DNA of 44,576 bases from a virus. Its lineage: Duplodnaviria > Caudoviricetes. Shown piece by piece: positions 1 through 44,576 of the stretch (within the stretch, counting starts at the first letter, position 1; every line of letters starts with the position of its first letter). Under the pieces are notes generated by a model that saw only the letters and a program-made list of their open reading frames with translations, made no database searches and was not told the origin of the DNA. The stretch lies in the IMG/VR virus record IMGVR_UViG_3300035037_000529, positions 1-44,576 of that record; one strand, given 5' to 3'. A program made the translations under genes and the position numbers.

Positions 1-17
1 TGACCCCTATTCATACA

Positions 18-47
18 GACAGCGTCTGGATGGGGGCAGACGCTGTC
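18..47. repeat. Inverted repeat (11-bp stem, 8-nt loop) in host flank
   Basis: GACAGCGTCTG (18-28) pairs with CAGACGCTGTC (37-47). Confidence 0.6.
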
Positions 48-557
48 GGAAATTCCATATCAGACCATTCCAAAAAGAAAACCCCTATTCATATGAATAG
101 GGGTAATCATCAAGACTGGCTCCCCACTACGGACTCGGAACACTACAGGGGACGTTTCTCTAAGCATAAGGAAATACACATACTTGTGAAGATGTACCGC
201 CGACGCGGCAAGGGCACATCCATCAGTTTGTACGATCCATTGCCTAGTTTACCCCAAAAACCGGCCCCAGTCTACAAAAATATTGTAGCCATTGCAGTTA
301 AGGTTAATGAATACCTTGTTCAAAACCCTCAAAGAACATACACCTCAGCGGGCAACCACTTTGGTGTCACCCGGGCCCGCATATCCCAGCTCATGACCAT
401 CCATGAGAAGCTCCCGGACGACTTCATCGAGATGATGGGGCAGTGTGATAATCAGGCCGTCATCAAACGCTTCTCAGGGAAGACCCTGCTCAAGATAGCT
501 GGATTATCAAAAAAAACCGATAGAGTTTCACATATCAAGAAATTACTAACAGCATAA
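30..557 (+). CDS. HTH-containing ORF; residues 32-175 are the predicted C-terminal part of the integrase in the excised (attP) state
   Basis: HTH-like TYTSAGNHFGVTRARISQLM. The W-L codons at 117-122 are in the same frame and context as the integrase's terminal W-L. The ATG at 30 is in host DNA, so that start is doubtful. Confidence 0.7.
   Translation: MGADAVGNSISDHSKKKTPIHMNRGNHQDWLPTTDSEHYRGRFSKHKEIHILVKMYRRRGKGTSISLYDPLPSLPQKPAPVYKNIVAIAVKVNEYLVQNPQRTYTSAGNHFGVTRARISQLMTIHEKLPDDFIEMMGQCDNQAVIKRFSGKTLLKIAGLSKKTDRVSHIKKLLTA
72..104 (-). terminator. Rho-independent terminator, probably the original tRNA-Asn terminator displaced by integration
   Basis: Perfect 24-bp palindrome ACCCCTATTCATATGAATAGGGGT (81-104) followed on the minus strand by TTTCTTTTT. 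It lies 12 nt beyond the att core copy of the tRNA 3' end. Confidence 0.75.
117..137. other. Left attachment site (core TGGCTCC plus GGACTCG box)
   Basis: TGGCTCC-ccactac-GGACTCG aligns without gaps to TGGCTCC-tcgggta-GGACTCG at 44494-44514. Confidence 0.85.
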
Positions 558-566
558 ACCTCGTAT

Positions 567-1268
567 TTAATCCCAACGAGCTTCGCAAGCCAAATATTCC
601 CTAATAACCATACGAATGTTTATCCCAGCATCAATAGATGTAAGATATCGATATCGCTCTGGTTGAACCCTTATCCATATGGCTAATCCAGGCTCATTCA
701 CAACTAGACGTTGTGAGCTGCGACTTCCGACCTCTGGGAATATAGAAGATATCGGCTCGGCTTCAAAATCCGCTCTCTCATCAGGATTCATCATACAAAG
801 GGGACTATACGATAGATGTGTCGGTTCTTCAAGTTGAGGCTCATTCAATTCATAAGTAGCATGACCGCGGGCTAATTTCAAAAGGATTTTTCTCAAGCGT
901 TGTGATTCTACTGAAAAAATTATTTTGTCAGAAATTTGTTTATGTGCTTCTTTAAAACGTGCAAGTAATGCAGGTTTCTTCTGGAGAATTAATCTAATTT
1001 TTTTCCGGGCAAGGTTATTTTTTTCTACTGTTCCGCAAACCGCACACTCAATAAGACAAGCAATATATTCTTCGTCCAATGAAAAACTTTCATTACACGC
1101 CTTGCAAGCGAAAACAACAGGTAAATTCGAAGGATACGGTTTATCCAGAAAAACCTTCGATGGAACATGATCACGAGTCTCTGTGCTTCGCCCACAATAA
1201 CAACAAAAACCAATCTGCCTTCTGTCACCTAAATTAGAAATCTGATCCATTAATATGCCTTGATTCAA
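567..1268 (-). CDS. HNH endonuclease-like protein
   Basis: CxxC...TRDHVP...ACKACN zinc-binding HNH signature at the N-terminus. Confidence 0.8.
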   Translation of the reverse strand: MNQGILMDQISNLGDRRQIGFCCYCGRSTETRDHVPSKVFLDKPYPSNLPVVFACKACNESFSLDEEYIACLIECAVCGTVEKNNLARKKIRLILQKKPALLARFKEAHKQISDKIIFSVESQRLRKILLKLARGHATYELNEPQLEEPTHLSYSPLCMMNPDERADFEAEPISSIFPEVGSRSSQRLVVNEPGLAIWIRVQPERYRYLTSIDAGINIRMVIREYLACEARWD

Positions 1269-1498
1269 TTATCGCACTCAGTCATCTCATTCCGAGTAGA
1301 TACTTTGCCAAGGATTTCATCTTGAGTGGGTTCTCGTCCAAGAATCCCATTCAGCATTTTGACATAAGATGTTGTGATCAGACTATTCCGATGTTCGCTC
1401 TCAAACAAGGACAGCTTTTTCCTTGTCCTGTATTTGATAGAGATCCTTGGCGGATTACCAAAGCGCTTTCTGAAGTTATCTGACAACCTTTTACCCAT
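1265..1498 (-). CDS. Small hypothetical protein, paralog of 42323-42559
   Basis: 77 aa. Overlaps both neighbours at start/stop. Shares MGxR...NFxxRF and GILxREPTxDExxG with the 78-aa ORF at the other prophage end. Confidence 0.7.
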   Translation of the reverse strand: MGKRLSDNFRKRFGNPPRISIKYRTRKKLSLFESEHRNSLITTSYVKMLNGILGREPTQDEILGKVSTRNEMTECDN

Positions 1499-2850
1499 TA
1501 AAATTCACTTTTCCCCGGCCTTGAAATATGCGCAGAGAACCAATGTTGTATATCCACAAGATATTCTTTTCTAGCCCGAAACACAGGCGCGATGTTCTCG
1601 AATACGGAAAAATCCAGCGTCAGCAAATGATGAGAATTAAACGCCAGACAATAATTTTTGTTTTTGTAAGACATTAAAAGCGGACTGGAAATAAAATGAG
1701 TATTCTGTTTTAACTGCTTTTCATATTCCTGTGGCCATAAAACGCCTGATACCATTTTAGCACATTTCCATTTATTCTGAACAAAGTCACACTCCGGAGT
1801 TATTTCCATAAAAACCGGCACAACATCTTTCAGAAGCTCTTTTTTCTTGCCATAGGTCTTCATATCGCCATTAAAAAAGGCCGCAGCCAGTGTGTTTTTC
1901 GTAAGTCTGGGTTTATTAATATAGCAGGTCTTTTTTGTGCATTTAAGTCTTTTATAAATCTCTTCGGCCAAATATATGTTACCGGGCTTAAGAGAGACAT
2001 CCACGTCAACGCAATTAAAAAGAAAGGCGGTATTCAAAAGCGCCCGTTCTTCCGGACTGTGTTGTTTGGACAAGTGACCAAATATCCTGGATGTGAGTTT
2101 TGTAAATTTACCTGAGTCAGCCCACACTCTCTTCTCAAGACAATCATGGAAAGGATAAGTTAAAGCAACTTGTGCCGCAATCAGCATTCTTTTGTCTTTT
2201 CTGATATTTTTCTTGCCCATAACCATCTCGGCAATTTTACAAAAATGCTTTTCCAGCTCCGTATTCCACTTGGAAGAATAATCATCAAAAGCCTGATCCT
2301 TATCGATTTCGGGCCTGGAGATATTCGTCAACAGCTTAACAACATCCCTGAAGGCGGTACGGGCATTGCTTTCCCAATGAAATAATATCTCCAGGATGTT
2401 CTTATCACTAAAAACCGCTTTCAGACGTTTATTAATTGACCTGAGGTTATTCATGCATTCATTCTTTTCCAGATCAATTATGAATACAGGCTTGGGGAAA
2501 TCTTTATCATTCATAATAGCTTCTTTAAAAGAGCCGAACAAATCCTCCTGAGGTTGATTATGTTTTGTCCAGGCAAAGATAATGTAAGGGCCATTGTCTT
2601 TGGCAATGACACCTTTTACCGCTCCCATTAGTGTAGAAATCTTGTTTTTATTATTTTGTCCATCGGTGCCGAGAACAAAATCCAGAAAGAGAAATCTTAC
2701 TCCGGCAATTGGTTTGTCAGGCAATTCTTTATGATTTGTCCCCCTGAAATAACATAGCCCGATTCCTCTCTTATTAAGAAGGTTTAAAAGAGGTTCTACT
2801 TCGTTTTTCATATCGTCGATAACTACAACTTCTGTCGTCCTGTTAATCAT
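1498..2850 (-). CDS. Response-regulator receiver-like domain protein with uncharacterised C-terminal effector region
   Basis: VVVIDD acidic pocket, LFLDFVL putative phosphoacceptor Asp, FAWT. C-terminal EITPECDF motif. Directly downstream of a kinase-like gene. Confidence 0.7.
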   Translation of the reverse strand: MINRTTEVVVIDDMKNEVEPLLNLLNKRGIGLCYFRGTNHKELPDKPIAGVRFLFLDFVLGTDGQNNKNKISTLMGAVKGVIAKDNGPYIIFAWTKHNQPQEDLFGSFKEAIMNDKDFPKPVFIIDLEKNECMNNLRSINKRLKAVFSDKNILEILFHWESNARTAFRDVVKLLTNISRPEIDKDQAFDDYSSKWNTELEKHFCKIAEMVMGKKNIRKDKRMLIAAQVALTYPFHDCLEKRVWADSGKFTKLTSRIFGHLSKQHSPEERALLNTAFLFNCVDVDVSLKPGNIYLAEEIYKRLKCTKKTCYINKPRLTKNTLAAAFFNGDMKTYGKKKELLKDVVPVFMEITPECDFVQNKWKCAKMVSGVLWPQEYEKQLKQNTHFISSPLLMSYKNKNYCLAFNSHHLLTLDFSVFENIAPVFRARKEYLVDIQHWFSAHISRPGKSEF

Positions 2851-4930
2851 TTTTCTCTCCCGGGAATATTAAGGCAAAAGCCGCTCCGTCGATACCCTTT
2901 GGTAATTTCACATCACCTTTTTCAATAATTTTCAGGAATCCTTTGTGCGCTTTCATAATTTCATCAGTAATATGCAGACCAAGCCCCATGCCATCGGGTT
3001 TGCGTGTAAAAAAGGGTTGAGTGATATCCTCAAGCAAATCAACAACACCGGGGCCATTATCGGCTATTACAATAGCAGGTCCCTCCGGCAGATCCTCTGA
3101 GGGAGTGATATATATCATTTTCTGGTTTGGATTTTTATTAGCTAGCCAGTAAAGCGAGTTATCAATTATGTTCATTATTGCGCCAAGTATGAGACGCTTT
3201 GAACATTTAACAGTGAAATCATTCTGCCTGTCAGTGCCATCAAAAACCTTTACATTATGTACATTTAACCTGTAATTTACATTAAATAAAGCCTGCCTTA
3301 TGAGATCGCCTGCCTTAAGTTTTGAATTTCCCCCTTTCCTGACCAAAGCCGCATATCCTTCGACAAGTTCAGCAAGACGTTTTGCAAGATTCTTTATTTT
3401 GGCAGGAGCCTTTTTCTTCTGTATAGTAAGCATAAGTTCCTTTATTATTTTTTCAATTTCGTGGATCACTATTGAAAGACTCAAACCAGCTCCCGCAGAA
3501 GAAAGCAGTTTTTCGCGCACATCTATATAATCGTTTTCAATTCTGTCAATATATCCACCCAGTTCTTTTGTCAGTTTGTGTTTTTCCACTTTTGTCCGTA
3601 AATCAGCTATGGCATCAACAACGGGTTCTTTGTAACTCGTTTTCGTATAGGCTATACGAAGTCGTTTTTTATCTTTATTCCTTTCTGCCTCTATGTGTGT
3701 AAGCGCACACAGGATGGCTTCACGAAACTCTTGTACCGCTTTATTTTCCACAAAACCTTCACGATTAGTTTTCTCAATAAGATCCGTACTGTCATCTCTG
3801 CTTAATGAAACAGCGCCAATCATAAGATTGTTACTGATTTTCTGAGTGGGAACATTCACCCTGCGAACACCAAGATCAAGCCAGTCATTTCCTGGTTCAC
3901 CATAATCATAAACTCTCACGCCATCGCGATAAACTCTCAATCCGCCATTAAATTTAAGAAAATCCTTCAGTCCTTTTTTGTCATTTATACCAAGCGCAAG
4001 AAGATTGGTGTCCAAATCGTAGATATATAAATCTATATGTATTCTACCAATGTTGTATTTTTCCAAGCAAATACGTTCTTTGTTCCCATCTGTTAATTTT
4101 ATTTTCTCGTCAGTCCTGCCCGGTATTTTCACTTTTCTGCCAGTAACTTTTGTCATTGTTTTCCATGGAATAAACTCATACACATACGACAACTCATCAT
4201 TATCTATAGTACAGGTAGCTTTATATAGCTTTGCGCCTATCGCTTCCTTCCAGCTCATAAGCCCTTCAATCCAATCCTGTTTATCTTTATCCTCCATGTT
4301 AAAAATCGTACGAAATGAACTGGGAGATTTGAAAGGAGAACATATAGAATTTAATGAGCGATAAATACTCCTTACCATACCCCTTGTCCATGCATTCCAT
4401 AACCCGCTTATTTTTATATATGTTCCGGATTTACTTCCCGTAAACATTGCAGGCGCACGTTCCTTAATGGTAACTGGTACGTCCTGAAGGTACTTTTCTT
4501 TCTCAAAATCAGACCAGTTAATCTCAACTACGATTTCCTGTTGATTTTTCCCTCTCGTTATAAGGAGAATCTTCTTGCCAAGTTTATGAGCACCAAATCT
4601 ACCAATACCTTTTTGCCCCATAGGCGTCCTGTGAAATTTTGGGGTTTTCTGACCTTTACGTACCTGCTCATCCCGGTAATCTGTTCCCGGTTCCAGCCAT
4701 ACATTCTTTATTGTATCCCAGTCCATTCCGCATCCGTTATCGGATACAATAATCTCACCCTTATCAGTATCCTCGATATTTCTCAGATCAACCACAACTT
4801 CTGTGGCGTCGGCGTCATAAGAGTTTTTTACGAGTTCAAATAATGCGATGCCTTCTTCTTTTATAAGCTGGTTTCCGAGTTCCAGCAGTAATCGTGCTCT
4901 TGGTTTAAAAGGGGCTGATATTTTTCTCAC
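2843..4930 (-). CDS. MORC/MutL-like GHKL ATPase fused to a histidine-kinase module
   Basis: N-terminal ELVKNSYDA, SDNGCGM, GQKGIGRFG. C-terminal H-box (IVIHEIEK), N-box (NIIDNS), DNGPG and FFTRKPDGMGLGL. Confidence 0.85.
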   Translation of the reverse strand: MRKISAPFKPRARLLLELGNQLIKEEGIALFELVKNSYDADATEVVVDLRNIEDTDKGEIIVSDNGCGMDWDTIKNVWLEPGTDYRDEQVRKGQKTPKFHRTPMGQKGIGRFGAHKLGKKILLITRGKNQQEIVVEINWSDFEKEKYLQDVPVTIKERAPAMFTGSKSGTYIKISGLWNAWTRGMVRSIYRSLNSICSPFKSPSSFRTIFNMEDKDKQDWIEGLMSWKEAIGAKLYKATCTIDNDELSYVYEFIPWKTMTKVTGRKVKIPGRTDEKIKLTDGNKERICLEKYNIGRIHIDLYIYDLDTNLLALGINDKKGLKDFLKFNGGLRVYRDGVRVYDYGEPGNDWLDLGVRRVNVPTQKISNNLMIGAVSLSRDDSTDLIEKTNREGFVENKAVQEFREAILCALTHIEAERNKDKKRLRIAYTKTSYKEPVVDAIADLRTKVEKHKLTKELGGYIDRIENDYIDVREKLLSSAGAGLSLSIVIHEIEKIIKELMLTIQKKKAPAKIKNLAKRLAELVEGYAALVRKGGNSKLKAGDLIRQALFNVNYRLNVHNVKVFDGTDRQNDFTVKCSKRLILGAIMNIIDNSLYWLANKNPNQKMIYITPSEDLPEGPAIVIADNGPGVVDLLEDITQPFFTRKPDGMGLGLHITDEIMKAHKGFLKIIEKGDVKLPKGIDGAAFALIFPGEKND

Positions 4931-6249
4931 TTTGTACCTCCGAATATTTTATGTACAGCAATTCCAACATGTCGTGCCATTAACGGCGGAACGGCATTCC
5001 CGATCTGTCTGAATTTTTTACTGAAAGGCCCTTTAAAAACGAAATCATCCGGAAAAGACTGGATCCTTGCCGCTTCCCTCGGAGTAATTGTTCTTTTCTG
5101 GACAGGATGAATAAATCTGTTGCCGTCTTTCTCCAGATGGGCAAACACGGTTGTACATGGCGCAGTTCGTTTTTGCTTTCTGTATTTATCCTCAAACGTA
5201 TCCATCTTATATTTAATCAGCTTTTTTGCAAGTTCAGGCTCTCTGGAAATAAACCCTTTGGCTGTTTCGCCTTCTTTCATCCTGCTAAAAAGCTCCAGAT
5301 CGGTTACCTGCTGGCTTCTGGCAACATGGTCGTTAATGAAAGGATAACCATTTGATCTTACAAAGCTGAAATAATTAACTCCTGATTCTGATATTTTCCT
5401 GAGATGCTGTTTAAAAAGACCTTCTATGAATTGTATCTTTTCTTCACCACAGTTAACCCTCTGATTTTTCTTTCTTTGTTTTTCTGTTTCTTCCTCAGAT
5501 AACCCTGTAAAAGTTGCACGGGCATAAACACGCGGCAAATCTCCAATTGATTCCCAGAGAGTGACAAATGGTAACAATTCTTCTGATTTTTTATTATTTG
5601 AAAGTGGAGAGTAATGGGTCGGTTTAATTAACGGAACTGACAGCTTTTTCCAGTGCTTCTTGATCCCTATAATTATTACACGCTCACGTATCTGAGGAAC
5701 TCCAAATTCTACGGCATTAAGCACCGCATATTTATTTCCTGTTTCTTCATTAATAAAGCTATAACCAAGTTTTTCAAAGTCAGTAAGTAATTTATCAATT
5801 ACTTTTTTGCCACTTGCATCTTTTTTTGAAAGAATACCCTTCACATTTTCAATAATAACCACTTTGGGGTTTATTTGTTTAACTATCTGTCTGAATTCCT
5901 TATAAAGGTCGTCTCGCTTATCCTGCTTAAATCTGCTGTCATTCTTCCCATAACCAGAGCGGGGACCAATAAGCGAAAAACTCTGGCAGGGAATACCGCC
6001 TGCAATAACATCAACTTTTCCGTTACAGTCATCAACAACTTTTTTATGAATTTTTCTGTCGGTAAGATCACCTTCGATGACTTTATCCTCACCGAAGTTT
6101 TCACGCAGAGTATCGCAGGCATACTTATCCATTTCAACAGCCCTGTGCAACTCAAAGACAGGTCTGCCAGATTTATCTTTCACAGATTCAAGCCCCAGGG
6201 CAAGACCCCCGGCTCCTGCAAACAAATCAAGCACTTTTATAGTCATCAT
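4927..6249 (-). CDS. dcm: DNA (cytosine-5)-methyltransferase
   Basis: DLFAGAGG (motif I), GGIPCQSFS (IV), ENVKG (VI), PQIRER (VIII), R..TPREAARIQSFPD, QIGNAVPP (X). Confidence 0.95.
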   Translation of the reverse strand: MMTIKVLDLFAGAGGLALGLESVKDKSGRPVFELHRAVEMDKYACDTLRENFGEDKVIEGDLTDRKIHKKVVDDCNGKVDVIAGGIPCQSFSLIGPRSGYGKNDSRFKQDKRDDLYKEFRQIVKQINPKVVIIENVKGILSKKDASGKKVIDKLLTDFEKLGYSFINEETGNKYAVLNAVEFGVPQIRERVIIIGIKKHWKKLSVPLIKPTHYSPLSNNKKSEELLPFVTLWESIGDLPRVYARATFTGLSEEETEKQRKKNQRVNCGEEKIQFIEGLFKQHLRKISESGVNYFSFVRSNGYPFINDHVARSQQVTDLELFSRMKEGETAKGFISREPELAKKLIKYKMDTFEDKYRKQKRTAPCTTVFAHLEKDGNRFIHPVQKRTITPREAARIQSFPDDFVFKGPFSKKFRQIGNAVPPLMARHVGIAVHKIFGGTK

Positions 6250-6665
6250 TTACTCCGCATCATCCGGACCTCGTGCAGTATCTTTGCGCAACACTTGTCC
6301 GGTTTTTTTCTTATATCATGCTCCCAGAAACGCATAACTTTCCAGCCCGATTTCTTCAGGACAGAATTAATTTCCCTGTCTCTTTTAACATTGCTGTTAA
6401 TCTTATCCTGCCAGAATTTTTTATTTGTAGCCGGTTTCTGAAAACATTCCGGGCATTTATGCCAGAAACAGCCATCAACAAATACGACAATTTTCTGCCC
6501 TGGGAAAACAATGTCAGGCTTACCTTTAAGCCTGTAATTAATCCTGTATCCACGGGCACCTTCAGCATATAATAATTTCCTTAAAAGAATCTCGGGTTTT
6601 GTATCCCGGCATTTTATCCTGGACATATTGTAACTTCTTTGTTTCTTCGTATGAACGTCTGCCAT
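6246..6665 (-). CDS. vsr: Very-short-patch repair endonuclease
   Basis: RSYNMSRIK..DTKPE, GKPDIVF, FVDGCFWH.CP, WEH. Overlaps the dcm start. Confidence 0.95.
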   Translation of the reverse strand: MADVHTKKQRSYNMSRIKCRDTKPEILLRKLLYAEGARGYRINYRLKGKPDIVFPGQKIVVFVDGCFWHKCPECFQKPATNKKFWQDKINSNVKRDREINSVLKKSGWKVMRFWEHDIRKKPDKCCAKILHEVRMMRSK

Positions 6666-6686
6666 TAGAGGAATATCTCTCCAATA

Positions 6687-6851
6687 TTATTTCAGCTCAC
6701 CTTTTTTGAACTTTTTCCCACATTCCGGGCATTCGACTTCATTATCGAAAAACAGACTGCAGGGGACATCGGCCCCGCAGTGCGGGCACTTTACCATATC
6801 CGCTCCCATAGCGAAATCGTATCCCAGAAATTCATCAAATAAATCGTCCAC
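6687..6851 (-). CDS. Small zinc-ribbon protein (54 aa, not in the ORF track)
   Basis: My translation: MDDLFDEFLGYDFAMGADMVKCPHCGADVPCSLFFDNEVECPECGKKFKKGELK. GTG start overlaps the radC TAG. Two CPxC motifs. Confidence 0.75.
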   Translation of the reverse strand: MDDLFDEFLGYDFAMGADMVKCPHCGADVPCSLFFDNEVECPECGKKFKKGELK

Positions 6852-7549
6852 TATAACAACCCCTTTTTATTAAAGCTGAAATAGTCGTTGCCGCCGATGA
6901 TGATATGATCTAACAGGTTAATGTCAACGGTTTTAAGCGCGTCCTTAACAGATTTTGTCACCACACAATCTTCCTTTGATGGCATCAATGTGCCAGCAGG
7001 GTGATTATGCGCGATAATAACACCTACAGCATGATGATACAGAGAGCGTTCGACTATCTTCCTCGGATAAATTGCTGATCTATTAACAGTGCCTGTTTGA
7101 AGCCCTTCAATCGCTATAAGTTGGTTTCTGCTATTCAGAAAAAGAGTCTTAAATTCCTCATCTACACATCCCTTCAAAGATGCCTTCAGGTAGTCAAAAA
7201 CCAGCTCAGGCGATGAAAGTAAATCTTTGCTATGTAAATCTTTTTCCAAATAAAGAACAGCTATGTCCTTCATAAGTTTCAAAAATAAGCTCGTATGCTC
7301 AGAAACCCCGGACACAGATTCCAGATCTTTGCTGTCCGCATCTAAAACACCGTTGATTGTTTTAAACTTGGCCATTAATTCTTTAGCAATCGGTTTTGTG
7401 TCTTTCCGGGCGATAGCATATGAAAGAACTAACTCCAGTATTTCGTAATCCAGCCAGCCTTTTATTCCTGATTTTTTATATTTTTCTTTTATCCTTTGTC
7501 TATGGCCTATATAAGTTGGTCTCTGTGTTTTCACTATGGTAGTTCCCAT
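6851..7549 (-). CDS. radC: RadC-family (HhH + JAB/MPN) protein
   Basis: GHRQRIKEKY, DYEILELVL, HNHPAG...PSKED, LLDHIII. Confidence 0.92.
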   Translation of the reverse strand: MGTTIVKTQRPTYIGHRQRIKEKYKKSGIKGWLDYEILELVLSYAIARKDTKPIAKELMAKFKTINGVLDADSKDLESVSGVSEHTSLFLKLMKDIAVLYLEKDLHSKDLLSSPELVFDYLKASLKGCVDEEFKTLFLNSRNQLIAIEGLQTGTVNRSAIYPRKIVERSLYHHAVGVIIAHNHPAGTLMPSKEDCVVTKSVKDALKTVDINLLDHIIIGGNDYFSFNKKGLL

Positions 7550-7557
7550 ACTTTAAA

Positions 7558-8517
7558 TTACTTTCCAGATTTCTCATTCTCAGCTGCCGGTAATTTACCA
7601 ACGAGCATTCCTTGAAAATCCCGTTTCATAGCTTCCAAAAATTCGAAAAAAGCATCTTTAGTTTTTATTTCAACATCATAATTCTCATGAGCTCGAGTCG
7701 ATATTAACCAATCATCACCTTTCTCATTCAAAACTAACAGCCCATGGACATGAGCTCCATATTTTATTGTCAATCTTTTCACGGCTTTGGCCAGAGTTTC
7801 AGCAGACTTATATGCAGTTCCGTCTAGCGCACATAAAAATGTTCTTGGCGGTGGTGTAGAGTATATGGTTTTTTCTTTGACTATATATTTTTTGGATAGT
7901 GTCCCATGACGACGAAAAATATCCGATAAGTCTTGTTTATCATAGTAATCGCACGAATTCATTTGCAATACATCTTCTACATATGCACCCTCTTTTGAAA
8001 GACATTTTTCCTTTATTTCCGGCCATACATCCTCAATACAACATCCTGATGACAAACTATGCGATACTTCTTCTTTTACCTTATCCTGATCAATTATCGG
8101 ACAGGATACTACCTTTTGGAATGGGACCTTGCTCTCGGGAAATATTTTTCTCAATTGAGCAATCTTTTCTATATCACACTTCAACTTAGCCGTATTCAAT
8201 CGGGCAATGGTCACCTCCACAACCCCATAAACCGAACCACCCATAAAGAGTCCAGAACTGTCTCCCAAAAACATTGGGGCATTCATAAAATCATCAAACA
8301 CGATAATATCATGCTGGCGCGAAATCCGGTCAGTATTTACCACAAAGCCTGACAATAGATTATATCTCTGGGGAAGATGTTTTCTCAATAAACGCTTAAA
8401 AGCGCTTTCTGCCTCTGATCCTTTTACCGCTTTATGCTGTATCGCTAAGCGTATTACATTAATATCCAAAGCTAATTGTTTTTTATGGAGTTCTAATATA
8501 TCCTTTTTTGTAGTCAT
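7558..8517 (-). CDS. DUF6602-like (restriction-endonuclease-fold) protein
   Basis: KGSEAE..FKRLLRKHLP..Y....GFVV....SRQHDIIVFD...VYGVVEVT pattern recalled from this family. The expected E-x-K reads E-V-T here. Confidence 0.6.
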   Translation of the reverse strand: MTTKKDILELHKKQLALDINVIRLAIQHKAVKGSEAESAFKRLLRKHLPQRYNLLSGFVVNTDRISRQHDIIVFDDFMNAPMFLGDSSGLFMGGSVYGVVEVTIARLNTAKLKCDIEKIAQLRKIFPESKVPFQKVVSCPIIDQDKVKEEVSHSLSSGCCIEDVWPEIKEKCLSKEGAYVEDVLQMNSCDYYDKQDLSDIFRRHGTLSKKYIVKEKTIYSTPPPRTFLCALDGTAYKSAETLAKAVKRLTIKYGAHVHGLLVLNEKGDDWLISTRAHENYDVEIKTKDAFFEFLEAMKRDFQGMLVGKLPAAENEKSGK

Positions 8518-8520
8518 GCG

Positions 8521-10974
8521 TTATTTTCCCCAAACCTTTGCAATGCGGCCTTTGATTTTTTGCTCAAAACTTTCAACAACCCGTTTGTTGTTCTCTACCA
8601 TAGATAGTTCTTTTTGAATTGTTTGGATAACCTCTTTTTGAACCTCAATATTTGGTAAAGGTATCTTCATATGTCTTAAATTCCTAATAGGTAGTTGTGG
8701 TTGGGCGCTTCCAGATAGAATAGTTTTAATCTGGCTCTTTGCGTTTTCTGATTGAAAAAAATAAAATAAATATTCAGATATGATTTTTGTTTCATCCGGC
8801 CTAAATATGAGCATCCCGGAATTAATTCTTATATTATCGAACAGAACTTTATCATCAAATATTCCTGTATTACCTACCGTTCCACGTGTAGTCAAGACGA
8901 CGTCCCGCTTTTTTAATTTACCTTTTCTGAGTTTTTTATCTTTTTCCTCCGAAATAAACATAACATCATCAAAACAAAAGCCATCTGCAAGGACATTTTT
9001 TGTATTTAAAAACACACAATAGCCTTTTTCAAAAAACTCATTATGTTTAGGATAGTTGACACCACGATCACCATCTATGATTTCAGCCGGAGCGTCTCCT
9101 AACTCCATCACAGGCCATTCTGGATCAATATTAATATGAGGGCGATAATTTTCGACAACCTGCCGCGCACCTTCAATGATTTTTTGATAACTGTCCAGCT
9201 CAGCAATTATTTGCTCCTGAACTTCAATGGGCGGAAGGGGAATTTTGTAATTTTTAAGCATACCAAGTTTTATATAAGGCATTGTATTGCCAAGTTTCTG
9301 TTTTGACACAGTTTCCTTCAAAGTTGATTCTAGTACAAAAAATAGATATCTTGCCGTAGCACCCTTAAAATCAGAAAGAACATATGTTCTTTGATAAGCT
9401 TCAAATTTACCCTTGTAATACTGGACAGCGCCAACATCGCCATTCCCGGCAACTAAAAGGGCTTCTGTGTCAAAAGAATATTCATCGCTGAAGGTATGCT
9501 CCTTAGCGCATGTAAAAAACGGGTATTCCCCATTAGGATTTCCCTGATTAACGTCTTTCTTTCCCGTTTTTATTTCACAAATATCTCCCAAATCAACAAA
9601 ATCCCATTTTCCAGTATAAACAAGCGCCTCTTTGTATCTATCTCCACTCAAATTATAATCACCGCTTTCAGCAATTTTTTCTTTTTTAATTAATGTGGCA
9701 AATTTTGCTTCCTCAGCAGTAAAATCGATTTCTTTACCTCCACTTATGGAGTGCTTATACTTTTTTATTATGTCCAGAGCAAGTGGTAAATCGTTCTCTT
9801 TTATTTCACGACGCTGAGCGCCTAATCCATAGCCATCGTTGTTCACTTTTACAAATAGAATCCTGTCGGTTTTCTTAACCAGATTTTTGTCTAAAAGTAA
9901 TATAGAAGTTTTAACACCGGAATATGGATTAAAAACTCCCGCAGGCAATGACACAACAGCATAAAGCGAATGCTCAATCAACATTTTACGAAGCTTCCTG
10001 TAAGCAGTACCTGACTGAAAAATAATTCCTTCCGGTACGATAATACCCGCACGACCGTTTGGATTCAGATGTTCAGCCATGTAATCGACAAACAAGACCT
10101 CGGATCGTTTTGATTGGACACTAAATCGTTTATGAGGTTTTATGCCGCCTTTTGGACTCATAAACGGCGGATTAGCTAAAATTACATCAAAAGTTTCCTG
10201 CCACTTTTCTTCTGAGGTTAACGTATCGTATTCGTAGATTTTCGGATTCTGGAATCCATGCAAGTACATATTTGCTAAGGACAACCTGACCATATCCGGA
10301 GAAATGTCATACCCGGAAAAATTCGCAATAAGTCTTTTCCTTTGATCATGCGTTAAATGTATCCGGCCATCTTTTTTATTTTTCTCTAAGATATGTTTGT
10401 ATGAGGAAATAAGAAATCCGGCAGTGCCACAGGCCGGATCCAGTATTGTTTCGTGTTTAGAAGGGTCAACTACCTCAACCATGAAATCAATGATGTGCCT
10501 GGGAGTCCTAAATTGTCCGGCATCACCCTGTGAACCCATAACAGAAAGCAGATACTCAAAAGCGTCTCCAAGCTTTTCGCTATGGTCATATTCAAACTCG
10601 CCAATTGTTTTAAGGAAACTTTTGAGAGTTTCGGGGTCGCGATAGGGTAGGTAAGCATTTTTAAAAATATTGCGGAATAACTGCGGAATATTCGGATTCT
10701 GATTCATCCTCTGTATAGCTTCCCCATATAAACCAACCAATTCGTGGCCGCTTACGCGGGGATCAAAAATTTTACTCCAGGCGTATTTCACGTACTCCCC
10801 GGTAAAAAACTTTGGCTTGCCGCCTAATTCCTCAGCCTGTTTATCCATATCGTCCATGAACTTATATATGAGGGCTATGGTGATCTGTTCAACCTGAGTT
10901 TTTGGATCAGGGAGTTTCCCGACAAGTATATCCCTTGCCGTATCAATTAGTCTTTTCGTTCCATTCGTTAACAT
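8521..10974 (-). CDS. hsdM: Type I RM N6-adenine methyltransferase fused to specificity subunit (HsdM-HsdS fusion)
   Basis: GQFRTPRHI, DPACGTAGF and NPPF, followed by two TRD-like units each ending in IPLPxxExQ..I conserved helices. Confidence 0.9.
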   Translation of the reverse strand: MLTNGTKRLIDTARDILVGKLPDPKTQVEQITIALIYKFMDDMDKQAEELGGKPKFFTGEYVKYAWSKIFDPRVSGHELVGLYGEAIQRMNQNPNIPQLFRNIFKNAYLPYRDPETLKSFLKTIGEFEYDHSEKLGDAFEYLLSVMGSQGDAGQFRTPRHIIDFMVEVVDPSKHETILDPACGTAGFLISSYKHILEKNKKDGRIHLTHDQRKRLIANFSGYDISPDMVRLSLANMYLHGFQNPKIYEYDTLTSEEKWQETFDVILANPPFMSPKGGIKPHKRFSVQSKRSEVLFVDYMAEHLNPNGRAGIIVPEGIIFQSGTAYRKLRKMLIEHSLYAVVSLPAGVFNPYSGVKTSILLLDKNLVKKTDRILFVKVNNDGYGLGAQRREIKENDLPLALDIIKKYKHSISGGKEIDFTAEEAKFATLIKKEKIAESGDYNLSGDRYKEALVYTGKWDFVDLGDICEIKTGKKDVNQGNPNGEYPFFTCAKEHTFSDEYSFDTEALLVAGNGDVGAVQYYKGKFEAYQRTYVLSDFKGATARYLFFVLESTLKETVSKQKLGNTMPYIKLGMLKNYKIPLPPIEVQEQIIAELDSYQKIIEGARQVVENYRPHINIDPEWPVMELGDAPAEIIDGDRGVNYPKHNEFFEKGYCVFLNTKNVLADGFCFDDVMFISEEKDKKLRKGKLKKRDVVLTTRGTVGNTGIFDDKVLFDNIRINSGMLIFRPDETKIISEYLFYFFQSENAKSQIKTILSGSAQPQLPIRNLRHMKIPLPNIEVQKEVIQTIQKELSMVENNKRVVESFEQKIKGRIAKVWGK

Positions 10975-10991
10975 TCTTTAATCCTCCCCGC

Positions 10992-13517
10992 TTAAGCCAC
11001 AAAAGTATTTAATGTTACATAATCTTTGATATACTCGACAACCGGATCTTTCCAGCCGTCAAGCTCTTTCAAATCCTTCATCGTAAATCCGGGATTAGTT
11101 TCAAGCCTGCCGTATTCTTTAGAATCCAATATCTCCCTTAATTCCACATCTAAAATATACGCTTTCATAAATTGCCGTATGATATGAATAAACTTATTCT
11201 CAGGATGATAAAGCGAAATGAATTTTTCAATTTCTTCTTCAAGCAAATCATCCTTGGTCTTAAACTTTTTAATCCGTCCAAAAATCTTCTCCAGTATCTC
11301 CCTTAAGCTTAAGCGGCGGTCAAGTTTAACGGATTTGCGGAGTTTATCAAGGTTAAAATACTCCTCGGGCTTATCAAAAACTTCCCGCTTTATGTAGCTC
11401 TCAGCCTCCTCGAAATCTCCTTCATAAATCTTGTCTTTAACGTAATCATTGCTTTTGACAACATCTTCAAACTTCTCAAAAAATTTTCGATCAATTTTCA
11501 TACCTTCAAGTCCGATAGGTGTTTCGGCAAGCTCTTTTAGCGGGTCCAGCTTAGTGCTTTCATATTCATCGGACGGCGGTGGAGGCGGCGGAAACGGCCC
11601 GGGACCTCCTCCCGTTTCCGGAGGAAGTTTTATTACTTCGTCATAATTGAATTTCTCCTCGAAATATTCACAATTGGCAAAGAAATCAAAAAGCTTAAAG
11701 TGTTCTTTTTTAATAACATACTTTTCGATTTTACCCAGCTCGTTTTTTTCGGTGTAAACAAAATTATATTTTCTGGTTCCGCGGCCCTTCATCTGAATAA
11801 AATTTTGAGGAGAAAAAATCGGACGCATCAGACTTAAATTTAAGATATCTTCACAATCATAACCTGTTGTCATCATTCCTACTGTTACGCACACTCGTGT
11901 CTTACTTGAATTGTATCCTTCCTTAAAGGCAGTGTGGCCATTCAGGTTGTTGTTTGAAAAGTTTATCGTCATCTGTTGCGAGCCATCAATAGAAGATGTT
12001 ACCTGCACCGCAAAGTCTGAATTATATTTCCCCGGGTAAATCTTGTGCGCCAACTCATTGAGTATTTGTGTAACTTTTGAGGCGTGATTCTGACTTACGC
12101 AAAAAATGATGCTTTTGCCAACTTCACCTGTCAGTGGATCCTTCAGCGCTTTTTCCAGGAAGGTTCTACACAGTGTTATATTTGTCTTCTCAGAAAAGAA
12201 TTTCCGTTCAAAGTCCTTCTGGAAATATGTCTTTTCTTCCTCTTGTCCTTCTTCGTTTTCTATAAGAATAGAATAGCCCATCTCTGAAAGCAATTCTGTC
12301 GTTATGTCAGTTCTGGCATCAACAACAATCGGGTTCACAAGATAATTATCTTTAACTCCATCCAAAAGTGTATACCGGAAGGTCGGGTTACTTGACTCAC
12401 ACCCAAAGGTTTTATATGTATCGAGTAACTGACGCCTTTCTAATTTACGAGGGTCTCTTTCAGCAAGCTTCTTTTCATCAATCTTTTTCAAGTAATCCTT
12501 TGGGGTTGCTGTTAAGCCCAGCTTATACCCGACAAAATACTCAAAAACAGCCCGACTATTCCCACCAATAGACCTGTGCGCTTCATCTGAAATAACCAGA
12601 TCAAAATCAGTAGGTGAAAAGAGATCTTTATATTTATTATTAAACAAAAATGACTGGACAGTGGAAACCACAATTTCGGCTTTCTTCCAGTCGTCTCGGT
12701 TTTCTTTGTATATGACTGACTTATAATCGTTCTTAAGATATTTTACAAAATTCTTCCAGGCCTGATCCTCAAGTTCAAGCCGATCAACCAGAAACAGTAC
12801 ACGTTTGGCGTTCCCTGTCCTCAAAAATAACTTGATAACACCGGCGGCAACAAGTGTTTTACCTGTGCCAGTAGCCATTTCAAAAAGAAAACGATTTTTA
12901 TTTTCCTGCACAGCACCCTGTAATGATTGAATAGCGTTAAGTTGATAATCTCTCAAAAATTTAAGGTTATTGTCGCTGATGAAATCATCACGCCTGTTCT
13001 CATCAATCCAGTTAGGATCGCTTCTGTAATCCGGCTTTTGGGTAATTGCGATGTAATCTGAATCGATCTGTTCACGGATTAAAGATTCAGGATTAGGCTT
13101 GAAAGATTTCTTGTGTATCAAAGATTCATAGGCAGGAAAGGTAGTTATAATATCAGGGTTGCCTGTTTCTATATCCCAGAAATAATGAAGATTCCCATTT
13201 GATAAGATTACAAATCTAACGTTAAGGCTTTTAGCATATTTTCGCGCCTGCTCCTTACCATCTAAAGGGTTCTTTTCTTCTTTTTTTGCTTCTAAGACTA
13301 CAAAAGGGAAACCCTTATCATCCTGAAGGATGTAATCAGTAAAACCATCTTTTGTCTTTTCGAAATCTTCACCAAGTTCATTGAGATCCTGTTCCGTAAT
13401 CTTGACATTTGTTTCTAAACAAATATTGGCGGGTCCTTCATCAGTATCAAAAAACCGCCATCCGGCTTCTTCAAGATATTTATTTATGCGGATACGTGCT
13501 TTAGCTTCTTTTGACAT
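10992..13517 (-). CDS. hsdR: Type I restriction endonuclease subunit R
   Basis: TDY...VLEAKK nuclease motif, MATGTGKT (Walker A), DEAH, GLTATP, QMKGRGTR. Confidence 0.93.
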   Translation of the reverse strand: MSKEAKARIRINKYLEEAGWRFFDTDEGPANICLETNVKITEQDLNELGEDFEKTKDGFTDYILQDDKGFPFVVLEAKKEEKNPLDGKEQARKYAKSLNVRFVILSNGNLHYFWDIETGNPDIITTFPAYESLIHKKSFKPNPESLIREQIDSDYIAITQKPDYRSDPNWIDENRRDDFISDNNLKFLRDYQLNAIQSLQGAVQENKNRFLFEMATGTGKTLVAAGVIKLFLRTGNAKRVLFLVDRLELEDQAWKNFVKYLKNDYKSVIYKENRDDWKKAEIVVSTVQSFLFNNKYKDLFSPTDFDLVISDEAHRSIGGNSRAVFEYFVGYKLGLTATPKDYLKKIDEKKLAERDPRKLERRQLLDTYKTFGCESSNPTFRYTLLDGVKDNYLVNPIVVDARTDITTELLSEMGYSILIENEEGQEEEKTYFQKDFERKFFSEKTNITLCRTFLEKALKDPLTGEVGKSIIFCVSQNHASKVTQILNELAHKIYPGKYNSDFAVQVTSSIDGSQQMTINFSNNNLNGHTAFKEGYNSSKTRVCVTVGMMTTGYDCEDILNLSLMRPIFSPQNFIQMKGRGTRKYNFVYTEKNELGKIEKYVIKKEHFKLFDFFANCEYFEEKFNYDEVIKLPPETGGGPGPFPPPPPPSDEYESTKLDPLKELAETPIGLEGMKIDRKFFEKFEDVVKSNDYVKDKIYEGDFEEAESYIKREVFDKPEEYFNLDKLRKSVKLDRRLSLREILEKIFGRIKKFKTKDDLLEEEIEKFISLYHPENKFIHIIRQFMKAYILDVELREILDSKEYGRLETNPGFTMKDLKELDGWKDPVVEYIKDYVTLNTFVA

Positions 13518-13693
13518 TACTGAGACACTCCTTTTTTAAACCTTTTTCGGTCTTCCTCAATCAGATCACGAATAATAGAAACGATTGAATAATTTCTTCT
13601 TTGCTTCTGCAAAGACAAAGATTTCTCTCTGAGAAAAAAATACTGCTCTTCAGTAAGTTCAATAGTGGTTTTTTTCATTTTATTTTTTTTCAT
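13517..13693 (-). CDS. Ribbon-helix-helix (CopG/Arc-like) regulator, 58 aa, not in the ORF track
   Basis: My translation: MKKNKMKKTTIELTEEQYFFLREKSLSLQKQRRNYSIVSIIRDLIEEDRKRFKKGVSQ. TAATG overlap with the hsdR start. Confidence 0.75.
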   Translation of the reverse strand: MKKNKMKKTTIELTEEQYFFLREKSLSLQKQRRNYSIVSIIRDLIEEDRKRFKKGVSQ

Positions 13694-13781
13694 AAGAATA
13701 GCTCCAAATGTGGTGGATATGAAGATAAATCAATATTCCCATATTTACAGTATTGTATCAAAAAGGCGGGTAAATTGCTAC

Positions 13782-13822
13782 AAAAATATAAAACCTCCGC
13801 CAGCTATAAAGCCAGCAGAGGT
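13782..13822 (-). terminator. Rho-independent terminator separating the phage operon from the defence operon
   Basis: Minus-strand ACCUCUGCUGGCU-UUAU-AGCUGGCGGAGGU, a 13-bp stem with three G-U pairs, followed by UUUAUAUUUUU. Confidence 0.75.
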
Positions 13823-13844
13823 CGGGCAGGGCAGATGGAAGTTA

Positions 13845-14162
13845 TTATAAATTATGGGCTTTGAAATACAGGTTCACCAACTCAGCGGTAAACTTATGCT
13901 TACCGCCGATGTGCCAGTCGGTGTTTCGGTCCGGGTCGAGCTTTGACTTGTAGTCATAAATGGTGAAGACAAGGCCGTTGATCCTGCCGATCCATTCGGC
14001 TTTGATTTTGTTATCCGGGGAGCTGTTGAGTTGAGGGCCGACGAACACCCGGACAATATCTTCATATCTTGTTCCTTCTGACAGATAGCCCTGACAACCT
14101 GTTCCGTCACGCGAAACGCCGCCCATGGAAACATTGATATTTAATGTCGCGCGCACTTTCAT
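13845..14162 (-). CDS. Hypothetical phage protein
   Basis: 105-aa ORF with ATGA overlap to the upstream gene, ending just before the terminator. Confidence 0.7.
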   Translation of the reverse strand: MKVRATLNINVSMGGVSRDGTGCQGYLSEGTRYEDIVRVFVGPQLNSSPDNKIKAEWIGRINGLVFTIYDYKSKLDPDRNTDWHIGGKHKFTAELVNLYFKAHNL

Positions 14163-14374
14163 GACTTACCCTTTGATTTAGCTTTTTTTGATCCCCAGCC
14201 GGATTTCCATCTGGTAACGGCCCCGGCGACAAGGGCGTCGATTTCCTGCTGTGTAATGCCTTCAGCGAGAACGTGCATAAGCTCGTTTTTATTAAGAATC
14301 CGAAAATTCTTTATACCGTGTTCTTTAGCCTTAAGCATAAGGGCATGCCGCGTTTCTTTATTTTTCTCTTTCAT
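14159..14374 (-). CDS. Small basic protein with Rho-N-like helical motif
   Basis: Start re-called at ATG 14374 (AAGGAGG upstream). LMLKAKEHGIKNFRILNKNEL resembles the Rho termination factor N-terminal motif. Confidence 0.55.
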   Translation of the reverse strand: MKEKNKETRHALMLKAKEHGIKNFRILNKNELMHVLAEGITQQEIDALVAGAVTRWKSGWGSKKAKSKGKS

Positions 14375-14582
14375 GCGCGTAAACCTCCTTTTCGGTTTTA
14401 ACATCACCATACGCCAGATGGACAGCCAGACGCAGTAATTCGCAAATGCTCCTGCCGGTTTTCTGTCTTTCCCGGAACAAAAGAGCCATTTCGTTTTCAT
14501 CAAGACGTGAGGCTGGCCACTGGTACTTATTCATAGCTTCCCCAGTAGGCCGTAGAGTCGAAAGGATTACAAGTCTTTTCTT

Positions 14583-14828
14583 TTAGCCTTTACGAATAAG
14601 CGTCTTTATGGCCAGAGGCACGTCTTTTGCCTCTTTCACGATAGTGTCGATCTCGGCTTTCGTGAGTTTTTTATCTGCCAGAGCGACCACGATTGCGCTT
14701 AAAAGCTCGTTAATCTCTTTAAGCACGTTCAGGGCCTTTGACAGAATCATCCACACAGCACCGATACCTACAATCGCTGTCACGAGTTGGGGAATATTCC
14801 CCGTAAGATAATCCATTATAAAGTCCAT
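14583..14828 (-). CDS. Small membrane protein, holin candidate
   Basis: 81 aa with an N-terminal hydrophobic helix and basic C-terminus, at the end of the late operon. GGAGG RBS. Confidence 0.55.
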   Translation of the reverse strand: MDFIMDYLTGNIPQLVTAIVGIGAVWMILSKALNVLKEINELLSAIVVALADKKLTKAEIDTIVKEAKDVPLAIKTLIRKG

Positions 14829-14841
14829 GATTTCACCTCCC

Positions 14842-15111
14842 TTAGTCTAAATCGTTAAACTTCTGAACCAGCTTCCTGTATTTTTTCTCAAGCGTCCGGA
14901 ACTTCGGTTCTTCGGATAAGTTTTTCTTGTGAGCAAATACAAGCATATCATCGATAACAAAGAAGATACGCTCTGCAATATCCGTTGCTTTCTTAACGCG
15001 TTGAATTCGGCGCAGGGCGTAGCGTTTCTGCTTTTGATCGGCATTATTCCATTCCCGCAGGAAACCGAATACCTCTTTTACGGCATCGGCTATTTTTGTC
15101 GGATTAACCAT
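14842..15111 (-). CDS. Hypothetical basic helical protein
   Basis: 89-aa ORF abutting the upstream stop codon. Confidence 0.65.
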   Translation of the reverse strand: MVNPTKIADAVKEVFGFLREWNNADQKQKRYALRRIQRVKKATDIAERIFFVIDDMLVFAHKKNLSEEPKFRTLEKKYRKLVQKFNDLD

Positions 15112-15420
15112 TTAATCACCTTTGATCCCGTTTTTCTTGAGAAGAAGATCAACCCCGGCTTTAATAGACGGGATACAGTCGATCTTTTCTTTGATCTCCT
15201 CAATATTCTTGTCCAGGTTCTTATGCAGGACTTTGCAGACGTCTTTATCGACAAACTTGTCTTCCGCTTCCTTTTTGTTATTGTCGACTTTTTTCTCGAA
15301 TTCATCGCGTTTGCCCGCCGCGTCCCTGGCCACATTAATTGATATACCGAGCATAGTCCCTGACACCCCCAAAGAAACCAACACCGCCGCCCAGGGCAGG
15401 TATGTCGTTACCTGTTCCAT
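15112..15420 (-). CDS. Single-TM coiled-coil protein (lysis-module candidate)
   Basis: N-terminal hydrophobic helix followed by a charged coiled-coil. TGATG coupling. Confidence 0.6.
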   Translation of the reverse strand: MEQVTTYLPWAAVLVSLGVSGTMLGISINVARDAAGKRDEFEKKVDNNKKEAEDKFVDKDVCKVLHKNLDKNIEEIKEKIDCIPSIKAGVDLLLKKNGIKGD

Positions 15421-15626
15421 CAGACAGCCTTCTTTTTTGTAACACTCTTGTCGATATTCACCAGGTCTTCATCGATGTGCGATATCTGGCGATCCAGATC
15501 CTGCCTGCGGCGCAGGAAATAATCTTTTTGTTTTTCCGTGTCAGCTTTCGTGTATTCTTTAACCGAACCATCCGGATGTGTTACGATCTTCTTGCCGCTT
15601 TTAAACTCAACTTTTATCTTTGCCAT
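15420..15626 (-). CDS. Hypothetical protein (68 aa)
   Basis: Start re-called at ATG 15626 after GAGGAGG. Two beta strands plus a coiled-coil. Confidence 0.65.
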   Translation of the reverse strand: MAKIKVEFKSGKKIVTHPDGSVKEYTKADTEKQKDYFLRRRQDLDRQISHIDEDLVNIDKSVTKKKAV

Positions 15627-15642
15627 TTCTATGCCTCCTCTC

Positions 15643-16203
15643 TTAAGATTGTCCGCCGCGGACCGGGCGTACATAACATTGATCTCCCCAGATTATTCCA
15701 TATGTGGTTAAATACCCGTCATAGGCATATACTGCCCAAGCTCCGTCAGTCCACGGAGCGCAAATGGTCGATGACCACCAAACGCCCCACTGGTCTGGAC
15801 ACGGGGCGAAATAGGAAGTGTCCTGAGCGGGGTCGTATCTTCCATAATCATTAATCGATGCTATTTCAAAGATATTTGGCAAACGCCAATCGCTATAACC
15901 GGCATAGTTCAACATTTCACATGCATCAAGTGCCATGTACCATTCCATTGGGGATCCAAAACCGGCGGCCGCTGGATCTTTAACCCAAATCAACCCGGTA
16001 GCCATGTCGGTCACGGTTCCGTTACCGTTATCAACAAATCTTTGCCCCCAGTTAATCGGGTGGCCGATTTGATAATATCCGTCATCATACGGATACCAAG
16101 ACATATTCTGACCGGTCTTTGGCAACCCTCCGTCGGTCTGAATTTCGGTGATCCTGTTTACAATCCTGCTTGATTTCCTGTGTTTGAGATGCAATTCCTG
16201 CAT
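15643..16203 (-). CDS. DUF1566 (Lcl C-terminal, C-type-lectin-fold) protein; candidate receptor-binding/adhesin
   Basis: LPKTGQ...DDG...RFVDNGNGTVTD..TGLIW, GYSDWRLPNI.E, WSST, YVRPVRGG. Start re-called at 16203 after AAGGAGG. Confidence 0.88.
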   Translation of the reverse strand: MQELHLKHRKSSRIVNRITEIQTDGGLPKTGQNMSWYPYDDGYYQIGHPINWGQRFVDNGNGTVTDMATGLIWVKDPAAAGFGSPMEWYMALDACEMLNYAGYSDWRLPNIFEIASINDYGRYDPAQDTSYFAPCPDQWGVWWSSTICAPWTDGAWAVYAYDGYLTTYGIIWGDQCYVRPVRGGQS

Positions 16204-16216
16204 AGTTAATCCCTCC

Positions 16217-16507
16217 TTAAATTTCATAAGTTAGCGTAAGCTTGCCAGCGTCACCACCGGCTTTAATAACCCTGAAGTCACCGATGTGGTAGATCGATGG
16301 AAGCTCTACAATATCACCGTCTTCCAATAACGCTCCCGAATCAGCAGTAGGATTCTGCCCATTTACGAAATACCTCATGTCTCCGCCTTCGGCGTGAATG
16401 ATAGCATAGACCGCGGAAGGCCCGTCAGGCGGGTTATACACAGACGGTGTTAACTGCTTAACTCCGCCGTCAACTACAATTTCTTCATGAGCCAATATTT
16501 TTGACAT
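16217..16507 (-). CDS. Hypothetical beta-rich virion-like protein
   Basis: 96-aa ORF with good RBS, packed tightly between the rSAM and DUF1566 genes. Confidence 0.65.
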   Translation of the reverse strand: MSKILAHEEIVVDGGVKQLTPSVYNPPDGPSAVYAIIHAEGGDMRYFVNGQNPTADSGALLEDGDIVELPSIYHIGDFRVIKAGGDAGKLTLTYEI

Positions 16508-16510
16508 AAC

Positions 16511-17863
16511 TCAAACCTCCTTCTTTTTGATTATTACCGGACTGCTTTCAACCATCCTTTTCTCAGACGGCGCCATTTCGCGCTTAACTTCATTCCAGCC
16601 CCTCAGGCAATAATTAACGTTACGGTTAGCCGCGTAAAACTTTTCTAAATCCTCAGCTCTCATTTTTTCATGCGCACAGGGGTAAAGAGCCGGATTAAGG
16701 TCCTCAAGGTCTATGTGCTTATACTTCTCATAATCCGGCGTCCCCGGAATAGGCGTATAAGGCAAAGTTACGGCTTCAGCGCCGTAACTTTTTATGAGAT
16801 CGATCGTTTCCCCGATATCTTTGGTAGTCTGATTAGGCGCGCCGATAATAAGAAAAGACCTCAGGCGTTTAAAATGTTTCTTCGCGATCTTCATAGCCTG
16901 TTCCCAGTGAGCGACAAAGCAGTGACGTCTCCATTCTTTGATGATGATATCACTGGCGCTTTCAATAGGTATATTCACTGACCGAAAACCTGCTTCAACC
17001 ATCTTTGCGGCTATCTCATCGGTTAAAAGACGGGCTTCGACACCGCCGTATGAGAAGAGTTCAATATTCAACTTCTCCCGGATAACCTTATCAAGTATGA
17101 TCTCAAAGTGTTTTTTGTAACCATAAAGGATATTCGCGTCCAGGAAGATGAACTTTGTAATACCCATGGACTTGTAGTATTTAAGCTCGTTTACCACTTC
17201 ATCAGGATTGGTATTGACCTTGGTACAACCTTCTACGATATGTACTGCGCAGTAAGAGCAGTTATTCGGGCATCCAACTGACGTCCCCAGGAATATCCTC
17301 TCAGGCATGTTGTCGCCGAAAAGGTCGACATCAATCTTGATAAAATTATCGCTGACCCTTTTTTCTTTCTTCGTCATCACCTCATCAGCGCCTGAAGCCC
17401 TGGCGTGTTCCGGACAGAGAATAGCGTAGAGGCCCCCGACTTTGACCGGCACTTTAGGCATTATCCTTTTACATTCAGCCACGATCTCATAAACAGCCCG
17501 CCACAGGAAGGTGAAAGTATTGCCGATAAATATCTTGTCCGGCTGAAATTCGTCCAGTTTTTTTGCCAGCTCAGAAAGCGGCAAACCCAGCCGGTGGAAT
17601 TCACGACAGAGTTTCTCATTATCAAAGTTGCCGCACTTTTTATACCCGACAAACTGAGAAGCCAGAATTCCCTTGAAATACATACCGTTCTCTTTAAACT
17701 CCATATACTTTCTGGGGCGGTAAAGAGGGTACATATTAAAAAGTTCGACTGTGTGGCCTTCACGGCGCAGTTTTGTAGCGACCTTATAAATACCGACAGG
17801 GGAATTGCGGTACATCATGGTTATAGTCGTATATTCATACGGTACGATACACAAATATCTCAT
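16511..17863 (-). CDS. Cobalamin-binding radical SAM enzyme (class B methyltransferase-like)
   Basis: N-terminal PVGIYKVATKLRREGHTVE and VKVGGLYA B12-binding Rossmann features. TSVGCPNNCSYC CxxxCxxC motif. FIFLDANI, IPIESAS. Confidence 0.88.
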   Translation of the reverse strand: MRYLCIVPYEYTTITMMYRNSPVGIYKVATKLRREGHTVELFNMYPLYRPRKYMEFKENGMYFKGILASQFVGYKKCGNFDNEKLCREFHRLGLPLSELAKKLDEFQPDKIFIGNTFTFLWRAVYEIVAECKRIMPKVPVKVGGLYAILCPEHARASGADEVMTKKEKRVSDNFIKIDVDLFGDNMPERIFLGTSVGCPNNCSYCAVHIVEGCTKVNTNPDEVVNELKYYKSMGITKFIFLDANILYGYKKHFEIILDKVIREKLNIELFSYGGVEARLLTDEIAAKMVEAGFRSVNIPIESASDIIIKEWRRHCFVAHWEQAMKIAKKHFKRLRSFLIIGAPNQTTKDIGETIDLIKSYGAEAVTLPYTPIPGTPDYEKYKHIDLEDLNPALYPCAHEKMRAEDLEKFYAANRNVNYCLRGWNEVKREMAPSEKRMVESSPVIIKKKEV

Positions 17864-19152
17864 TCTTTATCCTTTATCTTTGAAGCAAGCAGGACCAATC
17901 CCGACTTTACTTCTTTCATTTCCTTTACAAGGCGTATCATACACCGGGCAATGACATCCAGCTTGTCTTCCACAAGTTCGGCCGGTTCATCGTTTGTAAC
18001 CTTATACATAACGCCTTTTCCCTCAAGATCAGCCATCTCGCAACTTTTAAGTTTTAATTTTCCTTCCATCAGTAAGCTCCTTATTATCGGCCGCAAGGCA
18101 CGTGATATCTTTTCGTTCATTTCACAATAACCATTCTCCGGTACAGCCGCGGGATCCTTATTCAGCGCCATATTCGTGGCAAAACACCTGTTGCAGGAAA
18201 ACACCTTACAATTAAGGCACTTGACCGCTTTGGTTCTCATTTCCGATATCTTCCTGCATGCCTCGCTGGTCTCGTCTATGCCTTTCCACACATCACCCAT
18301 ACAGAAGTCGTACTTCTTTGAATAGGCGACAAACCTGTGGCAGGGATATATTTTGCCTTCAGTAGAAACGCCGATCAGAAACTCCCCGGCCCGGCAACCT
18401 CTCTGCCGATTAAACGAATTATTGACGATCCGCTCCAGGGAATTGTGCAGGTAATTAAAATACTGGTTTCGGCCCTCTGAGTAATACAGCTCAATACATT
18501 TCTTAAGCTCCTCAACGAAAATGTTGATCACTTCATCGTTCCAGTCACCCTCAACAATAGGCGTAAGATTTGTAACCGGCACCCCGAAGGAAAGCATTGC
18601 TTCAAAGTCCTTTGAAAGCGTGCTTATATTGTCCGGCGTAACAGTCATGCGCACACCAACACTCGGGAATATATCCCTGATTTTCTTTATGTTGTCAGCA
18701 ATAACCCTGTAACTGCCATCATCGTTGGCAAACACCCTGTTGGCGTTGTGCGTTTCCTCACAGCCGTCCAGGGATACCTGAAAGTGCCAGTTGAAATTGT
18801 TGTATGGCTTTAAGCTCCTGAAATACTGAATCATCTCATTGGTCAGGATAGTGCCGTTAGAGAGGATATGAACCCCGGCCCTGAAGTTAAGCTTGTCACA
18901 GATAGTGCGCAGATAATCTATCCCGGCTTTAACCGTCGGAAAGTTGAGCAGGGGTTCGCCTCCGAAAAAGGTAAATGTAAGATTTTCGAAAGGCCGCGTA
19001 AACATTTCCTTTTCATAGTGGCCAACAAGCCAGTCTATGGTCTGGCGCATGGTCGCAGGCGACATGTCTCCTGTACGGTTTTCCTCGTAACAGTATTTGC
19101 ATTTAAGATTGCATTTATTGGTAACAAAAATATAAGCTGATTTTGGTTTCAT
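17860..19152 (-). CDS. Radical SAM/SPASM enzyme (anSME / Cys-rich peptide maturase-like)
   Basis: TNKCNLKCKYC, FFGGEPLL, VSLDG. SPASM Cys set GCRAG...GKIYPC...CLNC...C..C...YC. Confidence 0.93.
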   Translation of the reverse strand: MKPKSAYIFVTNKCNLKCKYCYEENRTGDMSPATMRQTIDWLVGHYEKEMFTRPFENLTFTFFGGEPLLNFPTVKAGIDYLRTICDKLNFRAGVHILSNGTILTNEMIQYFRSLKPYNNFNWHFQVSLDGCEETHNANRVFANDDGSYRVIADNIKKIRDIFPSVGVRMTVTPDNISTLSKDFEAMLSFGVPVTNLTPIVEGDWNDEVINIFVEELKKCIELYYSEGRNQYFNYLHNSLERIVNNSFNRQRGCRAGEFLIGVSTEGKIYPCHRFVAYSKKYDFCMGDVWKGIDETSEACRKISEMRTKAVKCLNCKVFSCNRCFATNMALNKDPAAVPENGYCEMNEKISRALRPIIRSLLMEGKLKLKSCEMADLEGKGVMYKVTNDEPAELVEDKLDVIARCMIRLVKEMKEVKSGLVLLASKIKDKE

Positions 19153-19195
19153 CCCGTTAGAAATCTCCTTTTCCCGTTAATATTTCTAACGGGAT
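19151..19195. promoter_or_regulatory. 14-bp inverted repeat enclosing the rSAM/SPASM RBS and overlapping its start codon
   Basis: ATCCCGTTAGAAAT (19151-19164) pairs with ATTTCTAACGGGAT (19182-19195). A third TCCCGTTA copy lies at 19172-19179. Confidence 0.6.
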
Positions 19196-19200
19196 TCATT

Positions 19201-19764
19201 TTAATCTCCACAATCACATTCACTGCAACACTGCTCCTGACAGGTGCAAGTACAGGTGCAGGTACACGTACAGGTACATTCACATTCACAACAAACTATA
19301 TGCGTATGAGCCGCCAGGCTTTCAAGGTGGCTTCTCAACTGTTCATGAGCCGATGCTTTAACCCATGTAACCAGCGCGGTAACCGGATCATCCTCGAAAA
19401 CAAATCCCGGGGCATACACATCCGAATTTGCGCTATAAGCCGGAACATAGTGGTTATGCCCGTCAAAGGCTTTGATAAAGCCTATAACTTCGTTAGTGTG
19501 CTGAGCCTTAGGCGGTGTCGTATCGACAACAAGCTGGGCGTTTGACTCTGCCCAGGCAACAGCGACATCCGGTGACTCAGCATTGGAATTATTACCGTTG
19601 AAAACATGATAGTGGCCGTCAAGAGCTTCCAGAGCCGCTCTCAACTCCACAATGTGCGTCTTTTTAACCGGCGTCACATCCTGAACCAGTGGATCGTCTG
19701 TCCATCCCACGGGAATTGGATTGCCGCCTGAATCTTTTGGGGGCCCGCTTGCATAATTTCCCAT
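19201..19764 (-). CDS. Repeat-containing tail-associated protein with Cys-rich C-terminus; putative radical SAM substrate
   Basis: Three ~51-aa repeats (W/F...TxxKxxH..E/QL......HxH), then CCECECTCTCTCTCTCTCQEQCCSECDCGD. No Cys in residues 1-157. Confidence 0.8.
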   Translation of the reverse strand: MGNYASGPPKDSGGNPIPVGWTDDPLVQDVTPVKKTHIVELRAALEALDGHYHVFNGNNSNAESPDVAVAWAESNAQLVVDTTPPKAQHTNEVIGFIKAFDGHNHYVPAYSANSDVYAPGFVFEDDPVTALVTWVKASAHEQLRSHLESLAAHTHIVCCECECTCTCTCTCTCTCQEQCCSECDCGD

Positions 19765-19775
19765 TTTTCTTCCTC

Positions 19776-20348
19776 TTAAGCATATACCGCTCTTGGCGGA
19801 GCGTTCTCAAACCTTGAATTCGCGTTTGAATATCTTATCGCCTGGCCGTCCTGAACCGAATCAAGATGCACAGGTATAGTTTCATAAAAACCTTTGGCGC
19901 CAACCGGACCTGTGCCGTAATACTTATTGTTTCCCGGTGAAGCCGCACCGCCTTCCAGTTTGGCTGAAGCCACACCGCCGTCTTTTAATTCCAGTTTGTC
20001 AGTTCCGGATATCTGAAATACAGTAGCTTCAATTAAACCGTCTAAATACTCCGGTGTAGTGTCACTGACATCAGCCTTCAACCTGTTAGGTGAATTAGCT
20101 GTAGGAAGAACCCCGGCCGCGGACGGCACATTGGCAAGACCCGTAAGGGCCGAACCATTAACCTTATTGGCAGTTGCTATTTGCGCGAGTTTTGTATCCT
20201 CAATGCCAGCGTTGGGCGCTACCTTGTCGTTGGTAACCTGCAGGTTGGGATCCGTGCCAAGTTCTATAGCGTCCCAGTTAGCCCGGCAGGCTGGCGGAAA
20301 GTTAATCAAAAGCATATCATTTTCAGGTTTTGTTTTGTCCCAGGCCAT
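19776..20348 (-). CDS. Tail fibre-like protein
   Basis: VTNDKVA / IEDTKLA / VASAKL fibre-type repeats. Located downstream of the tail-tip gene. Confidence 0.6.
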   Translation of the reverse strand: MAWDKTKPENDMLLINFPPACRANWDAIELGTDPNLQVTNDKVAPNAGIEDTKLAQIATANKVNGSALTGLANVPSAAGVLPTANSPNRLKADVSDTTPEYLDGLIEATVFQISGTDKLELKDGGVASAKLEGGAASPGNNKYYGTGPVGAKGFYETIPVHLDSVQDGQAIRYSNANSRFENAPPRAVYA

Positions 20349-20595
20349 CTTTTGTCTCCTTGTTTTTGTAGCGTTCAGCCACTTTGTTCATATCGTATAA
20401 TTCAACACCATGTTCCTTAAGCATCTCAATCCAGCAGACATCGTGTAAGAAAAGGTTCTGCGCATAGTTGTACGCCTGTTCGATGCAGGTAAAAACCATC
20501 GGTCTTTTGCCCGGGGGCCTTAAAACAATGTCGCCTTTAACCATTACATAGGCCATATTCTCCGAGATCCTTTGTTTGCACCTATGACACATCAT
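20323..20595 (-). CDS. Hypothetical protein with CxxC...HxxC zinc-binding pattern
   Basis: MCHRC...FLHDVCW. Start re-called at 20595. Confidence 0.6.
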   Translation of the reverse strand: MMCHRCKQRISENMAYVMVKGDIVLRPPGKRPMVFTCIEQAYNYAQNLFLHDVCWIEMLKEHGVELYDMNKVAERYKNKETKDGLGQNKT

Positions 20596-20806
20596 CAGCA
20601 AAACCCTCACTTTTTTTCGCGTGTTTCGCAAATTTCTCCAACAGCCCGTTAAGTGCCGGTTTACTAAAATCGGCGTTCTTAAGGCCGATACTTCTGGTTC
20701 TCGTTAAAGCACCATTATCACTGACCTTATAAATAATTACTCCGTTAGAAAACTTGCCGTCTATAAACTCAATAACGATTTTCTGAGGTATCAGTTTCTT
20801 TGCCAT
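20582..20806 (-). CDS. Hypothetical protein
   Basis: 74-aa ORF with AGGAG RBS directly after the tail-tip gene. Confidence 0.65.
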   Translation of the reverse strand: MAKKLIPQKIVIEFIDGKFSNGVIIYKVSDNGALTRTRSIGLKNADFSKPALNGLLEKFAKHAKKSEGFADDVS

Positions 20807-20814
20807 AAAAGCTC

Positions 20815-23800
20815 CTATATTCCGTGGCTATGCCAGTCAAAGGATCCAATTTGTGCTACTCCCTGAGCGTTATAAAGTTTGACTGTAAAGCCTGTTATTG
20901 TTTTATCGGTAAACTGGGCGTAAATCCCGGCCCCGCCGGTTATCTCAATATGCACACTCGGCTCTTCATGGAATATTTCCGTAAAAAAGACTTCTTTGCC
21001 GTCATCTGCAACCGTAACTTCATCACTACCGTGTTCGTCGATATCCGGAAGATCCCCGAAATAACTCAACGTAGAACAGGTAATGTAATCACCTAAATTC
21101 TCTCTGGCCAGGGCCATTTCAATCTGAAAGAACCTGCAGTAATAATCTCCCGGCTGGTAATCCATCCAGTCGCTCCAGATGACATTGTCTTCAGATGTTT
21201 TTATCCTGAAGCTTGCGGCCCTCAGCGTTTCCTGGCCGGTGAACCTGTAAGTCGTGCTGTCATTAAAGCGTGACACAGCATCGCTGTTAAAACGCCTGCC
21301 GGTAGATATAGAAGCGATCACATCAATGCCCACATAGACAGTGGACACATACCCGAAATCCCTTACAGGCGCGGTATATGTCCCGGAGAACTCTCCGTCG
21401 GAAATAACCAGAGTCCCGCCGATCTTCTCAAGATTCAAAAGCGTCCCAAGCCAGTCCGGATGTTCCTGATATTCAGCGATAATATTGCGAAAGGGAATGG
21501 TGCTTACAGTCACAATCGCTTCCCTGGCGTTTTCCGAATAATTTCCTGAAGTATCAATGGCCTTGATCCAATAACTCTGCTCAACACCCATCTTCACATC
21601 CGTGGTCAGATATGAAGTCCCCTGCTGGAAAGTGATAAACTCGCCACTGTCCCAGTCCTCACCGCGCCTGATCTCATAACCCCAGACATCAACATCACTT
21701 ATCGCTGTCCATCCGAAGTAAACCATGTCCCGGTTTTGGTTAACCAGGAATGACGTTATGTCAGAAGGCGGCGCGGCTTTCCCGACAATAGTGATTTCCT
21801 GTTCTGGTGAAGCATCAAACGCGCCTTCTTCACCCATATCAGTGATTGATACAACCTTAACTTTATATGTGTAATCGGAAATTATGTCCCCGAGCATCTG
21901 AAAGTGAGTGCCGGTAGTTTCACCACGAAGGCCCCAGCTGGCGCCGCCGTTATCACTCAAATAGATCCTCGCTCTGGCGTAAGTTTTTACATAATATGAT
22001 GTCCCTTCAGGCTTATCGAACCAGACATCTATAGCGTTCTCGATAGTACCATCGGTTTTTTTAACAAGCGATTCTGTCAGGTTCATATTTTCGACATTGG
22101 GGACTTCTGCTGAAAGCGAAGAATAGTTGCTGTCAGGCAGGATAATGTCCGAATCGTCGTACACATTCTCGTTATATTCCAGCGCCTGTATCTGGCACTC
22201 ATTGGTTCCCTGGCGCTGGATCGATACTACGCGGAAATCTTTCTTGATCTTGTTTGTTTCACCGATAGCGTATACATCATAGGCCTGAGGCGCATTGCTG
22301 AAAGCGTTACACTCAACTTCCGTATAATTGCCAACAGGTGAAATAATGCTTTTCTCTTCAATAGTGTCATCGGAAAACCTGACCTGTATCCTGTAAGACT
22401 TTCCGTCTTCAATCACAAAAGTACGGTCCAGCTTGATCAGGGTTGTGGTAGAGCCTGACTGCACACGGCCAGAGAAACCCCATTGAGGCACATCATGAGA
22501 TATCGAAATAACATCTCCGGCCTGGCAGGCGATAGCATCAATCCCGGCCCTGAAAGCAATAGTGCGGTTTATATATTTGGCAACTTTAAGCGCGTATCTA
22601 CCGGCCCGAATAGCATAGCTTAGACGGGTAGTGAAAAGCCTGATCTGACTCTTACGCATAGGATCTCCCGCGGCCAGGGCATCCTCATCGATGTAGGAAA
22701 CCGTCTCCTGACGGTAACCTTTATCTTTATCCATAAACTGAATCTCGATTACATTGGGGATTTCCTTAAGAGTCTTCCAGCTCTGGGCGAAACTGCCCTC
22801 AATAATATTGCCCATGCCAAAGAGCTGAGTTGGATTGGCTTCTTTATCTATTTTGAAGGAAACCCCGCCAGCGGAATAAACGGGCATAGCATTGAATGTC
22901 GCGCATAACTGAATAAGCACATCAAGCGCTTTTGAATTCGAATCAATAACAACATCCATCCTGAAGCGTTTCTCAAACCCGCCTTTGCCGTCGGCGACTT
23001 TTTCCTCGCAATATCTCGACATCTCAAGCAGTGTCGCGTCATCCAGATTGTCCGATGAGATAAATTCACCAAGCCCGTAACGTTTGCTGATTAAAAAGTC
23101 CCTGAGGCACCATACAGGATTGGCCGAGTATTTACCGGTATAAGTCGAACCGTCCCATGAAAGAAGTGTATCGTCTGAAAGTAGCCTGTAATCAGAGCCG
23201 TCCCAGTAATAGTCTTCCCAGTCAACCGGTGTTCCGGCATTACGGATATCAGGAACCGACACAAGCTTGCCTTTAACAACGCATGTAATATTCGGCATAG
23301 AGCCTGAAAGCTGATCCGTAGCCAAAAGTTTAATTCCCAAAAGCGCGGTATTCGGATATCTCAAATCATCAGTTTTTATCTCATCTACCTGAAACCACAT
23401 AAGATCGCCTTGTTTTAACGGGTCAAGTGATGAATCGTCGGATGTCCTGGTAAGGCGGATATCGTATTGTCCGGGCGTCAAACCTTCCTTGCGAAAGATC
23501 CTGCGGACAGTTGACCTGGATTTTGCCGATATAGTAGTCTCACCAAGGTCGATGTAATCCGGATCCGTGTGCAGTTTATATTCAACACGATAGGTCACAC
23601 TCCAGCTTGATATACCGCCTCCCCCGGACTGCTGGTACAGGCCGCTGTTAAGCCTTAAATGAACCTCGAGCACTTCAACATCCGAATCAACCGTTGTGTA
23701 AACATGCGGGTTATCTTTTGTCAGGTTTACATTGACCGGATAAAGGTTGTGCAGGTCCTCGAAGTTGGAAATCAATGACTGATCATTGGCTCCGTGCCTT

Positions 23801-24438
23801 TCCGTAATATTTATGCCGCTGAAATTGCCGATAGGATTATTGTTGATTTCGATATCGTCAATGGACTCGATTATGCCTTCACAAAGAGCGAGAAGAACAT
23901 TGAGGTAGTTCTTGTCGCCGTCATCCCATACATACTGGTTTACTATATTGCCGCCGATTTTATGCTCACCATATACAACGGCAACCGGCACGCCTACTTC
24001 CTGAATTGTCTGCACGCCGTCCCAGCCGTATGTGGGTGATCCTTCATCAAGCCCGCCTGTAGGCCCGGCTCCGAGATTAAAGTCAGGCATTCTCGGTTGG
24101 TTCATATACTGATATATTGAATACCCCATGGACAGCACAAAGAAGGTAAAAAGGAACGGGTGAGCTACGGCTACCGCCCAGACTGCCGATACAATGGCGG
24201 ATACAACAGCCACAACCGGTGCTTTGACCTCAGGGATAATCGTAATCTCGTCATCCTGTTCGATGCGGGCGTCCAGGTCTTTAATCCTTTTGCCGGTAAC
24301 GATAACCCGTTTATCCTTATAATCAAAGCCGGAAACATTGAGATGACTACGCAGAGTCTTATCCCGTGAATACGAAACCTCTGCGATTTCGGCTTCATTT
24401 ACTTTGAAAGGATTTTTTATGTTTCGTATTACTACCAT
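20815..24438 (-). CDS. Central tail tip / host-specificity protein (lambda J-like), with N-terminal gpI-like segment fused
   Basis: VPVAVVYGEHKIGG, YPNTALLG, SANPVWCL.DFL..KRYGLG and FN3-like C-terminal domains. The N-terminal ~70 aa resemble the ubiquitin-like gpI domain. Start re-called at ATG 24438. Confidence 0.88.
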   Translation of the reverse strand: MVVIRNIKNPFKVNEAEIAEVSYSRDKTLRSHLNVSGFDYKDKRVIVTGKRIKDLDARIEQDDEITIIPEVKAPVVAVVSAIVSAVWAVAVAHPFLFTFFVLSMGYSIYQYMNQPRMPDFNLGAGPTGGLDEGSPTYGWDGVQTIQEVGVPVAVVYGEHKIGGNIVNQYVWDDGDKNYLNVLLALCEGIIESIDDIEINNNPIGNFSGINITERHGANDQSLISNFEDLHNLYPVNVNLTKDNPHVYTTVDSDVEVLEVHLRLNSGLYQQSGGGGISSWSVTYRVEYKLHTDPDYIDLGETTISAKSRSTVRRIFRKEGLTPGQYDIRLTRTSDDSSLDPLKQGDLMWFQVDEIKTDDLRYPNTALLGIKLLATDQLSGSMPNITCVVKGKLVSVPDIRNAGTPVDWEDYYWDGSDYRLLSDDTLLSWDGSTYTGKYSANPVWCLRDFLISKRYGLGEFISSDNLDDATLLEMSRYCEEKVADGKGGFEKRFRMDVVIDSNSKALDVLIQLCATFNAMPVYSAGGVSFKIDKEANPTQLFGMGNIIEGSFAQSWKTLKEIPNVIEIQFMDKDKGYRQETVSYIDEDALAAGDPMRKSQIRLFTTRLSYAIRAGRYALKVAKYINRTIAFRAGIDAIACQAGDVISISHDVPQWGFSGRVQSGSTTTLIKLDRTFVIEDGKSYRIQVRFSDDTIEEKSIISPVGNYTEVECNAFSNAPQAYDVYAIGETNKIKKDFRVVSIQRQGTNECQIQALEYNENVYDDSDIILPDSNYSSLSAEVPNVENMNLTESLVKKTDGTIENAIDVWFDKPEGTSYYVKTYARARIYLSDNGGASWGLRGETTGTHFQMLGDIISDYTYKVKVVSITDMGEEGAFDASPEQEITIVGKAAPPSDITSFLVNQNRDMVYFGWTAISDVDVWGYEIRRGEDWDSGEFITFQQGTSYLTTDVKMGVEQSYWIKAIDTSGNYSENAREAIVTVSTIPFRNIIAEYQEHPDWLGTLLNLEKIGGTLVISDGEFSGTYTAPVRDFGYVSTVYVGIDVIASISTGRRFNSDAVSRFNDSTTYRFTGQETLRAASFRIKTSEDNVIWSDWMDYQPGDYYCRFFQIEMALARENLGDYITCSTLSYFGDLPDIDEHGSDEVTVADDGKEVFFTEIFHEEPSVHIEITGGAGIYAQFTDKTITGFTVKLYNAQGVAQIGSFDWHSHGI

Positions 24439-24959
24439 GTCCTGTTCCTTAATCTGTAAAACCCTTCGATCTTTGGTTTCCAAGCCGCGCCATCAAGCCT
24501 TGAAACCACAACACCCTGCCTGGGGCAGTGAATAAACTTCCTGTCAGCAAAGACAATCCCTGCGTGGTTGGCCACGCCTCGTGAATTTAAAAACAACACG
24601 CCATCTAAAACCTGAGGGTCTGTAACTTTCTCCCAGTCATTCTCATAATTTTCCCGAAAATAATCTTTGCCCCGCAGGCCCCAGATTTTTCCATACTCCA
24701 GATCTTCAACGTCAAACAACTCAAACCCCAGATCGATATACACAAGCTTCAAAAACCCCCAGCAGTCAAGCCCCTCCAGCGTCCTGCCCCTGTGCCGATA
24801 GGGAATGCCGAGATATTTATCCGTGATCAGCTTCTCTACATGATGTATATTCGTCTGGTCGGCACCGAAGGAAAAGCTCCGTACCTCTGATAATTGTTCA
24901 GTTGTTTGCATCTCTGCTTTGTCTTGTCGCATGTCAGTTCTACTCCCATATATCCGCAT
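24432..24959 (-). CDS. NlpC/P60 tail assembly protein (lambda K-like, no JAB domain)
   Basis: YLGIPY...GLDCWG...HAGI....FIH. The true start is uncertain; the domain begins near 24830. Confidence 0.85.
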   Translation of the reverse strand: MRIYGSRTDMRQDKAEMQTTEQLSEVRSFSFGADQTNIHHVEKLITDKYLGIPYRHRGRTLEGLDCWGFLKLVYIDLGFELFDVEDLEYGKIWGLRGKDYFRENYENDWEKVTDPQVLDGVLFLNSRGVANHAGIVFADRKFIHCPRQGVVVSRLDGAAWKPKIEGFYRLRNRTW

Positions 24960-25450
24960 TCCGCGGATTTAAATTTCCAACTGCAGTAGTTCCTCGCGTA
25001 TCTGCGCGCCGGAAGATCCATACCCAATACATCGAACTTGCTTGTCATCGTAAACTCAACGTTATTCTGATCAGCCGTGTAGTTATCCACATAAAAAATA
25101 TCGTCAATGTAAGCATCGGGATCCGCCAATTGATCGGCCCACACTGTACGGATAATAACTTTCCTGCCTCTGAAATCATATTGTTCCAGATAAAGCTGGA
25201 TAAGCCTTGATACGTTTGCCAGGCGCACCTTTACCTGGTCGATCTGTCCCTGATTGTTTTCGCCGGTAAACTCATGAGTGATAGGGAAACGGGTGTAAGT
25301 TACGCTGTTATAAATAACATCTTCATCATAACCAGCCAGATAGAGGTCATTTGATCCGTCGTAATCTTCTATGATGTAGAGGAATACCGGCCTGTTTTCC
25401 TGCTTAGCTTTTTCCTGTTTAAATGTCGCGTCAATATCTCTTGGCATCAC
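24836..25450 (-). CDS. Minor tail protein L-like
   Basis: C-terminal CSWKFKSAECGY...CDKT...C Cys cluster typical of gpL, and position in the tail operon. Confidence 0.82.
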   Translation of the reverse strand: MMPRDIDATFKQEKAKQENRPVFLYIIEDYDGSNDLYLAGYDEDVIYNSVTYTRFPITHEFTGENNQGQIDQVKVRLANVSRLIQLYLEQYDFRGRKVIIRTVWADQLADPDAYIDDIFYVDNYTADQNNVEFTMTSKFDVLGMDLPARRYARNYCSWKFKSAECGYMGVELTCDKTKQRCKQLNNYQRYGAFPSVPTRRIYIM

Positions 25451-25785
25451 TTCACCTCTCGAAGACCAAGTTCAAAGTCGTATAGCTGATACGACTTCAT
25501 AGAAAATTTAAAACTGTCATCAACAAACCTGACAGCGTACTCAACCGAATCGTTCGGATTAGTCCATGTAAAACTTCCAAAAGCTCCGTACTTACCGATA
25601 AAGAAATCTTTTACCGCGTTCATCTCAGTCAATGTTCTTGTCCTGAACCTCAGCGTCCATTTTCTGATGGGGTTTTCCCATTTACGCCGTCTCTGTTCGG
25701 CACCGTTCTCAAACTCAGAAATAATAGTCTTGTATTCAACGGTTTCTTCTATGACAAAATCAGGCTTGAAATTAAAATCACTCAT
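25447..25785 (-). CDS. Distal/minor tail protein (lambda M-like)
   Basis: FENGAEQRR...FF....G....FTWTNP pattern, immediately after the tape measure gene. Confidence 0.8.
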   Translation of the reverse strand: MSDFNFKPDFVIEETVEYKTIISEFENGAEQRRRKWENPIRKWTLRFRTRTLTEMNAVKDFFIGKYGAFGSFTWTNPNDSVEYAVRFVDDSFKFSMKSYQLYDFELGLREVK

Positions 25786-27440
25786 GTATAACTCCTGATC
25801 ACTGATCTTATTTTTCCGTTATTGTAAATGTCATCGGCAATAGCCTCTGATAACATCTTTCTGTTACGCCATACATCCTGCGCGTCCCAGGCCTGAATAA
25901 CCTGATTAACGTTTATAGTCACGCCCGAGCCTTTAGTGTCTTCGCCTCGGTTAAGCGCTTTAAGGTTCTCCGAGCCTTCCAAGGCACTCATACCGCGCCT
26001 GGAAAGAATACCTTCACCGGTTTGCGCCACGATCGGCACATCATCAGGCGCAAGCCCCTGATGAGCCTTTATAAACCGTTTATGACGGCTTCGTATTATG
26101 CCGCCTTCATGAAATAGGCTTCCAACCGGCACGCCGAATATGTTCCCGCCGGGCCCGGCCATAGCTGTGAAGATCTTAATAAGCAGTAACTTTGCCAGTA
26201 TGTTTGAAATCATCTGCAAGACCGCACGGCCGAAATCCGCAAAGACTTCTTTCACGCTTCGAAGTTCCCCGGTAAATGCTTTGAAGAAAAACTGAGAGAA
26301 TGCGTTCTGCATATTCCGCGCGGACTGCTTGGCGAATTCTTCCATAGCGTTAAACTGCTTCGCGGTATCTTTGGCGCTTTCACCGACTTGTTTGGCGACC
26401 TGTTTCAGAACCTCCGCGGTTTTATCTCCGGTGTCTTTTACCTTAGCAAAGACCAGGTCATATTGCTCCATAGCAACCTTGGCGCTTTCTCTGGCGGCAA
26501 GTTCAAAAACCTTTTTATTCTGATCTATGCTGGTTGAAAGTTTCTTCACGCTTTCAGCGGCCTGGCGGTAAGTCTCACCCATATGCCCGGGCAGTTTGCC
26601 CAGGACTTCATAAAATTTGATAAGCGGTACGAGTAATTTCTGAAAGACCGTATTCGCCACTTCCAGCAGGGTAAAGAAGCCTGATATAATCTGGTTCATG
26701 AATCCCTGGATAAACCCGAGAACATGCCACAGAGCCTGACCGATCTTCTCAGCCATATCCAGCCAACCGGCTTTGAGTTTCTGCATCTTTTCCAGGTTTG
26801 TCATTGTTGAGGTATCTATCTGTTGTAGAATACGTTCTCCGGCTTCGAGTGTGGCGTTTAAAAAGGCCTGTTTGCGTTCCATCTCGGTTAATTCTTTGGT
26901 GGACTTGCCAAGTGTCTTTGCGTATTTCTCGTAAGCGTCTCCGGCGCTTACAATAATCCCGAGGTTATCAAGGATGAGTTTTGACTGACGGCCTACACCG
27001 ATAGCGATACTCTCAAACATAAAGCCGACGTCTTTACCGAATGCCCGGGCTGAAGCTCTTGAGATCTCCATCATCTTGGAAAGTTTAGTAGGATCAATCC
27101 CCAGGATCATAGCCTGCGACGCTTTTTCCATAATCTGGGAAGTCGAGAGAGTTTCACCAGACATGCGCCTGAGGTCCTCGATAATCTTATCAGCGCTCAT
27201 GCCGAGTGAGGCGGCAAGGTTCTTGAAAGCCTGTTTTTGCTGTTCGGCTTTGGCGCCAAGTTCCATAAGGTCCCATGCTTTGCGCAGTGCCATAATGCTC
27301 GCGGTAACAGCCGCGGTAATAGCGAGCCAGTTCTTCTTCCAGGAGTTGGCAAACCTCTGCAGGGAACCCCGCACACCTTCAAGGCGTTTCGTGGCTTCGT
27401 CTCTCAGTTTTAAAATTATGGATAACTGCTTATTGCTCAT
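25782..27440 (-). CDS. Tail tape measure protein
   Basis: Ala/Lys-rich helical protein with C-terminal FHEGG...DDVPIVAQTGE. Follows the chaperone pair. Confidence 0.85.
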   Translation of the reverse strand: MSNKQLSIILKLRDEATKRLEGVRGSLQRFANSWKKNWLAITAAVTASIMALRKAWDLMELGAKAEQQKQAFKNLAASLGMSADKIIEDLRRMSGETLSTSQIMEKASQAMILGIDPTKLSKMMEISRASARAFGKDVGFMFESIAIGVGRQSKLILDNLGIIVSAGDAYEKYAKTLGKSTKELTEMERKQAFLNATLEAGERILQQIDTSTMTNLEKMQKLKAGWLDMAEKIGQALWHVLGFIQGFMNQIISGFFTLLEVANTVFQKLLVPLIKFYEVLGKLPGHMGETYRQAAESVKKLSTSIDQNKKVFELAARESAKVAMEQYDLVFAKVKDTGDKTAEVLKQVAKQVGESAKDTAKQFNAMEEFAKQSARNMQNAFSQFFFKAFTGELRSVKEVFADFGRAVLQMISNILAKLLLIKIFTAMAGPGGNIFGVPVGSLFHEGGIIRSRHKRFIKAHQGLAPDDVPIVAQTGEGILSRRGMSALEGSENLKALNRGEDTKGSGVTINVNQVIQAWDAQDVWRNRKMLSEAIADDIYNNGKIRSVIRSYT

Positions 27441-27760
27441 CTTTTAAACAGGTTCCTTTTCCTTGTCTTTTCAGCTTCAATTTTTCTTATCTCCTTAGCG
27501 ATAATCTCAAATGCGTCCAGCATCTTTGCCGGTTGATCAAGCCAGCCTCCCGGGTTTGGAAGAATCCCAATCCCATAAAAATTAAATGCCCTGATAAAAT
27601 CCGTCGTCTCCCGCGTGACGATTTTAAAAGGGCATCCCTGATATTCTTCACCGTTTAGTTCCCAGGTCTCTTGTCCCGGAATCTCAAATTCACATTGCGT
27701 CTTCTTTCCCGATAAACAACTCCGGCAGTTCATAGAGAGGCCCTCCAGATGAACCGCCAC
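27437..27760 (-). CDS. Tail assembly chaperone frameshift extension (gpT-like)
   Basis: In the -1 frame relative to 27763-28188 and entered through the slippery site. Confidence 0.72.
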   Translation of the reverse strand: MAVHLEGLSMNCRSCLSGKKTQCEFEIPGQETWELNGEEYQGCPFKIVTRETTDFIRAFNFYGIGILPNPGGWLDQPAKMLDAFEIIAKEIRKIEAEKTRKRNLFKR

Positions 27761-27762
27761 AA

Positions 27763-28188
27763 TCAGTTTTTTTGCTCGTCCTCCGATAATCTGGATTCGT
27801 TTAATATTACCTCCGCGAGTTCCTGTCTCAGATCACTGGGAAACATCGCTATAACCCTGTCAGGCACAGCGTCCCGCATTTTCCCGGCGTAACGGATGGT
27901 TTCGAACTTAAGCTCAACAGGCTTTTTCGTTTCAGGATCAAGGAAGTTGTCCATGCCCTTAAGCCCGAACTTAATAGCGGATATCTGGCGTTTATTCCAG
28001 TTAAGCCTGACCTTGGCTTTATCGTTGGGGTTAGTTGAACTCATCTCGTAGCTGGAAGAATCGTCATCAATCTCGGCCCGTAGAGCGGGGTCCAGCACCC
28101 CGATATGAAACACCGTCGGATTATTTTTATCCGGATCCAGTTTTGATGTGTATTCTTTTGTCGCGTTTATATTGATCCCTGTCAGCAT
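27763..28188 (-). CDS. Tail assembly chaperone (gpG-like)
   Basis: Lies between tail tube and tape measure genes and has a slippery end. Confidence 0.78.
   Translation of the reverse strand: MLTGININATKEYTSKLDPDKNNPTVFHIGVLDPALRAEIDDDSSSYEMSSTNPNDKAKVRLNWNKRQISAIKFGLKGMDNFLDPETKKPVELKFETIRYAGKMRDAVPDRVIAMFPSDLRQELAEVILNESRLSEDEQKN
27766..27772 (-). promoter_or_regulatory. Programmed -1 frameshift slippery heptamer A AAA AAC
   Basis: CAA AAA AAC TGA ends the chaperone ORF. The -1 frame reads on as K-L-I-V-A-V-H-L-E. Confidence 0.8.
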
Positions 28189-28203
28189 GAAAACCTCCTT
28201 TTT

Positions 28204-29352
28204 TTAAAGACATAAAATAGTTAGTTCATCATCGCCCGGCTCCAATGTCCCGTTTAAAGAGAAACTTGCCCGGGCGCTCGCGATACCTTCACGATCCTCA
28301 TCAGCGACCTTTGAATACTGCGCCTTCGGGGCATAGAACCAGAACTTATTGCCGGAAACCTCACCGACCTGAAAATTTAAAACCATCTCATCGCCATTGA
28401 ACCATTTGCCAAAGAAATCATGGTTTGATACGCTTACCATCTCCGGATTAAACGCTCCCACAGGCTTCCTGTCAGAGATAACGTATGAGAAAATCCCCGA
28501 CTGCTCGTTCACATCGTCACGCACAGCCAGTACATTCGCCCAGTCTATCTCAAGCTCGCTGAGCTTAGCCTGCAGGTTATCAATCCAGAGATAAGCATTC
28601 AGAAAAACAGGCGGTTTTGTGGTTTCATGGTTAATAGACGATAGCATGTTGGCATCCTGGATGCTTAAATAAGCTCCCGAGAAATCAAAGTCCAGCATAA
28701 CCGGTTCACCTACTTTGAAGTTAAACTTCACCTTGCCGCGCGCGCCTTTCAATATCTTTCTGACGCCGTCTTCATAAGTAGCCATGGTGAGAGAAGGCAC
28801 ACCGGCCGGGTCAGTGATCGGTTTAAGCTCTCTGCCAACCTCGGATGGATCCGAACCTGATGTAGCCGAAGCTCCCGACGTAGACCCCGTTATTGTTTCA
28901 GCGTCCTGAAAAGAACCGGATACTGAAACAAAGTAGAGAGTGGTCGTGCCATCAGCGGTATCAATAACCACACGGCCTGTCGCGCCCGAAGTACCGCCGA
29001 CAATGGTCTCACCATGCTGGAAAGGTCCCGAGGTTATTCCTCCGATCGTAATAGCCTGAAGAGGCATAACCTGCCAACCGCAGGCTTTAAGAAGTTTTAG
29101 CCATTCAGGTTCAGTAATAGATACACCCGAGCCTCTCAACCTTAAATTAAAAGTTAATCTTGATACGCTCTTGCCGGGAAGATCGCCGACTTTAGAAAAG
29201 CTGGCACCTACGGGATTGCGTTCATGAAGAGGCGGGTCCACATCTACAACAGGACTTTCGACCAGAAGTTTCGCGTCCTGGCTGGCCAGAGCTTCCTCAA
29301 CGCCTTCGGTACTTTCGACCTTAGCGGCAAGTTGTCTTCTTCGTGTTAACAT
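28204..29352 (-). CDS. Major tail tube protein with inserted Gly/Thr-rich domain
   Basis: MLTRRRQLAAKVES..G N-terminus and DDELTI C-terminus. Position before the chaperones. Confidence 0.75.
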   Translation of the reverse strand: MLTRRRQLAAKVESTEGVEEALASQDAKLLVESPVVDVDPPLHERNPVGASFSKVGDLPGKSVSRLTFNLRLRGSGVSITEPEWLKLLKACGWQVMPLQAITIGGITSGPFQHGETIVGGTSGATGRVVIDTADGTTTLYFVSVSGSFQDAETITGSTSGASATSGSDPSEVGRELKPITDPAGVPSLTMATYEDGVRKILKGARGKVKFNFKVGEPVMLDFDFSGAYLSIQDANMLSSINHETTKPPVFLNAYLWIDNLQAKLSELEIDWANVLAVRDDVNEQSGIFSYVISDRKPVGAFNPEMVSVSNHDFFGKWFNGDEMVLNFQVGEVSGNKFWFYAPKAQYSKVADEDREGIASARASFSLNGTLEPGDDELTILCL

Positions 29353-29367
29353 AATTCTTTCCTCCTT

Positions 29368-29835
29368 TTATCCGGATAAAGCAGGATCAAGTCTTTGATG
29401 CCGATACTTTATCTCAATCTCAATAATGATCCCGGCGTAATGCTGACCCTCGGTAGTTTCAAACGGCGTCGTTCCCAGTACATTTGTATCGACCGCGTGG
29501 CCTCCCCGGGTATGGTCAGCAAGTACCGCTTTCTTGATATCGCCCTGCAATCTATTCAAATAAGTATCCGTGGACGTCGCCTCGTCTTCATCGCTTACAA
29601 AGAAACAATCCAGATAGATGCTTAACGCGCATTCCTCAAGAGGATACGGCGCTGATTGCTCGGATTCATCGCCGCAGGATAAAACAACAGCCGGAAGATT
29701 AACCAAACTGTTTCCATGCATTGACCAGCGCTGAACCGTATCGGGAGTAAAATCAAAATTGTAACCGTTAGCAACGGTTATCCCTTCAAGCGTAATTTTT
29801 AAGTTCTCCAGTATTTTTTCTCTTACGGTTTCCAT
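29368..29835 (-). CDS. Tail terminator-like protein
   Basis: VREKILENLK..LEGI...NGY, LPAVVL..GDE, LADHTRGGHA; position. Confidence 0.65.
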   Translation of the reverse strand: METVREKILENLKITLEGITVANGYNFDFTPDTVQRWSMHGNSLVNLPAVVLSCGDESEQSAPYPLEECALSIYLDCFFVSDEDEATSTDTYLNRLQGDIKKAVLADHTRGGHAVDTNVLGTTPFETTEGQHYAGIIIEIEIKYRHQRLDPALSG

Positions 29836-30443
29836 TAGATCTTCCTTAAGGCGCTGTCTATTTTTGCGTTTAAAATATCGATCCGGTAATTAACAAGCCC
29901 GTCCCAAGTCCTGTAAAAACCAAGCCGCGGCTTTAACCGGACTTGTCTTTTTAAAACAAAAAGGGGCAGTATCTTCTGCGTTCTTTTCGTAATCCTCGCT
30001 AAAAATGTCTTGCCCCTGAATCTAATAGGGTGTACGTTTTTGATTGTCTTGGGGTTCCTGTATCTTGTTCTCAGTTTCCCCCGAGCGGTAAACATTTGCG
30101 TTCTTGCTGAGAGAGGAACGGCAAGCCTGCCACCGCCGGGATCCTTTACGATGCCGCCTGTTTCATGCAGTTTGGCAATCTTCGAATCAGAGAAGATGTG
30201 AACGCCCATGCCCTCGATAGTGGATGAAACCAGAAACGCGCGTTTGAATGTCCCGAAAAGTCCATGACCTGAAGCGCCGCGCACACCCGGCGGGCCCTGA
30301 AGTTGCTGTTTTCTGAATCTTTTCAGAAACCCTTTACTGATCCGGTCCAGTCCGTCGCCAAGTTCAAACTTCAATACCTTCGGCGCGATCTTTATCGCTT
30401 TCTCAAGGGCCCGTTTGTCTATTTCTGTGGTAAGCCTTACCAT
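29835..30443 (-). CDS. Basic neck/tail-completion protein (gpZ-like position)
   Basis: Highly basic 202-aa protein with AKLHETGG motif, between head-closure and terminator genes. Confidence 0.6.
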   Translation of the reverse strand: MVRLTTEIDKRALEKAIKIAPKVLKFELGDGLDRISKGFLKRFRKQQLQGPPGVRGASGHGLFGTFKRAFLVSSTIEGMGVHIFSDSKIAKLHETGGIVKDPGGGRLAVPLSARTQMFTARGKLRTRYRNPKTIKNVHPIRFRGKTFLARITKRTQKILPLFVLKRQVRLKPRLGFYRTWDGLVNYRIDILNAKIDSALRKI

Positions 30444-30446
30444 AAA

Positions 30447-30791
30447 TCACCAACCCACAATTAAATGCCACATACCTTCATCACCGGAAAGCACTTCGTT
30501 TATACGCGCATCCCTGGGCGTACCTTCAACATCGTTAAGCGTAACGCGGTCGTCTTTTTTATCTATAGCCGTAACACCGCTTACATCATCATTGGCTATA
30601 TAAAGTTCCGCCTGTTTTCTTAACGAACGGCTCATATTTTCCGAAGAGGGTTCAAGTCCTTCACGCACTACTACCGCCCGGACTGCCTTGGGAGCGCCTC
30701 CGGATGGAGTATAGGTGATTTCCTCAGCAAACTCATCCGTGTTAAGGAATGTGTTAATGGAATCCTGAGACAATTGATCTTTAAAACTCAT
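30447..30791 (-). CDS. Head-tail joining protein (gpFII-like)
   Basis: FLNTDEFAEEITY motif; position after the capsid gene. Confidence 0.7.
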   Translation of the reverse strand: MSFKDQLSQDSINTFLNTDEFAEEITYTPSGGAPKAVRAVVVREGLEPSSENMSRSLRKQAELYIANDDVSGVTAIDKKDDRVTLNDVEGTPRDARINEVLSGDEGMWHLIVGW

Positions 30792-30816
30792 CCGGCAAAC
30801 TCCTTATGGCTCAGTA

Positions 30817-30840
30817 CCCGGGGGCGGTTAAACCCCCGGG
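30817..30840. terminator. GC-rich hairpin downstream of the capsid gene (mRNA stabiliser or weak terminator)
   Basis: CCCGGGGG / CCCCCGGG 8-bp stem. No U-tract on the minus strand. Confidence 0.5.
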
Positions 30841-30859
30841 ATACATTCAACCTTTAAGT

Positions 30860-31816
30860 TTAAGCGTCAACTTTCATCAGATGAGCGAAGTAAGGATCAA
30901 TGATGATTTCGTCAACGTGCTGTCTTACCCTGAAGATGTCGCTTCTGGCGGCATCATCCCTGTACTGCTCGACTGTCGCGTTTTCCGGGCTGTCCGCGGT
31001 CCAGAGGAACGTCCTTCCCATGGACGGATCCGAAAGCCGCTGTCCTTCACCGATAACCGCTACCATGGCAAAGTCATCGCTCCAGATATCAGCCCCTTTA
31101 AACGCTTTGCCTTCTTTGGCGCTGTTGTAGATACCTTTTCCTACAACAATTTTCTTCACGCCTAAGATATCGGCCAGGGCATTAAGTATCTCCGCTTCAG
31201 TAAGCCTCGCGACATACTGAATCGCACCCTTGATTCCGGAGTTGGCAAGCAGTCTGTCGATGTTGGCCTTGCTCATGATAAGCGTCCCGGGATCCATACC
31301 GCAGTTTTTCCTGACCTTCTCCCGGACTTCACGTACCTGGGCGATAACGTCACTTGAGCCGTTATCCCAGGGCTCGGCCGAATAATCCGTAAAGAGATCA
31401 GAACCTGAGAAGGTCGTGGTGTCAAAGACAGCCGAGGCGATCCTTTTCTCCTGCGCCTGCAGTACCCTGCGGGTTACAATCTGCACGGTTGTAAGCTCAG
31501 CATCGAAATCGCTTGAATACATCTCGCGTTCGGAATCATCCAGAGGCCCTTCAAGGCCGTGTTCCTCGCAGTTATACTGTCTGTCCTTGGCCTGGAAAGA
31601 ATCCCTGTTGTAGTTTCCTCTGGGGGCGCGTTTTGTGTCAGCGTCCCTGGTAATGCTTTCCCTCGTGATAGCCGGGAAAATACTAGCCTTCTTTTTAGTG
31701 GGGAAGATAGGCAAAACCTTTGTGCCGATAAACTCGTCCTGCGCCTGGATAAACTCCAAAGCCGCTTCACCTAGCTCGAGTCTCGGTATCGCTCTTGTTC
31801 CCTGATAATCTGGCAT
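30860..31816 (-). CDS. Major capsid protein
   Basis: 318 aa with FIGTKVLP, DTKRAPRG and YNCEEHGLE (gpE-like). Follows protease and decoration genes and has a strong RBS. Confidence 0.82.
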   Translation of the reverse strand: MPDYQGTRAIPRLELGEAALEFIQAQDEFIGTKVLPIFPTKKKASIFPAITRESITRDADTKRAPRGNYNRDSFQAKDRQYNCEEHGLEGPLDDSEREMYSSDFDAELTTVQIVTRRVLQAQEKRIASAVFDTTTFSGSDLFTDYSAEPWDNGSSDVIAQVREVREKVRKNCGMDPGTLIMSKANIDRLLANSGIKGAIQYVARLTEAEILNALADILGVKKIVVGKGIYNSAKEGKAFKGADIWSDDFAMVAVIGEGQRLSDPSMGRTFLWTADSPENATVEQYRDDAARSDIFRVRQHVDEIIIDPYFAHLMKVDA

Positions 31817-31847
31817 TTTAAAACCCTCCTTTTAAAATTCGTTTCTG

Positions 31848-32201
31848 TTAAACAACGAAGCCCTCAACCACTTCAAGATCATCCGCTGAAGCTTCAAGTA
31901 CCCTGCCCTGAACAGAACCGTTTACTACAGCTGAAATCTTTCCGTCATCCGCGCCGTAGAAATCTCCGCCAACACTGATAGCATCCAGTGCTACCAGTTT
32001 GAACGTGCGTCCTCTGGTCTTTAAGTCAACCGTTACATGTTCGCCCTGAGCGGCCTTGGCCGCCGTGATACCGATAAAATCTTCTCCGGCATCGGCGTAT
32101 TCAACCTGAGACCCGCTTCCGGCTGAAAGTTTAACCCTGCGGTAAGCTTCCAATGCTTCACCCGCGACAAACGCTTTTGAACCTATGTTATACTGTGACA
32201 T
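31848..32201 (-). CDS. Capsid decoration/cement protein (DUF2190-like)
   Basis: AFVAGEALEAYRRVKL...IGIT....A.GE.V...GRVLEA pattern, directly before the capsid gene. Confidence 0.72.
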   Translation of the reverse strand: MSQYNIGSKAFVAGEALEAYRRVKLSAGSGSQVEYADAGEDFIGITAAKAAQGEHVTVDLKTRGRTFKLVALDAISVGGDFYGADDGKISAVVNGSVQGRVLEASADDLEVVEGFVV

Positions 32202-32214
32202 TTTCGTCCTCCTT

Positions 32215-33333
32215 TTACTGGTTTCTTTTTTCCGCGGTTTTCTGCAACGCTTCAGTCATACTGCAGTTATGTTTTTCTTTGTACTCCGAAGCCCTCTCGA
32301 GGTGGCTCTTTTTCTTCGGATCCTGGGGATCCTCAGGGTCATCCGGCCCGACACCTTTAGCCGAGGACTCCTTAAGGCCTTCAAGCTGTCTCTCCTGGAA
32401 CTTGATAGTGGCCTGCTCCAATGAGGACCCGCCTTCAACAGCCTCAAGAGCGGCATCACTCATATCCTGAAAGGTCTTTGCTTTCTTAAGTATCCCTGTA
32501 ACTCTTTCTCTTTCGAGTTTCTGTCCTTCGCCGGTGCCTTGTTTTATGCCTTCCTCAAATCCCTGCTTGCGGACAGCTTCAAAGACATCCGCGCGTTGTT
32601 CTTTCAATTTTTCTACTGTCAGATCTTCAAACATTTTTCTTTCCTCCTTTTTTGCTGATACGTTTTTTGTAACCTTTTCATTCACCTTGTACCTTTCCAG
32701 GAACGCCAGAACACTTTCAACAGCGTTCTCATCCTGCAGAAATCTATCTAAAAAAACCGTCATTTCAGCTGACGGTTTAATGCTTTCTGAGAAGAACGGC
32801 ATTCCAAAAAGCCCGTTATTAGCCGCCGGATCATCAACCACATCTACCGAAAATAAGCTCTTAACCCGGATAAACGGCGGTAAGTCATTTCCGTTCGTAT
32901 CTTTTTTCTCGCGGCTTTCCTCATCCCAGTAGATAACCATAGAAGCGCCGAACGCTTCAGGGTCGCTTTCAGCCAGGTTAGCCACATAACCGGCCAGATC
33001 CCCGTCAGGTGTGGAATGCGCCGTCTTGTCCAAAAAAAGATCGGCCCGTACAATATCTCCGTCACGTCTGAAATTCTTCACCCGGCCGAGAAAGGTTCCC
33101 AGGGCGGTCGAACTCATATTGGGATGACCGAAACGGGATTTGATCCCGGCTCTGGATTTATTGCCCAGCTCAACTATTCTTTCTAACGCGGCATCATCAA
33201 ATTCCCCCCTTTCGTCATGGGTTATGCCTTTAGTGACCACGGCAAACCCGCTTATAACATCCGTATTCCTGTCCACGCGGATATTTTTACTTCTAATGAC
33301 ATCCGTGCGAAATAAAGTATTTTTATCCGCCAT
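32215..33333 (-). CDS. Prohead protease / scaffold fusion-like protein
   Basis: RFGHP, FGASMV, SVDVVDDPAAN N-terminal domain with coiled-coil C-terminus (ERERVTGI). Between portal and capsid. Start re-called at 33333. Confidence 0.7.
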   Translation of the reverse strand: MADKNTLFRTDVIRSKNIRVDRNTDVISGFAVVTKGITHDERGEFDDAALERIVELGNKSRAGIKSRFGHPNMSSTALGTFLGRVKNFRRDGDIVRADLFLDKTAHSTPDGDLAGYVANLAESDPEAFGASMVIYWDEESREKKDTNGNDLPPFIRVKSLFSVDVVDDPAANNGLFGMPFFSESIKPSAEMTVFLDRFLQDENAVESVLAFLERYKVNEKVTKNVSAKKEERKMFEDLTVEKLKEQRADVFEAVRKQGFEEGIKQGTGEGQKLERERVTGILKKAKTFQDMSDAALEAVEGGSSLEQATIKFQERQLEGLKESSAKGVGPDDPEDPQDPKKKSHLERASEYKEKHNCSMTEALQKTAEKRNQ

Positions 33334-33407
33334 CTTTTTCTCCTGTTTTTTCACTGGCGCAAACAGTAACACTGTGGGGCATAGCCATGTTTTGTCTGCG
33401 CGTGACT

Positions 33408-34988
33408 TTAATCTTCTTTGTTTTCTTTTTCTTCATCATCATCCGTGGTTTCTTTTTCACCATTTGTGCTTCCGTTATTTTGCGGCAGTCCCAGTTCATT
33501 CATCTTGTCAAGCTCGCGTTTTCTCTGCTCAAAACTTTCCTCCCAGTCCTTGCCCTGAGCCGAATACAAATCCGAGTGAGTGACTATGCCGTTTTTAAGC
33601 CCGACTTCCGCGGCTTTTGCCTCCTTAAGCGGGTCAACCCATTCCCAGCCCGGAGCTATCCATGTAGCGCCACTCCAGTAGTTTCTTTTGTCATAGAAGG
33701 AAACAGAACCCAGCTCGCCTTTCAGATAGGCTTCTTCGAGCACCATATCCCATACAGGCTGGCAGAGTTTTCTCGATAACCATTCCTGCTTTACTTTAAA
33801 ATATCTGCGCGCTTCTAAAAGTGCGGCTCTCGCGCTTGAATAGTTCGTCTTTGAGAAATCCTTGGCAACCAGTTCATAAGGCAATCCCAGGGCCGCTGAA
33901 ATTGCCCGCAATATCCTCTCAACAAAAGGCTCGAATGTCGCTCCCGGCCGCTGGGGATTAAAAGAAGTGATCGATTCGCCCGGCATCAGGTGTTTGATCA
34001 TGCCCGGCTCAAGAGATTCAACCAGCTGGTTGGCCGTGTTTTTTTCGTATCCGGCGTTAACAGCAATATCCATTGAGGCTTCTGAAGTAATGAAAAGAGA
34101 AAAGCACGCCGCTATGCGGGCGGCCACAAGCTCGGCCTCGGCGTATTCGGCTAAATCTTTAAAATATGTAAGAACCGGCGTGAAGAAAGGAACGCCTCTT
34201 GTCTGGCCGCTTCTTGTCACATGGTAAAGATGAAAAACATTCTTCCGGCCGTATTCATTCTTAGCCGGTATCTCCATGAACTTTCTGTCACGTTCGCCAT
34301 ACCTGAAATCCCCCGGATGTGTCTTCTGGATAAAGTAGGATACAGGCTCACCGTTTTCTCCGATTTTCACTCCGCTTCTTATGGATTTATCGCTTCGTTT
34401 CTCAGGCGGGGTGTCAAGCCTGTCTGACTCAATGACCTGAAGGGCAAAAGAATAGGGTCTGGCCTTATCTTTAAGCATAAGCGGGATAATGAGCGCTTCG
34501 CCGTTTTCCAGGATCTGCCGATCAACCAGGCTCTGTATCTCATAAAAATCCATACGCTGACCAGCATCCGAATAAGGCAACCATCTCTTCCAGGCACGCT
34601 CGGCTTTTTTCTGGAAGTTGGCCGCTGACTTCTCACTTATCCCGAGAAACTCCCGGTCAACTCTTGATTGAGGTCTTATTCCGGTACCGATAACGTTTGT
34701 CGTCATGGTTGAAGTGATGCCGGAAGCGTGGGCATCATTACGGTTTAAATCACGGCTTCTTTCCCTGAGATCAGAAAGCTCGGGAAGAAGGGCTTCGTCA
34801 GCGGAACTATTCCGGGGAAGCCAAGATGAACGAAGGCGATTATGCCCGGCGCCTTTATACGCGCCAAAAGCCTGGGTGATATTCATCACTTCCCGGTACA
34901 TCTTTCGCCTAAACCCTGCCCTGGGCGAGAAGAAAGAGATAACATTGTCTATACCGCTGGTAAATCTTTCTGATATTTTCTTTTTCAT
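33408..34988 (-). CDS. Portal protein, lambda family
   Basis: LRERSRDL.RN, GQTRGVP, NYSSARAALLE, WVDPLKE. Confidence 0.95.
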   Translation of the reverse strand: MKKKISERFTSGIDNVISFFSPRAGFRRKMYREVMNITQAFGAYKGAGHNRLRSSWLPRNSSADEALLPELSDLRERSRDLNRNDAHASGITSTMTTNVIGTGIRPQSRVDREFLGISEKSAANFQKKAERAWKRWLPYSDAGQRMDFYEIQSLVDRQILENGEALIIPLMLKDKARPYSFALQVIESDRLDTPPEKRSDKSIRSGVKIGENGEPVSYFIQKTHPGDFRYGERDRKFMEIPAKNEYGRKNVFHLYHVTRSGQTRGVPFFTPVLTYFKDLAEYAEAELVAARIAACFSLFITSEASMDIAVNAGYEKNTANQLVESLEPGMIKHLMPGESITSFNPQRPGATFEPFVERILRAISAALGLPYELVAKDFSKTNYSSARAALLEARRYFKVKQEWLSRKLCQPVWDMVLEEAYLKGELGSVSFYDKRNYWSGATWIAPGWEWVDPLKEAKAAEVGLKNGIVTHSDLYSAQGKDWEESFEQRKRELDKMNELGLPQNNGSTNGEKETTDDDEEKENKED

Positions 34989-35197
34989 TTCGGATTCTCG
35001 AATTTCGCGTAAGTAGTTCTGTTTCTGCCAGCCGATATTTCGTTTTGCAACTGCTTGCGCATTTTTAAAAGTTCGCTTAACCTTTCATACTGAATATTTC
35101 TGCCACCGATGGAATATGACTGCACCATACCGCCAGCCATCTTTGTGTTTATGGCAGTTTCAAGGACTTCGAGCATTTCCTGTTTAGTGGGCGCCAA
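34985..35197 (-). CDS. Head completion protein (gpW-like)
   Basis: QSYSIGGRNIQY..L.EL. TTG start re-called at 35197 after AAGGAG. Confidence 0.78.
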   Translation of the reverse strand: MAPTKQEMLEVLETAINTKMAGGMVQSYSIGGRNIQYERLSELLKMRKQLQNEISAGRNRTTYAKFENPK

Positions 35198-35216
35198 TGA
35201 AAACTCCTTTTTGCTT

Positions 35217-35304
35217 CCCAATAAAAAAGCCCGTTCCGGCTGGTGCACCAGAACGAGCTTATAAATTTATTGGGCGCGCGTTTTATGGCTGATCAGGCCC
35301 GCGC
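35217..35304 (-). promoter_or_regulatory. Structured leader with terminator-like hairpin ahead of the head operon
   Basis: GCGCG/CGCGC stem, then CCCAAUAAA/UUUAUUGGG enclosing AAGCUCGUUC/GAACGGGCUU, ending in a U-run. Confidence 0.6.
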
Positions 35305-35319
35305 TATATTTTCAACTCT

Positions 35320-35348
35320 ATATTACTTGAAATAAAAATCACTTTCAA
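35320..35348 (-). promoter_or_regulatory. Putative sigma70-type promoter for the structural operon
   Basis: TTGAAA - 17 bp - TAATAT on the minus strand in the intergenic gap. Confidence 0.5.
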
Positions 35349-35375
35349 ATAGTCGGTACAACAGGTTTGTACAGG

Positions 35376-35618
35376 CTATTTTTCGTAATCTTGTTCAATA
35401 GATTTAAAACGATAACCGCATTTGAGACAATAATGATACCTCGCCGGAAGACGATGGGCGTAACATCTGACCTTTTTGCTATGGCAACGGGGACAACGCA
35501 GAGGTATAAAAGCAACACCGTAAGCATCATCGACTGTTTTATCCTCATCAGGTTGTCTATTAAGATTACCGTTTTCATTCTTAAGCCAGTTATTCTTTTT
35601 CTCAATCCATTTGCCCAT
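35376..35618 (-). CDS. Small zinc-finger protein (Ogr/Delta-like spacing)
   Basis: CPRC...RYHYCLKCGYRFKS. Abuts the terL stop. Confidence 0.72.
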   Translation of the reverse strand: MGKWIEKKNNWLKNENGNLNRQPDEDKTVDDAYGVAFIPLRCPRCHSKKVRCYAHRLPARYHYCLKCGYRFKSIEQDYEK

Positions 35619-37496
35619 TTATAGCCAGCTTCCTTGTCGTTTTCTGATCCAGTCTTTTCGGGAATTATCCTGGCTTACTACCCGCTGATGCACTTTAATC
35701 GAGTCGTCCTTGCGGATATTCAGAGCCCTGATAATGTCGGCCGCGGCCACGGCATAAACTTCAGCGTCAAGATAATGATTGGCCACAGCGTCTTTTTTCT
35801 TGCGCCAGACCTCTTTGGCGCGGCCGGTATTCCTGTTCCTGACCAGGATTTTGTGTTCCGAAGTAAACTGCGACAGATAATCTTCTTTCGGATTACTGAA
35901 GATATGCCACTTACACGGATCACGCATTGTCACGAGGCGGTTGATCTTGTCTTTATACTGGCTCACATTCAGATTCCACAGAACCAGACCTCCCCGGATA
36001 ACACTGCCTGTCCTTGAATTGATATCTATCTTCGAAGCCCGATAGAAGCGGCCGCCGGTAATTTCTTCCTGCCCTTTGATAGCCTTTGTTTTATCCGACC
36101 ACTGACGGCAGAATCTGTAAACTTCATCCGTACAGTAACCCGAATCAACACAGCTCATATACACCGGTAAAGTTTCATTCGAGGATAGTTTTCTGTATTC
36201 GGTCTTAAAAAGAGCGTCTACAACATCTTCCCAATATTCAACCCGGTCGGCCCTGATAAGCCATGATTCCTCGTAGTATCCCCAGCCGCGAATAATGTAA
36301 TAAAAGTGGTCTTTCTGCACATCAACACCGGCGGTAAGTACAATAACATCATCGGGAACACTACCTTCGCCATAATCCCTGGATAAAGACCGTATCTTAT
36401 CAATGGTTGTTTCTTCAATTTTTTCTTCCCAGACCTCAGCAAGCCAGGAGTTAACAAAGTTCATCAATAGCTCGATATAATCTTTCGATTTAATAAACTC
36501 AGCGGCGATATCGCTCCATGACAGCCATGGGGAATAAAGGGAGTTGATCCAGAAACCCCGATGTGTGCTTTTAACGATATCACCAGAGATAGTTCCGTCA
36601 TCATCAAGCTCGGCGTCTTCCGGAACCCACTTGCCGCGGGTTAAGATCCTGTTTTTTTGATAATCTTTTATGCGTTTATTACAATGAAAGCACTCATACC
36701 AGGCAAGGCGTTCGTTTTTAATGCGCTCAGTTGATTTTTCTTTCTTAGGCCATTTGATCTGACCAAACAAGAGAACCTGATACTTACCGCAGTGCGGACA
36801 GGGCACATAATAGCGGCTTCGGTCTGATTTCTCATACTCACGAAATATGTAACCGTCCCTTGTGGTGGGAGTGGACACTTTAATCGTCTTTCTGTTCCAG
36901 AATGTTTTTTGACGTTCACTTGCAAGTTTTATCGGGTCAGCTTCACGGCCCGAAAACTTGGGGTATTTGTCTATCTCATCCAGGAAAAGATAACGGATAG
37001 GCCGGGAGGCAAGGTCAGCCGGTGAATTGGATCCGGCGAAGTATAAGATCATTCTGTCTAAATGATATTCCAGCCGTGTTATATCATCAGAAAGTCTCGG
37101 CAGATGTTCGCGCAGAGTATAAGAGCCTTCGATCATCGGCAGAACCCGGTTGCAGGAAACACTCTTGGCATCATTTTCGCGCGGCAAGACCACAAGCGTG
37201 GGGCCCGGATCCTGATCAATAATAAAACCGAGCATATTGAACATTGCCTCGGTCTTGCCGACCTGAGAAGCGGCTATAACGGTTATTTCTTCGACGAAAG
37301 GGTCAGTAAACGCGTCCATAACACCTTTAAGATAGGGCGTCCTCGAAGTTTTCCATCGACCCGGCTCAGCAGACGTAACCGGATTAAGATATCTATACCG
37401 ATCAGCCCACTGGCTGACTGTTATCTTTTCCGGGCGTTTCCACGCTTCCTTTTCCTGCGGCGTCCATATTTTTCTGTCTTGTTTTTTTGTGATCAT
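35619..37496 (-). CDS. terL: Terminase large subunit, lambda gpA family
   Basis: ASQVGKTE, LFLDEID, STPT, CPHC, AGVDVQ, NHYLDAEVYA. Confidence 0.95.
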   Translation of the reverse strand: MITKKQDRKIWTPQEKEAWKRPEKITVSQWADRYRYLNPVTSAEPGRWKTSRTPYLKGVMDAFTDPFVEEITVIAASQVGKTEAMFNMLGFIIDQDPGPTLVVLPRENDAKSVSCNRVLPMIEGSYTLREHLPRLSDDITRLEYHLDRMILYFAGSNSPADLASRPIRYLFLDEIDKYPKFSGREADPIKLASERQKTFWNRKTIKVSTPTTRDGYIFREYEKSDRSRYYVPCPHCGKYQVLLFGQIKWPKKEKSTERIKNERLAWYECFHCNKRIKDYQKNRILTRGKWVPEDAELDDDGTISGDIVKSTHRGFWINSLYSPWLSWSDIAAEFIKSKDYIELLMNFVNSWLAEVWEEKIEETTIDKIRSLSRDYGEGSVPDDVIVLTAGVDVQKDHFYYIIRGWGYYEESWLIRADRVEYWEDVVDALFKTEYRKLSSNETLPVYMSCVDSGYCTDEVYRFCRQWSDKTKAIKGQEEITGGRFYRASKIDINSRTGSVIRGGLVLWNLNVSQYKDKINRLVTMRDPCKWHIFSNPKEDYLSQFTSEHKILVRNRNTGRAKEVWRKKKDAVANHYLDAEVYAVAAADIIRALNIRKDDSIKVHQRVVSQDNSRKDWIRKRQGSWL

Positions 37497-38079
37497 GTCT
37501 TACCCCCGCGAATTCATCTATAATTTCACTAATCGCCTCATACAACTCAACTTCAATTTCTCTCGGCTCTTTCATGGCAAGAACCGGCGCCAGCCTTGTC
37601 GGCAGGGCAAGAAAGGATCTTTTTATAGCGATGATTCTCGCGATCCTTCCTTTTTCCACTTCATCCCGCGGCAAAAGCTCGCCGGTTACCCGTTTAAGTT
37701 CAAGCTCGAGTAATGACGCCTTATATTTCCTGAGCTTTGTCTCCCAGTAGATCTTGCCTTCGAACTCTTCCTCAGCATCACCGCTTCTGCCGTCGTGCCA
37801 TCTTTTTATTTCTTCAAGATCATAATAGCCGTCTTTTGTTACAGGCATACCTTCGCGCTTCCAGCGATAAACCGTGCGCCAGTTAACTTCCATGATCTTG
37901 GCAACTTCCTCAATCGTTTTGACAGTAGTGTCACCAAGAGGCTCCGACTCAAAGTCCTCAAGCTCTTTTATCTCCTGCTTTGAAAGCGGTGTTCCGCTGT
38001 GCAGTTTCTCAATCAAATGCAGGTATCTTTTCTTGCGGGCGATCTCGGCTAAATTCTGGTTTTTATTCTGATCCGTCAC
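37402..38079 (-). CDS. terS: Terminase small subunit (Nu1-like)
   Basis: wHTH (EEVAKIMEVNWRTVYRWKREGMP..G.YDL) plus coiled-coil GELL..EV...LALPTRLAP. Overlaps terL. Confidence 0.85.
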   Translation of the reverse strand: MTDQNKNQNLAEIARKKRYLHLIEKLHSGTPLSKQEIKELEDFESEPLGDTTVKTIEEVAKIMEVNWRTVYRWKREGMPVTKDGYYDLEEIKRWHDGRSGDAEEEFEGKIYWETKLRKYKASLLELELKRVTGELLPRDEVEKGRIARIIAIKRSFLALPTRLAPVLAMKEPREIEVELYEAISEIIDEFAGVRHDHKKTRQKNMDAAGKGSVETPGKDNSQPVG

Positions 38080-39380
38080 TTACGACCCTCCCGTACTGCT
38101 TTCTTACCGGAAAACTCTTCCCAGCGTTTAACCGTAACATCACAAAACACAGGTTCAACCTCCATAGCGAATACTCGCCTGTTAAGACGTTCTCCGGCAA
38201 TAATCTGAGAGCCGGATCCGCAAAATGGCTCATAACATATCTCACCGGGCGCGGTATGTACTCTCATGGGGATAGCAAAGACCTCGGTTGGTTTAACCGT
38301 GGGATGATTGATGCCGGTATTTCTTTTTTTACCTTCCCAGTCAAGCTCCCAAAGATCGGTGTAGTATTCCGGCTTTGCGGGATCGCCGGATCGGATCAAA
38401 TCAATAGTCCAGACACTTCCAATCGCCTTATTTTTAGGCTTATACGGCGGTTTATTCCCACGCACCCACATCAGAAGACACGGCTCATGCCTCCATGAAT
38501 AAAACGAATAGGTGAGAATAGCGCAGGGCTTCACCCAGATGATCTGCTGGTGGATAAGCAAGTTGAGAGCATCACAAACCTCTTCGATCATTGCCCGGCG
38601 TTTTGAGGCATGCCACAGGTAAAGAGCGGTATTCTCTTTGATGTGTTTAAGCCCTACATCATAAAATGATTTAACAAATACCTTCGCGTCCGGGATATCG
38701 ATTTCATGATAAACCCCGGACCAATCCTTCCCGCCGGTAGGTCTGTCGGCCCCGGTGTAGTCAACACAGTATGGAGGGTCAGTAGCAAACAGGCTTGCCT
38801 TTTGTCCTTCCATGAGCCTGGCGACGTCTTCATCGCTGGTGGAATCCCCGCACAAAAGTCGGTGTTCTCCTAAAATCCACATATCACCTTTCTTGGTGAT
38901 CGGCTTTTCCGGCGGTTCGGGGATGTCATCCGGAAGAGTCTTGCCAGCACCTGTATTCTCAGTTTCAAATTCCGCTACTTCTTCACGCAGTTCTTTCATC
39001 CGAAGTGCCAGGTAATCGTCCGCGGCCTCGGTGCGCAGTTTTTCAAGAAGTGGAATAAGTGCCTCAGTCCAGGTTCCGGCAATCTGTTGGGAATTAAGCG
39101 TCACGTTCATGGCCATCTCAGAAACTTCATCAAGGTCGACCATGATAGCGGTAACCTTTTCAACTCCAGACTGCTGTAAAATCTTATACCGCTGGTGGCC
39201 TGAGATGATCCGCATGTTGCGCTTATTGACTACCAGAAGATCCACCAGCCCGAACTTCTCCAACGAGTGCCTGAGACCCGTAAGAGCCGCGTCCGAGATT
39301 TCCCTTGGGTTGTACGGCGCCGGTTTCAATACTGACATTTTGACATCACAAATGTCAGGTTTTACGTTAATTTTTGCCAT
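38076..39380 (-). CDS. ParB-like N-terminal domain + N4/N6 DNA methyltransferase
   Basis: PAPYNPR...SGHQR (ParB/Srx), HRLLCGDS, TDPPY, HPTVKP, EPFCGSGS. Confidence 0.92.
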   Translation of the reverse strand: MAKINVKPDICDVKMSVLKPAPYNPREISDAALTGLRHSLEKFGLVDLLVVNKRNMRIISGHQRYKILQQSGVEKVTAIMVDLDEVSEMAMNVTLNSQQIAGTWTEALIPLLEKLRTEAADDYLALRMKELREEVAEFETENTGAGKTLPDDIPEPPEKPITKKGDMWILGEHRLLCGDSTSDEDVARLMEGQKASLFATDPPYCVDYTGADRPTGGKDWSGVYHEIDIPDAKVFVKSFYDVGLKHIKENTALYLWHASKRRAMIEEVCDALNLLIHQQIIWVKPCAILTYSFYSWRHEPCLLMWVRGNKPPYKPKNKAIGSVWTIDLIRSGDPAKPEYYTDLWELDWEGKKRNTGINHPTVKPTEVFAIPMRVHTAPGEICYEPFCGSGSQIIAGERLNRRVFAMEVEPVFCDVTVKRWEEFSGKKAVREGRK

Positions 39381-39529
39381 TTTCTCCTCCTTTTGACCAT
39401 AATTGTAATTGTCGTAACTCCTTTATTTACAGCGTATTTCAAGCGGGTTGCCCCCTGGGAGCCGCTTTCAGGTCGTACCTGAACCACTATTGTCCCTGAC
39501 ATCGTTTTTTTACCTCAAAATCACTGACA

Positions 39530-39578
39530 AACTGCGCCTCACCTGACCCTCGCCGCACACCCGCCCTGGAAGGACCCG
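39530..39578 (-). other. Putative cos packaging site
   Basis: CGGGTCCTT, matching lambda cosQ GGGTCCT at 39571-39577, followed by a G-rich segment and CGCAGTTT. Intergenic, upstream of the methylase-terS-terL block. Confidence 0.55.
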
Positions 39579-39585
39579 CGCATCT

Positions 39586-40050
39586 CTACCAAATAATGCC
39601 CATTCCCATAAGCACATAAGCAAGCTGGATTCCACAGAAAAGACCGAAAAAACCTTCACATACCTTCCATACAAATATGTTCGCGGTACATTTTGTGTTC
39701 GAGAGCAGGAAGAGGGTAATGAATGCCAAAGCGGTGAATATATTCCACACCGACAGTCCAACCGGGATTGTAATCAACGCATAAGCCAGCCCAACCAGCG
39801 CTCTCTGCCACCATGTCTTGCCCTCCCCATAGCCTAAAGAATATCCCGCACCGGCTATCGCGCCCACCAGCACAGCCTTCCACCAGACAATACCGGCAAT
39901 AAAACAGGCCAATATATACACAGCGGGCAGGATAAACCTGCGCCAGCCTTTCCATCCCGGTATTTCTTCGGATATTTGTGTGCCTCCAAGAGCGAATAAG
40001 AGCCAGCTTACAGCCGGAACAAACACCATAAATAATTCTTTATTCAGCAT
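39586..40050 (-). CDS. Multi-pass membrane protein
   Basis: 154 aa, mostly hydrophobic segments; GGAGG RBS. Confidence 0.75.
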   Translation of the reverse strand: MLNKELFMVFVPAVSWLLFALGGTQISEEIPGWKGWRRFILPAVYILACFIAGIVWWKAVLVGAIAGAGYSLGYGEGKTWWQRALVGLAYALITIPVGLSVWNIFTALAFITLFLLSNTKCTANIFVWKVCEGFFGLFCGIQLAYVLMGMGIIW

Positions 40051-40052
40051 GT

Positions 40053-40844
40053 CTAACCTCCCGTGATTTGTTTTAATATATCCGCAAACCTGCCGATGCC
40101 CTGTTTTTTAAATTCTTTGCCTTTCTTTTCATTCATGTTGGCGAAAAAAGACGCGCTTTCCATTTTAAGAACTTTAATAAACCAGGGGTAAGGGTCACGA
40201 ATACTGTTCTTGTCTTTCTTGTATTGCTCACAAATCTTAATCAGAACGTCATCCGGGATATTTTCGTCTTTGCGCCATTTAGCGTCTTTCTTGAATTTAT
40301 TTATAAGCTGATAAATATTAAATCCCTGGCTGTATACCTGTTCCATCAATCCTTTGGCTTTGGAAGAAAGATCATCGTCTGTTCCGGCCTGTTTATTAAC
40401 TCTCTCTTTTCCATTCTCTTTTCCATCCCCATCCCCATTCCCAACTGAGATATTCGTAGCGTACCCGTTCGTTAACGGTTGCTTAACGGTTAAGAGTTCT
40501 TTAGGAACAGGTGGTATAACGCTCTCACGTTCTGTCTTGTGGGGTTTCTGGTGTTTCTGCCAGTTGATTATCTGATAATACCGCTCGCCATCGATTTCAT
40601 ACCGGATAATAAACGGACGCTTGCCGTTTTTCTTGGGACAGGCGAGAATCCGCATGATTTCTTCGGCATCAACCTCATCATAAGGCATGATCTCTATCTT
40701 AAGCCTCTCCGGGCGGTCCTCACCGCGGCCCTCACGGTCAGCCTGCACCCATAACCCCTGATAAAACAGCCTGGCCTCAAAAGACAATTCTTTTATATCT
40801 TCATCTTTGAAGAAATCCGGTTTTAAATATCTGATCCGCGCCAT
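40053..40844 (-). CDS. Phage replication initiator / replisome-organiser-like protein
   Basis: MARIRYLKPDFF.DE....LS..ARL.Y.GLW..ADREGR N-terminal domain, NWQKHQK, low-complexity linker. Confidence 0.72.
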   Translation of the reverse strand: MARIRYLKPDFFKDEDIKELSFEARLFYQGLWVQADREGRGEDRPERLKIEIMPYDEVDAEEIMRILACPKKNGKRPFIIRYEIDGERYYQIINWQKHQKPHKTERESVIPPVPKELLTVKQPLTNGYATNISVGNGDGDGKENGKERVNKQAGTDDDLSSKAKGLMEQVYSQGFNIYQLINKFKKDAKWRKDENIPDDVLIKICEQYKKDKNSIRDPYPWFIKVLKMESASFFANMNEKKGKEFKKQGIGRFADILKQITGG

Positions 40845-40849
40845 AATCT

Positions 40850-41074
40850 TTATTTCGTCCTTATATATTCATACCAGGCCATGTTACCTTTTAAATTCCT
40901 CTTAACGCATTCATCCTTATCCAGTTTGCGGATTATGCCTTCCCGGACAAAATCCCTGATCGTTCTTTCGGCCCGCAGATAATAATTCCTGCTTTCATAA
41001 GCGATGACATCAGCTTTTGAAAAAACGCTTTTCTGCCTGCACCAGGCCAGTAATTCTTTTCTTTTGTTGACCAT
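40850..41074 (-). CDS. Small hypothetical protein (wHTH-like)
   Basis: Start re-called at 41074 after GGAGGTG. RAERTIRDFVREGIIRK. Confidence 0.6.
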   Translation of the reverse strand: MVNKRKELLAWCRQKSVFSKADVIAYESRNYYLRAERTIRDFVREGIIRKLDKDECVKRNLKGNMAWYEYIRTK

Positions 41075-41098
41075 TTTTGTCACCTCCCGATTATTGGC

Positions 41099-41416
41099 TC
41101 ATCTCATCCATCTGAAGAAACCCCACAGAGCCAGAAAAAAGTAAACAACGAACAAAAACGCCTGAGCGTATAATTTCTTACGAAAATCTATAACGGCCCA
41201 GCAGGCGTTAGTGAACATCCATAAAGCAAACCCGGCCGGGTTCTTCTGCACATTCAAAATGACGCCGGTTATTGAAAGCCCTGCCAGAAACCACATCATT
41301 ATTTCCGCGCAAACCTTCGTATCCTTGCCGAACGGACGGTTCGCTTCAATGAACCTGCGGCGGTTATACCAGTTCTGCTTTTTGTATAAGTCTTTCCATC
41401 CTTTATTGACCTTCAT
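41099..41416 (-). CDS. Small membrane protein with PnuC-like C-terminal half
   Basis: LSITGVILN..K...F.LW..TN..W........Y.QA.LF.VY..LA.WG..RW. Start re-called at 41416 after AAGGAG. Confidence 0.6.
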   Translation of the reverse strand: MKVNKGWKDLYKKQNWYNRRRFIEANRPFGKDTKVCAEIMMWFLAGLSITGVILNVQKNPAGFALWMFTNACWAVIDFRKKLYAQAFLFVVYFFLALWGFFRWMR

Positions 41417-41696
41417 CTGAGCTCCTTTCCTTGCGCTTGGGAACACGCTCAACGATAAATAAATCTTCACCAACGCTTTCCGTGGCGCATTCGGTAAAAA
41501 CACTTGCCAGGAGAGCGCCGACCTCATCGGTAACATGGATAACAACGCGGTGTCCGGACATGAGAAATGAGCCGTCCATTTTTACCCGGGCTTTTCCGAA
41601 AACCCCGCGCGCCGCGCGCATGGCCGCTTCCATTTGCTCACGGATTAGGCTCTTATCGATCCTCTCGTCAAACTCGAACTTATATACGAATTCCAT
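41403..41696 (-). CDS. Hypothetical early protein
   Basis: Start re-called at 41696 after GAGGAGG; directly downstream of the sigma gene. Confidence 0.65.
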   Translation of the reverse strand: MEFVYKFEFDERIDKSLIREQMEAAMRAARGVFGKARVKMDGSFLMSGHRVVIHVTDEVGALLASVFTECATESVGEDLFIVERVPKRKERSSDEGQ

Positions 41697-41710
41697 TTGA
41701 AACCTCCTCA

Positions 41711-42280
41711 TCATCTTAAAAACTCCTCAAGTCCCGCTCTTTTAAATACCTCACGAATACGTTTCATCTCATCCTGAAGCGTTGATTTCGGCATGTTCAT
41801 TTTTTCACCGACCTGTTTCTGATTCATCCCTTCGGATAAATACCGGCATATTTGTTTTTGCCGAAAAGAAAGGTTGGTTGTAACCTTTGCCAAAACTTCA
41901 GGAAGAGATTCTTCTGTTATTTTTGAAATTACCTGTTCCTCATCCATTAGTGCTTTCTCCTTAGCGTTTACCGAATGTGTCTCTTCCATAGCGTCAAGCG
42001 ACTCGCTCAAATAAAAAACTTTACGTTTATTCCTTCGCTTAAACTTGATAAGATCTGCTATCTTATTTCGTGTAATCCTATTTAGAAAGGTTCGCTCAGA
42101 TGCTCCTGATTCCGGACGATACTGATCTTTCATGAAAAACCAGTGAACCAAACATTCCTGCATGAGGTCTTCAAAACTTTCGTCTCTGAGACATGCATAA
42201 TCCTGTTGAGCGCATCTGATAAGACAGCGCACTTCCCGTATTTCCCATCCCTGAAATAGACCTCTGTAATTTTGGCTGAT
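41711..42280 (-). CDS. ECF-like sigma-70 family factor
   Basis: Region 2 EDLMQE...TFLNRITRNKIADL, region 4 LSFRQKQI..YLSEGMNQKQVGEKM. Start is either GTG 42232 or ATC 42280. Confidence 0.85.
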   Translation of the reverse strand: MSQNYRGLFQGWEIREVRCLIRCAQQDYACLRDESFEDLMQECLVHWFFMKDQYRPESGASERTFLNRITRNKIADLIKFKRRNKRKVFYLSESLDAMEETHSVNAKEKALMDEEQVISKITEESLPEVLAKVTTNLSFRQKQICRYLSEGMNQKQVGEKMNMPKSTLQDEMKRIREVFKRAGLEEFLR

Positions 42281-42322
42281 AGAGACACCTCGCTATCTGA
42301 AAGTGTCCGGAAAGCCTCCCAT

Positions 42323-42559
42323 TCAATTGCGCGCGCGGCCGGTTTGCGGCCGTTTTTCTCGAGTAAGTGGTTTGCGTCCGGATAACTCATCGGGCGTAGG
42401 CTCTCTTTTTAAGATTCCTCTTAATACAGCTTCCACGGCTTCAAGTATTTTCTGGTTCTGTATCTTTCGGGCCACACCCTCCAGGGGCTTTTCCGAATAC
42501 AGAACGCTGAATCCTTGCTTAAACCGATTTTCAAAATTAGATTTTTGCCTGTCACCCAT
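42323..42559 (-). CDS. Small hypothetical protein, first gene of the leftward operon; paralog of 1265-1498
   Basis: 78 aa with GAGGG RBS and GILKREPTPDELSG motif. Confidence 0.72.
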   Translation of the reverse strand: MGDRQKSNFENRFKQGFSVLYSEKPLEGVARKIQNQKILEAVEAVLRGILKREPTPDELSGRKPLTREKRPQTGRARN

Positions 42560-42574
42560 AACATCCCTCTACAT

Positions 42575-42664
42575 GCTACATACGACGACTTTTGGAAAAG
42601 TGCCGGAAAAAAATCAAAAAAAATAAAAAAAACCGGCACACTGTCGGAAATCGTCGTATATAGC
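42575..42664. promoter_or_regulatory. Back-to-back bipartite boxes CCGGCAC-N11-TCGTCGTATRTAGC (candidate divergent ECF-type promoters)
   Basis: Minus copy at 42575-42606 and plus copy at 42633-42664, separated by a 26-bp A-rich tract. Confidence 0.65.
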
Positions 42665-42813
42665 TATAGGGAGTGTGAGCTTATGATCTCCGGGCAGAGC
42701 CTCGCTAACGTCTTGTAATAGCTTGACTTGTGATACCTTCTATTATAGGGTTGGGGCGCGACTGGGGAGCGTCATAATTGCCAGCAGGGCACATAAACCG
42801 TAAGGATGGTGAA

Positions 42814-44508
42814 ATGACACAAATTATCAGATCAAAAGAGAAAAAAAGATTCGTTATCTATACCCGGTGTTCTACCGATGACCAGGCCCAGGGCGATTTC
42901 ACTACCCTGGACGCACAGGCATACCACTGCAAAAACATGCTGGACGCCTTCGGATACGAACTCTCGGATATCGGAAAGAAAGGTGTGGTTAATGATGACG
43001 GATATTCAGGCAAAGACCTGAACCGGCCGGGTATACAAACGATCCTTTCTCAGGTAAAGAAAAAAGCTCACGCGAATGATACGCGGCCGTTTGACGGGAT
43101 TATCTTCTTTCGGCTCGACCGCTTAACACGCAACCCGCGGGATCTGTATTCTCTGATAGATACTTTCAGGGATACTGATATCGATTTTATATCTGTCCGG
43201 GAAAACCTCGACAGCTCAACAGCCATCGGGCGTGTGGTTATTGGAATTCTGGGATTGCTCTCTGCTTTTGAAAGAGAACTGACAGGTGAGCGAGTAAAAG
43301 CCTCCGCAATTGCCCGGGTGCGTCAGGGCAAATGGGTAGGCGGATTTTTGTCATATGGATATAAACTGATAAAAGACGGCGATCCTTTACCAAACGGCAG
43401 GCAACCTCACAAGGTCGTACTGGATGAGGAAATCGCGCCTAAGTTGAGGCTTATCTGGGAAATGGCCGCGGAGAATAAATCTCTTATGGAAATCGGTCAG
43501 GAATTAACCCGCCGGGACATAAAAACACGTAACGGCAAGGTTTGGCGAAAACAATCCCTTTCAACAATGATCAAAAACCCTTTTTATAAAGGATATCTTT
43601 CATACGCCAATGAACTGCATAAGGGAAATCATGAGGCCCTGGTTGAACCCGCGCTCTGGGAAAAGGCAAACAAAATGCTTGTCGCCAGACTGCCCGGACA
43701 CGGGTTCAGCCGAAAACCGAAATCATACGATTATTTATTAAGTGGATTATTACGATGCGGAAAATGCGGGAGCCACCTTATCTCGATATCCAATAAGGGG
43801 CGATCGGGAAGGAAATTTCCGTATTACATCTGCGGACGGTCGAAACAAAAACTCGGATGTGATGAATTGAGTATCCCTGCAAAAATATTCGATAAAGCTT
43901 TAATAGATTATTTTCGCAAAGCATCAGAGAACCGGGAAATCATCATTAAAGGGATAGGCGATGCCATGCGTGAGGCCCAGCTGATGGCCGGGCGTATAGA
44001 CACACTGATAAATGAAACCGAATCAAAACTGAATGAGTGCCATCACGAAGCCAAGACGCTTCTTGATCTGGCAATGAGCGGCACAGTAACCAAAGGCGCC
44101 GCGTATAAAACTAAAATGTGTGAACTTGATAATATGATCGTGGCTCTGGAAGATAAACTGACAAAGCTCCGGACACAAAAGACCGCCAATGACATGACAG
44201 CCAACTCAGGCAACTACCTGCACGAAACCCTGCAATTTGCCATGGAGCACCTCGACAAAGCCCCTGCAGATGCCCAGAAAAACCTCATAAATGCCCTGGT
44301 TAAAGAGATCGTGATCCATAAAGAGGTTATAAACATTAAAATGTATCTGGGAGATCCTGAAGAAACCCTGCAGGCCGATATTAACGATTGTGAACGCGAT
44401 ACCGGCCCCATAAAAAAGAACTGCCCTGTTCCGGGAATAAACCAGAACAGGGCAGTAACCAACCAGACGCTTGGTGCGTCTGTTCGTCAACAATGGCTCC
44501 TCGGGTAG
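42814..44508 (+). CDS. Large serine recombinase (integrase)
   Basis: YTRCST catalytic Ser, RLDRLTRN, FERE...ER, recombinase domain, LLSGLLRCGKCG...YYIC zinc ribbon and coiled-coil. Stop codon lies inside the tRNA. Start is ATG 42814 or TTG 42778. Confidence 0.95.
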   Translation: MTQIIRSKEKKRFVIYTRCSTDDQAQGDFTTLDAQAYHCKNMLDAFGYELSDIGKKGVVNDDGYSGKDLNRPGIQTILSQVKKKAHANDTRPFDGIIFFRLDRLTRNPRDLYSLIDTFRDTDIDFISVRENLDSSTAIGRVVIGILGLLSAFERELTGERVKASAIARVRQGKWVGGFLSYGYKLIKDGDPLPNGRQPHKVVLDEEIAPKLRLIWEMAAENKSLMEIGQELTRRDIKTRNGKVWRKQSLSTMIKNPFYKGYLSYANELHKGNHEALVEPALWEKANKMLVARLPGHGFSRKPKSYDYLLSGLLRCGKCGSHLISISNKGRSGRKFPYYICGRSKQKLGCDELSIPAKIFDKALIDYFRKASENREIIIKGIGDAMREAQLMAGRIDTLINETESKLNECHHEAKTLLDLAMSGTVTKGAAYKTKMCELDNMIVALEDKLTKLRTQKTANDMTANSGNYLHETLQFAMEHLDKAPADAQKNLINALVKEIVIHKEVINIKMYLGDPEETLQADINDCERDTGPIKKNCPVPGINQNRAVTNQTLGASVRQQWLLG

Positions 44509-44514
44509 GACTCG
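44494..44514. other. Right attachment site within the tRNA 3' end
   Basis: TGGCTCC core plus GGACTCG box shared with 117-137. Confidence 0.85.
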
Positions 44515-44569
44515 AACCTACGACCTAGTGGTTAACAGCCACCCGCTCCACCAACTGAGCTACCGAGGA
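44494..44569 (-). tRNA. tRNA-Asn(GTT)
   Basis: 76-nt cloverleaf TCCTCGG...CTGTTAA anticodon loop...GGTTCGAGTCC...CCGAGGA-G-CCA. Confidence 0.97.
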
Positions 44570-44576
44570 AAAGGTT

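What the first reader, a model, noticed from the sequence alone, without database searches (positions are those of the whole stretch)
16511..19764. RiPP-like radical SAM modification cassette embedded in the phage tail-fibre operon
Seen: three contiguous co-oriented genes lie between a tail-fibre-like gene and a DUF1566 lectin-fold gene. They are a 187-aa protein ending in 14 Cys in 30 residues, a radical SAM/SPASM enzyme, and a B12-binding radical SAM enzyme coupled to it by an ATGA overlap. Established: rSAM/SPASM enzymes next to Cys-rich ORFs install thioether crosslinks (sactipeptides, ranthipeptides) or formylglycine (anSME), and class B rSAMs methylate unactivated carbons. Unlike typical RiPP clusters, this one shows no exporter, no leader protease and no PqqD/RRE that I can see, and the 'precursor' looks like a virion protein. 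Inference: the phage chemically matures a tail appendage by crosslinking and/or methylation to build a rigid, protease-resistant or receptor-specific tip. I know of no characterised example.
Basis: partly seen in the sequence, partly recalled or inferred. Interest (0 to 1): 0.93.

Follow-up and report, generated by a model that had tools for sequence, protein, structure and literature searches.

The report
Radical-SAM-matured phage fibre cap
A phage whose close relatives sit in Omnitrophota genomes encodes, right after a fibre-like tail gene, a small protein predicted to cap the end of the trimeric fibre, and its tail of alternating cysteines is likely cross-linked, and possibly methylated, by the two radical SAM enzymes encoded next to it, which would be natural-product-style chemistry on a virus particle.

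Summary
Observation confirmed with small corrections. The 187-aa protein, a PapB/CteB-like 7-Cys SPASM enzyme without an RRE, and a B12-type radical SAM enzyme travel together in lambda-like, myo-like and short-tail-like phages. SPASM lies beside 35 of 36 informative cap proteins and the B12 enzyme beside 31 of 31; 22 of these belong to one clade. Conversely, 30 of 31 clusters of phage SPASM relatives have a Cys-rich neighbour (background 0 in 243 kb). New here: the N-domain is a confidently folded threefold repeat with three invariant HxH motifs. A complex prediction places one copy on three fibre C-termini through a conserved AVYA end (0.90 versus best control 0.14; this mark was reached by 116 of 157 solved and 2 of 215 mismatched pairs). 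It is likely a monomeric fibre cap, arranged like gp38 or PAAR but unrelated to them, carrying the enzyme substrate. Thioether cross-linking and methylation are inferred, not shown. A 'receptor-specific tip' is doubtful: the cap is conserved and the DUF1566 gene is the variable one. Ten literature searches found no description. This scan reported the same family four times before on other DNA. Ca. Velamenicoccus archaeovorus carries the cassette.

The parts
20815..24483 (-). Lambda gpJ-like central tail fibre/tip attachment protein (context)
   Evidence: phrog_31 E 1.5e-162; PF24801, PF13550
20323..20806 (-). Two small ORFs (74 aa, and about 90-102 aa with CxxC...HxxC) conserved in the window's clade; function unknown
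   Evidence: No family hit; conserved in close relatives
19776..20348 (-). 190-aa fibre-like protein, predicted trimer whose C-terminus holds the cap
   Evidence: Position after gpJ; Atlas leads to T4 gp9/10 N-domain 0.90 and Phage_fiber_rpt 0.88 (leads only); complex model
19779..19793 (-). C-terminal RAVYA motif (residues 186-190), predicted docking tag for the cap
   Evidence: A and Y invariant in 22 of 22 aligned upstream-protein ends, down to 18-31% identity; forms the interface in the model
19294..19764 (-). Cap protein N-domain (residues 1-157): three W/F-xDDP...HxxELR-helix-HxH repeats, a single-chain threefold fold
   Evidence: AF2 pLDDT 89-98 per block over 1-160; H51/H53, H103/H105 and H153/H155 invariant in 30 of 30 sequences; no clear fold match
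19201..19293 (-). (Cys-X)n tail, 14 Cys in 30 residues, inferred enzyme substrate
   Evidence: Sequence; low pLDDT of about 50; X = T 50%, E 22%, Q 10%, D 6% of 232 sites in 27 family members; pN 0
19153..19200 (-). 48-bp spacer with a 12-bp inverted repeat around the SPASM ribosome-binding site and a 16-codon mini-ORF whose TGA overlaps the SPASM ATG
   Evidence: seen in the window, L001 and L018 among the 11 junctions printed
17860..19152 (-). Radical SAM/SPASM enzyme, CteB/PapB-like, 7 auxiliary Cys (C253, C271, C312, C315, C320, C323, C343), no N-terminal RRE, about 80-aa C-terminal extension
16511..17863 (-). B12-binding-type (class B-like) radical SAM enzyme, coupled by an ATGA overlap
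16217..16507 (-). 96-aa ORF of no known family, found with the cassette in the lambda-like relatives
15643..16227 (-). DUF1566/Lcl_C protein (likely start near 16203), the most variable gene of the module and candidate receptor binder
   Evidence: PF07603 E 1e-25; 68% identity in L001 and 56% in L015, where cap and enzymes keep 96-99%

Best explanation
The 187-aa protein is a three-repeat, histidine-rich domain predicted to sit as a single cap on the C-terminal ends of the trimeric 190-aa fibre, and its (Cys-X)n tail is likely converted by the adjacent SPASM enzyme into a ladder of thioether cross-links and then possibly C-methylated by the B12 enzyme, which would give the virion a rigid, reduction-proof tip. 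Shown: gene order and linkage, the three invariant HxH motifs, the enzyme families and purifying selection. Predicted by models: the fold and the 3:1 docking. Inferred: that the six His bind one metal ion on the pseudo-threefold axis; that the open iron of auxiliary cluster I binds a tail Cys and links it to a side-chain carbon of Thr, Glu, Gln or Asp at an odd offset (even offsets are Cys); that the folded domain replaces a leader/RRE pair; and that the modified protein stays uncleaved in the virion. My odds: cap on the fibre about 0.8; tail is the SPASM substrate about 0.85; thioether chemistry, given that, about 0.7; B12 enzyme methylates the same protein about 0.5.
For: Linkage: of 41 distinct cap proteins (54 rows), 36 have at least 250 nt downstream; 35 of these have the SPASM gene beside them and the other (L045) is followed directly by the B12 gene. 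The B12 gene is present in 31 of 31 informative cases. This holds at 33-46% SPASM identity and in myo-like (L069 = L142, baseplate wedge) and short-tail-like (L041) phages. Reverse test: 62 of 71 distant viral SPASM loci, 29 of 31 clusters by script and 30 of 31 with L132, have a same-strand gene with at least 8 Cys in 30 aa; background 0 in 243 kb. The B12 enzyme occurs in only 2 of those 71 loci, the two with this HxH cap. Tail-end type needs 1 change on both enzyme trees and 3 on the N-domain tree. Enzyme type: nearest solved relative is CteB; the 7-Cys layout matches CrpC, which cross-links a protein (PMC13692751). Thr, Glu and Asp, the acceptors reported for CteB and QhpD, fill 78% of X sites. 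Complex: scores 0.90, 0.90 and 0.82 versus best control 0.14 (mark reached by 116 of 157 solved complexes and 2 of 215 mismatched pairs); runs agree in at least 97% of contacts; partner pLDDT at least 95; fibre residues 184 and 186-190 of all three copies touch the three equivalent cap stretches 26-38, 78-90 and 128-140. Precedents: monomeric gp38 and PAAR caps on trimers, and HxH iron sites in fibres.
Against: There are no chemical, proteomic or expression data. 22 of the 36 informative loci form one clade (at least 83% N-domain identity), so the linkage rests on about six independent lineages. Tree support for tail-enzyme tracking is modest (88 on the unfinished quick SPASM tree, 45 on the B12 tree, long branches) and kin share labels. 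Neither enzyme reaches any curated family cut-off, PF02310 is below its cut-off, and class B-like enzymes include non-methylases (BchE, AprD4 and ArsL are among the hits). There is no RRE, unlike CteB, PapB, QhpD and CrpC. The complex job is unlike the tool's calibration (three copies, own alignments), and the tool notes that 7 of 44 blindly picked neighbours passed. In the two myo-like loci the gene just upstream of the cap does not end in the tag. L045 has no SPASM gene between cap and B12 gene (2-kb contig). The period-2 Cys spacing fits no characterised substrate that I read about.
Confidence: 0.55

Rival explanations
1. Same cap and same substrate, different chemistry: the SPASM enzyme epimerises every second residue (or otherwise oxidises the tail) and the B12 enzyme adds beta-methyls, giving a D/L-alternating beta-helix needle in the manner of polytheonamide.
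For: Strict period 2 (232 of 305 Cys-Cys gaps are 2); a B12 enzyme is tied to this family alone; PoyC and PoyD appear as reference titles in PMC8326336; the rest is recalled.
Against: Best families and nearest structure are thioether synthases; distant SPASM relatives go with other Cys spacings such as CxxxC, so the Cys itself seems to be what matters; epimerisation would not need Cys.
Confidence: 0.14
2. The cap is a virion part whose tail binds metals or Fe-S clusters or forms disulfides unmodified, and the enzymes act on another late protein (96-aa ORF, DUF1566 protein, fibre) or build a cofactor.
For: Cys ladders bind metals (general knowledge); the 96-aa and DUF1566 genes travel with the lambda-like cassettes; L070 adds an aldo-keto reductase, a DegT-like protein and two more radical SAM enzymes.
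Against: The Cys-rich gene is the constant neighbour of the SPASM family; the 96-aa and DUF1566 genes were not seen among the ORFs listed for the two myo-like loci; enzyme clades follow the tail-end type.
Confidence: 0.13
3. A true RiPP: the N-domain is a large leader and the modified tail is cut off and released to act on the host or on competitors.
For: RiPP-type enzymes; tail predicted flexible.
Against: No protease or exporter in the scanned ORFs; six invariant His and a conserved fibre-docking surface are not leader-like; position in the late tail module. L079, the one SPASM cluster with a protease and an ABC transporter, is the one without a Cys-rich gene by my threshold.
Confidence: 0.07
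4. The enzymes are auxiliary metabolic or DNA-modifying genes placed here by chance.
For: Phage radical SAM genes are commonly read as metabolic genes (PMC13452462, passages); the B12 enzyme's top NCBIfam hits act on small molecules, lipids or tRNA.
Against: Linkage in both directions across tail types; translational coupling; the nearest non-cassette B12 relatives (33-37%) include fusions to an HxsC-like radical SAM domain.
Confidence: 0.05

Closest known systems
CteB/CteA (SCIFF, thermocellin; PDB 5WGG) and PapB/PapA ranthipeptide systems
   Same: Nearest solved structure (E 2.6e-25) and best NCBIfam family; 7-Cys SPASM with an open site; Cys-Thr gamma-thioether reported for CteA (PMC8326336, passages).
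   Different: No RRE, no leader peptide, no exporter; the substrate is a folded virion-type protein with period-2 Cys; a B12 enzyme is added; score below the family cut-off.
CrpC/CrpA of Methanococcus voltae (PMC13692751) and QhpD/QhpC
   Same: Radical SAM/SPASM enzymes that put ranthionine links into a protein rather than a peptide; CrpA also has a folded N-domain that helps binding and a Cys-rich C-terminus; same 3+4 auxiliary Cys layout.
   Different: Cellular, RRE-bearing, Cys every five or so residues in CrpA; the paper's main text has 0 occurrences of 'phage' or 'viral' (supplements not read).
TIGR04115 CXXX-repeat maturase system
   Same: RRE-less radical SAM/SPASM family hit (147.6 bits); distant phage relatives carry CxxxC proteins and TIGR04116-like small genes.
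   Different: Below cut-off (350); spacing here is CxC; no TIGR04114, TIGR04116 or TIGR04119 hit in the window.
T-even gp38 adhesin on gp37 (PDB 6F45) and PAAR/gp5.4 spike tips
   Same: A monomer with local threefold symmetry capping a trimer; PAAR tips carry a His/Cys metal site; HxH iron sites occur in fibres (PMC6851490 and PMC12407873, passages).
   Different: No sequence or fold match; here the fibre's C-terminal pentapeptide is predicted to bind the cap; three HxH motifs lie in one chain; no enzymatic maturation is mentioned for gp38 or PAAR in the passages read.

Membership tests
Ranthipeptide synthase (CteB/PapB/QhpD/CrpC type) | CxxxCxxC radical SAM domain plus SPASM with 7 Cys leaving an open AuxI site | tested here: met
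   C14/C18/C21 and C253, C271, C312, C315, C320, C323, C343 invariant in 9 of 9 sequences; aligned to CteB
Ranthipeptide synthase (CteB/PapB/QhpD/CrpC type) | N-terminal or stand-alone RRE | tested here: inconclusive
   Fused RRE absent (alignment to CteB starts at its residue 98); no PqqD hit, but four small neighbours have no family
Ranthipeptide synthase (CteB/PapB/QhpD/CrpC type) | Curated family score (NF047865 PapB, TIGR03974 SCIFF, TIGR04115) | tested here: not met
   200.7/340, 125.4/425 and 147.6/350 bits
Ranthipeptide synthase (CteB/PapB/QhpD/CrpC type) | Forms S-to-non-alpha-carbon thioethers | not testable with these tools
   Needs MS and desulfurisation
RiPP (released peptide) | Leader-core precursor with protease and exporter | tested here: not met
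   No protease or exporter hit near the cassette; N-domain is a conserved folded domain
anSME (formylglycine-forming) | 8 auxiliary Cys, and a sulfatase with a CxPxR site nearby (recalled) | tested here: not met
   7 Cys; E 4.6e-7 versus 2.6e-25 for CteB; TIGR03942 61/349 bits; no sulfatase hit
Class B (cobalamin-dependent) radical SAM methylase | N-terminal B12-binding domain followed by a radical SAM domain | tested here: inconclusive
   PF04055 met; PF02310 28.3 bits against a 32.1 cut-off, E 1.6e-6; most homologues carry a precomputed PF02310 hit
Class B (cobalamin-dependent) radical SAM methylase | Binds cobalamin and transfers a methyl group | not testable with these tools
   Needs UV-vis and CD3-SAM assays
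gp38 adhesin / PAAR tip | Sequence or fold homology | tested here: inconclusive
   No PHROG, Pfam or PDB hit; best VIA Z 6.8 (rmsd 3.5, 123 aligned) to a designed helical filament, within background
gp38 adhesin / PAAR tip | Monomer with threefold pseudo-symmetry capping a trimer | tested here: met
   By prediction only: 0.90 versus best control 0.14; mark reached by 116 of 157 solved and 2 of 215 mismatched pairs

The most novel reading that the evidence does not exclude
Phages of all three tail types build a new kind of fibre tip: a single-chain pseudo-trimer with a six-histidine metal site clips onto the fibre's last five residues and presents a peptide needle that phage-encoded radical SAM enzymes turn into a poly-thioether, methylated rod. 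This would be the first RiPP-type maturation of a virion protein and a leader-free, RRE-free, processive cross-linking enzyme for period-2 cysteine ladders.
Probability: 0.4. Interest if true: 0.9.

Novelty: new variant of a known kind. Interest (0 to 1): 0.74.

Why it matters
Radical SAM thioether links in proteins are known from few cases (QhpC and CrpA in the paper read), and none on a virus particle in my ten searches. If right, many phage radical SAM genes now read as metabolic genes are virion-assembly enzymes, and phage tips can carry enzyme-made, redox-proof cross-links. The enzyme would handle a dense Cys ladder without an RRE, which bears on how radical SAM enzymes recognise protein substrates and on peptide macrocyclisation. 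The five-residue tag and cap would be a new trimer-to-monomer adaptor. The question is directly testable in E. coli, and a cultured Omnitrophota member carries the cassette on its chromosome.

Tried and rejected
The first AF2 run with 15 sequences failed (pLDDT 33.8); the 85-sequence alignment worked. Foldseek against PDB and BFVD gave no match at E 0.001 or better; VIA-wide best Z was 6.8, within background; the PDB sequence search with the N-domain found nothing below E 0.6. tblastn of the N-domain against 50,697 GenBank phage records gave no match. The promoter/terminator scan was at chance level (14 versus 17.6; 11 versus 9.4). Long B12 homologues P0182-P0185 were checked as possible SPASM-B12 fusions: they have no match to this SPASM, and the second domain of P0182 and P0184 is HxsC-like. 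Six distant viral B12 radical SAM loci (L055-L060, 21-26% identity) have no Cys-rich neighbour and were treated as outside the family. Microsatellite artefact rejected (mixed Thr and Cys codons, pN 0). anSME chemistry rejected on Cys count. The careful SPASM tree did not finish and the quick tree is quoted; the B12 tree used 16 chosen rows. Literature: ten searches; no listing described the system. Haft and Basu 2011 is not held, so what it says about phage CXXX systems is unchecked. PMC12801897 was seen only as a listing. No supplements were read; Supplemental Data set 1 of PMC13692751 lists radical-SAM-associated Cys-rich proteins and could include phage ones. No enzyme-substrate complex was modelled.
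Full report
Setting. The window is a whole virus record of 44,576 bases, 98% complete by CheckV. It has terminase, lambda-type portal, capsid, tape measure, gpM/gpL/gpK-like genes and gpJ on the minus strand, a serine recombinase at the right end and a restriction-type island at the left. The host is inferred to be Omnitrophota: a 68% relative of the 187-aa protein is named from Ca. Omnitrophica, and 4 of 5 GTDB loci are Omnitrophota, including the chromosome of Ca. Velamenicoccus archaeovorus LiM, where fibre, cap and both enzyme frames are intact. A preprint calls that organism a cultured episymbiont in anaerobic enrichments (10.64898/2026.06.07.730766, passages). The 10 runs holding half or more of the sampled words are labelled oil field metagenome; one may be the source and none was laid.

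Observation. The three genes, the 14 Cys in 30 residues and the ATGA overlap are as described. A 96-aa ORF separates the B12 gene from the DUF1566 gene, and 48 bp separate the Cys gene from SPASM. The four genes tested are under purifying selection (dN/dS 0.025-0.057 in the 6 of 16 comparisons with unsaturated synonymous sites), and the tail shows no amino-acid change at pS up to 0.61.

The 187-aa protein. With 29 relatives at 30-84% identity it resolves into three repeats of about 51 residues. Each begins with W/F-xDDP, continues into an HxxELR-type helix and ends in HxH; all six His are invariant in 30 of 30 sequences. The bare triple repeat is widespread outside this family: of 133 further hits listed (681 at E 0.001 or better, best 150 shown), none has three HxH motifs and 5 have a Cys-dense stretch. 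Adding 55 of them gave a confident AlphaFold2 model (mean pLDDT 88.9, pTM 0.83; helices 35-48, 87-100, 137-152; tail about 50) with no clear structural match. HxH motifs from three chains bind iron in spikes and fibres (PMC12407873, passages). Here three such motifs lie in one chain, so I infer a single-chain mimic of a trimer; I could not inspect the His geometry in the model.

Docking on the fibre. The gene upstream ends in A-V/K-Y-A/S in 22 of 22 aligned ends, although these proteins range from 142 to 346 aa and from 18 to 95% identity over the aligned end. I folded three copies of the last 60 residues with one N-domain. Scores were 0.90, 0.90 and 0.82 against a best control of 0.14; the mark was reached by 116 of 157 solved complexes and 2 of 215 mismatched pairs; runs agree in at least 97% of contacts and partner pLDDT is at least 95. 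The same fibre residues (184, 186-190) of all three copies form the interface with three equivalent cap stretches (26-38, 78-90, 128-140). The job is unlike the calibration and shows model confidence, not binding. The arrangement parallels gp38 on gp37 and PAAR on spikes without detectable homology. In the two myo-like loci the upstream gene lacks the tag; L069 has a downstream ORF ending YYAP, untested.

Linkage. Searches gave 53 loci plus the window, 41 distinct cap proteins. Five have under 250 nt downstream and were dropped. Of 36, 35 have the SPASM gene beside the cap (upstream in L142, 1.5 kb away in L141) and L045 has the B12 gene directly after the cap. Five more end before the B12 gene could show; 31 of the remaining 31 have it. 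Twenty-two of the 36 are one clade, so about six lineages carry the argument; they include lambda-like, baseplate-bearing and short-tail-like phages. In the reverse test the SPASM alignment confirmed 404 viral stretches and the best 80 were kept. Nine close family members were set aside. Of 71 loci in 31 clusters, 62 loci and 29 clusters have a same-strand gene with at least 8 Cys in 30 residues; L132/L134 was lost to my filter but shows such a gene, giving 30 of 31. Background was 0 in 243 kb from 17 loci once cap genes were excluded. In 21 of 31 clusters at least one of the 1-6 neighbours tested hit a tail or virion family. The B12 enzyme appears in only 2 of the 71 loci, the two with this cap. 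This set comes from a viral collection, so it does not measure cellular contexts.

Enzymes follow the tail. Tails end either with a CC-containing block or as a pure Cx run. That label needs 3 changes on the N-domain tree and 1 on each enzyme tree. The clearest cases: L032 has an N-domain 76% identical to the window's but a pure-Cx tail and a SPASM in the other clade (support 100); L045 has a 56% N-domain but a CC-type tail and a B12 enzyme inside the window's clade (97). Overall support is modest (88 and 45) and long branches are involved, so this is suggestive only.

Chemistry. The SPASM enzyme's nearest solved relative is CteB (E 2.6e-25; anSME 4.6e-7), and it has seven invariant auxiliary Cys. 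That is the layout described for CrpC, which leaves an open iron for a substrate Cys and installs ranthionine links in a 29-kDa protein (PMC13692751; abstract, two sections and passages read). It lacks the RRE. The residues between Cys are Thr 50%, Glu 22%, Gln 10% and Asp 6% (232 sites, 27 proteins). Thr is the CteB acceptor (reported at +5 in vitro and at +2 in E. coli; PMC8326336, passages) and Glu/Asp are the QhpD and PapB acceptors. In this ladder only odd offsets reach a non-Cys residue. The B12 enzyme matches no named family (best 94.7/600 bits). Its nearest relatives outside the cassette include fusions to an HxsC-like domain. Methylation of the tail is therefore a guess from domain architecture and linkage.

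Function of the tip. The cap is the most conserved gene of the module between clades (71% in L011, where gpJ keeps 27% and the enzymes 31-32%), whereas the DUF1566 gene is the least conserved among near-identical phages (68% in L001, 56% in L015). Host specificity therefore more likely lies in the DUF1566 protein, and the modified tail more likely has a fixed mechanical or scaffolding role.

Comparison and novelty. It works like a ranthionine synthase acting on a protein but fails the curated cut-offs and lacks the RRE, so I do not file it in PapB, SCIFF or TIGR04115. Ten searches of the held library found no account of radical SAM maturation of a virion protein; most subscription papers and Haft and Basu 2011 are not held. 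This scan noted the same family four times on other DNA and the wider theme seven times; those are not independent support. A word search of earlier notes for the pseudo-threefold cap found none, though only short extracts are visible. Verdict: real, conserved and undescribed in what I could search; known chemistry likely put to a new use; interest 0.74.

Noticed in passing
window 19153-19200: A 48-bp insert between cap and SPASM holds a 12-bp inverted repeat around the ribosome-binding site (fold -22.1 kcal/mol, no shuffle control) and a 16-codon mini-ORF overlapping the SPASM start; seen in the window, L001 and L018, while six other close relatives printed have stop and start 1 nt apart. It may lower enzyme relative to cap synthesis.
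   Followed up: partly
P0030-P0162: The triple W/F-TDDP...IKAxHIxELR repeat without HxH is common at the C-terminus of large surface-type proteins (cohesin or Ig-like domains) and inserted just before the Rhs core in P0034, P0046, P0066 and P0089. It has no Pfam or NCBIfam name in the proteins scanned and may be a general trimer- or peptide-binding module.
   Followed up: partly
P0042, P0097, P0136; L078:7091-7888: HxH-less triple-repeat proteins that also carry Cys-rich tails; L078 sits beside a SPASM gene, suggesting the repeat was coupled to Cys tails more than once.
   Followed up: partly
L011:10944-12309 (also L033, L035-L037): Cassettes of the second clade add two zinc-ribbon ORFs and a 186-aa ORF that looks ADP-ribosyltransferase-like by eye only; no family hit.
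   Followed up: partly
L070:3832-11359: A larger cassette: cap, aldo-keto reductase, DegT-like protein, SPASM, 235-aa ORF, B12 enzyme and two more radical SAM/SPASM enzymes, hinting at further tailoring.
   Followed up: partly
L072-L140: Many distant phage SPASM genes have a roughly 100-aa neighbour, two of them weakly like TIGR04116, and CxxxC- or CNCN-type Cys-rich proteins beside tail-fibre genes; the ESM Atlas lists a viral cluster with 19% PF27846 tSAM_targ_Cxxx_rpt.
   Followed up: partly
window 15643-16227: The DUF1566/Lcl_C gene diverges far faster than its neighbours; a diversity-generating retroelement would explain this, but no reverse transcriptase hit appeared among the 51 ORFs scanned.
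   Followed up: no
window 567-13517: A lower-GC (mostly 36-42%) defence-like island: restriction helicase, N6 methylase fused to a specificity domain, DUF6602, RadC, Vsr, C5 methylase, HATPase and an HNH-like gene.
   Followed up: no
L002:8001-8603: The cap's stop codon is lost or shifted and the frame runs 13 residues into the SPASM gene region, with one tail Cys replaced by Ser; variant or assembly error.
   Followed up: no
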